Below are positions 1 through 64,000 of a stretch of 64,000 bases of DNA, in pieces. A model generated the notes under the pieces. That model ran no database searches. It was not told the DNA's origin and was given only the letters and a program-made list of their open reading frames with translations. Position 1 is the first letter of the stretch. The number at the start of each line of letters is the position of its first letter. The DNA is from Fluviicola sp. (GTDB lineage: Bacteria > Bacteroidota > Bacteroidia > Flavobacteriales_D > Crocinitomicaceae): NCBI GenBank assembly GCA_002733985.1, contig NVXP01000013.1:4310-68309 (forward strand), given 5' to 3'. A program made the position numbers and the translations under genes.

Positions 1-24
1 AACATAATGCTGTATATTTTCTAA

Positions 25-1062
25 TTAAACTAGGTAGAAGAAGGTAAATACGAATACCCAAACAAGATCGACAAAGTGCCAGTACAATCCAGTTTTCTCA
101 ACCATTTCGTAATGTCCACGTTTGTGATATACTCCTCTAATAACTCCTAAACAAATAATAATGTTGATCATTACTCCTGTGAATACGTGGAATCCGTGGA
201 AACCAGTAATGAAGAAGAAGAACTGACCGTACTGTTTCGGACCGTATTCGTTTTGTTCCAAATTCGCTCCGTAGATCACGCGTCCTTTAGTACCAGAATT
301 TACAACCTTGTTGTATAAATCAGCTGCAAGGTTATGATCATCAATGTGCTTTCCAATTTTGTATTTGCCGCCATCGGTTTTGATCATCAACTCCATGTGC
401 TCGTTGTCCTTTTTCGAAATATTCGCTTTAGAACCATCGTGGAGTGTGATTACACCGTTCTTCACATGACCTTCAGCGATTGCGTGACGGTACTCGTGAT
501 CAAGGTCCATATCATCCGAAGTGATTTGATGACCAACTTTGTGGTGCTTTCCTGCTTCAAAGATTGTAAAGTTCTCTACTTCTCCGAAGTGTCCTTTTAC
601 AATTGCCATTGAACCATCGGCCATTTCAATTTTCCCGAACTCTGAACCGTGAATGAAGTGAGACCACTCCCATGCTTGCGAACCAACGAAGAAAAACCCT
701 CCAATGATTGTTGCAACCATCCATTTCACAACTCCTTTTTTGTCCATTCTATGACCGGCCTCAACCGCTAATACCATCGTTACCGACGATATAATCAAGA
801 TAAATGTCATCAATGCAACATAAATCAATGGGTACCCGTGTCCTAAAAACGGTAACGAATTAAATGTTTCCTCACCAATCGGCCAAGCATCCTGACAACT
901 ATGTCGTGTGAATCCATAAGCGATTAGTAATCCTCCAAACGTCAGAGCATCTGACACAAGGAAGAACCACATCATTAGTTTACCGTAACTTGTGCTAAAT
1001 GGAGATATTTTTCCACCCCATAAAGTTTTGGAATCTATCTGTTTTGAAGCATGTCCTGCCAT
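25..1062 (-). CDS. Heme-copper (cytochrome c) oxidase subunit III-like membrane protein with a ~140-aa hydrophilic loop insertion
   Basis: 345-aa ORF with several hydrophobic helices. C-terminal CoxIII-type motifs FFFFITGFHGFHVFTGV and GLYWHFVDLVWVFVF. Lies in a cox/ctaB gene run. Confidence 0.8.
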   Translation of the reverse strand: MAGHASKQIDSKTLWGGKISPFSTSYGKLMMWFFLVSDALTFGGLLIAYGFTRHSCQDAWPIGEETFNSLPFLGHGYPLIYVALMTFILIISSVTMVLAVEAGHRMDKKGVVKWMVATIIGGFFFVGSQAWEWSHFIHGSEFGKIEMADGSMAIVKGHFGEVENFTIFEAGKHHKVGHQITSDDMDLDHEYRHAIAEGHVKNGVITLHDGSKANISKKDNEHMELMIKTDGGKYKIGKHIDDHNLAADLYNKVVNSGTKGRVIYGANLEQNEYGPKQYGQFFFFITGFHGFHVFTGVMINIIICLGVIRGVYHKRGHYEMVEKTGLYWHFVDLVWVFVFTFFYLV

Positions 1063-1084
1063 CCTGAAAATTTTTTATGCAAGT

Positions 1085-2173
1085 TTAATGAATAAAAAGC
1101 AAAAATAGTAACAAAACGATCCACAATAGACCTAAAAAATGCCAGAAGACCCCTGTCATTTGAAGACGCACTGTGTTGTTTGCGTTTATTTTACCTGAAA
1201 ATGAGAAGATTACAGCTCTCAATAGAAAAAGTACCGTTACGATCACATGAAGTAAATGTGCCATCGTAATAATATATAAAAACGAAGATGCGGTATCGTA
1301 GGATTCCATTGACTTTACCTGAAGGTATGGATCCAATTTTGCGCCCTGGTATATGAGTTCTCGATTCTCATATTCCAACTCTTTTCCTTTGTAATACACA
1401 TGAAAGTCCTCACCCATCTTACCACGAACGTAGAAGTCACCACGCCCGTCACATATGTTTACCGCTAATTTGTAGAGCCGTTCGGCATCTAAGTAGAGTA
1501 ATTCTTCTCCCTTTGAAGTGATGAGATGACTGTCTTTAAATTCCAATTCACGGTTTTTGAAGAGTATTTTGTACTTCCCATATTCCTTGACATCGAAAAT
1601 CATTTTATTGTCTGGCTTCGTGAATTGAACCATGAATGATTGCAAATCCTTCATTTCATTATCACTCAACTTTTCCCCACTAAGGAAGTAATCATTCCCG
1701 TTTACTTCGATGTATTTTCCGTCTTTTTCAATCTCGAAATAATCTCCATATCGACCATCGGTTACCAGAATACGATTAAAACTAAAGTGAACCCCGTTAT
1801 CTACAAGTTGTCCGTAACCTTTGAATTGAAAATACACGAAGCCCATACCGAGGATGAATGTAATTCCCATCATCGTTTTAAGTCCTTTCACGTTGCCCCC
1901 TTTAGCAAATTTGGATGCAAGAAGTAAGGTTAAGCTACTGATCGCGATTAAGGTTGTACTAACCCAAAAGGCAGTTGGAAATGGCACCTTCAACCAAAAT
2001 GAATCACCCATACTTACCACGTAAGCGGAGATCAAACCAGCAAAGAACATAACTACACTAAAAATCCCAACGTAAACGAGGTTGAGTTTAGCTTTTCCCA
2101 TTTGCTCTTTATTTCCGTCTGGGTGATCCGTTTGTTCTTTATTTCCTTCAGTATAATCTGTTTCTTCTTTCAT
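1085..2173 (-). CDS. Second CoxIII-like heme-copper oxidase subunit with a ~160-aa hydrophilic insertion
   Basis: 362-aa ORF with TM helices. Has AHLLHVIVTV and GVFWHFLGLLWIVLL motifs analogous to CoxIII helices VI/VII. Its start overlaps the ctaB stop by 4 nt. Confidence 0.7.
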   Translation of the reverse strand: MKEETDYTEGNKEQTDHPDGNKEQMGKAKLNLVYVGIFSVVMFFAGLISAYVVSMGDSFWLKVPFPTAFWVSTTLIAISSLTLLLASKFAKGGNVKGLKTMMGITFILGMGFVYFQFKGYGQLVDNGVHFSFNRILVTDGRYGDYFEIEKDGKYIEVNGNDYFLSGEKLSDNEMKDLQSFMVQFTKPDNKMIFDVKEYGKYKILFKNRELEFKDSHLITSKGEELLYLDAERLYKLAVNICDGRGDFYVRGKMGEDFHVYYKGKELEYENRELIYQGAKLDPYLQVKSMESYDTASSFLYIITMAHLLHVIVTVLFLLRAVIFSFSGKINANNTVRLQMTGVFWHFLGLLWIVLLLFLLFIH

Positions 2174-3075
2174 AACGCTTGAATTAAGTACATGAATTCA
2201 TCAGTCCGATCAAAAACATACAGAAATTGAATGACTGGTAGGTATAAAAATGATGCAAACATTACCTTTCGTGCGTCTTTATCTTCACAAGAGAGGAATA
2301 GTTTATAGGAGTACAAGAAAAATGCCCCTCCCAAGATTGTAGCAAGAATCACGGATACTAATCCCGTCCAACCGAGCAACCAAGGCATCAAACTAAATGG
2401 AATTAATAGTAAGGCATATAATGCAATTTGAAATGCTGAATTTTTCGATTTCCCTTTTTTCGAAGGTAGCAGTGAAAACCCACCTGCTTTGTAATCATCG
2501 TAAGCTACCCAAGCAATTGCCCAAAAGTGAGGGAATTGCCAAGTAAATTGAACGAAGAATAGAACCCCTGGAATAATGTCGAAGCTATTTGTGTGAGCAA
2601 TCGCTCCCAACATTGGCGGTATTGCTCCCGGAAATGCACCGACAAAAACTGCCCATGGTGTCTTCCGTTTCAGTGGCGTGTAAATAAACACATAGGAAAC
2701 GAATGCGGCCAAGCCAAGCAATGCTGATGACAAATTGAGCATGTATAACATTGCCGTTCCGATGACAAGACAAATAATTACAACGATATATGCTTCCTTG
2801 ACGGACATTTGACCTTGCGGAAGCGGACGTTTTGCAGTACGCTTCATCAGTTTGTCAAGTTCACGTTCCCAAATTTGATTTGAGCCGTTAGAAGCTGCTG
2901 TAACGAGCGTTCCTCCTACTAATAAATAAAGAATTGCCTTCCAATCGGAACCGCCAACGAACAAATACCCAGAAAGAGCTGAGATTACGACTAATGCTGA
3001 CAAACGGAACTTCGTAAAAACCAAATATGATTTTGCCTTACTCGGAGCTTTGTCAATATGCTGTGTCTTGTCCAT
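2170..3075 (-). CDS. ctaB: Protoheme IX farnesyltransferase (heme O synthase, UbiA family)
   Basis: Polytopic ORF with the UbiA-type motif NQIWERELDKLMKRTAKRPLP. The first ATG is at 3075; the ORF-track start at 3105 is TTG. Adjacent to the cox subunits. Confidence 0.9.
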   Translation of the reverse strand: MDKTQHIDKAPSKAKSYLVFTKFRLSALVVISALSGYLFVGGSDWKAILYLLVGGTLVTAASNGSNQIWERELDKLMKRTAKRPLPQGQMSVKEAYIVVIICLVIGTAMLYMLNLSSALLGLAAFVSYVFIYTPLKRKTPWAVFVGAFPGAIPPMLGAIAHTNSFDIIPGVLFFVQFTWQFPHFWAIAWVAYDDYKAGGFSLLPSKKGKSKNSAFQIALYALLLIPFSLMPWLLGWTGLVSVILATILGGAFFLYSYKLFLSCEDKDARKVMFASFLYLPVIQFLYVFDRTDEFMYLIQAL

Positions 3076-3391
3076 GAAGGTGTTTTGCGCCACAAAAGTA
3101 GTCAATTTTTAGACTCCTGCATTGGTTTTATGGATTTGTTTAGTCGAAGAAAGACATTAAACTTCGAGACAAAAGGCTAACACGGTCGGGATGTAGGAAA
3201 TTATAGCTTGTACGAAGGTCAGGTTATCTGATTACAAGGGTTTTATTCTTTCCACTGATGGAATAATTTAAGCGCTGAGGGCACAAACTGCCTCACCGCG
3301 AAAAGTTGGATTGGCCTGGTCGTTGGATTAGGCTAGAGAAGAAAGACAGACCACAAGGAATGCCCAAAATCCTATCAGTTGGAGTAAGCAC

Positions 3392-3429
3392 AAAAAAAAG
3401 GAACTGAATCAGCTGATTCAGTTCCTTTC
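3392..3429 (-). terminator. Rho-independent terminator downstream of queA (bidirectional shape)
   Basis: Perfect 26-nt palindrome GGAACTGAATCAGCTGATTCAGTTCC at 3400-3425. It is preceded by A8 on the plus strand, which reads as U8 after the hairpin on the minus strand. It lies 28 nt past the queA stop. Confidence 0.8.
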
Positions 3430-3453
3430 GTATATTTTCAATAATAAATTGTC

Positions 3454-4512
3454 TTAGATAATCAACATTGCGTCACCGTACGAGTAAAATTTGTACTTGT
3501 CTTTGATCGCTTGTTGGTATGCATCCATCATTAAGTCGTGTCCTCCAAAAGCTGAAATCATCATCAACAATGTCGATAGTGGCGTGTGGAAGTTGGTAAT
3601 TAATGCGTCAGCGATACTGAAATCGTAAGGTGGGAAGATGAATTTATTTGTCCAACCATCGTATGGCTTCAATAATCCGTCAGTAGATACTGATGTCTCG
3701 ATAGCTCGCATTGAGGTTGTTCCGACAGCAAATACTTTCTTCCGATTGTTTTTTGCTTTGTTCACAATGTCAGCACACTCCTTAGTAATGCTCATTTGCT
3801 CAGAATCCATTTTGTGCTTTGTAAGATCCTCTACTTCAACTGGTCGGAATGTTCCGAGTCCAATATGAAGAGTTACCTCTGCAAATTCAATTCCTTTCAA
3901 CTCCAATCGTTTCATCAATTGACGTGAAAAGTGCAATCCAGCAGTTGGAGCAGCTACAGCACCTTCTTCTTTCGCGTAGATTGTTTGGTAGCGTTCCTGA
4001 TCAGTTGGCTCTACTTCACGTTTGATGTACTTTGGAAGTGGTGTTTCACCAAGTTCAGTGATTTTCTTCTTGAAATCTTCGTAAGGACCATCAAACAAGA
4101 ATCGTAAAGTACGTCCACGAGAAGTTGTATTGTCAATAACCTCAGCCACCAATGATTCGTCGTCACCGAAGTATAATTTATTTCCAATTCTAATTTTACG
4201 TGCTGGATCAACCAATACGTCCCAAAGCAAACTTTCGCGATTCAATTCTCTCAAAAGAAACACCTCGATCTTCGCTCCAGTTTTTTCTTTATTACCAAAC
4301 ATTCGAGCAGGAAACACTTTCGTGTTGTTCATGATCATCACATCTTCTTCATTCACGTAGTCCATGAGATCTTTGAACAGTTTATGCTCAATTTTTCCTG
4401 TTTTACGGTGAATCACCATCATACGGGCTTCATCACGGATATCGCTCGGATATTCTGCAACTAACTCCTCTGGTAAGTCGAAGTTAAATTGAGATAATTT
4501 CATTTTGTTCAT
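3454..4512 (-). CDS. queA: S-adenosylmethionine:tRNA ribosyltransferase-isomerase
   Basis: N-terminus [16 protein letters not shown] and C-terminus [16 protein letters not shown]...YSYGDAMLI are typical QueA. An alternative ATG lies at 4503. Confidence 0.92.
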
Positions 4513-4607
4513 ACGCCGATTGCTTTGTTTTTGTTCCTCGAACTAGTTACTTCCCAGATCAAGGGCAGCAAAGATAAGAAAGAATATGTTTATGGTGTTT
4601 GGATTGC

Positions 4608-4815
4608 TTGGATTTTTAGAACTCTAGGCTTTTAGACAGCCGATTAGTAGACAAAAGACTTGATTTTTCTTCAGTTAATTGGATCCATTGGTGTTCGGAA
4701 ACTGTGTTTGCTAGACGCTTCTCGTTGGATTTTGAGCTTTAGACATTTAGACAGCTGACTCGTTGATAAAAGACTTAATTTTTCTTCGGTTGATTGAATT
4801 CGTCGGTATTTGGAA
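4608..4815. repeat. Imperfect tandem duplication (about 93-bp units, 116-bp period) in a 456-bp ORF-free spacer
   Basis: 4608-4700 (ttggatttttagaactctaggcttttagacagccgattagtagacaaaagacttgatttttcttcagttaattgg...) aligns with 4724-4815 (ttggattttgagctttagacatttagacagctgactcgttgataaaagacttaatttttcttcggttgattg...) at about 75-80 percent identity by eye. Confidence 0.7.
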
Positions 4816-4968
4816 GGTCGGATCACTAGAGACGGCTTCGCCCTTGGATCGTTCGACGCTTCGCGCTAGATAAAGTAATTAGTAGGTTGGGTGAGTTGAA
4901 AGCGATTCGAGATAATCAGAAATCCAATGCGTACCCCTCTAAGTATCTAACTGCGCAGCAGAATCCAA

Positions 4969-5676
4969 TCAATCTTTCCTAATGAACTCTACCCACTCTT
5001 CAACAGTTTTACTGTCATCGACGTATAAATCTCCAGATCGTGTTCTGCGTAGTTCAGTTAAGGTTCCACCCGATTTAAGTCTTTCGCCAAAATCATTTGC
5101 AATAGAACGAATGTAGGTTCCTTTACTGCATGTAACTTCAAACTTGACATTGGGTAAATCCGACGTGTCGATTTTAAATTCCTCGATCGTTACGGTATTG
5201 GCTTTCATCTTGACTTCGATTCCAGCTCTTGCGAGATCATACGCTCGTTTACCATCAATTTGCTTTGCGGAAAAAACAGGAGGAACTTGTTGCTGCTCAC
5301 CCAAAAACGTTTGTCTTACCCGTTCGAAATCATCTTCTGTAATGTGATCGATTGGAAATTCCTGATTGAATTCAGTTTCCATGTCAAACGATGGGGTTGT
5401 CTTTCCAAGCAAGATTGTTCCGGTGTAAGTTTTCGTCCCTACCATGATATCGTTGATCTGCTTGGTGTGTTTTCCAATGCACAAAACCAACAATCCTGTT
5501 GCCAAAGGATCAAGCGTTCCGGCATGACCAACTTTGATTTTCTTTACTCCCAATTGTTGCTTGAGGTTCCAGCGAATCTTGTTCACGACATCAAATGAGG
5601 TCCACGTCAATGGTTTATCGACCAAAATGGTGCTTCCTGCTGCAAATTCTTCTATTGATGATATCATATTATCCAA
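4969..5676 (-). CDS. truB: tRNA pseudouridine(55) synthase
   Basis: ILVDKPLTWTSFDVV and the GHAGTLDPLATGLL catalytic Asp motif. The start overlaps the uppP stop by 8 nt. Confidence 0.92.
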   Translation of the reverse strand: MDNMISSIEEFAAGSTILVDKPLTWTSFDVVNKIRWNLKQQLGVKKIKVGHAGTLDPLATGLLVLCIGKHTKQINDIMVGTKTYTGTILLGKTTPSFDMETEFNQEFPIDHITEDDFERVRQTFLGEQQQVPPVFSAKQIDGKRAYDLARAGIEVKMKANTVTIEEFKIDTSDLPNVKFEVTCSKGTYIRSIANDFGERLKSGGTLTELRRTRSGDLYVDDSKTVEEWVEFIRKD

Positions 5677-6475
5677 ATGTTGACCAACAAATTGTGGCTG
5701 TTCCTGCTGCGAAACAGTAATAAGCGAAATAACTCAATTTACTCTTCTTGACAAGTTTGATCATCCATGCACAAGCAATAATTCCAACGATAAATGCTGA
5801 GGCGAATCCTGCGGCATAAACAGTGCTTGAAATTTCCGAATTCGCTAGTTCTTTTGAAAATTCTGGACTCAATACATCTTTCGCAACCTTTCCTAAGATT
5901 AGAGGAACGACCATTAAAAATGAAAAGCGCGCTGCTTTCTCCCGATCGATTCCCAACATAACTGATGTTCCTATTGTTGCTCCTGAACGAGAAATTCCAG
6001 GGAGAATAGCAATCATCTGTGCGATTCCTATTAAAACTGCGTCTTTAAATCCGACTGGTTTGTCTGTTCGTTTCGCCCGTTCTGCTATAAACAGAATGAT
6101 TCCAGTAACGATCAGCATGACTCCAACCAGCAAAATTTTACCACTGAAGAAAGTTTCAATAAAATCATCGTAAAAAACACCAATAAGTGCCGCGGGAATC
6201 ATTGAGATCACAATTTTCGCAGAAAACAAAAACTCTTCGTTGATTTTAAATTGGAACAATCCTTTAATGATGCGCGTAACCTCTTTCCAGAATACGGCAA
6301 TTGTACTGAGGGCTGTTGCGAAGTGAAGAACAATCGTCATCATCATGCTCGACTCTCCGGACAGTTCTTGTCCCTGAATCGCTTTCATAATTTCGAGGTG
6401 CCCACTGCTGCTAACAGGAAGAAACTCGGTCAATCCTTGAATGATTCCGAGTATAATCGCATCTAATAAACTCAT
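5669..6475 (-). CDS. uppP: Undecaprenyl-diphosphate phosphatase
   Basis: N-terminus IIQGLTEFLPVSSSGHL and PGISRSGATI motif. Polytopic membrane protein. Confidence 0.92.
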   Translation of the reverse strand: MSLLDAIILGIIQGLTEFLPVSSSGHLEIMKAIQGQELSGESSMMMTIVLHFATALSTIAVFWKEVTRIIKGLFQFKINEEFLFSAKIVISMIPAALIGVFYDDFIETFFSGKILLVGVMLIVTGIILFIAERAKRTDKPVGFKDAVLIGIAQMIAILPGISRSGATIGTSVMLGIDREKAARFSFLMVVPLILGKVAKDVLSPEFSKELANSEISSTVYAAGFASAFIVGIIACAWMIKLVKKSKLSYFAYYCFAAGTATICWSTFG

Positions 6476-6481
6476 GGGTGA

Positions 6482-6868
6482 TTAGTTTGCAGAGTCTGCT
6501 TCCTCTTCGATCTTTGGTTTACGCATAATCGCATAGGCCATTATAACAAAGCCACCAACAATTAATAGAGGCGCAAGCGTAATTCGTGTATTACTAAACA
6601 AGGTAGCGGCGTCAAACTGATCCAATTCAGTTGCAGCTCCACCAATCATTAAGATGTATCCTAGAATATTGATTCCAAGTCCGATGAACAACATTTTGTA
6701 ATTTCGTTTACTAAAAGACAATGGAGCCGATTTACGGTACTCTTTTAAGTCTACAGTATCTTGTTGAGCGGGAGTAACAACTTTCTCTACTGGTACGTTG
6801 ATCATGTCGTTGTCAAGCATCTCTGCTTTGTTCCCTTTTGGATTGGATTTTTTATTACTCATGCCCAA
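6482..6868 (-). CDS. Small two-TM membrane protein (DUF3098-like) conserved between ftsX and uppP in Bacteroidota
   Basis: 128 aa with a basic N-terminus and two hydrophobic helices. The position between ftsX and uppP matches known Bacteroidota synteny. Confidence 0.6.
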   Translation of the reverse strand: MGMSNKKSNPKGNKAEMLDNDMINVPVEKVVTPAQQDTVDLKEYRKSAPLSFSKRNYKMLFIGLGINILGYILMIGGAATELDQFDAATLFSNTRITLAPLLIVGGFVIMAYAIMRKPKIEEEADSAN

Positions 6869-6870
6869 AT

Positions 6871-7761
6871 CTAATACAAATCGTCCAATTTCATTCTCAA
6901 ATATTTGTTAAGTGCTAACCAAGTTGAGATAAAAGAGATGACAACTCCAATAATTAGTAATGATCCGAGGAGGAAAAAGAAGTGCATTAGGTCCAGATTT
7001 ATGTCCACTGAATCGACTAAATTATTAATCGCGTAGAAAAGAACAAGTACAAGCGACATACCGAAAACCCCACTAACAACGCCCATCCCTACAGATTGCC
7101 ACAGAAATGGTCGACGGATATAACGCGAAGTTGCTCCGACGAGTTGCATTGTTTTAATCGAAAATCGTTTGGAATAAAGTGCGAGTCGAATGGTATTGTT
7201 GATCATCGCGAATGCAACAATTATTAACAATAAAGCCACTGCTCCAATGAGCCAAACGAACTGTTTGAAGCCTAAATTGACGTTTTCCACCATGGATTCG
7301 TCGTAATTCATCTCTTCAATTCGATCGCCGTAGTCCGCCATTAATTTAGCTCGGATGGCTTCCAATCCTTCAGAATTAGCGTGTTGTTCTTTTGGTTTAA
7401 AGCTGATTGTTGGCGGCATTGGGTTTTCATCTCCGAATACAGCTAAAATTGCTTCAGCATCTTGTCCTGGTTCTTGAAATGTTTCGAGTGCACGATCGGG
7501 TGATACGAAGTATACTTCACGAAATTGATCCCACGTTTTTAATTCCTGCTCAACTTGTTTGATGTCCGCTTCGTTTAAATCTGCTTTGAAAAAGAGATCA
7601 CATACGAGGCTTTCTTTCGATTGCGTTTGAACACGATCCAAGCCAAAGACTGCCGCTATTACTAATCCGATAACGAATAGCACTAAGGAAATCCCAATGA
7701 CAGTTGAGATGTAGCTGGTTTTGACTCCTTTCTTGTTGTATTTTTCGACGCCTTCGCCCAT
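6871..7761 (-). CDS. ftsX: Cell division protein FtsX-like permease
   Basis: TM helix, then periplasmic domain, then three C-terminal TM helices (FtsX topology). First ATG at 7761; the ORF-track start at 7776 is GTG. Confidence 0.8.
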   Translation of the reverse strand: MGEGVEKYNKKGVKTSYISTVIGISLVLFVIGLVIAAVFGLDRVQTQSKESLVCDLFFKADLNEADIKQVEQELKTWDQFREVYFVSPDRALETFQEPGQDAEAILAVFGDENPMPPTISFKPKEQHANSEGLEAIRAKLMADYGDRIEEMNYDESMVENVNLGFKQFVWLIGAVALLLIIVAFAMINNTIRLALYSKRFSIKTMQLVGATSRYIRRPFLWQSVGMGVVSGVFGMSLVLVLFYAINNLVDSVDINLDLMHFFFLLGSLLIIGVVISFISTWLALNKYLRMKLDDLY

Positions 7762-8084
7762 AAAGTAAAAGTACACAAAGTTCAGTGTGGTGAAATTGAG
7801 AAGGGTTTGAGTTATGAATGTGGGATTGTGGATAGGCTGGTTGGACGCGGATGCGCTTGTTGGATTGTTAGACCGTAGGTGAACTTCCGTTCACTTTCGA
7901 AAGTGCTACTTTCTCTTGCTATTCGATGAAGTTCGGAATGGGTTGTGGTTGGATTAGATTTCCTCTTGAATTATTTAGGCACGGATGTATTCGGCGCTAT
8001 TGAGCAAGGTAAAATTGGAGCTCTCTCTTGAATAGATTGAATGATCAATACTTATATTCGTGTAATAATATGTGATTGTATCCG

Positions 8085-8654
8085 ATGAAAAACCTATTAA
8101 AACAGATTGAGTTAAGAGTTCCATTAACTCGAGAAGAAATAAAACTTGTTGAAGAACAATTTCTTACTGAAGAACTTGAAGCAAACACGAAGGTTTTGGA
8201 AGCTGGAAATAGGGAGCGATATATGTATTTCCTAAGCAGTGGGATAATGAGAGGTTTCCGGAATATAGATGGGAAATTAGTCGTCGAACACCTTATTGAT
8301 GAACAAAATTTCTTCACTTCAATTGATAGTTTCACTCATGAAACTCCTTCGGATGAAAATTTTGAGACTGTTACTCCTTGCAAACTCCTTAAAATTTCAA
8401 AATCAAATTTAGATTTCTTAAAAAGTTATTCTGACAAATGGAATTTAATCATTGAAAGTATAACCAATGAACATTTAAACTGCAAGATTGATCGGGTAAG
8501 GGATTTTCAAACACTTTCTGCGAAAGAGCGCTATTTAAAACTTATCAAGGAATCACCCAATTTGGCTCTAAATGTTTCTATAGAAAATATTGCGTCATTT
8601 TTAGGCATGGAACCTCAATCATTGAGTCGAATTCGAAAACAAATCACTTTCTAA
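8085..8654 (+). CDS. Crp/Fnr family transcriptional regulator
   Basis: cNMP-binding-like N-terminal domain and C-terminal HTH (IASFLGMEPQSLSRIRKQI). ATG at 8085; the ORF-track start is TTG. Confidence 0.8.
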   Translation: MKNLLKQIELRVPLTREEIKLVEEQFLTEELEANTKVLEAGNRERYMYFLSSGIMRGFRNIDGKLVVEHLIDEQNFFTSIDSFTHETPSDENFETVTPCKLLKISKSNLDFLKSYSDKWNLIIESITNEHLNCKIDRVRDFQTLSAKERYLKLIKESPNLALNVSIENIASFLGMEPQSLSRIRKQITF

Positions 8655-8708
8655 CAAATGTTATTTTTAAGGAGCTAAAAACTATTGAAATTTGCCCAAA
8701 AGAACAAA

Positions 8709-9710
8709 ATGAGCAAAGAAATATCTTTAGTAACAGGAGCAAACGGGCATCTTGGAAACAATTTAGTCAGATTATTACTCTCTGAGAACAAAACAGTAAG
8801 AGCTTCAATCAGAAATATTAAAAATCAACAAGCCTTCGATGGTTTGGATTGCGAAGTTGTACAAGCAGATATTACAGATCGTGAATCACTAAGGAAAGCA
8901 TTCAAGAATGTAACGAACTTATATGCCGTAGGTGCCAATTTTAGCATGTGGGCGAAAAACCCAAAAGTAGAAATCTACGATAACAATGTACAAGGAACAC
9001 AAAACGTATTTGATATCGCTCATGAATGTGGAGTTAAAAGCATTGTTTATGTGAGTTCTGTCGCATCATTAGATTTCACAAAACTCCCAGCAAATGTAGA
9101 TAATGGCTATAACAAGGATAGAAGAAATTGGTATTACAATTCCAAGAATGATTCAGATAAACTCGCTTTAAAATTAGGTAAGGAATATGGAATTAGAACT
9201 GTTTTAGTTTTGCCTTCTGCAATGATCGGTCGAGAAGCACACAAACTAAGCTATTCTAACAATTTGGTGCTGCAAATTTTGAAAGGCCAAATTCCTGTTG
9301 ACACCAACGTGACCTTAAACTGGATAGATGTGAATGATGTAGCGATGGGTTCATACAACGCGATGCAAAAAGGCAACAATGGAGAGCGCTATATCTTAGC
9401 AAATGAAAAACACACGACTTTACAAAAAAGCGTGGAAATTGCCTCTAAATTGTTTCCTGAGTTGAAAATAAAAACACCGAAAAAGGCACCCAAATTCGTA
9501 TTGTATTTGGCGGCAGGATTAATGGAACTTGGTAGTAAAATAACCGGGAAAGAGCCTCTGTTACAACGTCATTATTTAGATATGTTTTACGGATTAAAAC
9601 AGGATTACGATATTAATAAGTCAAAAAAAGAATTAGGATTTAACCCTAAATCTTCTCAACAAGCACTCATTGATGCGTTGGAATACCTGAAAAATGATTG
9701 GGGGAAATGA
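8709..9710 (+). CDS. NAD(P)-dependent epimerase/dehydratase-family (extended SDR) oxidoreductase
   Basis: Rossmann motif LVTGANGHLGNNLV and YxxxK (YYNSK). ATG at 8709; the ORF-track start at 8685 is TTG. Confidence 0.8.
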   Translation: MSKEISLVTGANGHLGNNLVRLLLSENKTVRASIRNIKNQQAFDGLDCEVVQADITDRESLRKAFKNVTNLYAVGANFSMWAKNPKVEIYDNNVQGTQNVFDIAHECGVKSIVYVSSVASLDFTKLPANVDNGYNKDRRNWYYNSKNDSDKLALKLGKEYGIRTVLVLPSAMIGREAHKLSYSNNLVLQILKGQIPVDTNVTLNWIDVNDVAMGSYNAMQKGNNGERYILANEKHTTLQKSVEIASKLFPELKIKTPKKAPKFVLYLAAGLMELGSKITGKEPLLQRHYLDMFYGLKQDYDINKSKKELGFNPKSSQQALIDALEYLKNDWGK

Positions 9711-9888
9711 ATCACCTCGAAATCTAAAAACCTTTAATTACCATCAACTTACACCATGTTTTCAATAAACTTAACATAAAGCAGCACTTTAACGTAGAGT
9801 AAACATCTATATTTAGCTTCACATTAACCGAAACTACGGCATTATTCTTTCAACCAAACCACTTATTAGCCGTCAGAATATTTAGAAC

Positions 9889-10347
9889 ATGAAAAAAAAC
9901 ATCTTTATTAGAACATCATTGGTTGCAGTACTTTTAGTTAGTTCTCTCGCTTGTAAAAAAGATGACACATCCACCGAGGAAAACAACGGAACAACCTGGA
10001 CAATAACTGTGGGAGCCTTCAGTCTCAGCAATGGTGTATATTCTCCGCTTGGAAATGAATTGATTTTTGACTCGGCAGAAGAATGTCAAACTTGGAGTAG
10101 AACTGCTCAGGGAGATGCTCATGACGCCAACGAGCACTTACATTACAATGCCGCTGCAGATGTTTCTTACGACAACGGCACAACAACTTTCTCTTGGACT
10201 GAATATGGTCCTGAAATTGATCAAGCTTCAATAGAGGCAACATGTTCGAATGGAAATAATGGAGCTAGTAAAACAGTCAATGACACAGATTATTACCAGG
10301 ACAAGCCCAATGTCTACTTAAAAATAACAAGTGTAGTCGAAAACTAG
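9889..10347 (+). CDS. Hypothetical lipoprotein
   Basis: Signal peptide with lipobox LVSSLAC followed by KKDD. No recognisable domain. Confidence 0.6.
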   Translation: MKKNIFIRTSLVAVLLVSSLACKKDDTSTEENNGTTWTITVGAFSLSNGVYSPLGNELIFDSAEECQTWSRTAQGDAHDANEHLHYNAAADVSYDNGTTTFSWTEYGPEIDQASIEATCSNGNNGASKTVNDTDYYQDKPNVYLKITSVVEN

Positions 10348-10540
10348 ATTAACCATTCTAAAACGAATATTCGGTGCCCCAATTTCCACCAAAACAGAAT
10401 TTGCTTTTCATCTATTCCAAAGTAATGCTTTGAGAATTTTCTTGGGCGAACATGCGTCGTTGAAGGAATAATACCCTCTAACTGGTATTGTGCCGTTTAA
10501 ATGAAATAGAGAGATTTGTTTTAAACGCATTGACAAAAAA

Positions 10541-11212
10541 ATGGCAAACAAAATCGAGATGAATTTAAGCACAAAAGAGTTGGAAGAAATCGAAAAACAG
10601 CTCCGTTGTCCTACTGGGGAGAACGGTGTTGAAATTGCCAATAACATGAATGTATCCAATCTTTCAATGACCTTGGCATCGATTGAATTGTTAAAACTAA
10701 AACGCAATGAGCGCATCCTTGAAATTGGTCACGGGAATTGCGGTCACCTAAAATTCATTCTCGAGGAAGCACCCGAACTCAGCTATGTTGGCCTGGAAAT
10801 ATCTGAAACGATGCAAAAAGAAGCTAAAAGAATAAACGCTAACCACCGCGCAGATTTTTTGCTCTATGATGGACATACTATTCCTTTTGATGAAAATTCA
10901 TTCAACAAAGTTATTTCCGTGAACACCCTTTATTTCTGGAATGATGCCATTGGTTTCCTCAAGGAAATTGAGCGGGTTCTCCAAGTAGACGGAGTCTTCA
11001 TTTTAACTTTTGCCTTAAAAAGTTTCATGCAAAAATTGCCTTTTGTGAAATCGGAATTCAACTTATATAACGAACCTGAATTAAGAGAGTTAATCTCATC
11101 TTCTAATTTAGAAATTGATACGATTACTCATAAAAAGGAACGGGCTCAGAGTAAATCAGGAGAGATTGTCAATCGAGAATTTCTTATCGCTAGGATAATA
11201 AAGAGAGCTTAA
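10541..11212 (+). CDS. Class I SAM-dependent methyltransferase
   Basis: Motif I ILEIGHGNCGH and post-I/II pattern (VGLEIS, FNKVISVNTLYFW). Confidence 0.8.
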   Translation: MANKIEMNLSTKELEEIEKQLRCPTGENGVEIANNMNVSNLSMTLASIELLKLKRNERILEIGHGNCGHLKFILEEAPELSYVGLEISETMQKEAKRINANHRADFLLYDGHTIPFDENSFNKVISVNTLYFWNDAIGFLKEIERVLQVDGVFILTFALKSFMQKLPFVKSEFNLYNEPELRELISSSNLEIDTITHKKERAQSKSGEIVNREFLIARIIKRA

Positions 11213-11237
11213 TTTAAACTCACTGACCTGATTCCAT

Positions 11238-12173
11238 TTAGAGGCTAGTTATTGTCTGATATAGATTAACCGAATCTCGCTTTAACTGACGCTCCATAAT
11301 AGTTGGCAAATATTCCTCCGTAACAGATGTTAGAGCTTCTGGTGTAATCTCCAAGGCCTTCATATCTTCTGCTAACAATAACCATGGTTTCTTCTGGCCA
11401 TAAGGATACTCCCCAAAAATTACAACTGGGGTTCCATGCACGGCAACTTTAGAGTTTTCGATAATCCACTGATCCGCCCAATGGTACAACCAGTTTGCAT
11501 CATCTCTATATAAGCGGATGCAGCCATGTGATGCGGGAAAACCAGGCAAGGCATATTGATGCATCCCAATACCTTCAAAGTTGGCTAAGTTAAAATACCA
11601 CTCCAATATCCACGAAGAGTTGATAGTAGAGTGAGTCTTTTTGGATTTCCAATTCGTGGCAAATAGACCTGTCGGTGTAGGTTTATATTTCCTTCCTAAA
11701 CTAACAGGTCCCCATTTGATTCGTTCACCATTTTCATACACAGCAAAGGCTTGAGCATAGTGCGATACAAAGAGGATTTTGTGTACATCTTGGAGATCAT
11801 CTACAAATTTTGGAAAGGGAGCGTACAAGTCAATATCAGTACCAATCGTATCGGGAAAAACAAGTGTGTCGAGGTGCTTTAACCTCCATCCGTCAACACG
11901 ATTAAGTACCATTAAAGCTGTTAGAGTGTCACCTGTCTTCAGCGATCCCAGCCATTCCACTGTGTCTTTGGACGCAAGCAAATGATAGTTTACTGGCCGT
12001 TCCACCGGGGGACTAACAATCTCCTTAGTCTCAACTTCCTGCTGAACAATAGGTATTTTCTCCGTACGAGAAGTGGTACATTGAAAGAAGGAAAAGAGGC
12101 TACACCCAATCAAAAATTGATAGGTGAACTTCCGTAAATTTTGTGTTTTCTTGTATTTCATTCCTTGATCCAT
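11238..12173 (-). CDS. L,D-transpeptidase (YkuD) family lipoprotein
   Basis: Catalytic signature GMHQYALPGFPASHGCIRLY. N-terminal lipobox-like FSFFQC. Confidence 0.8.
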   Translation of the reverse strand: MDQGMKYKKTQNLRKFTYQFLIGCSLFSFFQCTTSRTEKIPIVQQEVETKEIVSPPVERPVNYHLLASKDTVEWLGSLKTGDTLTALMVLNRVDGWRLKHLDTLVFPDTIGTDIDLYAPFPKFVDDLQDVHKILFVSHYAQAFAVYENGERIKWGPVSLGRKYKPTPTGLFATNWKSKKTHSTINSSWILEWYFNLANFEGIGMHQYALPGFPASHGCIRLYRDDANWLYHWADQWIIENSKVAVHGTPVVIFGEYPYGQKKPWLLLAEDMKALEITPEALTSVTEEYLPTIMERQLKRDSVNLYQTITSL

Positions 12174-12260
12174 TAGCGCATAGTAGTGTAAGACAAATGT
12201 AAGTTTCTCTCTGCAAAAAGTGCGCCAATTCTACAATGAATTCTATTCGTTTCCTTCGAT

Positions 12261-15200
12261 TTATATCATCTCCATTAAATCTTCCTTACTAAGCTGCTTT
12301 AGAATCGTTGTGTCCGTATGAATTAAATCTTGAGACAGCTGCTTCTTTTTCGATTGCAATTCAATGATTTTTTCTTCAATCGTGTTTGGTGTAATTAAGC
12401 GCACTGCAACAACTTTATTCTCTTGTCCAATTCTGTGTGCTCGATCAATGGCTTGATTTTCAACTGCAGGATTCCACCATGGATCAATCAGGAATACATA
12501 TTCGGCTTTGGTTAGGTTTAATCCTGTTCCTCCAGCTTTTAAACTAATTAAGAAAACACGAATGTTATCATCGTTTTGAAAGCTATTTACTGCCGCTTCC
12601 CTGTCTTTGGTCTTTCCAGTTAAATAAGCATACTTGATTTTTTCCTTTTCCAATGCTTCTTTCACCAAGTCCAACATACCCACGAATTGCGAGAACACCA
12701 ATATTTTGTGATTGTCCTTTAGCGTAGTAATTTGCTCCATGAGCACAGTCAACTTGGCCGATTCATTGCCGTAATATTCTTCATCAGAAAGCAGCGCAGG
12801 TGAGTTGCAAATTTGACGCAATTTTGTCAAACCTTGCAGAACATGCAAACTATTTCGATTCAGGGATTCCGTTTCTTGCTTGTTCAGGTAAAGTTGAAAT
12901 TCCTTTTTGTATGCGTTGTAAACACGTTGCTGTTCTGTACCCATTTCACAATGCAGCACAAGCTCAATTTTTTCTGGTAATTCCTTTGCTACCTGTGATT
13001 TCGTTCTTCGTAAGACGAAAGGATGAATTTTTTGCTGCAATTCAATCGCTCGTTTTGTTTCCTGAAACTTATCAATGGGTGTGCTGTATTCATCCTTAAA
13101 TCGTTTGGCCGACCCAAATAAACCAGGCATTGCAAACGACAATTGTGCATATAAATCGAAGGTGTTATTTTCGATTGGTGTCCCTGTCATTACGAATCGC
13201 TGTCTCCCTTCCAATAAGCGCGCTGCTTTGTATCTTTTGGAATTCGGATTTTTAATCGCTTGGGATTCATCCAAAATGATGCAGTTGAAGTAATATGTTC
13301 TCAGGTGTTCAATGTCTGACAACATTGTTCCATAGCTGGTCAGCACGATATCGTATTTTGAAAAATCAATGTCCTTGGTGCCCCTGTTGGAACCATAAAC
13401 CACACATCGTTTTAAATGCGGCGCAAACTTATCTAATTCAACTTGCCAGTTGAACAACAAGGAGGTCGGGACGATAACAAGGTTTGCATCCGTTTTACCC
13501 TTCTCTTGCTGCTGCAATAAGTACGCAATCATTTGGATTGTCTTTCCTAACCCCATGTCATCGGCAAGGCAACCACCAAATCCAAATTCATCCAAAAAGT
13601 TCAACCAATTCAATCCTTCTTTCTGGTAATCACGTAAGGTTGCGTTTAACTTTTTTGGGATTTCTGTTGAGCGAATTGATTGAAAGTCTGACAATTTTTC
13701 TCGGAAAACTTCCAGTTTAAAGGATGCTTCTTGCGATAATACTTCTTGTTCGAAAAGCTCATCTATCAATTTAAAGTTGGTATGATGGGTTTTAATAAAG
13801 TCATCTTTAATTGTTCCCGAACGAAAATACGTTCCGAACTTATCCACCCATTCCGCTGGCATTACCCCGAGTGTTCCATCGCCCAATTTTATGTAGCGCG
13901 TTTTATTCAATACTGCTTTTTGAATTTCCTTCAACCCAACTTTTTGGTCTCCAACAGTTACGTTTGCATGTATTTCAAACCAGTCGATTCCTGAACTCAC
14001 AGATGTTTGTATAGACATTTTGTGCGAATTCATGCGATTATCTCGGATTTGATTAAATCCTAAAATTGTAAATCCGCTTTGTCTCCAATTTTCAAATGCA
14101 TCTAGGAACCAACCACTTTCTAAAAATTCTTGTTTGTGTAAATAGTAAAAGTCTGTCTCATTTTGATCAGCAAAAGAAGCATGTTGTTCTTCAATTGCGC
14201 GAATAAATCGATGTTCATCAGCTTCCTTTCGTTCGATTGAGTACATTCCACCAGCTGGATTCTCCACAAAAAGAGTTCGCTTAGACAAGGCTGCAACTTC
14301 AGTTTCACCATATGACACTACTGGTGTAATGAGAATATAGTCGTCTGATTCACTCAAATAAATCATGTATTCCGTAATCGTGTCCAAGGCTTCCTTTTTT
14401 ACTATCCGAGCTGGTGCACGTTTTACGTATTTATACTTCACCGAGATAGATTGCTCGAGCTTGTTTAAAAATTCCTCTTGGAAGTGGGCAAATTGCGAAG
14501 TATGAATAAACAATTCATGCTTATTCTCCGAAAAGAAATTTAATACCCGAATAATCGCAGCATTATCAATGAAGTTCAATGTTTTACCTTCCCAATAGAA
14601 AAAGGACCCAACAAGTTTTATGCGTTTACTTTCTAATTCAGAATTATCCACTTTTACGGAACAGCTCAGTACATAATAATCATTTTGCTGTTTGACGTAT
14701 ATACAAGCACTGCTCTCTACGGTCTGGATTTCTATTTGTTCCAGTGATTTTGGAGAGATCTTAGTAGAGTAATGTTTATCATGTTGATGATGATAAAACG
14801 GAACCTTCAGTGGGTTTTTTATTAAAACACTGATTTGTTGCAATTTATCGCTTAATTCTTGTTCACTGTCGTTTGTTTCTTGTTGCAGCAGTGCCAAGTA
14901 GAAAGGTAAAATTTCCAGATTCAATGATCCGTTCATTTCTTCCAGTATTTTCACCGCTTTAACTGGCGATTTGATTTCACCCCCCTTTGTCAAAGGAGCT
15001 TGCATCAATTTAATATCTAGCTGGAAAGAATACTGGTTTTCAGAAACAACAATAAGCTGTTCAAATTTCAGATCATTCGTTTTTTTTGGGAACTTAAATT
15101 CAGGTACTAATTCCTTTTTTAAAGCTTGTAAAGATGTTGCATTCAGGTTTAGAATATTGATTTTTGGTCGAATATGCATCCTACTTTGATCCATTTTAAT

Positions 15201-15938
15201 GGAAAAAATGTCATCCAAGTTATCTGGGGTTTTCATCCCTATATCCTCGGCACTTTTAAGCAAGTAAGTACTACGGAATTCCTGATCGAAGGACAACTGA
15301 AGATCTCTCACCTCTAGTATTTCCACTAACAAAAAGCTTAGGTGAGAACATAATTTCTCGCTCTTATTTGAACACGAACATTCAAGAAAAATGTGACCGT
15401 TCTTCTGTAGAACAATAAAATAAGTGGTATCACCATTTGGATTATAGATACTTCCAGAAAAATTATCTGGCAGAAATTCTCCACTTAAAACTCGCATCCT
15501 GTCCCAACCGTCATATCTTTTTTTAGCGGGCATTGACATTCGTTCAATCTCTGCATCATCCAGCTCCAAAATAGGTTGATTCTCGATAATTAACTTGTTG
15601 TCAATTCGACTTAGATTGATGTCGTTCGAACTGTTTCCAGTCTCAACTTCTTCAAAAGGAGTCGTTGCAAATCGTTTATCTGCGCGAACCAAGACATTCA
15701 CAATGTGTTTGCACGCCCCACCACTTTTGTAAGGGCAAGAACAAGCTGCTGTGGTGACCTGCACAAAATTAAACTCGATAAACACTTTGTACTTTATGGA
15801 GCCTTGAATCTCTGCGCTGATTGAGTCTCCTCCCATCTTGAAATTCAAGATTCTGGAATCCGAAAAACGGTCGCGCGTTCTCTCACTTGTGTTGTTCGTA
15901 ATAAAATCTTGAAAGGACTTAAATGCTAATGGAATCAT
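12261..15938 (-). CDS. SNF2-family helicase with two N-terminal SWIM-type zinc fingers
   Basis: SWIM-like CSCPYKSGGACKHIVNVL and CSCSNKSEKLCSHLSFLL. Helicase motifs LADDMGLGKT (I), ILDESQAIKN (II), SLKAGGTGLNLT (V), DPWWNPAVENQAIDRAHRIGQ (VI). Confidence 0.9.
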   Translation of the reverse strand: MIPLAFKSFQDFITNNTSERTRDRFSDSRILNFKMGGDSISAEIQGSIKYKVFIEFNFVQVTTAACSCPYKSGGACKHIVNVLVRADKRFATTPFEEVETGNSSNDINLSRIDNKLIIENQPILELDDAEIERMSMPAKKRYDGWDRMRVLSGEFLPDNFSGSIYNPNGDTTYFIVLQKNGHIFLECSCSNKSEKLCSHLSFLLVEILEVRDLQLSFDQEFRSTYLLKSAEDIGMKTPDNLDDIFSIKMDQSRMHIRPKINILNLNATSLQALKKELVPEFKFPKKTNDLKFEQLIVVSENQYSFQLDIKLMQAPLTKGGEIKSPVKAVKILEEMNGSLNLEILPFYLALLQQETNDSEQELSDKLQQISVLIKNPLKVPFYHHQHDKHYSTKISPKSLEQIEIQTVESSACIYVKQQNDYYVLSCSVKVDNSELESKRIKLVGSFFYWEGKTLNFIDNAAIIRVLNFFSENKHELFIHTSQFAHFQEEFLNKLEQSISVKYKYVKRAPARIVKKEALDTITEYMIYLSESDDYILITPVVSYGETEVAALSKRTLFVENPAGGMYSIERKEADEHRFIRAIEEQHASFADQNETDFYYLHKQEFLESGWFLDAFENWRQSGFTILGFNQIRDNRMNSHKMSIQTSVSSGIDWFEIHANVTVGDQKVGLKEIQKAVLNKTRYIKLGDGTLGVMPAEWVDKFGTYFRSGTIKDDFIKTHHTNFKLIDELFEQEVLSQEASFKLEVFREKLSDFQSIRSTEIPKKLNATLRDYQKEGLNWLNFLDEFGFGGCLADDMGLGKTIQMIAYLLQQQEKGKTDANLVIVPTSLLFNWQVELDKFAPHLKRCVVYGSNRGTKDIDFSKYDIVLTSYGTMLSDIEHLRTYYFNCIILDESQAIKNPNSKRYKAARLLEGRQRFVMTGTPIENNTFDLYAQLSFAMPGLFGSAKRFKDEYSTPIDKFQETKRAIELQQKIHPFVLRRTKSQVAKELPEKIELVLHCEMGTEQQRVYNAYKKEFQLYLNKQETESLNRNSLHVLQGLTKLRQICNSPALLSDEEYYGNESAKLTVLMEQITTLKDNHKILVFSQFVGMLDLVKEALEKEKIKYAYLTGKTKDREAAVNSFQNDDNIRVFLISLKAGGTGLNLTKAEYVFLIDPWWNPAVENQAIDRAHRIGQENKVVAVRLITPNTIEEKIIELQSKKKQLSQDLIHTDTTILKQLSKEDLMEMI

Positions 15939-16090
15939 TAAAATTGTGTTCGAATTTCGATTAATTCGAAGGTAAGGATATCTTATTAGCTTGAATTGGT
16001 AAATGCCGTAAAAAGCTCAAAAGTAGGTTGAATTGGTGTGATATATGAAGGAACTTTCTCTATTGTCGAAATCGGTGAAGTATCGACAAA

Positions 16091-16142
16091 AAAATCCCCA
16101 ATCTCGATCCCGATAGTTATCGGAGTCGGGATTGGGGATTTT
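16091..16142. repeat. Long nested palindrome (REP-like hairpin)
   Basis: Perfect 13-nt outer arms AAAATCCCCAATC / GATTGGGGATTTT enclose a CCGATAgtTATCGG core. Confidence 0.75.
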
Positions 16143-16162
16143 AGTTAATTTATTAAAGTCCT

Positions 16163-16190
16163 GATGCCCCCGATAGCTATCGGGTCATCG
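16163..16190. repeat. Copy of the dispersed palindromic element; also a candidate accC terminator hairpin
   Basis: GATGCCCCCGATAG|CTATCGGGTCATC, preceded by AAGTCCT. It ends 7 nt from the accC stop. Confidence 0.7.
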
Positions 16191-16196
16191 GCTTGA

Positions 16197-17531
16197 TTAA
16201 AATTCGAATGTATCCATAAATGCAGTGGTGAAATCACCTTCGTTGAATTTCGGATCTTCCATCAATTTTTGATGAAAAGGAATCGTTGTTTTCACTCCTT
16301 CGATGATATACTCACCCAATGCGCGTTTCATTTTTCGAATTGCTTCCTCACGTGTTTGCGCGACAACAATCAATTTTGAAATCATTGAATCATAAAACGG
16401 TGGGATACTATATCCTGAATATACATGCGTATCAATTCGAATTCCGTGTCCACCTGGAGCATGGTAACTCGTAATTGTTCCTGGAGATGGTCTGAAATCA
16501 GCCCATGGATCCTCTGCATTGATTCGACACTGGATAGAGTGCATCGTCGGGTAATGATTTTCACCTGACATTTTTTCACCAGCTGCCAATTTGATTTGTT
16601 CTTTGATCAAATCGTAGTTGATTACTTCTTCCGTAATTGTATGCTCAACTTGAATACGCGTATTCATTTCCATGAAGTAAAAATCGCGGTGTTTATCCAC
16701 CAAGAATTCTACTGTTCCAACGCCTTCGTAATTAACAGCTTTTGTTGCTTTAATCGCAGCAATTCCCATTTTCTCACGTAGATCATCTGTCATAAACGGA
16801 GAAGGCGTCTCCTCAACCAATTTTTGGTGACGACGTTGAATTGAACAATCTCTTTCTGAAAGGTGACACGCATTTCCGTATTGGTCACCTGCAATTTGAA
16901 TCTCAATGTGGCGAGGATCTTCAATGAATTTCTCCATGTAAAGTGCATCATTTCCAAATGCTGCAGCTGATTCAGCTCGAGTTCCGTCCCAAGCAGCTTC
17001 CATTTCCTCTTCTTTCCAAACAACGCGCATTCCTTTTCCACCACCACCGGCAGTAGCTTTCAAAATAACTGGGTATTTGACCTTCTTAGCTGTTTTGATA
17101 GCATCAGCAAGATCTTTCAACAATCCTTTTGATCCAGGAATACAAGGTACTCCAGCGGCAATCATTGTTGTTTTAGCATTCGCTTTATCTCCCATCCCTG
17201 CAATTTGCTCAGGAGTTGCACCAATAAACTTGATGTTGTGCTCTTGACAAACGCGTGAGAATTTCTCATTCTCAGAAAGGAATCCGTATCCAGGGTGAAT
17301 TGCATCTGCATTTGTAATCTCTGCAGCTGCAATAATACTTGGAATTGACAGGTAAGAGTCGGCACTTTTTGGTGGTCCGATACATACCGCTTCATCTGCG
17401 AAACGTACTGGAAGGCTATCTTTATCTGCTGTCGAATAAACGGCAACTGTTTTGATACCCATTTCCTTACACGTGCGAATTACACGTAGTGCAATTTCGC
17501 CTCTGTTCGCGATTAAAATCTTTTTGAACAT
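16197..17531 (-). CDS. accC: Acetyl-CoA carboxylase biotin carboxylase subunit
   Basis: [21 protein letters not shown]-terminus and ATP-grasp motifs ([10 protein letters not shown]). The ORF may instead start at 17537. Confidence 0.95.
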
Positions 17532-17572
17532 GGTCATAGTGTTCTACTTATATAATTAGAGGTCTAGTCAGA

Positions 17573-17601
17573 ATAAGCCGATGCAATAGCATCAAGACCT
17601 T
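17573..17601 (+). repeat. Short copy of the dispersed palindromic element between accB and accC
   Basis: ATAAGCC-GATGC-aata-GCATC-AAGACCTT. Confidence 0.7.
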
Positions 17602-17634
17602 AAACATGACTTTCAACCGTCAATAAGGTTTAAC

Positions 17635-18111
17635 TTAAGATGGATCTACCAAGAATAGTGGTTGATCGTATTCTACTGGTGTTGAATCATCAACCAGTAC
17701 TTTTACAATTCTCCCAGAAATTTCAGCTTCAATTTCGTTGAATAATTTCATTGCTTCGATGATACAAACAACATCACCTGGCTTGATTGTGTCTCCAACA
17801 GAAACAAATTGGTCTTTGTCTGGACCAGCAGAACGGTAGAATGTACCGATCATTGGAGAAAGAACTGTAACGTATTTTGATTCTTCATCCACTGGAGCTG
17901 CTACTGGTGCTACTGGAGCTGCCGCAGGAACAGGTGCTGCAATCGCTTGTGGCATTGCTTGAACTGGAGCTTGAACAAGAATTTGCTGAGCTTCCGATTT
18001 TTTCTCCTCTGATTTGATCGTAATTTTGAAATCTTTTTGTTCGATCTCAACTTCAGTAACATTTTGTCGTGAAACAAATTTGATTAGATCTTGTATCTCT
18101 TTGATATTCAT
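17635..18111 (-). CDS. accB: Acetyl-CoA carboxylase biotin carboxyl carrier protein
   Basis: Pro/Ala linker and biotinylation motif IEAMKLFNEIE. Confidence 0.93.
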   Translation of the reverse strand: MNIKEIQDLIKFVSRQNVTEVEIEQKDFKITIKSEEKKSEAQQILVQAPVQAMPQAIAAPVPAAAPVAPVAAPVDEESKYVTVLSPMIGTFYRSAGPDKDQFVSVGDTIKPGDVVCIIEAMKLFNEIEAEISGRIVKVLVDDSTPVEYDQPLFLVDPS

Positions 18112-18158
18112 TTTCCTTCAGATTTATTTAGTAAAAATACATTATTTTCAATTCCGTC

Positions 18159-19148
18159 CTAAGAATTATATGCCCATTTTAGGTAAACAGCTCCCCAAGT
18201 GAAACCTCCCCCAAATGCAGACAAAATTAAATTATCTCCTTTTTTCAATTGTTTTTCGTAATCCCACAAGCACAATGGAAGTGTTCCAGCAGTCGTATTT
18301 CCATACTTCTGGATGTTCACCATTACCTTTTCTTTTGGTAATCCCATTCTCTTCGCGGTTGCATCAATGATACGTAAGTTCGCTTGGTGAGGAACTAGCC
18401 AATCAACATCGTCGCTTGTCAAGTTGTTATTTTCCATGATCTCAGCAGAAACATCCGCCATATTCGTCACCGCAAATTTGAATACTTGTTTTCCAACTTG
18501 ATGAACGAAGTGCATTCCTTTTTCAACTGTTTCAATCGAAGCTGGATGAACAGATCCTCCAGCTGGTTGGTAAAGAAACTCTTTCCCATTTCCGTCGGCC
18601 CGAAGAATAAAGTCTTGAATTCCCATTCCCTCATCGTTTGGTTCAAGTAAAGCTGCACCAGCACCATCGCCAAAAATTATGCAAGTCGTACGATCGCTGT
18701 AATCAATAATAGATGACATTTTATCTACACCAATCACCATTACTTTTTTGTATCGTCCAGTTTCAATGAATTGAGCTCCTGTTGAGAGCGCATAAATGAA
18801 TCCTGAGCATGCTGCAATTAAGTCATAACCCCACGCATTTTTCATTCCTGTTGCAGCACAAACAATGTTTGATGTACTTGGAAAGGGATGATCTGGTGTT
18901 ACTGTCGCAACAATTACCAAATCGATGTCTTCTGGATTGTTTCCCGTTTTCTTAAGCAAGCCGTTCACTGCCTCGATACACATATCAGAAGAAGCACCAT
19001 CTTTCATGATTCTTCGTTCTTTTATTCCTGTACGAGAGGTAATCCACTCATCATTCGTATCAACGATTTTCGAGAGGTCTTCATTCGAAAGAACGTGTTC
19101 TGGAACATAACCCTGAATTCCTGTAATTGCAGCTGTAATCTTTCCCAT
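18159..19148 (-). CDS. fabH: Beta-ketoacyl-ACP synthase III
   Basis: Catalytic Cys (AACSGF), His (PHQANLRI) and Asn (GNTTAGTLP) contexts. An alternative start lies at 19154. Confidence 0.93.
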
Positions 19149-19501
19149 AATCAATTGTATGCTTCGTTAATCTTGTGAGCCAGCCTAATTAGCTGATCAC
19201 AAGAATGAATAATCATATTTTTCACAGCAATGTATATTGGAAATTCCATGACCGATAATCGCTTTGGATCGTCATGCACGGCATTGATGTCTGAAGTATA
19301 AATGAAAAGCCCGAAGGATCATTTATACAACAACGAAAGGCCACTCAAGATTTACTCTTGGCCGCCTATTAACGTTATTGTGGTTTCACTTGGTGTTCAT
19401 TCTTAGTCAGGACATTCCCTTTCAGGTTTGCCTCTGAAGCGAAATCACCTCCAAGTACATCAATTCCAATCTTCATACAATGAAGAACTAGTTAGCAACA
19501 A

Positions 19502-19693
19502 TTAAATTGCTACTTCCTTTTCAGCTACAACTTTCCCTTTGTAGTAAAGTTTTCCTTCATACCAGTGAGCATGGTGGAACAAGTGTGGTTGTCCAGTCGT
19601 AGGGCAAGTTGCGATATTCTTCGCTTCCGCTTTTACGTGTGTTCTTCTTTTGTCTCGTCTCGTTCTCGAGATCTTTCGTTTAGGATGTGCCAT
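19502..19693 (-). CDS. rpmF: 50S ribosomal protein L32
   Basis: [20 protein letters not shown]-terminus; 63 aa. Confidence 0.93.
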
Positions 19694-19745
19694 CTCTATC
19701 TATTTATATTCTTTATTATCTAAATCAATTTGAAACAATTGTTTC

Positions 19746-19767
19746 AAGGTCTTGATGCTTACGCATC
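19746..19767 (-). repeat. Short copy of the dispersed palindromic element between yceD and rpmF
   Basis: The plus strand reads AAGGTCTT-GATGC-ttac-GCATC. It starts 2 nt after the yceD-like stop codon. Confidence 0.7.
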
Positions 19768-19769
19768 GT

Positions 19770-20429
19770 TTATTTCTTATTTAAGTTTCTCAATGCTTCC
19801 CAACGTGGATCGACTGGTCCGTCGTTTGGTTGTTCGTCATCATCTTCTTCTATTTCTTCTAAGTCTTGATGCTTTGCATCGGCTTCTTCGTCTTCTTCAT
19901 CAAAGTCGTCGAAATCATCATCTTCGTCCTCATCTTCATCAAAATCGTCCTCGTCTTCATCGAGAGGATTGACAATGTACTCATCTAGGTAATCGAGCAT
20001 TTCTTCATTGCATTCTCCCTCATCGTGAACCGATCTAGAAGGCAGCAATACGTTCATGAACTCTAGAAGTGAATTTTTAATGTTCAGTTCAAATTCTTCT
20101 GGGAAGATTACAACGATGGATTCATCTTCTTCATCCTCCGTTGCAAATTTGTAAACCAACTTAAATTCACCCTCTATGGAAATTTCAATTGAATCGTTAC
20201 AACGACCACAGGCCATTTCTACTTGACCTTTCAACTGAAACTCACCAACCATCATGGTATCTTTCTTATCCAACACAAAGTTGATGTGTACATCTCCTTT
20301 TTGGATAATTGAGTATTCAAATGTTTCAAAGAACGCATCAGTGATGTCGAACGTAAATTCGTGTCTCCCTTGTTTCAATCCAACAAAAGGAATAATGAAC
20401 TGTTTATCGTCCGGTTTTACCACTGACAT
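19770..20429 (-). CDS. DUF177 (YceD-like) protein with a long poly-acidic C-terminal extension
   Basis: CGRCNDS zinc-ribbon-like motif. Position directly upstream of rpmF is the classic yceD-rpmF arrangement. The tail reads DEDEDDFDEDEDEDDDFDDFDEEDEE... Confidence 0.8.
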   Translation of the reverse strand: MSVVKPDDKQFIIPFVGLKQGRHEFTFDITDAFFETFEYSIIQKGDVHINFVLDKKDTMMVGEFQLKGQVEMACGRCNDSIEISIEGEFKLVYKFATEDEEDESIVVIFPEEFELNIKNSLLEFMNVLLPSRSVHDEGECNEEMLDYLDEYIVNPLDEDEDDFDEDEDEDDDFDDFDEEDEEADAKHQDLEEIEEDDDEQPNDGPVDPRWEALRNLNKK

Positions 20430-20572
20430 ATTATATTAATTCCCGTTTCATTCAATTTCTATTCATCTCCTATTCCCGTTGGAATTCGGTACAAAAATAG
20501 CCCTTCTGAACTGAGACGGGGCGGCAAAGTTAAGTAATTAAACCGAAAGATGTTAATATCTTTCAATGAATT

Positions 20573-21682
20573 TTAGTTATCATTTCTCTTTGTGTCTCTT
20601 CCTCTTCTTTCTCTTGGCTGTGACACAAGTACATTTGTTGTAATTTCCTTTTCAAACAGGTGCTTTCGAAACACATCGATCGCAAGATAAATCGCCTGAC
20701 GCATTGAGTCACCCGATGCCGTATTCTTCCCAGCAATATCAAATGCAGTCCCGTGATCCGGTGAAGTTCGGATGATCGGAAGCCCTGCCGTGAAATTTAC
20801 ACCTTCATCAAATGCCAAGGCTTTGAACGCTGCCAATCCTTGATCGTGATACATTGCTAATACACCATCGTATTTCCCTTTTGAAGACGATCCGAAAAAT
20901 CCATCTGCTGGAAACGGACCATATGCAAAAATCCCGTCATTTTGTGCGCGGCCAATCGCTGGAACAATTGCTTCTTTCTCTTCAGTTCCCATTTTCCCAT
21001 TCTCTCCTGCATGAGGATTTAATCCAAATACAGCAATTTTAGGACGTTGGATTCCAAAATCTTTTTTCAAACTGGCATTGAATGCACTGATCTTGGCTAG
21101 TACTTTATCTGCCGTTACTGTTGTGCTCACATCTTTCAATGCGATATGTGAAGTAACCAAGCCAATTTTCATCGTAGATGAAATCATGAGCATTAGCGCT
21201 TCATCTTGTCCAGCCATATCGGCCAAATATTCTGTATGTCCAGGGAATTGAAAACCTGTCTTAGCCATCGCTTCTTTCGAAATAGGCGCAGTAACTAAAA
21301 CATCTATCTTACCAGCTGCTAAATCACTTGTGGCTGCTTCTAAGGAAAGAAATGCATACTTCCCACCTGTTTCATTCGTTTCGCCAAATTTCACTTCAAC
21401 GTCTTCGTCCCAAACATCAATTATGTTAATTTTTTTTCTGCGTGCTGACTCGGCATCTTTAACTACAGTATAGTTGAAGTTATTCATGCGTAGTTGCTTC
21501 TTATGCGTCGAAAACAACTTTTGAGACCCATAGATTATCGGTGTGCAATCATTTAGCATTCGGGCATCTTCAAGTGCCTTCATTGTCACTTCAATCCCGA
21601 TTCCATTTACATCACCAATGGATATTCCAATACGCACGTCTCCGCGAGAAGTCCGCTCTTTCTTTTGATCTTTCTTCTCCAT
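20573..21682 (-). CDS. pdxA: 4-hydroxythreonine-4-phosphate dehydrogenase
   Basis: Motifs FPGHTEYL, GLNPHAGENG and SPDHGTAFDIAG. The start shares 1 nt with the pepA stop. Confidence 0.9.
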   Translation of the reverse strand: MEKKDQKKERTSRGDVRIGISIGDVNGIGIEVTMKALEDARMLNDCTPIIYGSQKLFSTHKKQLRMNNFNYTVVKDAESARRKKINIIDVWDEDVEVKFGETNETGGKYAFLSLEAATSDLAAGKIDVLVTAPISKEAMAKTGFQFPGHTEYLADMAGQDEALMLMISSTMKIGLVTSHIALKDVSTTVTADKVLAKISAFNASLKKDFGIQRPKIAVFGLNPHAGENGKMGTEEKEAIVPAIGRAQNDGIFAYGPFPADGFFGSSSKGKYDGVLAMYHDQGLAAFKALAFDEGVNFTAGLPIIRTSPDHGTAFDIAGKNTASGDSMRQAIYLAIDVFRKHLFEKEITTNVLVSQPRERRGRDTKRNDN

Positions 21683-23076
21683 TAAGATTTGTAATTTTTG
21701 AGGAAGCTATACAATAATCTAACTCCAACTCCTGTCCCTCCTTTTGGTCTATACGCATCTGTTGCGCTTAGGAAAGCAGGTCCGGCAAGATCAATGTGAA
21801 TGTATGGTGCTTCAACAAAATGCTCTAAGAACTTTCCTGCAGTAATCATTCCCGCAGTTGGTCCTCCAACATTTTTTAGATCCGCGATTGGCGATTTCAC
21901 TTCTTCGTAGTATTCATCCCAGAATGGAAATCTCACTGTTCGTTCATGTACTTCATCTCCAGCTTCACTAAGCTGATCGAAATACGTTTCATCCGCATTC
22001 CCCATTACGACACTGCCGTGAGCACCAATTGCTCGAACAGCGGCCCCAGTTAATGTAGCGGCATCAATGACTAATTCCGGATCGTATTTTTTCGAGTATG
22101 ACAATGCATCTGCAAGAATCATTCTTCCTTCTGCGTCTGTGTTCATCACTTCGACTGTTGTTCCATCATACATGGTTACAACATCACCTGGTGCATAAGC
22201 ATTCAATCCTGGACGGTTATCCGTTGCAGGGATCAATGCGATAATGTGTAAAGGCAATTCTTGAAGAGCCGCTAAGTAAATCGCACCTGCCATGCAAGCC
22301 GCTCCACCCATATCGCTTTTCATCAAATCCATTGAATTTGGTGTCGGCTTCAAGCTCAATCCACCAGTATCATATACGACGCCTTTTCCAACCAAAACGA
22401 TTGGTTTTTTGTTGGTGTAATCTTTTCCTTTGTATTCAATTATTGTAAATGTTGCTGGATCAATTGAACCTTGGTTCACTGCAAGCAGTCCACCCATTTT
22501 TAGCGATTCAATCTGCGTTTGCTCCAGTACATTTACCGTAAGGTCTGTATCTTCTCCTAATTCAACAATTTCTGCTGCTAGTTGTTCCGCATTAAGATAA
22601 GAAACAGGTTCATTCACCATATCTCTCGCCCAAAAAACGGCCGCAGTAATATTGATCAATTCCAGTACTTTCTCGTCTCCAAATCGTTCATCGACAACGA
22701 TGTTTTCAAGCAAGAATGTTTTCTCGTCCCTGTCTTTGAAGTAACCTATAAACTGGTAACTCGCCAATAGGAACCCTTCTAAAAATGCAAAAACAGCATC
22801 AGGACTTCCTGCCACAGCAATTTCCATTACTTTCCGATCCAATCGAGAACGAAATGCAGCACCGTGCTTTCGCATCTTTTCTGCATTATCCGATTCTTTG
22901 ACAAACATTTCAAGAGATTCCATCCCTTCAATGAACTGCGTATCTTTATCTAGTTCAAGGAAATTATACACTGATTCTGCCCTTTCACTTGAAATTCCAT
23001 ACATTTCCGATTGCGCATCTGTGATGTATACGCGGTGACTACACATTGATTGATCTTCGCTTTTCTGTACCTGCAT
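21682..23076 (-). CDS. pepA: Leucyl aminopeptidase (peptidase M17)
   Basis: M17 signature NTDAEGRMILADAL and VGKGVVYDTGGLSLKP. The start is uncertain: ATG at 23076 or the ORF-track start at 23112. Confidence 0.88.
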   Translation of the reverse strand: MQVQKSEDQSMCSHRVYITDAQSEMYGISSERAESVYNFLELDKDTQFIEGMESLEMFVKESDNAEKMRKHGAAFRSRLDRKVMEIAVAGSPDAVFAFLEGFLLASYQFIGYFKDRDEKTFLLENIVVDERFGDEKVLELINITAAVFWARDMVNEPVSYLNAEQLAAEIVELGEDTDLTVNVLEQTQIESLKMGGLLAVNQGSIDPATFTIIEYKGKDYTNKKPIVLVGKGVVYDTGGLSLKPTPNSMDLMKSDMGGAACMAGAIYLAALQELPLHIIALIPATDNRPGLNAYAPGDVVTMYDGTTVEVMNTDAEGRMILADALSYSKKYDPELVIDAATLTGAAVRAIGAHGSVVMGNADETYFDQLSEAGDEVHERTVRFPFWDEYYEEVKSPIADLKNVGGPTAGMITAGKFLEHFVEAPYIHIDLAGPAFLSATDAYRPKGGTGVGVRLLYSFLKNYKS

Positions 23077-23243
23077 CTTTCTAGGTTTTGAGTTACAAAA
23101 ATAATCATCCAAACGGACTTAAGGAAGGATATTTCAATGCCTTTTAAAATGAGGCCTTTCATCTTAGCGAATATCGAATTTATAATTCGTCTGATTCATT
23201 TAAAAACAATAATTTCGTTGTTCTCCCAAAGATCAAGTAAGAT

Positions 23244-24467
23244 ATGCTCTCTTTTCTTAAGGCTCCAATACATCCAAACATAGATTTCTATGGAACGACT
23301 AAGCTTCGGTTGACGTGGAACATCTATCTCTTGCTGTTAATTTCTCTCATCCCATTAATCATCATATCAGTATTAACGCGTTCAGTTTACGTCTTCTATT
23401 ACAGTGCCAGTTTACTTCTAATTCTCATCTCTTTGCTTATCATTCGGCGAACTGGAAACTACCGTGTTGTCTCAGCTTTCCTCTGCTGTACACTTTATTC
23501 GATGATTTCATTGTCAATGTTCAGTATCGATAGTTACATTCACTATTTGGAGCCATTTTGGGCATTAGTAATTGTTCTTTATGTGTACTTTATTCACGGG
23601 GAAAAGTGGGGTGCGGTAGCCATTATTGCTACCACCATCTCAACGAGCCTCTTTTTTGTGATCACGTTAAATTCAACAATTGGGAATCTCAATGAGATGA
23701 CATTCTTTCAATCCTTGTCCATGGGGTTCGAATTAAGTATTTGTCTTTCATTAATCGGATACATCCTACATCAGTTCATTTTCTTGAAGAATCATGCAGA
23801 ACTTGAACTGCGAATGATGAATACTGCTTTGCGCAGGGAAAAAGACATTGTCGAGAGTCGCGATAAAGAAAAGACCATTTTACTGCAAGAAATCCACCAT
23901 CGTGTGAAGAATAACCTTCAGATTGTGATGAGTTTGTTGCGCATGCAATCGACAAAAATTGCTTCTCCGGAAGCGAAAGAACATTTTAATGATGCGATCA
24001 ACCGAGTTTTGACAATGTCCTTGATTCATCAAAAATTATACGAGAGTGAAAACTTATCGGCAGTCGATCTTTCTGAATACATCGAATCCTTGGCTTCAGA
24101 TGTTTTACGTAGCAATCAGATTCCTCGGGTAATTGATAAATCCTTTTCGATTGAAGTTCCTGAAATTGGGATGAAAACGATCGTACCAATTGCATTAATC
24201 ATTACTGAGCTCATCTCGAATTCAGTAAAACACGCCTTTGACAAAACGGAGCATCCTAAAATTAAACTTTCGGTTAGACTTATTGAAGATTCCAATGAAC
24301 TCGAATTGAAATATTCTGACAATGGAATATGGAAAGAATCCGACAAAGACACCTTTGGAACAGAGCTTATTGAGGCACTCACCGAGCAATTGGAAGGGAG
24401 TTATAGTTTAGATCTATGTGTTCAAAATGGATCCCTTTACACTTTCCGATTTAAACAACTCGACTAA
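23244..24467 (+). CDS. Membrane sensor histidine kinase (HisKA_2/HWE-like), no adjacent response regulator
   Basis: About 6 N-terminal TM helices, H-box EIHHRVKNNLQIVMSLLRMQ, and N-box ELISNSVKHAF. Confidence 0.8.
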   Translation: MLSFLKAPIHPNIDFYGTTKLRLTWNIYLLLLISLIPLIIISVLTRSVYVFYYSASLLLILISLLIIRRTGNYRVVSAFLCCTLYSMISLSMFSIDSYIHYLEPFWALVIVLYVYFIHGEKWGAVAIIATTISTSLFFVITLNSTIGNLNEMTFFQSLSMGFELSICLSLIGYILHQFIFLKNHAELELRMMNTALRREKDIVESRDKEKTILLQEIHHRVKNNLQIVMSLLRMQSTKIASPEAKEHFNDAINRVLTMSLIHQKLYESENLSAVDLSEYIESLASDVLRSNQIPRVIDKSFSIEVPEIGMKTIVPIALIITELISNSVKHAFDKTEHPKIKLSVRLIEDSNELELKYSDNGIWKESDKDTFGTELIEALTEQLEGSYSLDLCVQNGSLYTFRFKQLD

Positions 24468-24813
24468 TTTAGTTCCTAAATTCTTCCATTTCCATTACGA
24501 ATGAGTCATTAATCCCGACCAAGAGAAAAATTCAGTACTCTCTTAGAAAAATTTCATGTTAATTTTTTCATCACTCATTTCGAACTTATAGCTTTCTAAA
24601 TGTCTAAAAAACAGCAGACCAAAAGACGACGAAGCAGAACTGAAAGAGAGTCCCAACTGATCAACACTAAATCGATCGTGCCTAAAGTTCTTTTTATTTA
24701 TTAAATTCGATTTCAATAAAAGAATATACACTATTGCACAACACTGACGAAAATGCGCTTTAGTGTATCACCTAATTTTAATGGCTAAATAAACTAAAAC
24801 CTAATAACAATTC

Positions 24814-25170
24814 ATGAACGGACAAAACAATAGAAACCAACAAAATGTAAACTTACAAGGTTTCAATCAAAACCAGATCAATGAAAACCCTATGCCAGGA
24901 GCTATCTCTTGGAGAATCGAGGGAACATCAACAAGAAATGCAGGAGGACTAAGAATTCTTAGGTTTACAGACGGGTCACAAACAGTAAGGGTTCACACGC
25001 ATGATAATTTGAGTTATCCAACTGTACTAGATGATATACATGGAAATCGACTAAACGATTCAACTGAAAGATGGGATCCATACTTAGCGGATGCTGTTAA
25101 AAACTATTTAAGAATGGGAACAAGTGCACCTGTTACGCCTAGTGTGGCCGGGGCACCTACTAACTTCTGA
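24814..25170 (+). CDS. Hypothetical protein with a Q/N-rich N-terminus
   Basis: 118-aa ORF with no signal peptide and no recognisable motif. A strong hairpin follows it. Confidence 0.45.
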   Translation: MNGQNNRNQQNVNLQGFNQNQINENPMPGAISWRIEGTSTRNAGGLRILRFTDGSQTVRVHTHDNLSYPTVLDDIHGNRLNDSTERWDPYLADAVKNYLRMGTSAPVTPSVAGAPTNF

Positions 25171-25235
25171 TTTAGCTACCGCACGAGCTGCAGATTTACA
25201 AATCAATGCACGTACAAACGAACTATTTTAATTCT

Positions 25236-25263
25236 TATGGGCAGTATTCAAATACTGCCCATA
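25236..25263. terminator. Bidirectional terminator-like hairpin between convergent genes
   Basis: Perfect 12-bp arms TATGGGCAGTAT / ATACTGCCCATA with loop TCAA. A second small hairpin AAACGAA-ctct-TTCGTTTT follows at 25263-25281. Confidence 0.65.
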
Positions 25264-25350
25264 AACGAACTCTTTCGTTTTAATGGATTAGACCTAAAGA
25301 GCATCAATTGCAAGGATCTTTTTCCTAATTAACCCCACTAGTCGAAATAA

Positions 25351-28300
25351 TCAATTATCACTTTTACTCTCCTCAATTTCCATCACACGATTCATGTCTA
25401 CATCGTAGTACTGCGTGTTCATTAGTTTACCCATCATGTAATTGATGATAGTGATATCCAATAAATTCTCTTGGTACTTCTGTTGCTTTTCAAGGTCTGG
25501 AAGATTCGGGTTCATGCAAATTTCACCTAAATATTTCTTCTTCGCTAAATCACCTTCAAGCCATCGTCCGTTTCGTTTACCGAGCATATAATTACCCATT
25601 TTATTCAATTTCCCAAAGGGATCATAGAATTTCCAAAGTCTATCAGGGATACCATTTTTCATGTTTCCTTCCGATTGAATCGTTCCGTTGTCGTAAAAAT
25701 TATAGACGTAGCCATTCATTCGTCCTGTGCTGTCATTTTCTTCATCAATGGTCAAAAGCTGACGTGTTTCATAGTGATCAGTGTGTGCACAATCGTATTT
25801 TTCGAACTTCTCAATAATGTATGCGCTGTACAGTCGATTTCCGGCATCGTCGTAATCAGTCAAGATCCCTTTCGACTTGAACTTAATTGAATCATTTAAA
25901 ACAATTACTGAATCAAAGTAGTTCGCTTCGTAGAGAAAGTTACCGTTATATCCGTAGAACTTCCAAAGACCAACCTTTTGTTTATTCTTCAATTTTCCAT
26001 CACGAGCGATTGTATCATTCGGATAGTATTTTGTCATTTGGCACTCAATATCTCCTTTTGAGATCAAGCTTGTGCGACCGTAATATCTATCCTCAATTGA
26101 ATACGTATTGTACCCTTCTTTCGCCAAAAGTGCATCTAAACTCTGAGTTGAAGTGATATCATCCGCGTAGAAATCAATGGAATCTTCCCATTTGAATTGG
26201 TAACGAATACTTAAGGCGTTTTCCTCCCAGATTTTCTCTTCTATTGGCATCCCGTATTGGAACTTCACATAGTGATATTTGAACCCTAAGGTGTCGTATG
26301 ATTCATAATCTTCTATTGGTTCTCCATCGAGAAAGAATCCGCGTTTGGCTAATCTACCGTTTGTATGATATGACCTCGACTCACCATTCAACAATCCATG
26401 CTGTAAGTTAATGTCGTATAAAAGAATAGAATCTCGTTTTGGGAATGTCAGATATGTTCTCAAATAACCATCGAGATATCCATTTTTGAAAGTAGCTTCG
26501 GTGTGTGCTTCAGAATCACGTGAAATCATTCGTCCGTCCATCACACCATTTTTAAACTCACCAATCGTAAGATCTCGACCTAGCCAATCGTATTCAGCCG
26601 AAATTCCATCACGTTGCCCATTTTTAAACTGTATAACCTGCTGTAAATAACGCGTGCGATGCTTTGGGAAGGTGTCCAAATTAGAGTACGGTTCGAAATA
26701 ATAATCGTAATACCGTTTTGGTTCTTTGTCTTGATAATTATACAAGCGAAGTTCACCGTCTGCTTCACCTTTGTTGAAGTTGAGCGTGCTTACCACTTTC
26801 CCTCTTCGGCTGTAGGCTGTCCAAATACCATGCGGTTTACCATCCAAGAAATGCCCTTCAACTGACTTCACTCCAAGATTTGAACTGAATGCGGAATAGG
26901 TCATGTATTTATTGTAGTCGTACAGTAAGCTTGAAAAATATTGGACGAAATCATCTTGCACTTGTGCACTTGCGTTCATCACACCAACGTCGTTCGTCAA
27001 TGACTTCAACATGTGCCTTTTCTGTTTCCTCTTATGGGCGCGGTAAAACTTGCGGTATCCTCTAAAACCCGTTGAAACGAAAACTTGGACTTTGTTCGAT
27101 TTCAACTTTACTTTAGCCAGTCCGGAACTGTATTTATATTCAAACTTGCCTGTGTAAAGCTCTTCATTGTCGTAGAGATAAGTATCTGATGTTACATCGT
27201 AGATGTTATAGGCACTGTTAACACTTTGGTGTTGCATTGTATCCACCTCATCAAGATCCATTCTAACTCCAGACCAAGAACCTTTCAGTACGAGATCATT
27301 GTAACTCGACTCTTTTGTTCCTATCCATCCAGAAAAATCTTCTGTGAAGATCCTAACTTCTCTTGAATGTATATCCCCGAAGCAATTGTACTTCTCTGAA
27401 ACGTATTCATGCGAAATAGGATCGTATTCAATATTGGTCTGGATTGTCGTATCAGAAAAAGACCATGTTCTGGACAAAATGACTTTATTTGCTAGCTCTT
27501 TTGATGCTAAGGTATCCTGCTTATTATAGAAAAAACCTGTCGACTCTGTACCCAAATAATGTCCAATAAAGTAATTGTTCTTCTGGGCGAAAAGGCCATC
27601 AATCATCACATTCAAACTCTCCTCTGGTTCATCATTGGCATATTCAATGAACGCACCCAATGAATCATAAATCAGGATATCGTAGAGTAGTCCATCTCGA
27701 GCATACAAACTTCGGTAGTATTTATTCGAGTCTGGTTGGAAAACGATTACATCCAAAGGGTTTCCGTTGTCCCAAAAGAGTGTGTCCTCGCTGAGGAGTT
27801 CCCCATTTTTGAATTCATATCGAAAGAACAGCTGCCCGTTCATGTAATATTGTTCGTAGATACCATCGAATTTCATGCGCGCTCCGAGACTATCCATCAG
27901 GAACCAACGAGGGTATATTAGCCCAGAAACTGGATCATACTCTACCTCATCTTGGGAAGCTCTATCAAAGCGATAACCACTATTGAGCTCATCGTACTGG
28001 TTGTAAGATCTTGCATCTGTTAGATCAAAGGATTTCTCGTTCTCACCTTCTAATTCGAGTTCTTCCTTGAAGGATTCAAAATGAATTTCATAAAATCCTG
28101 TTGGAAAATCCGGCATTGATGCTTCGCGACAACTTATATCATACGGGATTGATTTTTTTCCTTCTAGGTAATAATATTCTCTTGGATCTTCCATTGAACC
28201 TCCTCTCAGTATTGGCTTTTTAGAAAGGAGCGTGTCATTGCGATTCGCAATTTGCAACTTGAGCGTCACTTGAGAATTGGTCATGTATTTCCATTCTCCC

Positions 28301-29142
28301 GAAGCTTCTCCCAATTTAAATTCTCCAACTATTTGTTGCCAATCATTGCGCCCATTGTATCTGTATGGCCCATCATTTAGTCCCTTTTCGAAGGTTGAAT
28401 AACCGGTTGAATAATAGTGGTAGATCGAACCACCTTTTCTCAGTTGTTTTCTGTCATCTCCGCGAATAGAATACCAAAGGTCATTTGGGTATTTAATTTC
28501 CCACTCCCCTTCTTTTAATCCATTGACAAAATTTCCTTTTTTGAGCGTGTCGCCTTTGAAATTGAGCCACACTGCATGGCCATCAATCGCGTTATTCTTT
28601 ATGGTGAAATACCCCGCAATTTGATAAGCACCTGGTTGGCACATTCCATTTTCGTCAACCAAACAAAAATCCTTAAAAAGCTGAACATATTTCCCATCTG
28701 GAATGGCTCCAAATGGAGGAAGAACATCTTTATCGTGATTGTAGCTGACTTCAATTAGTTCTCCTGGAGTTTTTCGAATTGTTTCAGTTGCGGATTTGCC
28801 ATATTTCCTTCCCTTCTTAAGTCGTTTCCAACGATGCTTGAGTTTTTTTTGGAGATCTTCTTTTCTCTTTTTTGTTTTGGCCGTTTGAAACTTCTCTCTA
28901 CTAAATAGAAAATCGCCTGTGAACAGGTTAAAATAATTGTTGTAATCAGCAAAAAATGCTTCATCTTCAACGACTTTCCAATAATCGCGGTGGATTTCAA
29001 CATCCTTTCGAAATGGATAGACATAGTATTGTTCGCCCTTATGCTGGATCGAATCTACTGACTGCGCATTGACGGAAAACAAACCTCCTATAAAGAAAAA
29101 GAGCACGATCCATTTTCTATTCTTGACCATTTGGTACTTCAT
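25351..29142 (-). CDS. Giant secreted MORN-variant (YwqK-like) repeat protein, paralogue 1
   Basis: Signal peptide WIVLFFFIGGLFSVNAQS. Many G-x-W-x-x-Y-x-NG type repeats (NGLKEGEWEIKYP, DGKPHGIWTAY, KNGIPDRLWKFYDPFGKL, GKRNGRWLEG). Long collinear similarity to the upstream ORF. ATG at 29142; the ORF-track start at 29160 is GTG. Confidence 0.75.
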   Translation of the reverse strand: MKYQMVKNRKWIVLFFFIGGLFSVNAQSVDSIQHKGEQYYVYPFRKDVEIHRDYWKVVEDEAFFADYNNYFNLFTGDFLFSREKFQTAKTKKRKEDLQKKLKHRWKRLKKGRKYGKSATETIRKTPGELIEVSYNHDKDVLPPFGAIPDGKYVQLFKDFCLVDENGMCQPGAYQIAGYFTIKNNAIDGHAVWLNFKGDTLKKGNFVNGLKEGEWEIKYPNDLWYSIRGDDRKQLRKGGSIYHYYSTGYSTFEKGLNDGPYRYNGRNDWQQIVGEFKLGEASGEWKYMTNSQVTLKLQIANRNDTLLSKKPILRGGSMEDPREYYYLEGKKSIPYDISCREASMPDFPTGFYEIHFESFKEELELEGENEKSFDLTDARSYNQYDELNSGYRFDRASQDEVEYDPVSGLIYPRWFLMDSLGARMKFDGIYEQYYMNGQLFFRYEFKNGELLSEDTLFWDNGNPLDVIVFQPDSNKYYRSLYARDGLLYDILIYDSLGAFIEYANDEPEESLNVMIDGLFAQKNNYFIGHYLGTESTGFFYNKQDTLASKELANKVILSRTWSFSDTTIQTNIEYDPISHEYVSEKYNCFGDIHSREVRIFTEDFSGWIGTKESSYNDLVLKGSWSGVRMDLDEVDTMQHQSVNSAYNIYDVTSDTYLYDNEELYTGKFEYKYSSGLAKVKLKSNKVQVFVSTGFRGYRKFYRAHKRKQKRHMLKSLTNDVGVMNASAQVQDDFVQYFSSLLYDYNKYMTYSAFSSNLGVKSVEGHFLDGKPHGIWTAYSRRGKVVSTLNFNKGEADGELRLYNYQDKEPKRYYDYYFEPYSNLDTFPKHRTRYLQQVIQFKNGQRDGISAEYDWLGRDLTIGEFKNGVMDGRMISRDSEAHTEATFKNGYLDGYLRTYLTFPKRDSILLYDINLQHGLLNGESRSYHTNGRLAKRGFFLDGEPIEDYESYDTLGFKYHYVKFQYGMPIEEKIWEENALSIRYQFKWEDSIDFYADDITSTQSLDALLAKEGYNTYSIEDRYYGRTSLISKGDIECQMTKYYPNDTIARDGKLKNKQKVGLWKFYGYNGNFLYEANYFDSVIVLNDSIKFKSKGILTDYDDAGNRLYSAYIIEKFEKYDCAHTDHYETRQLLTIDEENDSTGRMNGYVYNFYDNGTIQSEGNMKNGIPDRLWKFYDPFGKLNKMGNYMLGKRNGRWLEGDLAKKKYLGEICMNPNLPDLEKQQKYQENLLDITIINYMMGKLMNTQYYDVDMNRVMEIEESKSDN

Positions 29143-29160
29143 CCTCCTATTTTTTTTCAC

Positions 29161-32100
29161 TTAATCCTCTTCAAATTCTTCCGCTTCAATCACCTCTTCA
29201 TCTTCGTCAATAAATGTGTTCATATTGATGTCGTAGTATTGTGTATTGAGCGATTTTCCCAAATCGTAATTGGTGATTTTAATGTCGAGTAAATTTTCGC
29301 GGTATTTGATTTCCTCTTCCAAATCGGGAAGATTCGGATTCAAACAAATGTCACCTAAGTATTTTGTTTTAGAAAGGTCCCCAGAAAGCCAACGTCCATT
29401 GCGTTTTCCTAGAACGTACACGCCATATTGGTTTAATTTCCCATAAGGATCGTAATATTTCCAAACACCATCTGGCAATCCGTTTTTCATAACACCTTCG
29501 CTTTGCAGCGTTCCGTTGTCATAGAAGTTTTGGACAGACCCATTCATTCTACCGAGCGAGTCGTTTGTTTCCCAACGCGTATACAATTGACGAATTTCAT
29601 AGTGGTCAGTGTGCGAGCAGTCGTACTTTGATGACATCTCAATCACAAAGCTCTCATACAATGGATTTCCGTTGATGTCAAAATCCGTTAGAATACCTTT
29701 CGATTTAAATTTAATGGAATCGTTGATTTCAATGATTGAATCTTGATAATCCACTTCGTAGAGCAATTCTCCATTGTAGCTGTAATATTGCCAACAACCA
29801 ACTTTCCGCCCGTCAGTCAAATCGCCGTCTCTGGAAATCGTGTCATTTGGATAGTATTTAGTCATGTGATAGTTGATTCCATTTTTGTTCACTAGACTTT
29901 TTCTCCCATAATATGGTCGTTGGAAATAGTCTCCACCGAGACCCAAATTTGAAATAACCGATTCCAAGGATTGTGAAGTTGTAATATCTGATGGTTCGAA
30001 ATAAATTGAATCTTGCCAATCAAATAAATAGCGAACACTTAATTCATTTTCCTCCCAAATCTTCTCCTCGATCGGGAAAGAATATTGGAACTTCACATAG
30101 TGATATTTGAATCCCAGCGAATCGTATGCTTCATAATCTTCAATTGGTCGTCCATCTAAAAAGAACCCCCGTTTCGCTAATTTCCCATTTGTATGAAACG
30201 CTTTTGACTCGCCTTGCAATAAACCATCCTGAAAATTGAGCTTATAGAGAAGAATTGAATCTCCAGGTCGAAGTGTTAAATAGGTTTTGACATATCCATC
30301 CGCTTTTCCATACTTGTATGTTGCCTCTGTAGTTGCCAATTTATTACGTTCAATACTCAATCCATCCATGAAGCCATCTTCATAGTTCGATTCTTCGGTA
30401 ATCCCTCCATACCAAGAATAGCTAATTTGTTTTCCATGCGCTTTTCCATTCAAATAGTTGGCAACGCTTGCAACGTAGTGAGTGCGCTTTTGAGGAAATG
30501 AATCCCTGAGTGGGTGATCGTAATCATAGCCCATCCATGAGTATTCATTCTTCCCTACTGGGAGGGCATAATCGTACCAAATAATCTCTCCATTAACTTC
30601 ACCTTTTGAATAGCTAACTTCTAACATTTTCTCTCCAAACTGATCATATCCAATCCACAAGCCATTTGGCTTACCGTCCACCATGAATCCTTCAATATTG
30701 GACATTACTGCGTTTGCATCTTTGTCTTTCCGGTTCGCTTCATAATCCCCATAATAAGAATTATCGTTTGTCTGGAAGAAACCTCCAAGTGGGTCCGAAA
30801 AGAAATTACTGAAAATATACATTGAAAGATCCTTGTCTGTTTCCGACGCATCGATCAAATTCATGATTACGGGATATTTTGTTTTTCCTGTTTTGCGGTA
30901 ATGCGCCAAATCTTTGATTAATTTTTTCGCTGTGTATTTTGAGTCTGGAAGAGAAATCGTCAAATTTTTCTTGCTGAATTTCAACTTCTTTTTACCGAAA
31001 TTCAATTCCACAGGACCCGTATATGCTTGTCCGTTTTTACTGAGACTGTATTCGCTGGCTACATTGAATTTATTAGCTTCGCGAATGTGTCGAATGGGAA
31101 TTGAATCTGGTTCATAATATTCGTAAATCGTTCCGGAGCTCGTTATTTCAAGTTCAAGATCAGCCAAGCGAATGAACTTTTTACCTGTCCAGCTTTCGAA
31201 CATTTCAGAATAGTACTTCTCTTCATTCATCGTCTCAGAGCCGAGTACGCTGTATGCTTTTATGGAGAGACGTTTATCCTCTGGATAATACATCGACGAA
31301 TACAATTTTGTTGAATCATCTACAAACCAAGATCGGAACAAAACGGTCGAATCAACCATGGCTTCATTGTTCAAGGTGTCATACGCATTATAGAAATAGA
31401 AAGTCCCATAACCAGCACTCGTTGTCTTGAATCCATCAATGATAAATACCTCCTCTACTTCGTGATTTTTCTGAATTCGAATAAAATCTCCTAAGGAATC
31501 ATATGCTAATTCCATGTAAATTTTACCATCATAATCGTAAATTGATCTGAGGTACTGATTGGAATCTGGCACTTCGGTGATGACGTCATGAGCGTTTCCA
31601 TTGTCCCAAAAAACAGTGTCTTCTTTGATTAGAACTCCATTTTCGAAGACGTACTTATATGCCAGTTGACCATTCTCGTATCTCGATTCGTAGACGCCTG
31701 AGTACTTTGGTCTAGCCCCAATACTATCTAACAACAATCCCCTTGGGAGTAATTTCTCAGCATTTAGATCAAAATAGTGCGCGAAGTAATCATCGTAACC
31801 ATATTCATTTCCATAGTAAGAGTTACCATAAGACCTCTCATTGTAATAATCATCCTCGTAGAAATCTAAGTCATATGGCGCGCCTTCCAATTCTTCATCT
31901 AGCTCGAGGTTTTCTACTTTCTCGTAGGCAATTTCATACATCTGATACGGCAGTTCTGGCCGGTCATATTTAGCATAAAAATTAAACTGATCCCTGCTCG
32001 CTCCATAAAGCCCAGCCAACTCTTTTCGAAGCCATTGGGGATGGACGACCAATGTATCATTTTCTTCAAACGACAACTTTGTGGTAATCAATTCATTGTT

Positions 32101-33006
32101 TCGAATACGCTTTTCATTTTCCCCATAACCCCGGAACACTATATCACGTGTGATCCAAGTTCCTGAGGGCAAACCATTCTTGTAGTCACCTTCCTCTATT
32201 GGGTATGCCGAGTTATTAAATTTACGGTAATGTCCATCCTTGGCTCCATTTTTATAGGTGATGTATTCCGTCAGTGTGTCAATATCTGGATAACCTCTTT
32301 CGATGTATAAGTCGGCCTGTTTTTCTGTAATCACGTAATCCAAACTACGGCGCTCAAATTTCCATTCGCCTTCTTTAATTCCGTTTACGAACCAACCATG
32401 TTTTAAGGTATCGCCATAACGATCTACCCACGTCGCTTCACCTTCCAATAAATTGTTTTTCATGGTGAAGTAACCCGCTACGCGATCTGAAATCATTTCA
32501 CATTTACCTTTCCCATCAACTAAGCAAAACTCTTCGTAAAGCTGAACGTATTTCCCATCAGGAATCGGGTCGAGCATTGGAATTAAATCGTTGTTCTCTT
32601 GGAACCGCTGCTGCATGAGTGGGTATGGATTATTTCTAATGGCCTTCACAAACTTGCGTGAAGTCAAGTATTTCCCTTCCTTCCCACTAAAAAGATCTCT
32701 ACTGTACCCAGATTGGAATTGACGAATCTCCCGTTTTAGTTTTCTGAAATCTTTCCTTGACATCTCTTCTCCCAATTCTTCAAGCATCATTTCTCGGTAA
32801 AGATCGTAGGACAACTTATTGTTCAAACGTGACTCCTTTTGCGCCTTGTAATATTGTGAGTGAGTATTCGTTTCGACTTCAAAAGGGTACACGAAAAACT
32901 GGTCTCCATTTATTTCCAAGGTGTCAATCTCTTGAGCATAGCTAACAGAGACTAAACTTAAAAATAGGAGTGTGAATAGTGAAAAGAGTTGGTTAGATTT
33001 AGTCAT
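29161..33006 (-). CDS. Giant secreted MORN-variant (YwqK-like) repeat protein, paralogue 2
   Basis: Signal peptide MTKSNQLFSLFTLLFLSLVSVSYAQE starts at the ATG at 33006. Repeats include NGIKEGEWKF, DGKPNGLWIGY, KNGLPDGVWKYYDPYGKL and GKRNGRWLSG. The start overlaps the upstream lipoprotein stop by 8 nt. Confidence 0.75.
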   Translation of the reverse strand: MTKSNQLFSLFTLLFLSLVSVSYAQEIDTLEINGDQFFVYPFEVETNTHSQYYKAQKESRLNNKLSYDLYREMMLEELGEEMSRKDFRKLKREIRQFQSGYSRDLFSGKEGKYLTSRKFVKAIRNNPYPLMQQRFQENNDLIPMLDPIPDGKYVQLYEEFCLVDGKGKCEMISDRVAGYFTMKNNLLEGEATWVDRYGDTLKHGWFVNGIKEGEWKFERRSLDYVITEKQADLYIERGYPDIDTLTEYITYKNGAKDGHYRKFNNSAYPIEEGDYKNGLPSGTWITRDIVFRGYGENEKRIRNNELITTKLSFEENDTLVVHPQWLRKELAGLYGASRDQFNFYAKYDRPELPYQMYEIAYEKVENLELDEELEGAPYDLDFYEDDYYNERSYGNSYYGNEYGYDDYFAHYFDLNAEKLLPRGLLLDSIGARPKYSGVYESRYENGQLAYKYVFENGVLIKEDTVFWDNGNAHDVITEVPDSNQYLRSIYDYDGKIYMELAYDSLGDFIRIQKNHEVEEVFIIDGFKTTSAGYGTFYFYNAYDTLNNEAMVDSTVLFRSWFVDDSTKLYSSMYYPEDKRLSIKAYSVLGSETMNEEKYYSEMFESWTGKKFIRLADLELEITSSGTIYEYYEPDSIPIRHIREANKFNVASEYSLSKNGQAYTGPVELNFGKKKLKFSKKNLTISLPDSKYTAKKLIKDLAHYRKTGKTKYPVIMNLIDASETDKDLSMYIFSNFFSDPLGGFFQTNDNSYYGDYEANRKDKDANAVMSNIEGFMVDGKPNGLWIGYDQFGEKMLEVSYSKGEVNGEIIWYDYALPVGKNEYSWMGYDYDHPLRDSFPQKRTHYVASVANYLNGKAHGKQISYSWYGGITEESNYEDGFMDGLSIERNKLATTEATYKYGKADGYVKTYLTLRPGDSILLYKLNFQDGLLQGESKAFHTNGKLAKRGFFLDGRPIEDYEAYDSLGFKYHYVKFQYSFPIEEKIWEENELSVRYLFDWQDSIYFEPSDITTSQSLESVISNLGLGGDYFQRPYYGRKSLVNKNGINYHMTKYYPNDTISRDGDLTDGRKVGCWQYYSYNGELLYEVDYQDSIIEINDSIKFKSKGILTDFDINGNPLYESFVIEMSSKYDCSHTDHYEIRQLYTRWETNDSLGRMNGSVQNFYDNGTLQSEGVMKNGLPDGVWKYYDPYGKLNQYGVYVLGKRNGRWLSGDLSKTKYLGDICLNPNLPDLEEEIKYRENLLDIKITNYDLGKSLNTQYYDINMNTFIDEDEEVIEAEEFEED

Positions 33007-33946
33007 AGTAGGTGTAATCAAACGTTTCGATCTGAAAATTTTTATCATTGTCATTTGTTCTGGCACTAGTATGTGTAACTCGAGATGGCAAATGATTTTT
33101 CTCAAGTGTAAAATTCGAGTGTCGGCGCATCAGATAACGTTCCATGCTAAACGTTGAATCTATGAAACCTATACAGTCGCCTTGTTTGTTGTATTCAATG
33201 TTTCTTTTGTAATCAAATGGTTCGCGTTCGAATTGAATTTCCGTTGGGTTGTTGGTGTTTTTAGCGTAATCGATTGTCTTTACATCAAATTCATTCACAC
33301 GATTTACTACGTGATAATGTTTCGAAGGCCGTTTTGGTGTTCCATAAACAATAAAATCTTCACCCGTAGGCCCAAGAATAGAATCAACTGAAAGTGCTCC
33401 CCAATGCTTTTCATTTGGCAAGAAAAAGAGGTAGCTCCCATTGTTCGCGTTTGAATACGCCAAGAAATTCGTCGCCGTTTGTTCCAAATCATAGAGTTGG
33501 TAACCCGTTAAATCCTCATTTGATTCATTCATTTTACTCATCTTCACTTTTTGGAAACCGTGCACATCTCTAACGCCAAAATAATTAAAGGTAACATCGC
33601 TGACTTTCTGCCCTTCGTAGTATTCACAAATCTGAACACGTGTGATTTCACCATTCACATTAAATTCATAGTGCTTTTCTACTTTTATTGATGCAAAATC
33701 CTCGACTTTTCCATTCAGATTGTACACTTTTCTATGAATCGTTTTTATATTATTCTCTTTGATCAAGCTGTCATCAAACCAAACTGGAAATGACATATTA
33801 TCTTCTGATTCCGAAAAAAAATGCTGCATCTCAAAAACGAAATGATTGGATCGCTGTTCCCCTCTTTGGAACAGCTGTCTTTTCTCTTCTGAGCACGCTG
33901 TAAAAAGAATAGGAATAATTAAGAGGATGAGAATACGACCTTTCAT
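32999..33946 (-). CDS. Hypothetical lipoprotein, first gene of the MORN-protein operon
   Basis: Lipobox IPILFTAC. 315 aa with no recognised domain. Translationally coupled to the next gene (TATGACTAA overlap). Confidence 0.6.
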   Translation of the reverse strand: MKGRILILLIIPILFTACSEEKRQLFQRGEQRSNHFVFEMQHFFSESEDNMSFPVWFDDSLIKENNIKTIHRKVYNLNGKVEDFASIKVEKHYEFNVNGEITRVQICEYYEGQKVSDVTFNYFGVRDVHGFQKVKMSKMNESNEDLTGYQLYDLEQTATNFLAYSNANNGSYLFFLPNEKHWGALSVDSILGPTGEDFIVYGTPKRPSKHYHVVNRVNEFDVKTIDYAKNTNNPTEIQFEREPFDYKRNIEYNKQGDCIGFIDSTFSMERYLMRRHSNFTLEKNHLPSRVTHTSARTNDNDKNFQIETFDYTYYD

Positions 33947-34024
33947 AGAGGTTGTAAGATAAGAAGATTATGAATCACGCTATTCCTATTATACATTTTT
34001 GTTTCTCAGCCAGTTAATTTAACG

Positions 34025-34032
34025 TAATTTTG
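34025..34032 (+). promoter_or_regulatory. Candidate Bacteroidota -7 promoter box upstream of ygiQ
   Basis: TAATTTTG matches the TAnnTTTG consensus, 17 nt upstream of the ATG at 34049. Confidence 0.3.
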
Positions 34033-34048
34033 TAGCAATTATTGACTT

Positions 34049-35968
34049 ATGCGCCCAATTACGGACTGGTTACCAATTACCCGCGACGAACTTAATAAAC
34101 GTGGCATTGAAGAAGTAGATGTAATACTCATCTCTGGCGATGCCTATGTGGATCACCCTGCATTCGGTACTGCAGTAATTGGTCGAATAATCGAAGACGA
34201 AGGCTTTACGATTGCCATCATTCCTCAACCCAACTGGAAAGATGATTTACGCGATTTCAAAAAATTCGGGAAACCAAAGTACTTTTTTGGTGTAACAGCT
34301 GGTTGCATGGATTCCATGGTCAATCACTACACAGCAAATTTGCGCTTACGGTCTACTGACGCCTATACTCCGGGAGGCGAAGCAGGATTTAGACCTGACT
34401 ATTCAACAACGACATATTCGAAGATCCTCAAGAAGCTCTATCCTGATGTTCCCGTTTTAATTGGAGGAATTGAAGCTTCATTACGACGAGTAACACATTA
34501 TGATTATTGGTCAAACAAACTGATGCCATCGATATTGGTGGACTCACAAGCAGACATATTGGTTTACGGAATGGGCGACCAGCCGCTTCGTGAATTACTT
34601 CGTTTATTGAAAAAGGGCGTTTCCTTCGACAACTTAAAAACCTTAAAGCAGGTCGCTTTTCTACAGCCAAAGTCGGAAGAACTTCCGAAAAACAAGCAAT
34701 GGAAAACCGTCGAGATGGCGAGTCACGAAGTCTGTTTGGAAGATAAAATCAAATACGCTTCGAATTTTAAAATTGTCGAGGTTGAGTCGAATAAGTGGGC
34801 TGCAAATCGCATTACTCAGGAAGTTGGTGATCAGGTTTTGGTAATCAACCCTCCGTATAAAACGATGGAAGAAAAGGAAATTGATCAATCATTCGATCTT
34901 CCTTACACGCGATTACCTCATCCGAAATACAGAAAACGAGGTGCAATTCCAGCTTACGATATGATCAAGTTCTCGATCAACATGCATCGAGGTTGTTTTG
35001 GAGGCTGTAGTTTTTGTACCATTTCTGCTCATCAAGGAAAATTCATTGCTTCGCGAAGTGAAACTTCCATTATGAAGGAATTGGATAAAGTTACAGAACA
35101 CCCTGAATTCAAAGGATACATCTCAGATATCGGTGGACCATCGGCGAACATGTACAAGATGAAAGGCAAGGTCGAAGAGATCTGCGCACGTTGTACAAGT
35201 CCTAGTTGTATTCACCCTGTGATTTGTTCGAATTTGGATACTTCGCATAAATCGATGACTGAGCTCTACAAAAAGATCGATGCTCATCCAGGAGTTAAAA
35301 AAGCCTTTATTGGATCAGGAATACGATACGATTTATTGGTGGATGAATTCAACAAAAATAACGAAGACGGAAACCACGACGAGTATATCGAACAATTGGT
35401 AACTCGACACATTAGCGGAAGATTGAAAGTTGCGCCAGAACACACTTCTGATGCAACATTGCGCGTGATGCGAAAGCCATCGTTCAAATATTTCCACAAG
35501 TTCAAGGAAAAATACGACGCTATTTCAGAAAAGCACAACCTTAATCAACCATTGATTCCTTACTTTATTTCCTCTCACCCAGGATGTGCGGATGAAGACA
35601 TGGCAAATTTGGCTGTGGAAACGAAAGATTTGGGATTCAAACTGGAACAAGTTCAAGATTTCACGCCAACCCCAATGACAGTTGCTACGGTGATTTATTA
35701 TAGTGGGGTTCATCCTTATACTCTGAAACCTTACGATACTGTCAAGAAGAAAGAGGACAAACTGAATCAGCGACGTTTCTTCTTCTGGTACAAACGAGAA
35801 AATCACGATCACATTCGACGTACGCTGAAAAAAGCGAATCGTCCCGACATGATTGAGAAATTGATTGGGGATAAACCCAGTCAAACTTCAAGTTCACGTT
35901 CAAAACCAGCTCCAAAATGGCTGGAAGACCGACGAAAAAATGACCGTTCTCGAAAGAAACGCAGATAA
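34049..35968 (+). CDS. ygiQ: YgiQ-family (UPF0313) radical SAM protein
   Basis: CxxxCxxC cluster motif RGCFGGCSFCTI. N-terminal LISGDAYVDHPAFG is typical of YgiQ. Basic C-terminal tail. Confidence 0.88.
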   Translation: MRPITDWLPITRDELNKRGIEEVDVILISGDAYVDHPAFGTAVIGRIIEDEGFTIAIIPQPNWKDDLRDFKKFGKPKYFFGVTAGCMDSMVNHYTANLRLRSTDAYTPGGEAGFRPDYSTTTYSKILKKLYPDVPVLIGGIEASLRRVTHYDYWSNKLMPSILVDSQADILVYGMGDQPLRELLRLLKKGVSFDNLKTLKQVAFLQPKSEELPKNKQWKTVEMASHEVCLEDKIKYASNFKIVEVESNKWAANRITQEVGDQVLVINPPYKTMEEKEIDQSFDLPYTRLPHPKYRKRGAIPAYDMIKFSINMHRGCFGGCSFCTISAHQGKFIASRSETSIMKELDKVTEHPEFKGYISDIGGPSANMYKMKGKVEEICARCTSPSCIHPVICSNLDTSHKSMTELYKKIDAHPGVKKAFIGSGIRYDLLVDEFNKNNEDGNHDEYIEQLVTRHISGRLKVAPEHTSDATLRVMRKPSFKYFHKFKEKYDAISEKHNLNQPLIPYFISSHPGCADEDMANLAVETKDLGFKLEQVQDFTPTPMTVATVIYYSGVHPYTLKPYDTVKKKEDKLNQRRFFFWYKRENHDHIRRTLKKANRPDMIEKLIGDKPSQTSSSRSKPAPKWLEDRRKNDRSRKKRR

Positions 35969-36057
35969 ATCTACTTCAGCTTAACTATTTATTTAGGGCC
36001 CTTTCACAGCAAAACGAGACACAATAAATATTTACTTTTATCGTTTCGATAACTATA

Positions 36058-37038
36058 ATGAATAAAAGTAAAATGAAAAAATTAATCTCAGTTTTCACCC
36101 TATCATTGGTCTTGTTTTCATCTCAGGCGCAGAATTTAGTCCCCAATCCGAGCTTTGAAAACTATGCTAATACATATTGCGGTATCCAATTTCCATCAGT
36201 GTTCAATACAATAATGTACAATTGGATTAGTCCAACAGCAGCATCTCCACAGGTGTATTTCACAAACATCGAAGATAGCTGTTACAACTATCAACCTTTC
36301 AGTCAATATACCGGGCCGATTGGAATTAAAGGCAATCAAATACCTAGAACTGGTGACGTAATGTTAGGACTGCGTACCCTTACAATTCCAAGCTTTAATC
36401 AAAGAAATTATGTGCAAGTTCCCTTATCGACTCCAATGACCATTGGCAGTCAATATGTTATTGAATTTTATGCTTCGCTTGGTGATTCGATGGAGTCCGC
36501 TTCAAATAATTTGGGTGCACTTCTATCAACGGTGGCTCCTTTTTCCAATAACGATCAAGTACTGAATAGTACGCCTCAAATTAACTCTAATTCAATTGTT
36601 GACAACGTGACCGACTGGGTATTAATTTCAGATACGATAGTCGCACAAGAAGCCTACGCATTTATTACTATCGGTAATTTTTTCGATGATAACTCAACTA
36701 CTACTGCACCAAATCCTTCAGCTTCTGGCGGAGGCGGAACGTATGGAGCATCTTACTTCATTGATGATGTGCGTGTTGAAGAGGTTAGCGGAGTTGGAAT
36801 AACAGGTATTGAACAAGAGGAGCTTTCGATATATCCAACGTTTGTTACTGATCAACTTAACATCGAACTATCAACTGGTTCTTTGGTTGAAATACTGGAT
36901 ACCGAAGGTAAGATTATCTACTCTAAGTTTTTGGAAAGGGGGTTGAATACCCTCTATGTATCTAATTTTTCCAAAGGTGTATATGTCGTTTCTGTACAAA
37001 ATGGAACAAATAGAATAACCCGCAGAATTGTAAAATAG
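36058..37038 (+). CDS. Secreted protein with a T9SS type A C-terminal sorting domain
   Basis: Signal peptide, an NLVPNPSFE N-terminal module, and C-terminal LSIYPTFVTDQLNIEL...GVYVVSVQNG...RIVK. Confidence 0.7.
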   Translation: MNKSKMKKLISVFTLSLVLFSSQAQNLVPNPSFENYANTYCGIQFPSVFNTIMYNWISPTAASPQVYFTNIEDSCYNYQPFSQYTGPIGIKGNQIPRTGDVMLGLRTLTIPSFNQRNYVQVPLSTPMTIGSQYVIEFYASLGDSMESASNNLGALLSTVAPFSNNDQVLNSTPQINSNSIVDNVTDWVLISDTIVAQEAYAFITIGNFFDDNSTTTAPNPSASGGGGTYGASYFIDDVRVEEVSGVGITGIEQEELSIYPTFVTDQLNIELSTGSLVEILDTEGKIIYSKFLERGLNTLYVSNFSKGVYVVSVQNGTNRITRRIVK

Positions 37039-37127
37039 GATAAAGTCCTGTTCTACAATTCTAAAAAAGTTTTGATTATTTTCATCTAAATTCCAACCCT
37101 TGGAAAAATGATGTGTCTTTAATACAG

Positions 37128-37706
37128 ATGAGAACGACTCTTGACTTACATCAACACCTGATTGATGGCTCTAAAAAGGGAGACAGGAAGGCGCAGAAAG
37201 GCCTTTTTGATCTTTACAATAAAGCCATGTTTAATATTGGTGTGCGACTTTTAGGGAATACTGATGATGCGGCCGACATCACCCAAGAAACATTTATTGA
37301 TGTTTTCACTAAGATCGAGCAATTTCAAGGAACAGCTACTTTTGGAGCTTGGATCAAACGCATAATGATCAACAAATCGATCAATCATTTAAACCGAAGG
37401 AAAGTCCATTATTCCCTCGATGAAAATGAGCCAGTTATACAGGTAGAAACACCTGACGACGATCAAAATCAGTTGATGCACACGCTAAATGAATCCATTT
37501 CAACGCTCCCAGAAGGATGTCGTGTGGTCTGTACTTTGTATTATTTCGAAGGATATGATCACGGAGAAATTGCCACCATTTTAGGAATTAGCAAGTCAAC
37601 AAGTAAGTCTCAGCTCAGTCGCGCAAAAACACTTCTGCGGGCAAACGTTTATCAAAAAATTGAGAAGTCGATGCTCACGGTAGCTATCGGGAACATCAAG
37701 ACCTAA
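37128..37706 (+). CDS. ECF-type RNA polymerase sigma-70 factor
   Basis: Region 2 (DAADITQETFIDVF, FGAWIKRIMINKSINHL) and region 4 HTH (YDHGEIATILGISKSTSKSQLSRAK). ATG at 37128; the ORF-track start at 37113 is GTG. Confidence 0.88.
   Translation: MRTTLDLHQHLIDGSKKGDRKAQKGLFDLYNKAMFNIGVRLLGNTDDAADITQETFIDVFTKIEQFQGTATFGAWIKRIMINKSINHLNRRKVHYSLDENEPVIQVETPDDDQNQLMHTLNESISTLPEGCRVVCTLYYFEGYDHGEIATILGISKSTSKSQLSRAKTLLRANVYQKIEKSMLTVAIGNIKT
37669..37704 (+). repeat. Degenerate copy of the dispersed palindromic element overlapping the sigma-factor 3' end
   Basis: GATGC-tcacggTAGCTATCGGGaa-CATC-AAGACCT. The last ~12 codons (SMLTVAIGNIKT) lie in the element, and the TAA stop starts at the element's last nucleotide. 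Confidence 0.6.
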
Positions 37707-37717
37707 AAGAGCAAAAG

Positions 37718-39916
37718 ATGAAAAACGAACAAAACATCGATCATACAGAATTTGACACATTCGAGGCGCCTACGAACTTGTGGGATCGCATAGAAAAAGG
37801 ACTGGACGATAAAAAATCAAAACGAAGAGGTATTATTTGGTGGAAAATTGCTGCTGGAATTGCACTTATTGGTGGACTTGGATACGGGATGATTTCTCTT
37901 TTATCGAATAACAGCATCGTAAAAGACAATTGGAAAGCAGAACTCAAGTTACCCGTAACCGAGGGCGACACAAGCAAAGTTGACACAAAAGACACAGTAG
38001 ATCAAAAGAAAGAATATTCATTTCCTACTATCCAACCCTTAGCTCTTGATTCAATAGCTACACCTGAAACTCCTCAGGTCAATACAGCATTGCCTTCTTG
38101 GATGACTTCACCAACTAAGACTAAGCCAAGACTTGGTTATCTAACTGCAACTAACCCATTTGGTTCTGGTGGAAGCGGGGACGGAAGTGGGGGCGGAACA
38201 GATTCAGGAACAGGAACAGGTTTGGCAACTACGACTTGGACTGCATCACCAAACATAGTCACTTACAGCTTCAATTCTCCTGCACCAACTTCTAATGGCT
38301 CTATGAATACGGGACCCCAGTCAGGTCTTTACGGCGGACCTGTGAACGTTCCAACTAATGGAGTTCTCGACGGCGTTTATATTTCGGAGCACATTCCAAC
38401 AAAACGAATGATTCCGTATGAAACACTAGGAGACGCTGATCGAAAGAAAAACTCAAATGAATTGGGACTTGGGACTGATTTACGCTCACTATCTAGTTAT
38501 GCATCCATTCAGGAAAATGCTTTCAAACCAACCTCAAAAGACCCACTTTCGACTTTTAGCATTGACGTTGATGGCGCATCATACAGTGATGTTCGTGGTA
38601 TGATTAACCGCAACGAACTTCCAAATCCAAATGCAGTGAGGCTGGAAGAGTTCATCAATTACTTCCCGTATGATTATCCTGAACCAACTAGCGAACACCC
38701 TTTTTCTGTAAACACCGAATTCGCAGAGTGTCCATGGAACCCAACGCATCAATTATTAAAAATTGGTATCAAAGGAGAATCGATTGAAAAGACTCAGTTA
38801 CCAACCAATAATTTAGTGTTCCTCCTAGATGTTTCTGGGTCGATGAACAATCCTGAAAAATTGGTACTCTTGAAAAAAGGCTTCCGATTACTCGTGAATG
38901 AATTGCGTGAAGAAGACCGCGTAGCAATCGTTGTTTATGCTGGTGCTGCTGGACTCGTTTTACCACCAACATCAGGAGCAAACAAAGACCAAATCTTGGA
39001 TGCATTGAACAAATTGTCAGCAGGTGGAAGCACAGCGGGTGGTCAAGGAATCAATTTAGCCTATGCGACTGCAGAAGATTACTTCGATCCAAACGGAAAC
39101 AACCGCATCATTTTAGCCACAGACGGTGATTTCAATGTTGGGGTTTCTGGCAACGACGCATTGGTGAAATTGATTGAAGAAAAACGCAAATCAGGAGTAT
39201 TCCTGACGGTTCTTGGGTTCGGTCACGACAATTTTCAATCGGATAAAATGGAAAAATTGGCCAACAATGGAAATGGGAATTTCTCCTTTATCGACAATAT
39301 TCTAGAAGCCAAGAAAGTACTCGTTACAGAAATGGGGGCTACCCTCAAAACGATTGCCAAGGACGTGAAAATTCAAGTGGAATTCAATCCAAATTATGTC
39401 AGTAGTTACCGACTTCTGGGGTATGAAAATCGCATGTTAGAGCACAAAGATTTTGCCAACGACACGGTGGATGCTGGAGAATTGGGTGCAGGACATACTG
39501 TTACCGCGGTTTACGAACTTATTCCACCTGGTGCGGCAGATGCAGACAATCCAAACGATGATGGAACAGACCTGAAGTATTCTAAAGTTGAAATGAAATC
39601 CTACGGGCTATATGCTGCTGAATTAGCGACGGTGAAATTTCGCTACAAAGAACCTGATGGAACCAACAGTAAATTGATCGAACAGATCATTCTGAATTCA
39701 CCTGAAATGAAAGCATCACCGGACTTCGAATTTATTCAAGCCGTGATTGAATTTGGCTTAATCCTAAGAGGATCAAGTTATGCAGGAAGTGCTAATTTCG
39801 ATTCTATTTTGAAACGCGCAAACGAGGCAATTGGTGATGACCCGTTCGGTTACCGCCGTGAGTTTTTAGTCTTGGTTGAAAAAGCCAAACTGCTTTCTGA
39901 CCCAATGTTAGAATAA
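37718..39916 (+). CDS. Single-pass membrane protein with periplasmic von Willebrand factor A domain (YfbK-like); putative anti-sigma partner
   Basis: Short cytoplasmic N-terminus, TM helix (WWKIAAGIALIGGLGYGMISLL), Gly/Ser/Thr linker, and MIDAS motif VFLLDVSGSMN. Starts 11 nt after the ECF sigma gene. Confidence 0.8.
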   Translation: MKNEQNIDHTEFDTFEAPTNLWDRIEKGLDDKKSKRRGIIWWKIAAGIALIGGLGYGMISLLSNNSIVKDNWKAELKLPVTEGDTSKVDTKDTVDQKKEYSFPTIQPLALDSIATPETPQVNTALPSWMTSPTKTKPRLGYLTATNPFGSGGSGDGSGGGTDSGTGTGLATTTWTASPNIVTYSFNSPAPTSNGSMNTGPQSGLYGGPVNVPTNGVLDGVYISEHIPTKRMIPYETLGDADRKKNSNELGLGTDLRSLSSYASIQENAFKPTSKDPLSTFSIDVDGASYSDVRGMINRNELPNPNAVRLEEFINYFPYDYPEPTSEHPFSVNTEFAECPWNPTHQLLKIGIKGESIEKTQLPTNNLVFLLDVSGSMNNPEKLVLLKKGFRLLVNELREEDRVAIVVYAGAAGLVLPPTSGANKDQILDALNKLSAGGSTAGGQGINLAYATAEDYFDPNGNNRIILATDGDFNVGVSGNDALVKLIEEKRKSGVFLTVLGFGHDNFQSDKMEKLANNGNGNFSFIDNILEAKKVLVTEMGATLKTIAKDVKIQVEFNPNYVSSYRLLGYENRMLEHKDFANDTVDAGELGAGHTVTAVYELIPPGAADADNPNDDGTDLKYSKVEMKSYGLYAAELATVKFRYKEPDGTNSKLIEQIILNSPEMKASPDFEFIQAVIEFGLILRGSSYAGSANFDSILKRANEAIGDDPFGYRREFLVLVEKAKLLSDPMLE

Positions 39917-39927
39917 ACAAGAATTCT

Positions 39928-41688
39928 CTATCTCTTTGCAAATTTGAACTGCGTTTTTGCACCATTTTCGAACTCAAGAATAAGTAGGTATTGACCCATT
40001 TTTAATTCACTCACATCTACGTTCATTGTATTTGTGGACAGTTCTTCTGAATACACTTGGCGCCCTGTGATATCAACTATCAACAAACTAGCTTTGCCAT
40101 AATCTTGATTGAGTGAAACAGTAAGTTCATCTGTTGCCGGATTTGGATAAACAGCTCCATATTCGTGATTCATTTCATCTACCGTGAGGGAATTTGCATC
40201 GAAGACATTCATTGCAATCGCTGGAATAATATCTGACCCAAAACCGAGTGCAAACTCACCAGCATCAGTGAATACTGGTGTAATCGCTTCCAAAGTTAAG
40301 TCGATCGATCGACCGTATTCAATACCTGTATCGAAGCCAAAGAACAATTCAGGGTTACTGGTCTTTACGCAAGTTAAGTATCGCTGGTTATCAGAAAGTT
40401 GTACTGGAATATTTAACATTCCGTAAACAGTTTCTCCCTGAAGATCACTTGGGTAGTAGTAAAACCCACTTGCAATTTGATTTAAGCTATTGAATGCCAA
40501 TGCTGGATCATTCAAATCTGTAAATACATCATTCCATTCGTAAAAAGAAATGAAAATTTCTTCACCTGATAAATCGACGCCTGAATTATAGCCAGTAACA
40601 GCTGAAAAATAGAGACCTTCAATTGCTAAACGGCTCGCATTTGGATCCTCGAACGCAACGCACATCTCAATAGAATTACTTGAATTCGCACTATAATTAG
40701 CATTTGACACGGGTAAATTTGTCGTCGGATCAATACTACAATAACCGATCAATGAATCAGAAATGACGAAATCGTAGCTCAATGAATTATCGAAATCCGA
40801 TTCATCAGGAATACCAAGGTCAATATCATAGGTTAACGTATATCTGCCATCGGGATAAGTTGCTTGCGAATAAGCAGGAAGCGTATTTATTCCTCCTGTA
40901 AAAACATCAAGGCTATCTCCAGAGCTCAAGGAATATATCGCACTCGTTTCAGTCCACGTTCCTGCAGGACCTGTAACAGTTGCTGTAACAGTTACATTGG
41001 ACTGCGTTGCTGATCCATAGTTATACACCTTCGTCCCTACATCAAATCCAAACTCAGAAGCATTTTGAGCTGTTAATGCTGAAGTTGCTGCAATTTTCGG
41101 TGAAACAGTAGACTGAGCAGTTATTCCGACATCGTTTGCATAAAGTCCCAGTTTATTTCCAAGAAACGCAATTACATCTTCCCCTGCATCCAATTTCGCA
41201 CGGATCACGGCGCCATCTGATTTTGAAATAAACGCAAAAGGTATCGAAGTCAATGGACCATCTGTTGTACCAGGCACATCAATTAACGCATCTTCTCGAT
41301 TGACCATTATCACGCCAATTGCTCCAGCCTGTTCCGCCATAAGTACTTTTGTACCATACCAGCAAACATTCGCTGAAACACCATCATATCGATATACAAA
41401 CGCAATTTTTCCAGTTAGATCATTCACCAAAGGTCCACAGCCCTCATTTGCCAATGGAATTCCTTGAGCGTTGATTCCTGGAGTGCCATCATCTACAAGC
41501 ATTACCGTATCTTCAATTGCATCAAGAGGGTTGTCCAAGTTTACCAAGCCCCAATCTGCGCCATCTCCGTTACTCGTGAAATTATACCCTCCAGCGATAC
41601 TGGCTGGTTCAATTACTGAAAAGGAAACTTGGCAAAAGGCCGAATGCGCACCAATCAAGCACATTAATATGATCGTAAACTTTTTCAT
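39928..41688 (-). CDS. Secreted PA (protease-associated) domain protein with a T9SS type A sorting domain
   Basis: Signal peptide. PA-like GKIAFVYRYDGV...AEQAGAIGVIMVNRED. C-terminal AVYPNPATDELTVSL...GQYLLILEFENG. Confidence 0.7.
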   Translation of the reverse strand: MKKFTIILMCLIGAHSAFCQVSFSVIEPASIAGGYNFTSNGDGADWGLVNLDNPLDAIEDTVMLVDDGTPGINAQGIPLANEGCGPLVNDLTGKIAFVYRYDGVSANVCWYGTKVLMAEQAGAIGVIMVNREDALIDVPGTTDGPLTSIPFAFISKSDGAVIRAKLDAGEDVIAFLGNKLGLYANDVGITAQSTVSPKIAATSALTAQNASEFGFDVGTKVYNYGSATQSNVTVTATVTGPAGTWTETSAIYSLSSGDSLDVFTGGINTLPAYSQATYPDGRYTLTYDIDLGIPDESDFDNSLSYDFVISDSLIGYCSIDPTTNLPVSNANYSANSSNSIEMCVAFEDPNASRLAIEGLYFSAVTGYNSGVDLSGEEIFISFYEWNDVFTDLNDPALAFNSLNQIASGFYYYPSDLQGETVYGMLNIPVQLSDNQRYLTCVKTSNPELFFGFDTGIEYGRSIDLTLEAITPVFTDAGEFALGFGSDIIPAIAMNVFDANSLTVDEMNHEYGAVYPNPATDELTVSLNQDYGKASLLIVDITGRQVYSEELSTNTMNVDVSELKMGQYLLILEFENGAKTQFKFAKR

Positions 41689-41800
41689 TTCTCGTGTTTG
41701 GCAGCAAGTTATGATTTTTTATTAAAACAAGGTAGCTCACTTTTTTACTCTTGTTATCACATAAGTATTTTGTATTTTGGTAGAACAGCAATCATCATTT

Positions 41801-44761
41801 ATGAGACGTCTACTACTTTTTTTTGGAGCCATTTTGTGCGCTCTAGTTTCCACCGCTCAAAGTCATGCTTCTGCCGAATTCCAACCAACATATTGGCAGT
41901 ACTCGAATATTACGCCAGGAGTTCTTGAAGCAGTTTCGTGGACAAACACCCGAATGAAGCAGTTGCAGAGCACTACTCCATCCTGCTCAGGATTGCCAAT
42001 GGCATATGGGATTTTGGGATTATTCGATGATGGAAAAGAGTATTTCAATGAAAATGGAAAGTACGTAGCCAAACTATCAGGAATTTCTGTAGAAGACCAA
42101 AAGAATTCTGTATCCGCTGAATTGGACGCATATGGTTACGCCTATAATCACTTGATGGCTGAGGAAATCCAAAATGGTGGAAATAAATTTGATGGGAACA
42201 GCATTCGAAATGTCCTACTTCAACTAAGTGAAATCCCTGATTCTGGAATGGTAAACATTTTGGCTCGAGACATGCAAGTATATGAAGTTTTGCGATTTCT
42301 AAATGACAATAAACGGTCCGTGCATTTTGAATTTACGGACTACGAAATTTCCTTAGAAGCAGTTTTCGGTCAAGCCAATTTTGACGTTCTTTCTTCCAAA
42401 AAAATTCAATTTACAGATGCAGGAGCTCTATCGGATTCGGGCATTGCCTATTCAATCTCGAATGCAAAATCAATTGAATACGGTCCAGCAATTTGGAATC
42501 CTGCTCCAGTATGTAATTACAGCTCCAGAAGTGGGACAGTCATTTCAGCAATCACAATTCACACCATTCAAGGGTCGTATGCCGGTGCGATTTCATGGTC
42601 GCAAAATTGCAATTCAAACGTTTCTTTTCACTATGTGATCCGCTCATCTGATGGACAGGTTACCCAAATGGTCTTGGAAGCGGATAAGGGATGGCACGTA
42701 GGATCAGAAAACCCATATACGATTGGGTATGAACACGAGGGATATGTTAATGATCCAGTTTGGTATACTCCAGCGATGTACAACGCTTCTGCCGATTTAA
42801 GTCGCGATATCGTTAGCAGTGGTTACGGAATTCCACCGCTTCGCACATTTCATGGTGATGCAACAGTTGGCACGAATACACTTGGAGCCTGCACGAAAAT
42901 CAAAGGACATCAACATTACCCAAATCAAACGCATACTGATCCAGGAATTAATTGGGATTGGGAAAAATATTATCGTTTGATCAATAATACACCAAGCTAC
43001 AACCTGATTTCATCTGCCTCAGGAAATTTTTATGACACAGGGGGAGCGACAGGAAATTATTTAGATGATGAGCGTGAAATTTGGCTTTTTCAACCAATAT
43101 CGGCCTTAAGTATCACACTCGATTTCACCTCTTTTAATACTGAAGTTGATTACGACTACCTCTATATTTACGATGGATCAACGATCGATGCTCCGCTTAT
43201 TGGTATATACACTGGAACAAATTCACCTGGGATTGTTACTTCAACTGGAGGCGCAGTCGTTGTAGAATTTAGGAGTGATTGTGGAACGAATAGTTCGGGT
43301 TGGGAAGTGGCATATTCTTCGACTTCTATCGATCAAAATGCACCAAGCACATCAATCACGGCTGGTCCAACTTGGCAGGTAGATGATTTCACTGTTGATA
43401 TTACTGACACTGATAACGAAAGTGCGATTGATCAAGGATATTATTTGGCCGCAGAAAAGAACATTGCTGATAACGGATGGAAGTCAAAGGGAAGCTATGG
43501 GTTTGCGCATGAAGATTTTGAAGATGCAAATACGACCTGGACGAACCAAGTTGGGTTACATACTATTTCAAATGGCGGGTTTATCTATGCCGACGCGAAC
43601 GAACAAAATTCGAATGCGTATGCTTCAATTGCCCAAGATGCGACGAGCAAATTTCTCTTCGAGTGGAATCAAACCATCACTTCTACTGGATCGAATTCAC
43701 GTGCAGGAATGCATTTCTTCTGTGATGCACCAACTTTACCTAATCGAGGGAATTCCTATTTTATTTATCTGAGAGAAGCCACGGACAATCTGCAAATTTA
43801 CCGCGTGACGAGTGATGTGTTTTCGGTAGAATCAAACAACCCTGTGATCATTGATCCAAATATCGAATACAATTGTAAAGTTTCTTACGATCCTTCAACA
43901 GGTAAAATTAAGGTCTATGTTGACAATGTATTTGTCGCTGAGTGGATAGATCCGCAGCCATTAATTTCTGGAAACTCCATTTCCGTTAGAACCGGAGGAT
44001 GTTCAGCAGTTTTCGATGATATTCACGTGTATCGTTCTCGTGGAAATCAAGTTACCATTCCAGCTGGTTTTGGTGAGTTAATGTCAATTGAAAGTGAAAA
44101 CGCGCAAGAAACAGGATTGGTAAATAGTATTGTTTTGGATTCTGCCGAAAATTGGTCAACGATTACCAGTGAAACGTATCTTTTGGATTTCACTGCCCCT
44201 GTTCTTGATTATTTGAATGATGGTTCAGCAAGTGATATTGACACCTTTAATACGGCTACGTTTGAATCAAACTGGACGATTGAAGATATTCATTCTGACA
44301 TCTCTAATTTTGATTACGGAATTGGAACTGCTCCAAACCTGGATGATGTTGTGGCTTGGAATTCGAATGGATTATTGTCTTCGATTAGTTCTGTACTTAC
44401 TTCACCCATTCAAGATCAATTGTATTACATTTCTATTCGAGCTGAGAACAACGCAGGTTGGGAGTCTGAATTTGCTTCGGACGGTCAACGATACGTGAAT
44501 GATCTGAGTACAGATGAACTTAATGCTTTATTTGAATCGATTGAAATTTATCCAAACCCAGCAAGCGACGTTTTGAAAATTTCGGGACTTCCATCTGAAG
44601 CTACGCTTTATTTGATTGACGGGAAGGGAGCGATTGTGAGCACCGAGAGCAGCTCTTCTTCTACAAAGCAACTGGACGTTTCACAATTTGCGCGAGGCAG
44701 CTATCAATTGATGATTAAAGTTGGAGGTGCATTTGTAGTGAGAAAGGTTATTCTGAAGTAA
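41801..44761 (+). CDS. Secreted N-acetylmuramoyl-L-alanine amidase (amidase_2/PGRP) - CUB - LamG-like multidomain protein with a T9SS type A sorting domain
   Basis: Signal peptide MRRLLLFFGAILCALVSTAQS (ATG at 41801). Amidase_2-like ITIHTIQGSYAGAISW...FHYVIRSSDGQVTQMV...GWHVGSENPYTIGYEHEG...HTDPG. CUB-like GNFYDTGGATGNYLDDEREIWLFQP...YDYLYIYDGSTIDAPLIGIYTG. C-terminal IEIYPNPASDVLKISG. Confidence 0.75.
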   Translation: MRRLLLFFGAILCALVSTAQSHASAEFQPTYWQYSNITPGVLEAVSWTNTRMKQLQSTTPSCSGLPMAYGILGLFDDGKEYFNENGKYVAKLSGISVEDQKNSVSAELDAYGYAYNHLMAEEIQNGGNKFDGNSIRNVLLQLSEIPDSGMVNILARDMQVYEVLRFLNDNKRSVHFEFTDYEISLEAVFGQANFDVLSSKKIQFTDAGALSDSGIAYSISNAKSIEYGPAIWNPAPVCNYSSRSGTVISAITIHTIQGSYAGAISWSQNCNSNVSFHYVIRSSDGQVTQMVLEADKGWHVGSENPYTIGYEHEGYVNDPVWYTPAMYNASADLSRDIVSSGYGIPPLRTFHGDATVGTNTLGACTKIKGHQHYPNQTHTDPGINWDWEKYYRLINNTPSYNLISSASGNFYDTGGATGNYLDDEREIWLFQPISALSITLDFTSFNTEVDYDYLYIYDGSTIDAPLIGIYTGTNSPGIVTSTGGAVVVEFRSDCGTNSSGWEVAYSSTSIDQNAPSTSITAGPTWQVDDFTVDITDTDNESAIDQGYYLAAEKNIADNGWKSKGSYGFAHEDFEDANTTWTNQVGLHTISNGGFIYADANEQNSNAYASIAQDATSKFLFEWNQTITSTGSNSRAGMHFFCDAPTLPNRGNSYFIYLREATDNLQIYRVTSDVFSVESNNPVIIDPNIEYNCKVSYDPSTGKIKVYVDNVFVAEWIDPQPLISGNSISVRTGGCSAVFDDIHVYRSRGNQVTIPAGFGELMSIESENAQETGLVNSIVLDSAENWSTITSETYLLDFTAPVLDYLNDGSASDIDTFNTATFESNWTIEDIHSDISNFDYGIGTAPNLDDVVAWNSNGLLSSISSVLTSPIQDQLYYISIRAENNAGWESEFASDGQRYVNDLSTDELNALFESIEIYPNPASDVLKISGLPSEATLYLIDGKGAIVSTESSSSSTKQLDVSQFARGSYQLMIKVGGAFVVRKVILK

Positions 44762-44861
44762 TTATTCCGTTAAGCACTTACCCTTTTTATCAATGTAGAA
44801 CCAGTCTCATCCAACCCACCAAAAGTGTTCTCCGTCTGATTCTTTTGTTGCATGAATTGAA

Positions 44862-44930
44862 ACTTGAACGCGAACCCTCAAGTTCGAGGAAGTGAGGGAG
44901 AGAATCGTAGATTTTTGAAGACCGAACGCA
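44862..44930 (-). repeat. Single inverted copy of the 55-bp repeat family
   Basis: The reverse complement gcgttcggtcttcaaaaatctacgattctctccctcacttcctcgaacttgagggttcgcg aligns with the tandem unit gcattcagtcttcaaaaatctatgatttccttcatgcttctgaacttcccgttcagc. Confidence 0.65.
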
Positions 44931-44977
44931 AAAAAAAATCCCGCCACTCCCCCGATAGTTATCGGGAAAGGACGGGA
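44929..44977 (-). terminator. Rho-independent terminator of the L25/Ctc gene, built on a CCCGATAgtTATCGGG element
   Basis: Nested palindrome ATCCCG..CCCGATAGTTATCGGG..CGGGAT followed, on the minus strand, by U9. It lies 29 nt past the stop. Confidence 0.8.
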
Positions 44978-45005
44978 TAAGTATATTAAAAAAAGATTTC
45001 TCTTA

Positions 45006-45626
45006 TTACTCAGCAGCAGCTTCTCCTTCAGTAGCAGCTTCTCCTTCAGTAGCAGTTTCTTCTTCTTCCTCATCAGCGGAAGCTCCACGAGCCATTTTCA
45101 CACCAACTACGACAGCCTCAGTAGGCTCAAGAATAGTTACATTTTTAAGATCTAAATCTTTAATACGAATAGATGTACCAATACGCATTTCCGTAACGTC
45201 AAGTTCTACTACTTCCGGAAGATTCCCAGGAAGACCGTATACTTTCAACATTCGGTAGTTTTGACTAAGACGACCTCCATTCATCACTCCGATTGCCGAT
45301 CCAGTTGTTCTTACTGGAAGACTAACTTTCACTTCTTTTTTGTCCTCTAACTCAAGAAAATCAACATGACGAGGCTTATCAGTAACAGGGTGCATTTGCT
45401 TTTGCTGAATGATCGCCATTTTTTTCGTTCCTTCGATATCAATCTCGATTTGGAATACGTCTGGAGAGAAGATAATTTTCTCCATGTCTACCGACCTTAC
45501 AGAAAAGTGAGTTTGCTCACCTGTTCCATAAAGTACACAAGGTACACGTCCAGCATTTCTAACTGCTTTCGCGTCCTTCTTCCCTACGTTCGCTCTAAGC
45601 GAACCGCTCAATTGTACTTTTTTCAT
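45006..45626 (-). CDS. ctc: 50S ribosomal protein L25 / general stress protein Ctc
   Basis: N-terminus MKKVQLSGSLRANVGKKDAKAVRNAGRVPCVLYG and an acidic C-terminal tail. Confidence 0.9.
   Translation of the reverse strand: MKKVQLSGSLRANVGKKDAKAVRNAGRVPCVLYGTGEQTHFSVRSVDMEKIIFSPDVFQIEIDIEGTKKMAIIQQKQMHPVTDKPRHVDFLELEDKKEVKVSLPVRTTGSAIGVMNGGRLSQNYRMLKVYGLPGNLPEVVELDVTEMRIGTSIRIKDLDLKNVTILEPTEAVVVGVKMARGASADEEEEETATEGEAATEGEAAAE
45015..45050. repeat. Perfect 18-bp in-frame tandem duplication inside the ctc acidic tail
   Basis: agcagcttctccttcagt x2, with a partial third copy. Encodes ATEGEAATEGEA. Confidence 0.85.
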
Positions 45627-45674
45627 TTTGTTTATTTTATATTAATTATCAAATCCAGATAGTCATCGGGATTC

Positions 45675-45710
45675 AAGGTCTTGATGCTCCCGAACTTATC
45701 GGGATGCATC
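45675..45710 (-). repeat. Copy of the dispersed palindromic element downstream of prs
   Basis: The plus strand reads AAGGTCTT-GATGC-tCCCGAacttaTCGGGa-tGCATC. Confidence 0.7.
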
Positions 45711-45723
45711 GGATATTTTAATC

Positions 45724-46659
45724 TTATGATATAATAAAGTGTGAACTAATCGATTGATTGTTTACCATTCTTCGAATGACATCCGCGAATAGATCAGAAA
45801 CAGTCAATACACGGATTTTTTCGTGCTCTTGTTTCAATGGAATTGTATCCGTCACAATTAATTCTGTGATTTTTGAATTGGTTAAACGTTCAAATGCTGG
45901 TCCTGAAAGAACAGCATGTGTACAGAAAGCACGAACACTTTTCGCTCCATTTTCCATGAAGAGATCGGCCGCCTTCGTCAAAGTACCGGCAGTGTCAATC
46001 ATGTCATCGATAAGGATAACATCTTTTCCACTAACGTCTCCAATTACGGTCATTTCAGCTATTTCATTTGCTTTACGACGTTGCTTGTGGCAAATTGCCA
46101 AACCAATATCGAGCTTTTTAGCATATGAATTTGCTCGTTTTGCACCTCCAGCATCTGGAGCAGCCATGATCAAATTACCGTTGTTGAATTTCTCAATTTC
46201 CTTGAAGAAAATTGTTGACCCAAATAGGTGATCAACTGGTACTTCAAAAAATCCTTGGATCTGATCTGCGTGCAAGTCCATTGTCATGATGCGATCAATT
46301 CCCGCTGCCATGAACATATTCGCCACCAATCGTGCTCCAATTGCAACACGTGGTTTGTCTTTTCGATCTTGTCGAGCAAAACCAAAATAAGGAACAACAA
46401 CAATGATTTTATTTGCAGAAGCACGTTTTGCAGCATCCACCATCAACAACAACTCAAAGAGATTATCCGTTGGGGGCATTGTTGATTGAATCAAGAACAC
46501 ATCTTGACCACGAACAGTTTCTTCAAATGATGGTTGAAATTCTCCATCACTGAAATCTGTTACTTTTACATTTCCGAGACTCGTACCGTACGATTTTACG
46601 ATTTTTCCTGCTAAGACTTCCGATGCTCTACCTGCGAAAATTTTTACTCCTGCTGACAT
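45724..46659 (-). CDS. prs: Ribose-phosphate pyrophosphokinase
   Basis: Motifs MDLHADQIQGFF and VILIDDMIDTAGT (PRPP loop). Probable start MSAGVKIFAG at 46659. Confidence 0.93.
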   Translation of the reverse strand: MSAGVKIFAGRASEVLAGKIVKSYGTSLGNVKVTDFSDGEFQPSFEETVRGQDVFLIQSTMPPTDNLFELLLMVDAAKRASANKIIVVVPYFGFARQDRKDKPRVAIGARLVANMFMAAGIDRIMTMDLHADQIQGFFEVPVDHLFGSTIFFKEIEKFNNGNLIMAAPDAGGAKRANSYAKKLDIGLAICHKQRRKANEIAEMTVIGDVSGKDVILIDDMIDTAGTLTKAADLFMENGAKSVRAFCTHAVLSGPAFERLTNSKITELIVTDTIPLKQEHEKIRVLTVSDLFADVIRRMVNNQSISSHFIIS

Positions 46660-46805
46660 ACAACTGTTTTGAGGGTGCAAATTTACGTAAAATCCTTTAT
46701 TGACAGCATATAGAAGCGGTAAAATCCAATGATTCTACTGTTTTTCAGATAAAACTCTTGTTTGGGATGGGTATTTTGCTCCTAAAAGCTACGATTTCAA
46801 TGGTT

Positions 46806-46860
46806 TAATTGAATTCCCGTTCAGCATTCAAAGGTCTTAATGTTCTATGTTCGCTGGTTT
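46806..46860 (+). repeat. Degenerate solo copy of the 55-bp repeat family
   Basis: gaattcccgttcagcattcaaaggtcttaatgttctatg aligns with gaacttcccgttcagcattcagtcttcaaaaatctatg. Confidence 0.6.
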
Positions 46861-46918
46861 AGTATTCAAAAATGAAAATCTTGACCATACACGTCGGCTG
46901 ATTTGCGTTCGGCCTTCG

Positions 46919-47070
46919 GAACTTCCCGTTCAGCATTCAGTCTTCAAAAATCTATGATTTCCTTCATGCTTCTGAACTTCCCGTTCAGCATTCAGTCTTC
47001 AAAAATCTATGATTTCCTTCATGCTTCTGAACTTCCCGTTCAGCATTCAGTCTTCAAAAATCTATGATTT
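46919..47070 (+). repeat. 55-bp head-to-tail tandem repeat, about 2.8 copies
   Basis: The unit gaacttcccgttcagcattcagtcttcaaaaatctatgatttccttcatgcttct is identical at 46919-46973 and 46974-47028. A third, partial copy at 47029-47070 runs into the stop codon of the 47062 gene. Confidence 0.95.
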
Positions 47071-47613
47071 TTTCTTCTTTCGTTTTTTGCGCTTTCGCCA
47101 ATCGAAATCAATATCACGTTCGTTGATTATCCCAATTCTGAGGGAAACAAAAAAGCGATTCGTTTCGAAGTTCTCTGCTGGCAAGCGAGGCATGAAGTGA
47201 TATCCCGTTTGAAAGTGTACAAGCCAAATTTTATACCCGATCACTGGCGCAATTCCAAGGCGCGTATCATCGAAATTTGTTCGCATGAAAATGTTAGCTC
47301 CATAGGTTAAGCCGAGGCGTTGCGTTTTAAACCAATACCCCATGTCGTAGCCGAGCATGTTGTATTTAAAATTGTAGTTAAATCCTAAATGGGCTGCGTG
47401 TGTTTGCGGATTCTTCAATCGAACTTGTTTCCATTGGCGTTCCACCCCAATTTCTGCCACGGTGTATTTACCACGTTGTAGACCAAAATAAGGTCCCGAC
47501 TTTTTTACCGAAATCTCTAACAACGGCTTCTTTTTCCCGAAAAGCCCCCCCTTTTTTTGACTAAAACCAAAAACAGGAAGCAGCAAAATGCACAGTACAA
47601 TTAGTTTATTCAT
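47062..47613 (-). CDS. Hypothetical secreted, beta-rich (outer-membrane-like) protein with a poly-Lys/Arg tail
   Basis: Signal peptide MNKLIVLCILLLPVFGFSQ, alternating aromatic/hydrophobic pattern, C-terminus WRKRKKRKKKKS. Overlaps cvpA by 8 nt. Confidence 0.55.
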   Translation of the reverse strand: MNKLIVLCILLLPVFGFSQKKGGLFGKKKPLLEISVKKSGPYFGLQRGKYTVAEIGVERQWKQVRLKNPQTHAAHLGFNYNFKYNMLGYDMGYWFKTQRLGLTYGANIFMRTNFDDTRLGIAPVIGYKIWLVHFQTGYHFMPRLPAENFETNRFFVSLRIGIINERDIDFDWRKRKKRKKKKS

Positions 47614-48157
47614 CCTCTGGTTTTTTTAGTCGATCCAAAAGTTCTTTATCGTTTAACGCATTTTTTAAGAAAATGGTACTATTCTTCAAAGAAGGCATCA
47701 AGGCTGCTGACACACTTTCAACTGGTAAATACAATAACGAACCTTGTTTGGAATCTTCAGAAATAATATCCGACTTCTCGTCATACGATTCAAGTAAAAT
47801 GATCGCTGTACCTGTAAACAGAAGCATTTTTACGCCACCGAAAAGGGCTCCCAACAAACGATTTGGAAGGCTCAACTGAACAGCCTTTACGACTTTCTCA
47901 ATTGCAATTCCTGCGAAATAAACCATCGCACCAATAAGTAAAAAGGTAATGGTAAACGAAATCGTTGGTAAATATTCAGAGGTCATTGAAAATTTATCTT
48001 GAAGGAAACCGGATACGCCATCTGAAAAGTGAATTCCAGCATAAAGACCAACAAACAGTGCCAAAAACGTAAATAACTCAATGATGAATCCCTTTTTGAA
48101 TCCTCGCCAAATTCCAATGCCAATTGGAATTAATATTAGTATGTCTAGTAAACTCAT
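47606..48157 (-). CDS. cvpA: CvpA-family membrane protein
   Basis: N-terminus MSLLDILILIPIGIGIWRGFKKGFIIELFTFLALFVGLY and about 4 TM helices. Confidence 0.75.
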   Translation of the reverse strand: MSLLDILILIPIGIGIWRGFKKGFIIELFTFLALFVGLYAGIHFSDGVSGFLQDKFSMTSEYLPTISFTITFLLIGAMVYFAGIAIEKVVKAVQLSLPNRLLGALFGGVKMLLFTGTAIILLESYDEKSDIISEDSKQGSLLYLPVESVSAALMPSLKNSTIFLKNALNDKELLDRLKKPEDE

Positions 48158-48192
48158 ATAAGCCGATGCGTCCCGATAATTTCGGGAGCATC
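48158..48192 (+). repeat. Copy of the dispersed palindromic element
   Basis: ATAAGCC-GATGC-gTCCCGAtaatTTCGGGA-GCATC. It begins 1 nt upstream of the cvpA start codon. Confidence 0.7.
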
Positions 48193-48255
48193 ATATAATG
48201 CATCTCTTTCCAGAACGGAATTCAATAGTTAAACAAAAACTCTCTCAATAAGAAA

Positions 48256-48885
48256 TTAATCACAATCTGAGATCAGCTGAGTGCTGAATGATAATGCAAC
48301 TTCTGTCCACAACTTCGAAACTCCGTCGTCTCCTGTATGCAAGTCATAACACTCAGCATTCAAGGTTTTAATTCCAAGAATTGCGTTCCAAATGCTAACA
48401 TCCACTGAAGTATCAAACGTGAATTTACCATCTACTAAAGTATAATCTCCTTCGATATCAGCACTTACGCCATTCATCGATACCTCGATTACGGCTTTGC
48501 CATTGTCTTTCAATTTTTTCACACTTCCATCAATAGATGCTGTGTTCAATGTTCCGAAGAATAAATTTGCGATTTTTCCATTTCGCTCTTCATTATTTGT
48601 TTCTACTGAAGCCGTTTTCATCGAAAATTTCATCGACTCAATAAGCGCTATTGGATTATCTGAAGAACCATCACTTGTAATGTCAATCACGTTGAATGTT
48701 CCACCAACTGGCTTTTTCTCTGTTGTCTTGTATGATGTCCAAGCAAATTCTGTTGCCGTACTATCATAGGTGTAAAAACAAATTTCAAGCGGTGTCTCTT
48801 CAACCACTACTTCTTCACTATCACCACAAGATGCGAAGACCAATGTTCCGGCAATCGCTAAACTCCATATTATTCCTTTTTTCAT
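48256..48885 (-). CDS. Lipoprotein, possibly YceI-like
   Basis: MKKGIIWSLAIAGTLVFASC lipobox (ATG at 48885). The W-x-x-YK...GGTF pattern is reminiscent of YceI. The family call is tentative. Confidence 0.45.
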   Translation of the reverse strand: MKKGIIWSLAIAGTLVFASCGDSEEVVVEETPLEICFYTYDSTATEFAWTSYKTTEKKPVGGTFNVIDITSDGSSDNPIALIESMKFSMKTASVETNNEERNGKIANLFFGTLNTASIDGSVKKLKDNGKAVIEVSMNGVSADIEGDYTLVDGKFTFDTSVDVSIWNAILGIKTLNAECYDLHTGDDGVSKLWTEVALSFSTQLISDCD

Positions 48886-48977
48886 CTGAATCAATTTACA
48901 CGGATAAAAATACACAACCTTTCATAAAGATTGGGGTTCGGGAGCAATAGAATTTAGGATATGTGTAATTTCGCAGA

Positions 48978-49340
48978 ATGGATTATGACATTGAACTAAA
49001 GTTTCAACGCTTGAAAGTTGAATTGGAGAAAATATTTGGCGGCGGCATGGATGTTCAGGCCATCTTATTTTTAATTGGTGTTAACGAATTAGGAATTGGT
49101 CATAAAGATTTCTCAAAGCAAGAAAAAACTGAATTACTCCACGTAGCAATTTGCACGCTCCTAGAGCCTTATGGTTATTATGAGTTTGAAGGTCGTGATT
49201 CTGATAAATGGCCACACTTTAAATTGGTCAAAAATTTGCCAAAATTGGAAGATCGTGATCAGCAACACCTTATTAAGGAAGCAATGATCGCTTATTTCTC
49301 ACAAAATGACTACGTTGATCTCAACTCAACTGTCGCGTAA
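48978..49340 (+). CDS. Hypothetical cytoplasmic protein
   Basis: 120-aa ORF with coding-like composition and no motif recognised. Confidence 0.5.
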   Translation: MDYDIELKFQRLKVELEKIFGGGMDVQAILFLIGVNELGIGHKDFSKQEKTELLHVAICTLLEPYGYYEFEGRDSDKWPHFKLVKNLPKLEDRDQQHLIKEAMIAYFSQNDYVDLNSTVA

Positions 49341-49374
49341 TACGTATATTTAACCTCTTTTTTAAAACACACCT

Positions 49375-50916
49375 ATGGAATTTTGGATCAAAGCATCGCA
49401 GTTAATTCTTTCATTGTCGATCCTCATTTTTTTACATGAACTAGGACATTTTCTTCCAGCACGATTCTTCAAAATCCGTGTAGAGAAATTCTACTTATTC
49501 TTCAACCCTTGGTTCGCGCTTGTGAAGAAAAAAATTGGCGATACAGAATGGGGAATTGGATGGATTCCGCTCGGTGGATACGTGAAGATCTCTGGGATGG
49601 TTGATGAGTCAATGGACAAAGAGCAGTTAGCTGGTCCACCTCAACCTTATGAATTCCGTGCAAAACCAGCATGGCAACGTTTGATTGTGATGATTGGTGG
49701 TGTGACAGTAAATATTATTGTCGGAATTGTCATTTACATCATGGTAATGTTCGGTTGGGGAGAAGATCAACTCCACACGAAAGACCTCGAAAATGGCTTG
49801 GCTATTCATCCTTACATGCAGAAATACGATTTGCGTTCAGGAGACAATATTCTTGCAATAAACGGAATTGATGTTGTCAATCCGGGTGATATCAACCGTG
49901 GGATAATGATTCGCGGTCAATACGACTTGAAGGTTCAACGACCAGACGGAACAATTGAACCGGTTATACTTCCTGAAGGCATCGAATATGAATTATTCGA
50001 AAAAGAAGGAGCAATGCAGCCATTTGGATTGCGTTACACTACCAAAATTGTAGAGTACTTATATATCAACCAAAAATTAGAATTTAACGACCAAACGGTA
50101 CTTCTGAAGAGTACACCTATTCTAACTGTTGATGGGAAAAACCTTCGTGATTTAAAACCAGGAACACGATCAACGGAGTACGCCAAAAAGGAAGAAGTTA
50201 AGATCTCATATATTGACGAGAAAGACACTGTCATTTCAACAATTACGGGTAAACAAGTTCAACTTCTCTTTCAAGCAATGCCCGCATTCGTGGCAAACTT
50301 ACGTCCTGAAGACGAGTTTCTATCAATGAATGACAAGCAGATTAACTTCTTTGATGAAATAACAACTACGACGTATAACAACGTTGGTAAAACAGTTAGT
50401 ACGCTTGTACTTCGTGGTACAGATACTGTTGCTTTAAGTTTAAACGTAAGTAAAAGCGGTTTAATGGGATTCGTTCCAAAAAGCAGCATATCTGAAGATG
50501 CACAATACATCCGTCACATTTCTTATGGTTTCGGAGAAAGTCTTGGTCGTGGTTTCACAATGGGGATGACTACACTCGGCGATTACGTCGGTCAGATGAA
50601 ATTCCTCTTTACGAAAAAAGGAGCAGGATCAGTTGGAGGATTTGGTGCTATCGGGAATCTTTTCAGTCCGACTTGGGATTGGCATAGCTTCTGGATGAAC
50701 ACTGCATTGATTTCAATCATTCTTGCCTTCATGAACATTCTTCCGATCCCAGCATTGGATGGTGGGCATGTTGTCTTCTTATTGTATGAAATAATTACAG
50801 GAAAAGAAGCGCCGCAAAAAGTATTGGAATATGCTCAAACAGTTGGATTCTTCATTTTAATCGCTCTTTTACTATATGCGAATGGAAATGATATTTATAG
50901 TGCGTTTGTCAAATAA
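49375..50916 (+). CDS. rseP: RIP metalloprotease RseP (site-2 protease, M50)
   Basis: HELGHF zinc motif in the first TM helix, a central PDZ-like region, and C-terminal NILPIPALDGGH. Confidence 0.9.
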   Translation: MEFWIKASQLILSLSILIFLHELGHFLPARFFKIRVEKFYLFFNPWFALVKKKIGDTEWGIGWIPLGGYVKISGMVDESMDKEQLAGPPQPYEFRAKPAWQRLIVMIGGVTVNIIVGIVIYIMVMFGWGEDQLHTKDLENGLAIHPYMQKYDLRSGDNILAINGIDVVNPGDINRGIMIRGQYDLKVQRPDGTIEPVILPEGIEYELFEKEGAMQPFGLRYTTKIVEYLYINQKLEFNDQTVLLKSTPILTVDGKNLRDLKPGTRSTEYAKKEEVKISYIDEKDTVISTITGKQVQLLFQAMPAFVANLRPEDEFLSMNDKQINFFDEITTTTYNNVGKTVSTLVLRGTDTVALSLNVSKSGLMGFVPKSSISEDAQYIRHISYGFGESLGRGFTMGMTTLGDYVGQMKFLFTKKGAGSVGGFGAIGNLFSPTWDWHSFWMNTALISIILAFMNILPIPALDGGHVVFLLYEIITGKEAPQKVLEYAQTVGFFILIALLLYANGNDIYSAFVK

Positions 50917-51026
50917 ATGAGATTGAAACTCATCTCAAACCGCTTATGTTTGAATACGAACCAATAAGAATTGAGCTCAAATAGTTTGGTTCGAAATTTG
51001 TAAATTGCTTTAATAAATCAAAAACG

Positions 51027-51698
51027 ATGAAAAAAATATTTTTATTCTTTGCAATGACGATTGTTTCCGTGACAATGTCATTTGCTCAATTAGAGGAAGG
51101 ACATATCGCTTATGACATTGAAATGTCAAGTGATGATCCGGATATTGCCGCAATGACTTCCATGTTTAGCGGAAGTACAATGAACCTTTACTTCACAAAA
51201 AATCTAGCACGTACAGAACTCGATTTTGGTTCAATGATGTCGATTTCAACAATTGTTAACTCTGAAACGGATGAAGTTCTTCTTCTAATGGGAGGAATGA
51301 TGGGTGAAAAAGCAATCCTAACAACTTCAGATGAAATGGGAGCTGATGACGAGGAGGAGGAAGTCAACATCACATGGTCTTTCACAAAAGAGACAAAGAT
51401 GATTCTTGATTACACGTGCAAAAAAGCAATTGGGACAGACGATGATGGAGAAGAGATCATCTATTGGTATACAGAAAAAATCAAGTCTGTTAATCCGGAT
51501 CGAAAGAGTGCTGTGGCTCAATTACCAGGAATGGCATTGCAATATGAAATAGACCGTGAAGGGATGATCATGACATTTACTGCTAGCAAAGTAAAAACTT
51601 CGTTAGACGAAGAAACAAAAGCAACTAAGTTTACATTTGACATTCCAGAAGGATATACTGAAATGTCTTACGATGAATTTTCCGAAATGGGAATGTAG
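51027..51698 (+). CDS. Hypothetical secreted protein
   Basis: Signal peptide MKKIFLFFAMTIVSVTMSFAQ and an acidic central stretch. No confident family. Confidence 0.5.
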   Translation: MKKIFLFFAMTIVSVTMSFAQLEEGHIAYDIEMSSDDPDIAAMTSMFSGSTMNLYFTKNLARTELDFGSMMSISTIVNSETDEVLLLMGGMMGEKAILTTSDEMGADDEEEEVNITWSFTKETKMILDYTCKKAIGTDDDGEEIIYWYTEKIKSVNPDRKSAVAQLPGMALQYEIDREGMIMTFTASKVKTSLDEETKATKFTFDIPEGYTEMSYDEFSEMGM

Positions 51699-51810
51699 TC
51701 CACATTAATCATTGAAAAGGCGGGTCGTTATGATTCGCCTTTTTTTGTATACAAGGTTTTGGGTTGGATCGATTGTTTATCTTTATGTAAGAAAATAAAA
51801 TCTCATCAAA

Positions 51811-52434
51811 TTGTCAGATTACTTACTAAATAACTGGAATGATTTAACTCATAGTTTACCAATAATTAAAACTGAGTTGTATCAAAATCTAACCGATCTC
51901 TACAATTCTGAAGATCGATTCTACCATAACTTAAGCCATATTGAAGCACTTCTGAAACTATCTGAAGAACACCAACATTTGCTAGAATCGCAAGAAAGCA
52001 TTGATTTCGTTATTTGGTATCACGACGCAATTTACGATGCTTCGAAAAGTAATAATGAAGAAGAAAGTGCACAATTAGCCAAAAAAGATCTAGCAAAACT
52101 TGGTTTAGACACGAACATAATTGAAAACTGCTACGACTTAATAATCGCTACTAAAACACATCAACTCTCTAAAGATTTAGACTCTTTCGACTCTCAATTT
52201 TTACTTGACATTGATCTTTCAATTCTTGCTTCTGAACGTGATCAATACATTGAGTACACTCAGCACATTAGAAAAGAGTACACAATTTACCCCGACTCTA
52301 TTTACAAAGAAGGACGTAAAAAAGTATTGAGACATTTTCTTGAAATGGAGCACATCTACAAAACTGAACTTTTTCAAAACTTGTGGGAATTTAGAGCTAA
52401 GGAAAATCTCAGCTATGAAATTTCTTTACTTTAA
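51811..52434 (+). CDS. HD-superfamily metal-dependent phosphohydrolase-like protein (COG4339-like)
   Basis: YHNLSHIEALL and IWYHDAIYD motifs. Apparent TTG start; no in-frame ATG near the N-terminus. Confidence 0.6.
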   Translation: MSDYLLNNWNDLTHSLPIIKTELYQNLTDLYNSEDRFYHNLSHIEALLKLSEEHQHLLESQESIDFVIWYHDAIYDASKSNNEEESAQLAKKDLAKLGLDTNIIENCYDLIIATKTHQLSKDLDSFDSQFLLDIDLSILASERDQYIEYTQHIRKEYTIYPDSIYKEGRKKVLRHFLEMEHIYKTELFQNLWEFRAKENLSYEISLL

Positions 52435-52465
52435 GAGGGAATCAACCTTGGCCTATACCACTGCC

Positions 52466-55400
52466 TTATCTAATTATAGAAACATGACCATTGTATTCGA
52501 CTGTTTGGGTTTTAGCACTGCTGTTATTGTTGAATGTTAAGGTCCAAATATATACTCCGTCTTGACATAAACTACCATTAGACGTGCCATCCCAGGCTGC
52601 ATTTAAGGTCTTGGAATTGAAAACTGACTCACCCCATCGATTGTAAATTCTAAGCTCATAATCTGAAAGAAATTCCCCCGTGATTACTGGTTGGAAATAT
52701 TGATTGTGGTTATTTCCGTCAGGAGTGAAACTATTGGGAATGTAGACATACACATCACAATCCAAAAGTTCTATAAAAATGTCATCCGAACTCGTGCCAC
52801 ATGCATTGCTGACATCAACACTCACAACAACTGTTTCGCCTGGAGAAAAACTCCCGAAATCTACCAAAACCTCATCAGAAATAGATCCATTTGACCATAA
52901 CACTTCGTCATTTGGCGAACTTTCAATGCTCAGAATAAGTGGCTCGCTTAAGCAATTTGCTAGGTCATTACCCAAATCAACAAAAGGAACATCGTCAACA
53001 ATAACATCCAAGGTTGTCGTGGCATTACAATTGGCAATACTTACAGTATACGTTATCGTATGATTTCCAGATCCAGAAGTCGTTGGGTTAAAGGTTCCGA
53101 GTATGTCATCTGTAATTCCATTTCCACTCCAAACACCGTTCGCAATATTAGCACTTAGGTTTATATCTGGAGTTGACATGCATAAACTTCCAACAGGTAA
53201 AATTTCCACATCAAATACATAGGTTATTGTAACCGTCGCCTTGGAAGAATCGGATCCACAAAACGTCTGCGGAACAGTATATGTATATATTCCATCCAAA
53301 TCTATCGACGGGTCGAGAAACGAAGTACCTGTAGAAAGTGCCGGTGACCAGGTTCCATTCAAATCAGGACTGCCTTGTAAAATGGTCATTAAATCTATGT
53401 TATTATCGTAATCACATAGGGTTACTGCACCGTCAATACCAGCATTCGGAGGTCCATTGATTTCAATGGTAAACTCAGTAGTGTCAGTACAGAAGAAGTT
53501 TTCCAAAACATATTGAATACTATATGTTCCTGGGGGAGCTGACGAAGGAGAAAATGTTGTCCCACTAAAAGCTGGAGTATTCTGAACATTTATCCACGTT
53601 CCTGACAATGGAACTCCAAGATCTAACAAGGCTTCCAAATTGACATCGGCTTCCGTTTGACACCATGATACTCCGACATCACTTCCCGCATTTGGAACAG
53701 AAAGAACGACTATATCCTTACTGAAGTTATCAGAACCGAAGGCATTATCTACAGTGAGTTCTATTGAATAAGTGCCTACATTATTGAAACAAATCGTTTG
53801 AGGATTTTGGGCCGTTGATGTATTTGGTATTCCGCCATTTAAGGTCCAATTCCATTGAGTAGGACTATTCGTACTTTGATCCAAGAAGTCAATACAACTT
53901 CCAACACAAACAGTATCTGGAGCTGAGAAATCAGCCACAGGTGGAATACATGCATCCACCACAATAAAATTAGTTAAGGTTGAAGTATTTGTACCTAAGT
54001 CATCCGTCACCGTTAGTGTAACATCGTATGATCCGGGTGTTGCGAAACAAATATTTTGTGGATTTTGTAAATTCGATGACGTTGGCAAACCTCCAGAGAA
54101 TGACCATGTCCAAGCATTCACATTCGTCCCTGTTGAAAGGTCCGTAAAATTGATACAATCGGCACTGCAAATTTGATTCTGACTTGCCTGAAAATCTGGA
54201 GTTGGTCCGCTACAGTTGATGACATCAATATTGACTGTTGTGGAAGAAGTTATTCCGGCACAATCTGTCACCTGCAGTGAGGCTGTATAGTTACCAATGG
54301 TATTATAACAAACAACTGGAGGCGTCGAACCTGAGAACGAAGCGGGCATACCTCCTGGAAAAGACCAATCGTATGAAACAATACCGGCTCCCGAACTTGC
54401 GTTTGTAAAGTTGATGCAATCTCCTTCACAAATTGTAGTATTAACCACAGAAAGTTGTGCGTTCAATGGTGCACATGTGTTTATGGTTTGTGTTGGGTAA
54501 TAACATGTAGAAAGACCTAATCCACATTCTCGAGGCGTTGTGTAAGCGTTTAGTTGAAGATTTGCCAAGGCACCGACATTATTTGGTGATTCAATCACAT
54601 GCAAATTACGAGCATAATACATCACTCCTGCTTGGGCATCGTAATAGTCACAACCTCGTGCGATATAGATTTTATCATTTGGACCTCTCATCAGTGTAGC
54701 TCCAATTTCCAATGGTGGAAACGTATACCATGCAGCTGTAACGAAATCGTATTGGTGCAATTGAAACGCAGTCGTATAGAGTTTTGTCCCATCCGATGAA
54801 AATTCAACACCGTAGGAACCTACAAAATCTGGAGTGACTAAATATTGAGGGTTACAAAATGTCCCGTTCAGATTATCAAAGCTGAAAACCTCAACAGATG
54901 GAAAGCCTCCCATTTCTCCAGCAAGCGCAACTTTGCTTCCGTCCTTTGTACATGTCATGTAGCTCATCCCAGAAAACGCATCGGGGTGTGCAGCGCCAAT
55001 CGATGTTGAAATAGTTGGTGCAACTCCAGTCGACGAGACTAAATTGGCATAAAATGTATTTCCAATTACAGAATGTGAAATCAACCAAATATCCTGTCCA
55101 TTGCAATGTGTGATTGCCTTTAATTGTTCTGAACATGGTCCACTACCCAATGCAATGTTTTTGTTTGCAGTAACATCACCCAAACCTCCGTTCAAGCTCA
55201 TGTCTACTTCACTATAAAACAATCCCAAATTTGGGGTTCCTGCGGCAAAATCCATGTGGAAGATATAGTACAGACTTGAACTTCCTGGTTTTGGAACAAT
55301 AATCGTTTGAGCTGATGTTGATGCAGAACCAATGAGTCCTGTTCCATTTGGCATTAAATTATAGTTCTTATCAAAAACATTTTCGCTGTTGTTATAGAAC

Positions 55401-55618
55401 AACAAGTTTCCCACAGCATCACACATAGTAGATGATCCTTCCTGACAATACGTACTTGTTGGAGTGGCTATTTCAGCACCATTCGCACTGAGCACGGGAT
55501 TGGCCATGTTAGCATTAAAGTCCAGAAAATTGCCATCACCGAAATACCAAATATTGTTCGTGTTTTGGCCAAAGCTGAGAAAGCTGAGAAAAGATAAAGT
55601 TAAGAGTAACGTTTTCAT
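52466..55618 (-). CDS. Large PKD-repeat surface protein with a T9SS type B (gliding-motility-associated) C-terminal domain
   Basis: Signal peptide. Repeated PKD-like units (CINFTNASSG...YDWSFPGG, CINFTDLSTG...WTWSFSGG, CIDFLDQSTN...WNWTLNGG). C-terminus YIPNSFTPDGNNHNQYFQPVI...LRIYNRWGESVF...GVYIWTLTF. Confidence 0.85.
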   Translation of the reverse strand: MKTLLLTLSFLSFLSFGQNTNNIWYFGDGNFLDFNANMANPVLSANGAEIATPTSTYCQEGSSTMCDAVGNLLFYNNSENVFDKNYNLMPNGTGLIGSASTSAQTIIVPKPGSSSLYYIFHMDFAAGTPNLGLFYSEVDMSLNGGLGDVTANKNIALGSGPCSEQLKAITHCNGQDIWLISHSVIGNTFYANLVSSTGVAPTISTSIGAAHPDAFSGMSYMTCTKDGSKVALAGEMGGFPSVEVFSFDNLNGTFCNPQYLVTPDFVGSYGVEFSSDGTKLYTTAFQLHQYDFVTAAWYTFPPLEIGATLMRGPNDKIYIARGCDYYDAQAGVMYYARNLHVIESPNNVGALANLQLNAYTTPRECGLGLSTCYYPTQTINTCAPLNAQLSVVNTTICEGDCINFTNASSGAGIVSYDWSFPGGMPASFSGSTPPVVCYNTIGNYTASLQVTDCAGITSSTTVNIDVINCSGPTPDFQASQNQICSADCINFTDLSTGTNVNAWTWSFSGGLPTSSNLQNPQNICFATPGSYDVTLTVTDDLGTNTSTLTNFIVVDACIPPVADFSAPDTVCVGSCIDFLDQSTNSPTQWNWTLNGGIPNTSTAQNPQTICFNNVGTYSIELTVDNAFGSDNFSKDIVVLSVPNAGSDVGVSWCQTEADVNLEALLDLGVPLSGTWINVQNTPAFSGTTFSPSSAPPGTYSIQYVLENFFCTDTTEFTIEINGPPNAGIDGAVTLCDYDNNIDLMTILQGSPDLNGTWSPALSTGTSFLDPSIDLDGIYTYTVPQTFCGSDSSKATVTITYVFDVEILPVGSLCMSTPDINLSANIANGVWSGNGITDDILGTFNPTTSGSGNHTITYTVSIANCNATTTLDVIVDDVPFVDLGNDLANCLSEPLILSIESSPNDEVLWSNGSISDEVLVDFGSFSPGETVVVSVDVSNACGTSSDDIFIELLDCDVYVYIPNSFTPDGNNHNQYFQPVITGEFLSDYELRIYNRWGESVFNSKTLNAAWDGTSNGSLCQDGVYIWTLTFNNNSSAKTQTVEYNGHVSIIR

Positions 55619-55738
55619 AGGTCCGAAATATGGAGAGACATTGTATCGTACCTTAAGAGATACGCCCTTCCCATAAAACGCTGCTTGGAGCTAAAAATAA
55701 ATTAGAATAACTTCACTTCTCGAATTTAGATCTAATTG

Positions 55739-57292
55739 CTACTTCACTTTCAATAACTTCGAGTGAACCAAACCAGACTCCTTTTTTATCTGAACAATGT
55801 ATTCACCAGCTGGTAAATCATCTATCTGCATTGGAATATTGTGTTCTCCTTGTGAAAGGTTACCATCATACACAGCAATTACCAATCGGTGCTGAATATC
55901 GAAAATATCCACCTTCACCCATTCGTTTTGAGCTACAAAGCGAATCGTTGCATTTGTATTGGCTGGATTCGGATAAACAATCGCTCTTGCAACAGTCAAT
56001 TCTTCTTCCTCAATTCCAACATTACACGCTCCAAGAATTGGATAGTACGTAATGGTATGTTCGAAGAAGGTTTGGATTTCTGCTGTTGGAACCTCGAACC
56101 AATCTTTCAAGATCGAAGCATAAATATCTCGGAAATCATATTGCATTGGAATTCCTTCTTGAGTAACAACTGTATTTCCAATTACAGGATTTGCACCCAT
56201 GATATTCGTATTCAAACATGAACCAAATAAGAACATTGGAGCGGCATCACCGTGATCAGTTCCTAAACTCGCATTAGAAGCAACTTGTCTTCCGAATTCT
56301 GAGAAGGTCATTCCTGCTACACGTTCATGATGATTCATTTGTTGCAAATCCGCTTGAAATGAAGAAACTGCATCTGAAATACGCTTTAATAAATCTGCGT
56401 GCGATCCTTCTTGCGTTGATGTTGTTGACACTTGCGCATTGTGCGTATCAAATCCATTTACATTCAGGATATATACATTCGTCTGCAAACCTCCATCGAT
56501 CATTTGAGCCACATATCTCAATTGCTGAGCCAGCGGATTTGTTAAATCGTACAAAGATGCGAGACTAGCTGTTCCATTCGTAGCAGCAGTATTCACTTGA
56601 GCGCCAAAAGCATTCGCCTGATTGATTAGCGTCGTCAAATACTCCATGTGATCGCCATAGTACGTTCCATCATTTGTTGCGCCTCCACTCGAAAGGTTGT
56701 AGACATCAAAAGGATCTTCCACTGCATGACAGAAGTTAGCCATGATTCCTTGACAGGTTGCCGAAACATCGTAGCCCAAACTAATTGCAAATGGGTCCGG
56801 ACATTGCGTTGACGGGTAACCCGTTGGATAGCCAGGGTATTCACCATCCAAAAACCGACCTAACCAACCAGTATCTGCTTGTGAATCAATCAATCCTGAA
56901 GACCAAATATCCATTGATCTAAAGTGTGATCTATTCTGTTCAGGGTAACCAACATTTTGAATAATTCCTAAACTTCCAGAATCATACATTGCTTTCATTC
57001 CAGTCATTTTTGGGTGCAGCCCCACTTCTGTCGTTAATTCTAGAACATCGTTTTCTGGAATAAGAACATTGCTTCTTTGGATTGTTAAGTTCGAGTATTG
57101 ATCTCTTGGAATAACAGTATTTAGTCCATCATTACCTCCATTCATTCGAATAATAACCAAAATACGATCCTCATTACTCTTGGCTATGCTAAATAATTTC
57201 TTGCCTATCGATTGCACCTTCATATCATTGAGAAGTACAGGAGTCCCCGCTGATACAAGTGCTAAGCTTCTTACAAAATCTCTTCTTTTCAT
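55739..57292 (-). CDS. DUF1501 (sulfatase-fold) protein with an N-terminal twin-arginine signal and a C-terminal T9SS type A sorting domain
   Basis: Tat motif MKRRDFVRSLAL. DUF1501 blocks RMNGGNDGLNTVIP, GFDTHNAQ and FSEFGRQVASNASLGTDHGDA. C-terminus VYPNPANTNATIRF...GEYIVQIKKESG...KLLKVK. Confidence 0.8.
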   Translation of the reverse strand: MKRRDFVRSLALVSAGTPVLLNDMKVQSIGKKLFSIAKSNEDRILVIIRMNGGNDGLNTVIPRDQYSNLTIQRSNVLIPENDVLELTTEVGLHPKMTGMKAMYDSGSLGIIQNVGYPEQNRSHFRSMDIWSSGLIDSQADTGWLGRFLDGEYPGYPTGYPSTQCPDPFAISLGYDVSATCQGIMANFCHAVEDPFDVYNLSSGGATNDGTYYGDHMEYLTTLINQANAFGAQVNTAATNGTASLASLYDLTNPLAQQLRYVAQMIDGGLQTNVYILNVNGFDTHNAQVSTTSTQEGSHADLLKRISDAVSSFQADLQQMNHHERVAGMTFSEFGRQVASNASLGTDHGDAAPMFLFGSCLNTNIMGANPVIGNTVVTQEGIPMQYDFRDIYASILKDWFEVPTAEIQTFFEHTITYYPILGACNVGIEEEELTVARAIVYPNPANTNATIRFVAQNEWVKVDIFDIQHRLVIAVYDGNLSQGEHNIPMQIDDLPAGEYIVQIKKESGLVHSKLLKVK

Positions 57293-57310
57293 CTCGTTAT
57301 TTTTTGGGAA

Positions 57311-58927
57311 CTATATCGTTTGAAATTCTGGCATGTGGAATACCTGTTGCAATACCAAATCAACGCGTTGTTTTATTGGATCGGAATACGTTGCGTTTCC
57401 TGGATTCGCTAGGTATTCATTGTACTGCAATGTCCATTCAAAATCAGGTAAACCATTTGTTAGAACAGCCTTTAAAATAACTTTCTGAGTTGCTGACATT
57501 CCTTTCGGAGTGAAAACATCGGCAATATCATCTATCACTGCAATCGCATCTGCTGGAAGTGAAAGATTATCTAAGAACGTAAGTATGCTCAATTTCCAAT
57601 TGCTTCCATTCCCTGGGATGCCTGTCAATAAGGTCATGAAATCGGTAATCTGAAAACGCGTTTTTATCAGCGCTGAGTTTACCCACAACTGTGAATAAGC
57701 TGGTGTTTGATAATAAGCTGGCCAACCTGCAACACTTGGAGGCGAGGCATAAGCTTGCCCCATTACTGTTGCGAACTGATATACAAGCAAGTACATTTCC
57801 GAATCCGTGACCAAATCAAACCCTGGAATCGATTCAGTACTATTAAACATAGAAAAGGTCATGTCGATGGGGCTTTTAATCAAGGCTCCACGGACAGATA
57901 AATCATAGAAATGCTCGCTTAACAGCAATTCTGTCATTACAGGAAGTATTTCATAATTATTGGAAATCAAGGTCGCAGCCATGATCGGAATTACGTTCGT
58001 TTCGACGTCCGTTGTTAAATCATAGTTGACATAATAGCGGTACAATTTCCTACATATATATTCTGCTGCTGCGTTTTGCCCAAAAATAATATCAATGTAA
58101 TCTGAGTATTCATTGGCACCATTATCTGGAATAGTTGCGTTTCCAAAATGAGCAGATAATGTTTTCGTTGATGTGTCGTGTAATAATGGTGTGAAATTCG
58201 ATACTACATCTGTTAGTGTGCTACTTCCAAGTCCATCTACCAAATATCCCGTTAAGATTTTCGCACCAGCAGCAACATCATCTTCCGTGTAATTCGTATA
58301 ATCACCAGGACCAATTTGTGGCCCTTTACCTACGGTAAACAATTCAAGTAGTTCACGCGCATAATTTTCATTGGGACTATATAAAGTATTCGTTGCACCG
58401 TTCAAGAACAACAGCATCGCTGGATTGATGGTCATGTCCTTTACAAATTGCTTGAAATTTCCTAGGGCAAATTGCCGAATAAGATCAAAGTAATCGAATG
58501 TTGCTCTAGGGTCTGGTGCCACCGTACTCGCAAAATGATTTTGCCAAAACAAACACATTTTTTCCGCGATCGTGAATTGCTCTTCATTCACACGCGTCAT
58601 CAGCCATGTTGCAAGTGAAAAATTTCTAGCCTCCACTGTTGCAAGAAGATCTGCTTGCACCGTTGGATAAACATCATTCACCCATGAATTTCCAAATGCT
58701 GTTATCGTTTCAGCAGGAAGATAAGCTACGGGTTCAGCAATAACAGGGATTTGAAGTAAATTCCCAACAGTTATTGCCATTCCATCTGATTCTGCAGTAA
58801 GAATTTGTTGATTGGTAGGGCCGAAAAGTGTTCTTCTCAAAAGGTGACCAGCTTCTATCTTCGTCCATGGTCCACTGTAGGGTGCCATGTTATACGAAAT
58901 CGGGCCGTTGTCTATTTGTTCAGGCAT
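57311..58927 (-). CDS. DUF1800 family protein (no evident signal peptide)
   Basis: Blocks HLLRRTLFGPT, LFWQNHFAS and NENYARELLELFTVG. Lies 18 nt upstream of the DUF1501 gene. Confidence 0.8.
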   Translation of the reverse strand: MPEQIDNGPISYNMAPYSGPWTKIEAGHLLRRTLFGPTNQQILTAESDGMAITVGNLLQIPVIAEPVAYLPAETITAFGNSWVNDVYPTVQADLLATVEARNFSLATWLMTRVNEEQFTIAEKMCLFWQNHFASTVAPDPRATFDYFDLIRQFALGNFKQFVKDMTINPAMLLFLNGATNTLYSPNENYARELLELFTVGKGPQIGPGDYTNYTEDDVAAGAKILTGYLVDGLGSSTLTDVVSNFTPLLHDTSTKTLSAHFGNATIPDNGANEYSDYIDIIFGQNAAAEYICRKLYRYYVNYDLTTDVETNVIPIMAATLISNNYEILPVMTELLLSEHFYDLSVRGALIKSPIDMTFSMFNSTESIPGFDLVTDSEMYLLVYQFATVMGQAYASPPSVAGWPAYYQTPAYSQLWVNSALIKTRFQITDFMTLLTGIPGNGSNWKLSILTFLDNLSLPADAIAVIDDIADVFTPKGMSATQKVILKAVLTNGLPDFEWTLQYNEYLANPGNATYSDPIKQRVDLVLQQVFHMPEFQTI

Positions 58928-58987
58928 GTGTAGTATGTTTGGAACATTGAAAATACGAAAAGTGATTTAGATAGACAATCTAATGAT

Positions 58988-59128
58988 CTGTTATTCATTT
59001 GTTAATGATAAGTCATAACCGATCATGCATTCTCAGCATATATCACCAAACATTACTTTATGAAACAATCACTTATTCTTCTATTCGGATTATTCTCAGT
59101 TGCCAATTATTCTGCTGCTCAAGACTCC
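58988..59128 (+). repeat. Left copy of a ~140-bp direct repeat bracketing the FMO-SDR-S8 cassette
   Basis: Aligns with 63134-63273. Includes a 49-bp perfect core tatatcaccaaacattactttatgaaacaatcacttattcttctattcg (59039-59087 = 63184-63232). Confidence 0.9.
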
Positions 59129-59140
59129 GGAGAGATATAA
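59060..59140 (+). pseudogene. Signal-peptide-only remnant (26 codons) of a paralogue of the 63205 gene
   Basis: MKQSLILLFGLFSVANYSAAQDSGEI* compares with MKQSLILLFALFSAANYSSAQDSDPIQ... at 63205. Confidence 0.7.
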
Positions 59141-59172
59141 GATAACTGAACCATCACGGGGGAAATTTATAT

Positions 59173-60873
59173 TCATTTAGTCATCCTTCTACGAAAAGAA
59201 CTATTTCGGTTTACTCCTTGTTTTCCCACAAGGAATTGGTTAAACGAACTACTGCCAGAGGATTCAAACTCACGTATGGAACGTTTACATTCGTCTGTGG
59301 TTGGTGCAAACGATGGATCGAGGAGTTTTTCAACATCGAGCAATCCACGGAAATTACGATACCACCGCTTTGTCCATTTAATTTTTTGATTCAGAAGCTC
59401 ATTTTTGGAATGAAACAACCCATACCTAAAAGCTTCCACCACCCGATTATTCAATGCATTTGGATGATGTGAATTGTGTTGTGTGTAAAATTCGTCCTGC
59501 CTCAAACTCTCAGAATAAACGTGTTTCCAAAGTGCTGCAGCCGAAGAAACGTGAACAGTCGCCTGACTTGTTGCACCCCCAAATTTATAGAGGTGCCCAT
59601 TCTCCAATTGTTCTTTCAACTTTCCATCTTGAATTTTATCAAGTGATATTTCAAATGGGGTGTAAATGTATTTGCCAGGAGCTGAAATGTCAACATTAGT
59701 CCCTCCACAGGATTTAGACCATGGAATTAATTGTAATTCTTCTTCAAGCATTATCGGCTCCAGCGCAGCCACAGCAATTGTCTCGAAGTATTTCGCTGGT
59801 TTCACTATTCCAAATAATGTTGAGTAGAAGCGTGAATTTCCCGCTGCGCAAACAACGATGATACCTTGGTTATATGCCTGCCTAATTTTGTTGCGTATGA
59901 CTTTGTCCTTTTTCCCTCTAAACCCTCCTCCTAGGCTAATGGTAATGATGTCGGCTTGACGTTCGATGGCATGATCCAACCCAGCAATAATGTTTGCGGC
60001 ATCACTTACATTGTTGAAGAACTTTGTCCCTAATTTACCGCCCAAGATCACTGTTTTGCTCGCTTTTAAACACGTGAAGTCCACATAAGGGAACAATCCT
60101 TGCGAGATTTTCGTTTTGAAGATCGCATCGAGTTCGCTGAAAATTGTCTCTAAGGTATTCGGCCAATCCCCTTTTTCTAGGCCAGTTATTCCAATCATCG
60201 TCGCTGCTGTAGAAGTACTATGCCCCGGCTTTTGAAAGCCTCCCATAAGCAAATAATAGCTCTCAAGATCGTCCTTTCCCGCAATTCGTTTTAGCTGATC
60301 ATTGAGTGCGACCGAAGGAGTTTGTTCTTTTTCAATGGAATTATATCTCGGGTAATCAAATACAACGGGATGCGTAGAATGACCACTGTCAAATTGAAAA
60401 ACTTTGATCTCGGTCGCAAAAGCACCAAGAGACAAGTCTAGACTTCCATACTCGTTTTTTCCTTCACTAACGTATTGTATCGCCTGGGGAAAACGAACAC
60501 AATCATGGTTCCACAAGTAGTTCGGCTGACTTGTCTGTTGTCCCGATTTGTCAATTAACCTGGGGATATTAACGTTCCATTTTTCCTGTGTGGCTGACCC
60601 ATTCATGGTGCTGTTCAAGGTATTCAGGTCGTAAAACAATTTCCCACCATGCTGCTTAATGAGTTTTCGTACACGATTTTTGATCCGTGCTATTTTGCGC
60701 GTTCGTCTAGATGGCAATTGAATTGAGATCAACAATTCCTGACGATCGTTTATACTAAAAGTTCGTTTTGAATTTCGAGCACCCAAAATTCTGAGAACTG
60801 AAGTAGAGAATTTCTTCTCCTCAAGTTCTGTGGGAATCTGAATTTTCATTGATATGTGTACATGTTCTTTCAT
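59173..60873 (-). CDS. Subtilisin-like (S8) serine peptidase homologue with no signal peptide and an unknown ~150-aa N-terminal region
   Basis: Triad contexts VFQFDSGHSTHP (Asp), PGHSTSTAATMIG (His), VCAAGNS (oxyanion Asn) and GGATSQATVHVSSAAALW (Ser). ATGA overlap with the SDR stop. Confidence 0.7.
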   Translation of the reverse strand: MKEHVHISMKIQIPTELEEKKFSTSVLRILGARNSKRTFSINDRQELLISIQLPSRRTRKIARIKNRVRKLIKQHGGKLFYDLNTLNSTMNGSATQEKWNVNIPRLIDKSGQQTSQPNYLWNHDCVRFPQAIQYVSEGKNEYGSLDLSLGAFATEIKVFQFDSGHSTHPVVFDYPRYNSIEKEQTPSVALNDQLKRIAGKDDLESYYLLMGGFQKPGHSTSTAATMIGITGLEKGDWPNTLETIFSELDAIFKTKISQGLFPYVDFTCLKASKTVILGGKLGTKFFNNVSDAANIIAGLDHAIERQADIITISLGGGFRGKKDKVIRNKIRQAYNQGIIVVCAAGNSRFYSTLFGIVKPAKYFETIAVAALEPIMLEEELQLIPWSKSCGGTNVDISAPGKYIYTPFEISLDKIQDGKLKEQLENGHLYKFGGATSQATVHVSSAAALWKHVYSESLRQDEFYTQHNSHHPNALNNRVVEAFRYGLFHSKNELLNQKIKWTKRWYRNFRGLLDVEKLLDPSFAPTTDECKRSIREFESSGSSSFNQFLVGKQGVNRNSSFRRRMTK

Positions 60874-61640
60874 TGATTATTCGTCATATTGTGAATCATT
60901 AATTTCATGTATAAATTTGGATGCCTTTTTGCCAAGAGACTGATCAACAATGCTCTGAGACTTGGGTTGAGTCTCCTTTTCTTCCAATTCCAGGCAACTC
61001 TTATGCGTCGTGCCAGTTGTTTTGGAGATCCATGCGATTTGTTCTTTTCTTGCTTGAATTTGGCTCTAAGTTGTGTCCTAATAAAGTCCGGATAGACCAC
61101 TAAAATGTCAACCTCTTTCTGGCATTCGGCTCTCAGTGTTTCGAAGAAACCACGAAGAGCGTGTTTGGAGGATGTGTATGCTCCTCTGCCAATTAAAGGA
61201 GAGAAACCTGTCACACTGTTAATCACTATAATCGTTCCTTTATTGACTTTCAGCGTAGGTAAAAATTCTTTGGTTAGCGACACTGAAGACCAGAAATTCA
61301 CTTCAAAAACATCGCGCATTTTATCCAAATCACAGGTGATTATTGGCTCTATATGAGTAATACCAGCATTGTTGATCAGAATGTCAATTCCACCGTACTT
61401 GGTGAGTACAGAAGTCGCATACTCTGAATTGGCATTAGGAGCCGTCAAGTTGAATACGCTTATGTCATGCATAATCCCCAGTTGATCCAGTGTGTTTGTC
61501 AACTTCTGAACTGCTTTAACATCTTTATCTAACCCCAATACAAAGCAACCTCGGGATCCAAATTCAATTGCCAATTGGCTCCCAATTCCCCCAGCTATGC
61601 CTGAGATTAACACCTTCTTATGTTTTAATTTCCTTCTCAT
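60870..61640 (-). CDS. Classical short-chain dehydrogenase/reductase
   Basis: VLISGIAGGIGSQLA (TGxxxGxG-like), NNAGI and YTSSKHAL (YxxxK). The ATG at 61640 forms an ATGA overlap with the FMO stop. An alternative ATG lies at 61661. Confidence 0.85.
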   Translation of the reverse strand: MRRKLKHKKVLISGIAGGIGSQLAIEFGSRGCFVLGLDKDVKAVQKLTNTLDQLGIMHDISVFNLTAPNANSEYATSVLTKYGGIDILINNAGITHIEPIITCDLDKMRDVFEVNFWSSVSLTKEFLPTLKVNKGTIIVINSVTGFSPLIGRGAYTSSKHALRGFFETLRAECQKEVDILVVYPDFIRTQLRAKFKQEKNKSHGSPKQLARRIRVAWNWKKRRLNPSLRALLISLLAKRHPNLYMKLMIHNMTNNQ

Positions 61641-62935
61641 ATCCGCAACATTGTTGACCATTTATGAAGTTGTTTCAAGTAGGTCCGTTTATTTACATAA
61701 TAACCCATCCGTCTTAAGTTTTTATAATTTATACTGCCGTTCATGGCCGTTCGTCCATTGCTTTTGTGTCGATTCATTTTGCAAAAGCCGCGTGTATTCT
61801 TGTCCTTATTTAAGATGTATAATGCGATTAATTTGGCCTGTTTGTTTTTCCCTTCCCAACCAATGGCTGTAGATTCAATGAGCCCAGCAATAAACAAATC
61901 GTCGTCAAATGGGTGGAAAATATTTAAGAACAGGTTGGGTACTTCATTCTCCCAGTTGAGGTACTTCTTCTCAATAAATGGATAGGAAATCTTATAGCCA
62001 GTAGCCAAAAGAATCAGATCAAATGTTTCGACAGTATTGTCTTTAAAAATAACTTGCTTCCCATCGAGCCGCTTGATATTAACCTTAGGAAAAATGTCTC
62101 CGTGTCTGATGTGATGTAACACAAGACTGTTTAAAACGGGGTGAATTTCGAATAACTTATGATCCGGTTTTTCTAAACCGTAATCTTCTGGTTTTCCAAT
62201 TGAAATCCCCGTCAGTATCCTAGAAATGAATCGTTTTATGGGAATTGGAAATCTTAGCCTTTCACCTACAAGATCGGTAGGAGTCCCAAATAAGAATTTC
62301 GGAAGATAGTGGTACCCACGTCGTGTACTCCAATGAACCGACTCCGCACTTTTTACTGCGTCCACTGCGATGTCGCAAGCACTGTTCCCTCCCCCTACGA
62401 TAAGTACTTTTTTGTCTTTGAATAAATCAGTTGATTTGTAGTCGAAAGAATGTACGATCTCACCGTCAAAGGTTCCTTCGAAGTTTGGTTTGTAGGGAGT
62501 ATGATAAAGACCTGAAGCGAGCACAAGTCCTTTAAACTGGTATTCGGACGAGTTTTCAAATTGAACGAGCCAGCCCTTAGAATTCTTTTTTACGTGCTGA
62601 ACTTCTGTGTCGAATGAGTAGTGTTCTCTGAGTTGATAAAAGTTGGTGTATTCATCCAGGTATTCTTTCATGGCATAGTGTGATGGATAGTCCGCGCTAT
62701 GGTTCATTGGAAAATCTGCAAATTCCGTATTCGTTTTTGAGGATATGGTGTGGGCAGATTCATACATGGCACTTTTCGAATTGGTAATGTCCCATACTCC
62801 ACCGATATCATGAGATGCCTCCACTGCATAGAAAGGGATGTTAAAATCTAGAAAGTTCTTAGCACAGGCAAGACCTGCCGGTCCCCCTCCAATAATGAGG
62901 TATTTACCCTTTGTATCATTCCAAATTTTCTTCAT
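61637..62935 (-). CDS. Class B flavin-containing monooxygenase (FMO-type)
   Basis: FAD motif IIGGGPAGL, exact FMO-identifying motif FxGxxxHxxxY (FDGEIVHSFDY), and NADPH motif IVGGGNSACD. Confidence 0.85.
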   Translation of the reverse strand: MKKIWNDTKGKYLIIGGGPAGLACAKNFLDFNIPFYAVEASHDIGGVWDITNSKSAMYESAHTISSKTNTEFADFPMNHSADYPSHYAMKEYLDEYTNFYQLREHYSFDTEVQHVKKNSKGWLVQFENSSEYQFKGLVLASGLYHTPYKPNFEGTFDGEIVHSFDYKSTDLFKDKKVLIVGGGNSACDIAVDAVKSAESVHWSTRRGYHYLPKFLFGTPTDLVGERLRFPIPIKRFISRILTGISIGKPEDYGLEKPDHKLFEIHPVLNSLVLHHIRHGDIFPKVNIKRLDGKQVIFKDNTVETFDLILLATGYKISYPFIEKKYLNWENEVPNLFLNIFHPFDDDLFIAGLIESTAIGWEGKNKQAKLIALYILNKDKNTRGFCKMNRHKSNGRTAMNGSINYKNLRRMGYYVNKRTYLKQLHKWSTMLRI

Positions 62936-63133
62936 ACGTCATAAAAGATGCAATGGCCGTGAAACAACCACTACTATAGTTTACCTATCTTCAGATCAGA
63001 TAGTTACATGAATAATGGTAAAGTATTCTAAATGGCGTAAAAAAAAGAATCAACCATTCTATTTGAGTAGGAGATAAGTATGTTTGGATATATATAAAAT
63101 ACAAAAATTGACTTACACACACAACATAAAAAA

Positions 63134-63273
63134 CTGTTATTCACTCGTTAACAAAAAATGTAACCTATCATAAATTCTCATCTTATATCACCAAACATTA
63201 CTTTATGAAACAATCACTTATTCTTCTATTCGCACTATTTTCAGCTGCCAATTATTCCTCCGCTCAAGATTCA
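63134..63273 (+). repeat. Right copy of the direct repeat bracketing the cassette
   Basis: See 58988-59128. Covers the promoter region and the first ~23 codons of the 63205 gene. Confidence 0.9.
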
Positions 63274-63699
63274 GACCCCATACAGTTTCCTCAACTCATC
63301 ACTGGAGGAGGTCACAATTTCCAAGTTATCGGAACAGATTCTCATGCCTTCGTGGATTCCCTTTTTACACAGTTTTCAGGCACAAAACGGAAAGGCTACG
63401 TATGGAAATTTAGAAAAGTTGAAATTCCCGGTATTTCAGAACCAGTGACACTTCAAGTTCATCAAGGAATAAAGGGCTATTACGAAAAGGAAAAGTGCGA
63501 TACCAATTCATGCGGAGGCGGTTCTTACTTTCACACATTTACAAGTGAGAAGTATAAGAAGAGTTTACTCAGTAGGAAAACGGACTTGGAACATCCCGCG
63601 ATTATTATCTACATCAAGAGAGGGCGCCAATACGGTTTAAAAACGAAAGAAGAAGCGGAAATTGCAAAGGCTTACCTCAGATCAATCTTCGAAGGGTAA
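63205..63699 (+). CDS. Hypothetical secreted protein
   Basis: Signal peptide MKQSLILLFALFSAANYSSAQ; 164 aa; no recognised domain. Confidence 0.6.
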   Translation: MKQSLILLFALFSAANYSSAQDSDPIQFPQLITGGGHNFQVIGTDSHAFVDSLFTQFSGTKRKGYVWKFRKVEIPGISEPVTLQVHQGIKGYYEKEKCDTNSCGGGSYFHTFTSEKYKKSLLSRKTDLEHPAIIIYIKRGRQYGLKTKEEAEIAKAYLRSIFEG

Positions 63700-63738
63700 G
63701 TCTGAGTTTGTTGGATTAGTGGCGGTGTTGATTTTGAC

Positions 63739-63778
63739 GATTGTTAGATTGTTGGATTGTTGGATTGTTGGATTGTTT
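63739..63778. repeat. Octanucleotide microsatellite GATTGTTR x5
   Basis: gattgtta gattgttg gattgttg gattgttg gattgttt, located 31 nt upstream of the ATG at 63809. Confidence 0.9.
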
Positions 63779-63808
63779 ATATCTTGCGATAACCACAACA
63801 CAATAGCA

Positions 63809-64000
63809 ATGAGCGATCGCACAATTGAAGAAATAATAGATTCCCTCGAACAGATTATTCAGACCTCAAAGGAAACAGAAAATCCTTTGGGATATTTTGC
63901 AGCACTCTATCAAAAAGTCACGATTACGATCAAAGACAAACTTGGTACTGATTATTTCGACGACGATGCTCGAATGGAAAAATTGGATGTGACATTTGCC
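63809..64000 (+). CDS. Partial CDS (5' end only), possibly DUF5995-like
   Basis: Open frame from the ATG at 63809 to the window end (64 codons): MSDRTIEEIIDSLEQII...NPLGYFAALYQKVTITIK...ARMEKLDVTFA. The family assignment is from memory of the GYFAALY / RME.LDV.FA pattern. Confidence 0.5.
   Translation, partial: MSDRTIEEIIDSLEQIIQTSKETENPLGYFAALYQKVTITIKDKLGTDYFDDDARMEKLDVTFA

Follow-up and report, generated by a model that had tools for sequence, protein, structure and literature searches.

An operon of Crocinitomicaceae encoding a predicted lipoprotein and two giant exported MORN_2-repeat proteins

Proteins with MORN_2 repeats are common in bacteria, and we know of none with a demonstrated function. 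In a stretch of 64,000 nucleotides from a Crocinitomicaceae bacterium (Fluviicola sp.; the whole stretch is hereafter called the window), two giant proteins with such repeats are encoded in a row behind a lipoprotein gene. This raises the question of where these proteins reside, whether the lipoprotein is their partner and what kind of system they form.

Organization of the operon

The initial annotation described three co-directional genes, and we found the corresponding ORFs on the minus strand, in the order lipoprotein, giant-2 and giant-1 (Table 1). Its description of the two junctions was also accurate. The lipoprotein gene ends with TAT GAC TAA, and the ATG of giant-2 sits within this end (TATGACTAA), which gives the short overlap that had been reported. 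Giant-1 had been said to start right after the stop codon of giant-2; a GTG immediately follows the giant-2 TAA, and alternative ATGs are found 18 and 30 nt further (29142 and 29130), i.e. the gap is 0-30 nt depending on the start codon.

Table 1. Coordinates of the features of the operon, numbered from the first nucleotide of the window
Feature	Position	Strand	Description
Divergent intergenic region	33947..34048	-	102 bp separating the lipoprotein gene from the ygiQ-like radical SAM gene; presumed promoter
Lipoprotein gene	32999..33946	-	315 aa
Lipoprotein signal peptide and lipobox	33893..33946	-	MKGRILILLIIPILFTA↓C, Cys18
Stop/start overlap	32999..33006	-	8 nt, ATGACTAA; lipoprotein gene into giant-2
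Giant-2 gene	29161..33006	-	1281 aa; first-position paralogue
Giant-2 signal peptide	32935..33006	-	residues 1-24, predicted cleavage SYA↓Q
Giant-2 C-terminal module	29218..29904	-	about residues 1035-1263; common to a wider protein superfamily
Giant-2 hairpin-tip motif	29587..29628	-	K-Y-D-C-S-H-T-D-H-Y-E-I-R-Q, residues 1127-1140
Giant-2 acidic C-terminal tail	29164..29217	-	TFIDEDEEVIEAEEFEED
Giant-1 gene	25351..29160	-	1269 aa counted from GTG; second-position paralogue
Giant-1 C-terminal module	25390..26076	-	about residues 1029-1257; ~70% identity to giant-2
Inverted repeat	25238..25263	-	perfect, 12 bp, ATGGGCAGTATT tg AATACTGCCCAT; ~90 nt past the giant-1 stop

The lipoprotein gene is divergent from the ygiQ-like radical SAM gene (34049-35968, + strand). 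The region between the two contains a single sigma-70-like match (34017-33988), and scanning the operon for promoters and terminators gave match counts not above those of shuffled sequence. The inverted repeat downstream of giant-1 is a possible operon terminator; it is devoid of a T-run and was not called in the terminator scan. The GC content of the operon is that of its surroundings, and a scan of the window detected no tRNA.

Predicted architecture of the giants and of the lipoprotein

The two giants can be aligned end to end and are collinear, with 540 of 1312 positions identical (41%) and identity increasing to ~70% near the C-terminus. All the near-identical blocks quoted in the initial annotation in favour of their paralogy are present. 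Each giant has a single hydrophobic 19-residue window above 1.6 (Kyte-Doolittle scale), at the N-terminus, and a predicted cleavage site of the A↓Q type (SYA↓QE and VNA↓QS), in agreement with the proposal that they have Sec signal peptides and no transmembrane anchor. Gln25 of giant-2 is invariant, and cleavage of the [ASG]↓Q type is predicted in 67 of 67 homologues, as in the Q-rule for signal-peptide cleavage in Bacteroidetes (PMC5837995). The giants had also been described as lacking a T9SS tail, and neither of them matches a T9SS C-terminal sorting domain (PF18962, PF13585 or TIGR04183) of Pfam and NCBIfam. A neighbouring ORF (36058-37038) does match Por_Secre_tail (PF18962), and therefore sorting domains of this kind are detectable in this genome. 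The acidic C-terminal tails are present as described, with a median of 9 Asp or Glu among the last 25 residues of 87 giants; they are missing in a set of stand-alone copies (group Y).

Pfam analyses identified MORN_2 (PF07661) in giant-2 (44.4 bits) and in giant-1 (38.0 bits; gathering threshold 29.6), with the giant-2 signal located mostly within the final 237 residues (38.5 bits, three stretches). As strict MORN_2 regular expressions found only 4-5 canonical units, the predicted structure was used instead to count the repeats. The AlphaFold model of giant-2 residues 64-1263 (pLDDT 83.5, pTM 0.64) contains 65 β-strands (45% strand) and about 30 hairpins, with three short helical inserts. The dozens of MORN repeats announced initially are thus supported by the predicted structure, whereas only a handful are canonical in sequence.

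MORN1 crystal structures gave the best local structural superposition on the giant model (TM normalised to the target 0.41-0.55), and the giants are predicted to form tandem β-hairpins in an extended MORN-like sheet. MORN1 of Toxoplasma, Plasmodium and Trypanosoma (6T6Q, 6T69, 6T4D, 6T4R) and junctophilins (7RW4, 7RXE) similarly form elongated β-hairpin sheets. However, eukaryotic MORN proteins are cytoplasmic and have 8-15 repeats of the Pfam MORN type (PF02493), while the giants are putatively periplasmic and have a larger number of hairpins, which match the MORN_2 variant, in addition to helical inserts and an acidic tail.

Foldseek searches with the giant model placed the YD shell of teneurin-2 at the top (E 2.4e-11), with T6SS Rhs cores and TcB/TcC also among the leading matches, and Rhs proteins also ranked first for the lipoprotein (E 8e-6). 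The giants might thus be distant Rhs/YD-repeat (teneurin-like) shells that enclose part of the giant chain itself, with the lipoprotein possibly completing the shell as TcB and TcC do for each other. Such shells (teneurin-2, 6FB3; 8QJA, 7Q97; Tc toxin, 6H6E) are about 1000-1300 aa long and almost all β-hairpin, which also describes the giants (about 1250 aa, the size of an Rhs core); the pTM of the model (0.64) is somewhat higher than one would expect of a floppy ribbon, and the giants contain a few Y-D-x-x-G motifs. Nevertheless, global superposition on Rhs/YD shells failed, with TM values of only 0.05-0.09 and an rmsd of about 40 Å, and therefore the likeness is limited to local hairpin similarity. 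Searches of six giant-2 segments against Pfam, even at E≤10, returned only MORN_2 and a sub-threshold match of the N-terminus to DUF7399 (21.6 bits, cut-off 27), and RHS_repeat was absent. Neither giant contains a DP.G[LIV] sequence corresponding to the DPxGL autoproteolysis motif, their C-terminus is the most conserved region rather than a variable toxin, and no T6SS, VgrG or Tc genes were found near the giants at the loci examined. All this makes a shell of the Rhs type very unlikely.

Pfam, NCBIfam and PADLOC revealed neither enzyme nor defence domains in the giants. NCBIfam gave nothing above cut-off, the PADLOC defence models did not match, and PDB searches with single sequences and profiles returned nothing meaningful. 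The initial view of an uncharacterised, exported and lipoprotein-linked system without matches to characterised domains is thus upheld, MORN_2 being the sole Pfam family identified.

Conservation is highest in the C-terminal module, both within the giant family and across the wider superfamily. The hairpin-tip motif of this module is flanked by two long predicted strands and served, with a second peptide pattern, for retrieving the giant family; C1130, H1132, D1134, Y1136, E1137, R1139 and Q1140 are invariant in 116 sequences. MORN arrays serve for protein-protein interaction and for dimerisation, with pairing through the C-terminal repeats, and some forms of MORN1 dimers use a Zn site with hairpin Cys and Asp residues (PMC7725318). 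By analogy, the C-terminal Zn-site dimerisation of MORN1 may be a precedent for the invariant C-x-H-x-D-H tip of the giants.

The 315-aa protein harbours a lipobox (LFTAC) and is thus a predicted lipoprotein, with lipidation expected at a Cys residue kept in 105 of 107 homologues. It has one hydrophobic 19-residue window above 1.6, also N-terminal, and no match in Pfam. The best global match of its AlphaFold model (pLDDT 86, pTM 0.82) is PDB 4GHB (TM 0.43-0.50, probability 1.00), i.e. BACUNI_01323, a 'porin-like' protein of Bacteroides uniformis solved by structural genomics. Both are all-β proteins of Bacteroidota, with 8-10% sequence identity. 4GHB has no known function, and the fold match therefore yields no mechanism for the lipoprotein. 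Profile comparison revealed no homology between the lipoprotein and the giants; hence, the lipoprotein is not a giant fragment. Its 77 homologues were all retrieved at E<1e-56, with no distant relatives, and it represents an orphan all-β family confined to ygiQ-adjacent sites in Crocinitomicaceae. The lipoproteins encoded downstream of the group Y stand-alone giants were considered as possible kin and rejected, as their signal peptides alone align.

Distribution and linkage of the two families

The giants form a genuine and conserved family that is uncharacterised and essentially specific to Crocinitomicaceae. The giants are encoded in a fixed block, ygiQ-lipo-giant(s)-pepB-pdxA-yceD-rpmF-plsX-fabH, which recurs in >100 loci; in the window, the neighbours are the ygiQ-like radical SAM gene and genes for an M17 peptidase, PdxA and a histidine kinase. 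The operon is inherited vertically within a housekeeping block. The fixed block, the matching GC content and the conserved C-terminal module argue for a conserved function of the operon rather than for an arms-race gene.

The number of giants per locus ranges from one to four, and natural variants with 0, 1, 2, 3 or 4 copies exist. In the tree, giant-2 is found within the clade of first-position giants, and giant-1 groups with the second-position giants of four other loci (L003, L004, L006 and L023) and with the stand-alone giants of group Y. According to this phylogeny, first- and second-position giants are an old paralogue pair, found at separate loci in some lineages. Tandem duplication, initially regarded as a defining feature, is thus not one.

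The lipoprotein gene is found directly upstream of one to four giants in 56 of the 69 informative genome loci. Locus P0116 is likewise linked in the ordinary way. The association, whose absence from other genomes had been set as grounds for abandoning the proposed system, therefore recurs. However, 13 Crocinitomicaceae loci have stand-alone giants without the lipoprotein, and distant relatives of the giants in higher-GC genomes have no such lipoprotein nearby. Conversely, in 31 of 51 informative loci on metagenome contigs, pepB or pdxA comes immediately after the lipoprotein gene and a giant is missing, and the conserved residues of the lipoprotein are still intact. Two contigs (L089 and L090) are 99.7% identical save for a 3.5-kb deletion that removes the giant, and therefore, unless this is an assembly error, the giant is dispensable in some cells at least. 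The lipoprotein had been described as dedicated to the giants. The linkage is indeed strong, yet it is not obligate, as each partner also occurs alone.

One explanation is that the lipoprotein works independently of the giants, being fixed in the ygiQ-pdxA block while the giants occupy or leave the slot behind it. The giant-less lipoproteins, the stand-alone giants and the lack of homology between the two families are in line with this idea. The junctions indicate otherwise: out of 67 homologous lipoprotein-giant junctions, 49 overlap (27 of them with the same -8 geometry as in the window), 11 have a gap of 0-30 nt and none has a gap of more than 124 nt. This closeness is maintained even between lipoproteins only 28% identical, and selection for co-expression is therefore hard to avoid. 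In addition, the lipoprotein and giant trees match in topology for the lineage in which both are separated, which fits a scenario in which the giants moved elsewhere in genomes retaining both. We thus consider functional independence rather improbable.

Relationships with known MORN_2 proteins and possible function

YwqK of Bacillus subtilis is a small cytoplasmic protein encoded beside its LXG toxin (COG2849, YwqJK module). It has a MORN_2-type repeat in common with the giants, which is why automated pipelines give the latter its name; thus, JGI labels several giant homologues 'antitoxin component YwqK'. Taken literally, this label would make them periplasmic immunity proteins of the YwqK type that neutralise incoming toxins. 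Unlike YwqK, however, the giants are exported and, at about 1270 aa, are 5-10 times the size of YwqK-type proteins. Among >140 loci, none has a toxin gene adjoining the giants, the neighbours being ygiQ, pepB, pdxA and fatty-acid synthesis genes. Vertical inheritance and a highly conserved C-terminus are the opposite of what is seen in polymorphic immunity genes, and the negative PADLOC result also speaks against such a role, which we find scarcely credible. The label is clearly wrong here: it reflects a repeat-level transfer and is not functionally valid.

The initial annotation had further assumed that YwqK/MORN_2 repeats typically belong to small antitoxins, and this has to be revised. In Fusobacterium, 87% of 697 MORN2 genes code for proteins with signal peptides (Manson McGuire et al. 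2014, PMC4222103), and proteins with this repeat are thus secreted as a rule, with many such cases already on record for that genus. Fusobacterial genomes contain 115-250 MORN2 domains each, which are hypervariable and found near mobile elements and adhesins (PMC4222103). The giants resemble these proteins in their PF07661 repeat, Sec signal peptide, multi-repeat organization, variable length and, sometimes, tandem paralogues. In contrast, they are collinear proteins of about 1270 aa, present in one to four copies and inherited vertically in a housekeeping block. Their N-terminal motif and 220-aa C-terminal module are conserved, and a coupled lipoprotein is usually encoded as well. They thus have the signal peptide and MORN_2 repeat of the fusobacterial class and show none of its expansion, hypervariability or association with mobile elements or adhesins.

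These similarities raise the possibility that the giants are cell-surface or released adhesins in the style of fusobacterial MORN2 proteins or of Leptospira LIC20035, with the lipoprotein as surface anchor or export helper. The LIC20035-family model of NCBIfam (NF033566) does match the MORN_2-like repeats of their C-terminal module, with 32.2 and 23.8 bits for the two giants, far beneath the curated cut-off of 250; thus, they are not members of that family. No known route would take the giants across the outer membrane: they belong to neither the lipoproteins nor the autotransporters and, in a genome that uses T9SS, have no T9SS domain. As for the lipoprotein, the export signal described in Bacteroidota consists, after Cys+1, of a polar residue followed by at least two acidic residues, with a negative net charge (PMC5080379). 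The C-S-E-E start of the window lipoprotein resembles the SDDFE and SDDDD export signals; however, the acidic residues (+2/+3) are followed by K-R, and with a net charge of 0 the C-S-E-E-K-R sequence departs from the described signal. Nor is such a signal conserved in the family, in which the net charge from +2 to +6 is centred on 0 and only 27 of 105 lipoproteins have at least two acidic residues in positions +2 to +5. As the giants are also low-copy and vertically inherited, contrary to the expanded and variable fusobacterial genes, we regard an adhesin role as unlikely. The absence of a T9SS domain in the giants and of a conserved export signal in the lipoprotein family suggests a periplasmic location, and the cell-surface location that had been contemplated appears unlikely.

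The immunity-protein and T9SS-adhesin readings of the giants thus failed their tests, as did the Rhs-shell reading in the tests of sequence and gene neighbourhood. Our preferred explanation, which we put forward tentatively, is that a periplasm-facing lipoprotein tethers or partners β-ribbon scaffolds that associate via their ~220-aa conserved C-terminal module. The operon would then code for a cell-envelope system specific to Crocinitomicaceae. Owing to translational coupling, the first giant would be made along with the lipoprotein. The giants would be exported by the Sec machinery, cleaved by signal peptidase I ahead of the invariant Gln and folded into long arrays of about 30 MORN_2-type β-hairpins, which form MORN1-like sheets and are broken up by three short helical inserts. 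The lipoprotein might tether them or act as their partner, and the giants could join each other, or a conserved partner, through the C-terminal module with its Cys/His/Asp hairpin tip. The outcome would be a periplasmic structural or binding scaffold rather than an enzyme, a toxin or an immunity protein.

If so, this scaffold would add a new structural element to what is known of the Bacteroidota envelope. A more specific proposal, which we consider unlikely, is that the lipoprotein and the giants make up a Crocinitomicaceae-specific periplasmic skeleton that lines or spans the periplasm, as a counterpart of the MORN1 and junctophilin scaffolds of membrane junctions; such a skeleton would affect cell shape, envelope spacing or gliding. 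The giant family is an unusually clean test case among MORN_2 proteins, being low-copy and vertically inherited, with a candidate partner lipoprotein, copy-number variants from 0 to 4 and a fixed architecture of signal peptide, N-terminal motif, about 30 hairpins and conserved C-terminal module.

Even if the giants are not a scaffold, the annotation is corrected and a C-terminal module is defined across a wider set of large exported proteins. A profile built from a trimmed five-sequence alignment of giants retrieved 109 representatives of this set at E<1e-30, and many proteins of 980-1330 aa matched that profile best over its positions of about 886-1108.

Layout of the operon and geometry of its junctions

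Three ORFs on the minus strand, all in the same direction, occupy 25351-33946 of the window (see table). They code for a lipoprotein followed by two long MORN_2-type paralogues, called giant-2 and giant-1 for the first and the second position after the lipoprotein gene, respectively. The 8-nt overlap between the lipoprotein and giant-2 genes read in the initial annotation is real: the junction TAT GAC TAA is ATG ACT AAA in the other frame. At the giant-2/giant-1 junction, a GTG immediately follows the TAA, with further ATGs at 18 and 30 nt. The GC content of the operon (0.38-0.40) is that of the remainder of the window. The perfect inverted repeat past the giant-1 stop was not called in a terminator scan because it lacks a T-run; a second small hairpin (AAACGAA agag TTCGTTT) precedes it.

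Features of the window with their positions and strands
Feature	Position	Strand	Description
Lipoprotein gene	32999-33946	-	ORF, 315 aa
giant-2 gene	29161-33006	-	1281 aa, counted from the ATG overlapping the lipoprotein stop
giant-1 gene	25351-29160	-	ORF, 1269 aa
ygiQ-like radical SAM gene	upstream boundary of operon, divergent		Radical_SAM_N, DUF3362
Inverted repeat	25238-25263		perfect, 12 bp (ATGGGCAGTATT / AATACTGCCCAT), ~90 nt past giant-1 stop
118-aa ORF	24814-25170	+	Gln/Asn-rich N-terminus; convergent with giant-1, between operon and histidine kinase gene; no Pfam match
HisKA_2 histidine kinase gene	23244-24467	+	membrane protein; between giant-1 and pepB
M17 aminopeptidase gene, pdxA	beyond histidine kinase gene, downstream of operon	-	
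T9SS cargo protein	36058-37038	+	Por_Secre_tail; just past ygiQ
vWA/YfbK-type protein	37718-39916	+	just past ygiQ
SNF2-family helicase	12261-15938	-	1225 aa, SWIM zinc finger at N-terminus

With one genome scanned per GTDB species, 152 giant loci were obtained, and we analysed the best 80 of them. A lipoprotein homologue is encoded directly upstream on the same strand in 56 of these 80, a contig end cuts 11, and 13 have no lipoprotein gene despite >7 kb of upstream sequence. The proposed linkage between lipoprotein and giants thus recurs, but it is not obligate. The usual gene order is ygiQ(-), lipoprotein, giant(s), pepB, pdxA, yceD, rpmF, plsX and fabH. The HisKA_2 gene of the window breaks this order, and loci L003 and L004 have the same insertion.

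Most loci have one giant gene behind the lipoprotein gene. Two are present, like in the window, in L003, L004, L006, L023, L046, L057 and L058, and three or four in L039, L073, L078, L079 and L081; copy numbers across the family range from 0 to 4. The three or four giants of the Fluviicola loci L073 (8016-20736), L079 and L081 (7962-19741) are in tandem.

The lipoprotein and giant genes overlap at 49 of 67 junctions, by exactly 8 nt as in the window in 27 cases and by 14 nt in eight. Gaps are of 0-30 nt (11/67) or 31-124 nt (7/67). This geometry is maintained between lipoproteins that are just 28% identical, and it is the strongest argument that co-expression of the lipoprotein and the giants is probably selected. 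That they are independent neighbours, as the loci devoid of a lipoprotein gene might indicate, appears rather unlikely to us.

Architecture of the giants and their C-terminal module

giant-1 and giant-2 align over their full length with 41% identity, which rises to about 70% across the final 350 residues, and the alignment contains all the near-identical blocks quoted in the initial annotation. MORN_2 is the sole Pfam domain in the giants (44.4 and 38.0 bits, cut-off 29.6); Pfam searches on segments located most of this signal in giant-2 within its last 237 residues. The conserved N-terminal motif region of giant-2 (residues 26-105, window about 32692-32931) has a sub-threshold match to DUF7399 (21.6 bits, cut-off 27), which may point to an N-terminal module that large Bacteroidota MORN proteins have in common.

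For residues 64-1263 of giant-2, AlphaFold gave a confident model from an alignment of 116 homologues, with a pLDDT of 83.5 and a pTM of 0.64. It predicts 65 beta-strands (45% strand), with helical inserts at three places and a single low-complexity linker rich in Tyr, Asp and Glu. The 'dozens of repeats' described earlier are thus found in the predicted structure, but by sequence only a handful fit the repeat consensus. Foldseek searches with this model place the YD shells of Rhs, teneurin and Tc-toxin proteins on top by E-value, as would be expected if the giants were Rhs-like shell proteins. However, with TM scores of 0.05-0.09 and an rmsd near 40 Å the likeness is limited to local hairpins, and the RHS_repeat signal and the DPxGL motif are both absent from the giants (Pfam on segments; motif scan), making an Rhs-like identity very unlikely; the modelled array may be an open or a closed shape. 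MORN1 crystal structures superpose locally on the model with TM scores of 0.41-0.55, normalised to the target.

A word-indexed search returned 179 giant-2 homologues. All 120 matches listed are 1099-1353 aa long, and their named sources are Crocinitomicaceae, Fluviicola or Flavobacteriales metagenome-assembled genomes. Several homologues bear the JGI name 'antitoxin component YwqK', and PADLOC and PDB sequence searches found nothing; we regard a role of the giants as YwqK-type immunity proteins as highly improbable.

Searched exhaustively with a profile, 1.84 billion representatives yielded 109 proteins with E<1e-30 and 535 with E<1e-10. About 40 are full-length Crocinitomicaceae-type representatives. 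Many others, of 980-1330 aa, match best at profile positions about 886-1108, corresponding to giant-2 residues about 1035-1263. Four of these were read (P0257, P0268, P0281 and P0321), and all have kept a signal peptide ending in Q, an N-terminal motif, roughly (V/I)xGxxYYVYP(F/I/L/V), the (I/L)PDGKY(V/I)Q opening of the hairpin array and the C-terminal module. Two of the loci of these distant relatives, L146 (4411-11702) and L147 (1331-4435), are from genomes of clearly higher GC content (0.49 and 0.53, respectively, against 0.38-0.42). The 1034-1233-aa proteins encoded there retain signal peptide, N-terminal motif and C-terminal module, and once form a tandem pair; both loci are devoid of the lipoprotein gene. 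In the C-terminal module, a hairpin tip (K-Y-D-C-x-H-x-D-H-Y-E-x-R-Q) is invariant, as is a Cys ~90 residues further on. As the module is what distant relatives match best and keep, it is the defining conserved element of the superfamily.

Predicted location and a putative periplasmic assembly

The lipoprotein, giant-2 and giant-1 each have exactly one strong hydrophobic segment, at the N-terminus (19-residue windows). The lipobox of the lipoprotein is LFTA/C, with a Cys at position 18 that is found in 105 of 107 homologues. The signal peptides of the window giants end in SYA/QE and VNA/QS; the Gln is invariant in the family, and [ASG]Q closes the signal peptide in 67 of 67 giant homologues examined. 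These sites match the 'Q-rule' of Bacteroidetes, which marks substrates of signal peptidase I that are retained in the periplasm or cross it (PMC5837995). As initially stated, both giants lack a T9SS C-terminal domain (Pfam and NCBIfam searches), and such domains are detectable in this genome since the neighbouring ORF 36058-37038, our positive control, matches one. The match of the giants to the LIC20035 adhesin family of NCBIfam is far below threshold, and that they are surface adhesins seems improbable.

The mature lipoprotein starts with C-S-E-E-K-R, whose S-E-E is similar to the export signals SDDFE and SDDDD. However, such signals were shown experimentally to need a net negative charge (PMC5080379), and the net charge is 0 in the window lipoprotein. 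In its family the charge at +2 to +6 also centres on 0, and at least two acidic residues at +2 to +5 are found in just 27 of 105 members. Given the signal sequences, the lack of a T9SS domain and the lack of a net-negative export signal, we infer that the lipoprotein sits on a membrane facing the periplasm and that the giants reside in the periplasm.

The lipoprotein model (pLDDT 86, pTM 0.82, confident) is all-beta. Its closest global fold match is PDB 4GHB (TM 0.43-0.50), a Bacteroides structural-genomics protein of unknown function, and weaker matches are to LolA-superfamily and Rhs-type structures. Profile-level comparison detected no homology between the lipoprotein and the giants. The lipoprotein family is small and has sharp limits: all 77 matches have E<1e-56, and none is weaker.

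The reading with the best support, which we propose tentatively, is that the lipoprotein and one to four giants form a periplasmic structural or binding assembly. We put it no more strongly because location and interaction are both predictions, and because lipoprotein and giants are not always linked. The periplasm-facing lipoprotein would be co-produced with one to four long hairpin-repeat proteins and would probably tether them, and the conserved C-terminal module of the giants would mediate association. Protein-protein interaction and dimerisation are established roles of MORN arrays, which pair via their C-terminal repeats; in two cases, the pairing uses a Cys/Asp Zn site on a hairpin (PMC7725318). 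This precedent suggests a concrete, testable role for the invariant hairpin-tip motif. Each of the four alternatives discussed fails, or is weakened, under specific tests.

A large class of secreted MORN2 proteins, so far uncharacterised, is already on record, with signal peptides in 87% of 697 MORN2 genes in Fusobacterium (PMC4222103); this removes the main argument for strangeness in the initial annotation. The novelty lies in a defined subfamily of proteins of about 1270 aa, whose architecture is fixed and whose C-terminal module is conserved, and in an orphan lipoprotein translationally coupled to them, with vertical inheritance in one bacterial family. The evidence does not suggest an unprecedented mechanism, and the giants offer a good, tractable entry into the function of bacterial MORN_2 proteins.

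Duplication and possible relocation of the giants

Giants without an upstream lipoprotein gene occur in two contexts. Those of group X are flanked by a TrkA-like gene and a short-chain dehydrogenase gene, and those of group Y are followed by unrelated lipoproteins; four genomes have one giant of each group. In a neighbour-joining tree, the window giant-2 clusters with first-position giants and giant-1 with second-position giants, to which group Y is sister, and group X is sister to the first giant of L023. By these placements, the duplication is old and the tandem pair one outcome among several.

In a metagenome scan with the lipoprotein profile (61 loci) and in two further loci, the gene after the lipoprotein is a giant in 20 loci, pepB in 22, and pdxA or others in nine, the contig edge being reached in 12. 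Most giant-less lipoproteins form one clade, sister to that with L023 and the window. Its position mirrors those of groups X and Y in the giant tree, which suggests that in one lineage the giants were relocated and the lipoprotein kept its place. The invariant lipoprotein residues are retained in giant-less loci, indicating that the protein is still under selection there.

The metagenome contigs L089 (1-2211) and L090 (361-6102) are 99.7% identical apart from a 3523-bp deletion that takes nearly the entire giant and joins its signal peptide to its acidic tail, the two sides of the junction overlapping by 8 bp. A natural variant lacking the giant would explain the pair, and so would an assembly error. 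In L049 (11753-15268) and L053 (11750-13174), the group Y giant gene is followed, with overlapping stop and start codons, by that of an unrelated 304-aa lipoprotein and then by those of paralogous 424- and 433-aa lipoproteins. The giant is thus accompanied there by a different lipoprotein set from that of the window.

Follow-up and report, generated by a model that had tools for sequence, protein, structure and literature searches.

The locus described here raises the question of how a block of three enzyme genes came to lie between two copies of the same gene start in the genome of the uncultured bacterium Fluviicola sp. (Crocinitomicaceae; G000). A preliminary description of the window, the whole 64,000-nucleotide stretch to which all positions refer, had offered two readings: the FMO-SDR-S8 cassette inserted into or next to the p164 gene with duplication of the 5′ end of this gene, as in some site-specific integrations, or it overwrote a tandem paralogue of p164. 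The features of the locus are listed in Table 1.

Table 1 Features of the FMO-SDR-S8 locus and its flanks (positions in the window)
Feature	Position	Strand	Evidence or remark
DUF1800 gene	57311..58927	-	Pfam PF08811, E 8e-79; leads the DUF1800-DUF1501 operon
Divergent 132-bp intergenic region, left copy	58928..59059	.	Alignments; length equals that of the single G075 intergenic region
49-bp perfect core, left copy	59039..59087	.	Partner 63184-63232
Stub of a p164-type gene (dead 5′ fragment)	59060..59185	+	tblastn, residues 1-36, 67% identity, 1 TGA + 1 TAA
S8-family serine peptidase homologue, 566 aa, last operon gene	59173..60873	-	Pfam PF00082
Short-chain dehydrogenase/reductase (SDR), 263 aa	60870..61661	-	Pfam PF00106, E 5e-41
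Flavin-containing monooxygenase-like protein (FMO), 432 aa, first operon gene	61637..62935	-	Pfam PF00743, E 1.5e-46
Cassette-specific leader upstream of FMO	62936..63072	-	No match to p164 3′ sequence or to the empty site
132-bp intergenic region, right copy, separating the FMO operon from p164	63073..63204	.	Alignments
p164, intact 164-aa secreted protein	63205..63699	+	Coding part of the right repeat: codons 1-42 (63205-63330)
DUF5995 gene, 5′ part, right flank, runs off the window	ORF 63662-64000	+	Pfam PF19458; start codon presumably the ATG at 63809 (+)

Structure of the repeat and of the stub

The two copies of the direct repeat were placed at 58928-59185 and 63073-63330 by a repeat scan and pairwise alignment, which makes them about 260 bp long each; their starts lie 4145 bp apart. 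In the preliminary description a repeat of about 140 bp had been reported at 58988-59128 and 63134-63273. Its places and its perfect 49-bp core were reproduced by our alignment, and the upstream region, the ATG and the signal peptide (MKQSLILLF.LFS.ANYS.AQDS) said to be shared were seen in both copies; only the length had been underestimated. Each copy comprises the entire 132-bp DUF1800/p164 intergenic region and p164 codons 1 to ~42, and the left copy is abutted by the start codon of DUF1800, which forms the left flank. The core is composed of 21 nt upstream of the ATG and 28 nt of coding sequence.

The identity of the two copies varies by segment between 47 and 87%. In the intergenic part (58928-59059 versus 63073-63204), 102 of 133 positions are identical (77%), codons 1-23 show 87% identity, and codons 24-42 are degenerate (47%) yet still homologous in register. 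Within 59129-59172, 20 of 44 positions match the right copy (shuffle p ~0.001), and more patches extend to ~59185, near p164 codon 42. A further weak similarity of 17 nt (58911-58927 versus 63057-63071, both with TCTATTTG) is an uncertain extension of the repeat. Both the repeat and its core occur exactly twice in the 5.09-Mb assembly, a draft of 174 contigs, and at this locus only.

The left copy contains an ORF of 26 codons (59060-59140), little beyond the signal peptide, as stated before; the distance from its end to the S8 stop codon (59173) is 32 nt and not 33. Past this ORF the in-register homology runs with two stops to ~codon 42 and overlaps the last S8 codons on the opposite strand. 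This stub, like the left junction, is known from this one assembly. The right copy continues, as had been noted, into the ORF of the 164-aa secreted protein (63205-63699). The p164 family comprises 34 proteins without a Pfam match. The structure model of p164 was confident (pLDDT 85.6), and the best fold matches, to the BamC C-terminal domain (Z 7.4) and TBP (Z 6.9), were within the background.

Cargo, composition and mobility functions

The insert of 3.9 kb, below the 20-kb limit set by the Furuta et al. (2010) criteria, carries three enzyme genes, and the Pfam scan found enzyme domains only. The S8 and SDR genes overlap by 4 nt, and SDR and FMO by 25 nt. In the alignment of S8 homologues, D162, H218 and S436 are invariant, and only the G000 group shares the last 13 residues. 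A sub-threshold Rfam match to group II D5 inside S8 was taken as chance. The cargo is rare: S8 homologues were found in 2 of 56 genomes of the genus and 5 of 401 of the order, FMO homologues in 3 of the 56, and the distant homologues of S8 and FMO are unlinked to each other. A search of genome contigs with S8 gave no match, and one metagenome scan with the S8 alignment gave two loci only, both irrelevant.

The comparison of cassette composition that the preliminary description had proposed revealed no foreign signal. The GC content is 0.403 (genome, 0.389 ± 0.026) and the tetranucleotide distance lies at the 6th percentile of genome windows; both are typical of the host. Eight tyrosine recombinases (PF00589) are encoded in the genome but none on the 69-kb contig of the cassette. 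The repeat scan detected no terminal inverted repeats at the cassette ends, only short and imperfect internal inverted pairs. These scans agree with the preliminary description, in which no integrase, transposase or inverted repeats were seen at the cassette. The hallmarks of transposon or IS insertion (transposase, terminal inverted repeats, short target duplication) are thus absent from the locus, and so are those of an integrative element (cognate integrase nearby, reuse of an att core), the core being present only in the two repeat copies.

The empty site in G075

G075 is the species with the most similar DUF1800 (83% identity). Its locus L054 has the order DUF1800, 132-bp spacer, p164 and DUF5995, with a single copy of the target, to which both repeats aligned in a three-way alignment. 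We consider G075 an empty site because one target copy is directly followed by the 164-aa gene, which is the arrangement foreseen in the preliminary description. In G018, G068, G012 and G022, DUF1800 directly adjoins DUF5995. DUF1800 orthologues occur in 45 of 55 genomes of the genus (62-83% identity). When DUF1800 was compared with nine relatives in a sliding identity profile, neither a mosaic nor a clearly closest species emerged at the DNA level.

The site in G075, an assembly 72% complete, could also have arisen by secondary deletion between the repeats. The empty site alone would be compatible with a locus that was never occupied and with one from which the cassette was deleted by recombination; it cannot separate the two, and the polarity of gain and loss is unproven.

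The repeat copies resemble the G075 target reciprocally. In the DUF1800-proximal spacer the left copy has an identity of 0.73 and the right copy of 0.59, and in codons 24-42 the right copy has 0.79 and the left copy 0.37, although in both segments differential constraint would give the same pattern. Between these segments the left and right copies are most alike (0.80-0.87).

Within the intergenic region, the 78 nt proximal to DUF1800 are conserved across species and the distal 54 nt form a p164-type upstream region. Five other species have 30 invariant positions in common, of which the right spacer retains 27, a sign of constraint; at 18 of 50 variable positions the two spacer copies differ. 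Scans for sigma-70 promoters and terminators yielded hits at chance level only. Both repeats have a TAnnTTTG box on their plus strand (58934 and 63079), which is not conserved in the other species; the minus strand has none ahead of FMO or of DUF1800. The FMO operon may have captured a promoter, although no recognisable promoter consensus was found; by hypothesis, the duplicated divergent promoter region would let the newly acquired operon be expressed with neither neighbour silenced.

Other assemblies and mosaic p164 alleles

The order p164-FMO-SDR-S8 is indicated in several other assemblies by protein-cluster records, on the basis of accession numbering and equal contig sizes. The NCBI MAG accessions of p164 and S8 are three numbers apart in two records. 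The protein records of close relatives come from contigs of 220 kb (P0003), 5,183 bp (P0040), 59,966 bp (P0042) and 3,680 bp (P0004). S8 (93%), SDR and the p164 protein P0042 share the 59,966-bp contig, and S8 (66%) and SDR (68%) the 3,680-bp contig.

The p164 alleles of those assemblies differ only, or mainly, in codons 10-42, that is, in the repeated part. P0077 and P0078 deviate from the G000 protein only in residues 10-42, residues 43-164 being 100% identical. P0042 has 29 of 33 residues identical to G000 in residues 10-42, and thereafter ~56% identity. Codons 24-42 of the G000 stub are neither of the P0041 type nor cleanly of the P0042 type, which means that no simple one-step history covers all alleles. 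The resident stub was rejected as a gene-conversion source of G000 codons 10-42, since it is only 47% identical to the right copy in codons 24-42; the 100% identity of residues 43-164 with the sister strains also speaks against it. The host-like composition, together with the gene order and the p164 alleles of the other assemblies, indicates that the insertion is old and shared and still acts as a recombination junction.

Origin of the arrangement

The arrangement is a recombination scar of a described kind and not a new mobile element or mobility mechanism. We lean towards an old insertion with long target duplication, carrying a cargo other than restriction-modification genes and brought about by a Campbell-type or one-ended homologous event, as its probable origin. 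The divergence of the repeats, the host-like composition and the order shared by assemblies suggest neither a recent nor a site-specific event. The first of the two earlier readings is supported as regards insertion with duplication of the 5′ end, by the empty site and the rare cargo, but not as regards site specificity.

The mechanism would have been recombinational and not driven by a transposase or integrase, and the incoming DNA would have borne its own diverged copy of the target. Joining may have occurred by a single reciprocal crossover (Campbell-type), with the 49-bp core as the likely zone of crossover or conversion, or with homology confined to one end and the other end joined illegitimately. 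The left copy still serves DUF1800 and ends in the dead p164 stub; in the right copy p164 is kept intact, and a second conserved DUF1800-type upstream element stands ahead of FMO. After insertion, cassette-bearing strains have exchanged alleles by crossovers in the coding part of the repeat.

An event in situ, for which no donor lineage with the target beside the cassette is required, seems rather unlikely. Sister chromosomes or a staggered break would have been joined through a captured foreign fragment by illegitimate or microhomology-mediated repair, so that 260 bp were duplicated in tandem and the operon came to occupy the novel joint; unequal constraints would then account for the divergence of the copies, and gene conversion for the maintained core. 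A mechanism of this generic type is put forward for long target duplications in the portion of Furuta et al. (2010; PMC2853133) considered here, and TCTATTTG could represent microhomology at the right joint. The proximal spacer of the right copy is nearest to that of the left copy (0.76, compared with 0.53-0.65 for other species), and the reciprocal similarity pattern is also expected from differential selection on a duplication formed in situ. On the other hand, the left-right divergence of the proximal spacer (25%) is about as large as that between the left copy and G075 (27%), the right branch being ~3.5 times longer, and duplication in situ by itself leaves unexplained why the tracts of allelic exchange stop at the repeat boundary.

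It is improbable that the operon with one repeat copy (period 4,145 bp) is a recombinase-free mobile cassette which loops out through recombination between its repeats and re-enters any related genome with a p164-type gene start, each time restoring the target and bringing the operon under the duplicated DUF1800 promoter. If it were, the promoter-plus-signal-peptide module would serve Crocinitomicaceae generally as a landing pad for gene cassettes.

The second earlier reading, in which two full ancestral p164 genes stood in tandem with their own upstream regions and the first was largely overwritten by the operon, is very doubtful. The decayed homology of the stub, reaching past its 26-codon ORF to ~codon 42, is indeed pseudogene-like. 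Nevertheless, each of the 22 p164-bearing genomes among 401 genomes of the family had one full-length match (the G000 stub fell below the match threshold), and the two full-length tandem paralogues that would have contradicted an insertion were seen in none of them. Moreover, no second p164 5′ module was detected within ~10 kb at 8 other p164 loci, nor did the sequence ahead of the right repeat contain any remnant of a p164 3′ end, and the model does not predict that the right repeat begins at the DUF1800 start-codon boundary.

Equally little credence can be given to a non-autonomous integrative element (CIME-like) with a core over the p164 start, a replacement 5′ end on the element and a site-specific recombinase acting in trans. 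Its topology is identical to that of the Campbell model, the perfect 49-bp core lies between diverged arms, and a restored target and a displaced stub are found at tRNA-gene islands as well. Against it speak the lack of recombinases on the 69-kb contig, the occurrence of the core at two genomic places only and a cargo of three metabolic genes without mobility or transfer functions; arms that share 260 bp of homology, and allelic tracts that stop where this homology stops, point instead to homologous recombination.

A chimeric assembly of two strains or loci at the identical core, conceivable in a 174-contig draft where close, co-occurring strains vary at this locus precisely in the repeat, is extremely improbable, since the independent assemblies P0003 and P0088 have an identical or almost identical S8 C-terminal tail, which 59173-59214 at the junction encodes, unique sequence flanks each repeat copy on both sides, and path switching at 49 bp of identity is rare in modern assemblers.

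Comparison with known systems

Insertion with long target duplication is said to have been described by Nobusato and colleagues in 2000 (Gene 259:99). In the cases presented by Furuta, Abe and Kobayashi (2010; NAR 38:2428, PMC2853133), according to the portion of that paper considered here, repeats of 46 to ~420 bp, mostly 88-100% identical, often span start or stop codons, empty sites exist in related genomes, the cargo consists of restriction-modification genes, and DNA breakage made by the cargo is proposed as the driver. The Fluviicola locus resembles these cases in being a small block without mobility genes between long direct repeats that both align to one empty-site sequence, and its repeat, like theirs, is longer than 30 bp and not multi-copy. 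Since the repeats span the translation start, the target gene stays intact, both in those cases and here. The FMO-SDR-S8 cargo departs from the restriction-modification criterion, which defines the published screen and not the recombination outcome. The repeat identity, lower than that of most published cases, means that the event was much older or that the copies stem from different lineages. 

The position of the cargo between two hybrid homologous copies is also known from Campbell-type insertion-duplication and from the homology-facilitated illegitimate recombination of transformable bacteria (PMC3240628; merodiploids, PMC3784515). The reciprocal native and diverged halves and the identical core would fit such recombination, in which the donor-borne target copy would be the inferred element here. 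At tRNA-gene genomic islands and CIMEs, too, a gene end is duplicated, so that the target is restored and a stub remains, with an identical core in both repeats (attL and attR); unlike them, the present locus has no integrase, tRNA target or transfer functions, and its homology is much longer and degenerate. The Vibrio cholerae T6SS effector-immunity and Rhs/CDI displacement arrays (PMC5361080) likewise use a conserved gene end as a homology arm, there for exchanging the adjacent module, and contain orphan fragments and mosaic alleles. There, however, the arm is the 3′ end of the upstream gene and toxin/immunity modules are stacked, whereas here it is a 5′ promoter-plus-signal-peptide module with a single metabolic operon.

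The locus adds an example without restriction-modification genes to the poorly understood class of long target duplications, and one from Bacteroidota, which are not named among the cases in the portion of Furuta et al. (2010; PMC2853133) considered here. Such a scar can persist, be common to related strains and keep generating mosaic alleles of the flanking gene by crossover.

Results

The S8, SDR and FMO-like genes were assigned to one operon because they overlap by 4 nt (S8/SDR) and 25 nt (SDR/FMO). NCBIfam provided only generic names, all below its cut-offs, for the genes of the locus. Judged by the named sources of homologues, the organism belongs to Crocinitomicaceae. D162, H218 and S436 are invariant among the S8 homologues; no Pfam family matched the N-terminal region of about 280 residues, and its first residues (MKEHVHIS...) do not resemble a signal peptide. 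The FMO leader contains, shortly before the start codon, a terminator-like hairpin of 11 pairs followed by a T-rich tail; such sites occur at chance level in the region. Another FMO-like gene, a distant one at 37% identity, lies elsewhere in the host genome (G000; G000:C7:3862-4905); its counterpart in the genome G011 shares 38% identity with the query.

Features of the operon locus and of the two repeat copies
Feature	Coordinates	Strand	Basis or observation
DUF1501	55739-57292	minus	Pfam
DUF1800	57311-58927	minus	Pfam
Whole spacer, 132 bp (left vs right)	58928-59059 vs 63073-63204		102/133 identical
Repeat-scan segment	58950-59005 vs 63096-63151		77% identical
Repeat-scan segment	59016-59127 vs 63161-63272		88% identical
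Perfect core	59039-59087 = 63184-63232		49 bp
Left ORF (stub)	59060-59140		26 codons
p164 codons 1-23 (left vs right)			60/69 identical
Decayed homology	59129-59172		20/44 in-register matches, shuffle p about 0.001
Last recognisable patches (CATCAC.GG.G, AGT.ATC)	to about 59185		near p164 codon 42
S8 peptidase	59173-60873	minus	Pfam
Last 13 S8 residues	59173-59214		VNRNSSFRRRMTK
SDR	60870-61661	minus	Pfam
FMO-like	61637-62935	minus	Pfam
Upstream of FMO, 137 nt	62936-63072		no match at the G075 empty site
Terminator-like hairpin	62950-62974	minus	11 pairs
p164	63205-63699		164 aa; no family match in Pfam
DUF5995 (start of gene only)	right of p164		Pfam

The direct repeat that the preliminary description had placed around the operon is real. 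It was detected by a repeat scan as two segments with a spacing of 4145-4146 bp, and pairwise alignment showed that it runs unbroken across both, with single-base indels only. The perfect core was found as described, and so were the ATG and signal peptide in both copies; the left ORF ends 32 nt short of the S8 stop at 59173 and the right one continues into the complete secreted protein (p164). The location given for the repeat was correct, but its size of ~140 bp was not: the actual repeat extends over the whole divergent intergenic region between DUF1800 and p164 (the spacer) to about codon 42 of p164. In a protein-level search, the stub was readable to residue 36 across two stops. Only two copies of the repeat sequence are present in the 5.09-Mb, 174-contig assembly.

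Of the 55 other genomes of the genus, 45 have a DUF1800 orthologue, and the DNA upstream of that gene was retrieved from 12 of these 45. In the genome with the most similar DUF1800 (G075; 83% identical), a 132-bp spacer separates DUF1800 from p164, DUF5995 follows and the operon is absent; this is the empty site that had been suggested as a check, i.e. a single repeat copy followed by the 164-aa gene. In the three-way alignment, the left copy is flanked on its left by sequence corresponding to the 5' codons of the G075 DUF1800, the right copy matches G075 on into the p164 body, and the empty site has no counterpart to the 137 nt preceding FMO. The G075 arrangement could also stem from a deletion between the repeats, and the polarity of gain or loss is not proven. 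Genes of the cassette are scarce: S8 homologues were found in 2 of the 56 genomes of the genus and in 5 of the 401 of the order, FMO homologues in 3 of the 56; S8 and FMO homologues at about 40% identity are unlinked to each other.

The p164 gene itself has the appearance of an older insertion at this position, being located between DUF1800 and DUF5995 in G075 (L054 6765-9002) and G000. In four related species without p164 (G018, G068, G012 and G022; loci L055, L056, L059 and L062), DUF1800 faces DUF5995 directly, with a spacer of about 125-145 bp between the two genes. Since p164 is present in G075 and G000 and absent in the four related species, the DUF1800-side spacer is regarded as a recurrent insertion point. 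The p164 family is small, comprising 34 secreted proteins without a Pfam match, found only in Crocinitomicaceae among the genomes searched. The AlphaFold model of p164 is confident (pLDDT 85.6), but its resemblance to known folds (BamC/TBP-like, Z about 7) does not exceed background.

Likeness of the repeat copies to each other and to the G075 empty site
Segment	Left-G075	Right-G075	Left-right
Proximal (DUF1800-side) spacer, 58928-59005	0.73	0.59	0.75
Distal (p164-side) spacer, 59006-59059	0.48	0.55	0.80
p164 codons 1-23	0.52	0.61	0.87
p164 codons 24-42	0.37	0.79	0.47

Over the four segments, the two copies show reciprocal likeness to G075. One reciprocal crossover of the resident target with a diverged version of it would give this result, and so would relaxed constraint on both unused halves combined with gene conversion in the middle. 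The nearest sequence to the right proximal spacer is the left copy (0.76), and the left-right divergence of the spacer is about as large as that between left and G075. The proximal spacer is conserved across species, 30 positions being invariant in five others, and the left copy keeps 28 of these. The right DUF1800-type upstream element appears to be constrained as well, since it keeps 27 of the 30 invariant positions whereas the two copies differ at 18 of the 50 variable ones. By inference, promoter capture may have taken place, with this element now serving the FMO operon; the search for a promoter consensus gave no support. Both G000 copies retain the conserved plus-strand blocks TTACGAAAA, CTGTTA and GTTAA (within 58928-59005 and 63073-63150). 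Read on the DUF1800 strand, the latter two make up a TTAAC...TAACAG pair. These blocks might serve the DUF1800-DUF1501 operon as a leader element or as the site of a regulator.

The S8 tails of the G000 group and of P0089, P0090 and P0004 part after VGKQG, so the left junction may differ between lineages. The last 13 residues occur only in the G000 group, since homologues at 91-93% identity end otherwise, and the S8 frame seems to run into lineage-variable junction sequence.

Gene order in other assemblies was derived indirectly, from protein-cluster records (accession spacing, shared listed contig). An S8 protein at 98% identity is encoded on a 220-kb contig. The p164 and S8 accessions are three apart in two NCBI MAG records (NQZ35770/NQZ35767 and MCJ8289116/MCJ8289119), which in both fits the order p164, FMO, SDR, S8. 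A 59,966-bp Logan contig is listed for S8 P0090 (93%), SDR P0085 and p164 P0042, a 5,183-bp ENA contig for SDR P0073 (98%) and p164 P0040, and a 3,680-bp JGI contig for S8 P0004 (66%) and SDR P0075 (68%), from which we infer that SDR-S8 linkage extends to proteins only 66-68% identical.

The p164 alleles P0077 and P0078 are 100% identical to that of G000 in residues 43-164 and carry many differences in residues 10-42, where they are P0041-like. The differences of P0040 from G000 are confined to residues 10-29, and P0042 is identical to G000 at 29 of 33 positions in residues 10-42 but only at about 56% beyond. The alleles are mosaic, and recombination tracts among cassette-bearing strains therefore stop at the inner edge of the repeat, where the conserved stretch coding for LITGGGHNFQVIG also ends. 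Residues 10-29, where the signal peptide ends and the mature protein begins, are hypervariable, and alleles that are otherwise identical have exchanged them (proteins P0039-P0078).

Discussion

We interpret the locus as an old case of insertion with long target duplication, ordinary in kind, which was made and is maintained by general recombination and whose repeat is still a crossover point. The proposed insertion with duplication of the p164 5' end is supported by the repeat on both sides and by the G075 empty site. As to its origin, we somewhat favour an event in which the donor DNA would have carried its own diverged copy of the target and would have been integrated through homology, either in a Campbell-type event or at one end only. 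A duplication in situ, with the operon captured at a novel joint, is a less probable but still serious explanation. The composition of the cassette is typical of the genome: GC content is 0.403 compared with 0.389 +/- 0.026 (3.9-kb windows), the cassette ranks at the 6th percentile for tetranucleotide distance from the genome mean, and neither measure gave a signal of foreign origin.

The other explanations have only a small share of the probability. The stub might be the rest of a tandem p164 paralogue overwritten by the cassette, as was suggested previously; this found no support, as each of the 22 of 401 family (Crocinitomicaceae) genomes that bear p164 has a single full-length match, no second p164 5' module lies within about 10 kb at eight other p164 loci and no p164 3' remnant was found upstream of the right repeat. 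An integrative element mobilised in trans is similarly improbable. None of the eight tyrosine recombinases of the genome is encoded on the contig (C2), which ends 645 bp past the window, and the repeat scan detected no terminal inverted repeats of the cassette, in agreement with the absence of integrase and inverted repeats noted before. An assembly chimera is improbable too; the G000-type S8 tail was found again in independent assemblies, which argues against an artefact at the left junction.

The definition of insertion with long target duplication as a class goes back to Nobusato et al. (2000), and Furuta et al. (2010, PMC2853133) extended it. The class has repeats of 46 to about 420 bp, no mobility genes and an empty site in a related genome; frequently a start or stop codon lies within the repeats, which preserves the target gene. 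Compared with the class as described there, the cargo of the present locus is without restriction-modification genes and its repeats are far more diverged, whereas every structural trait of the class is found here.
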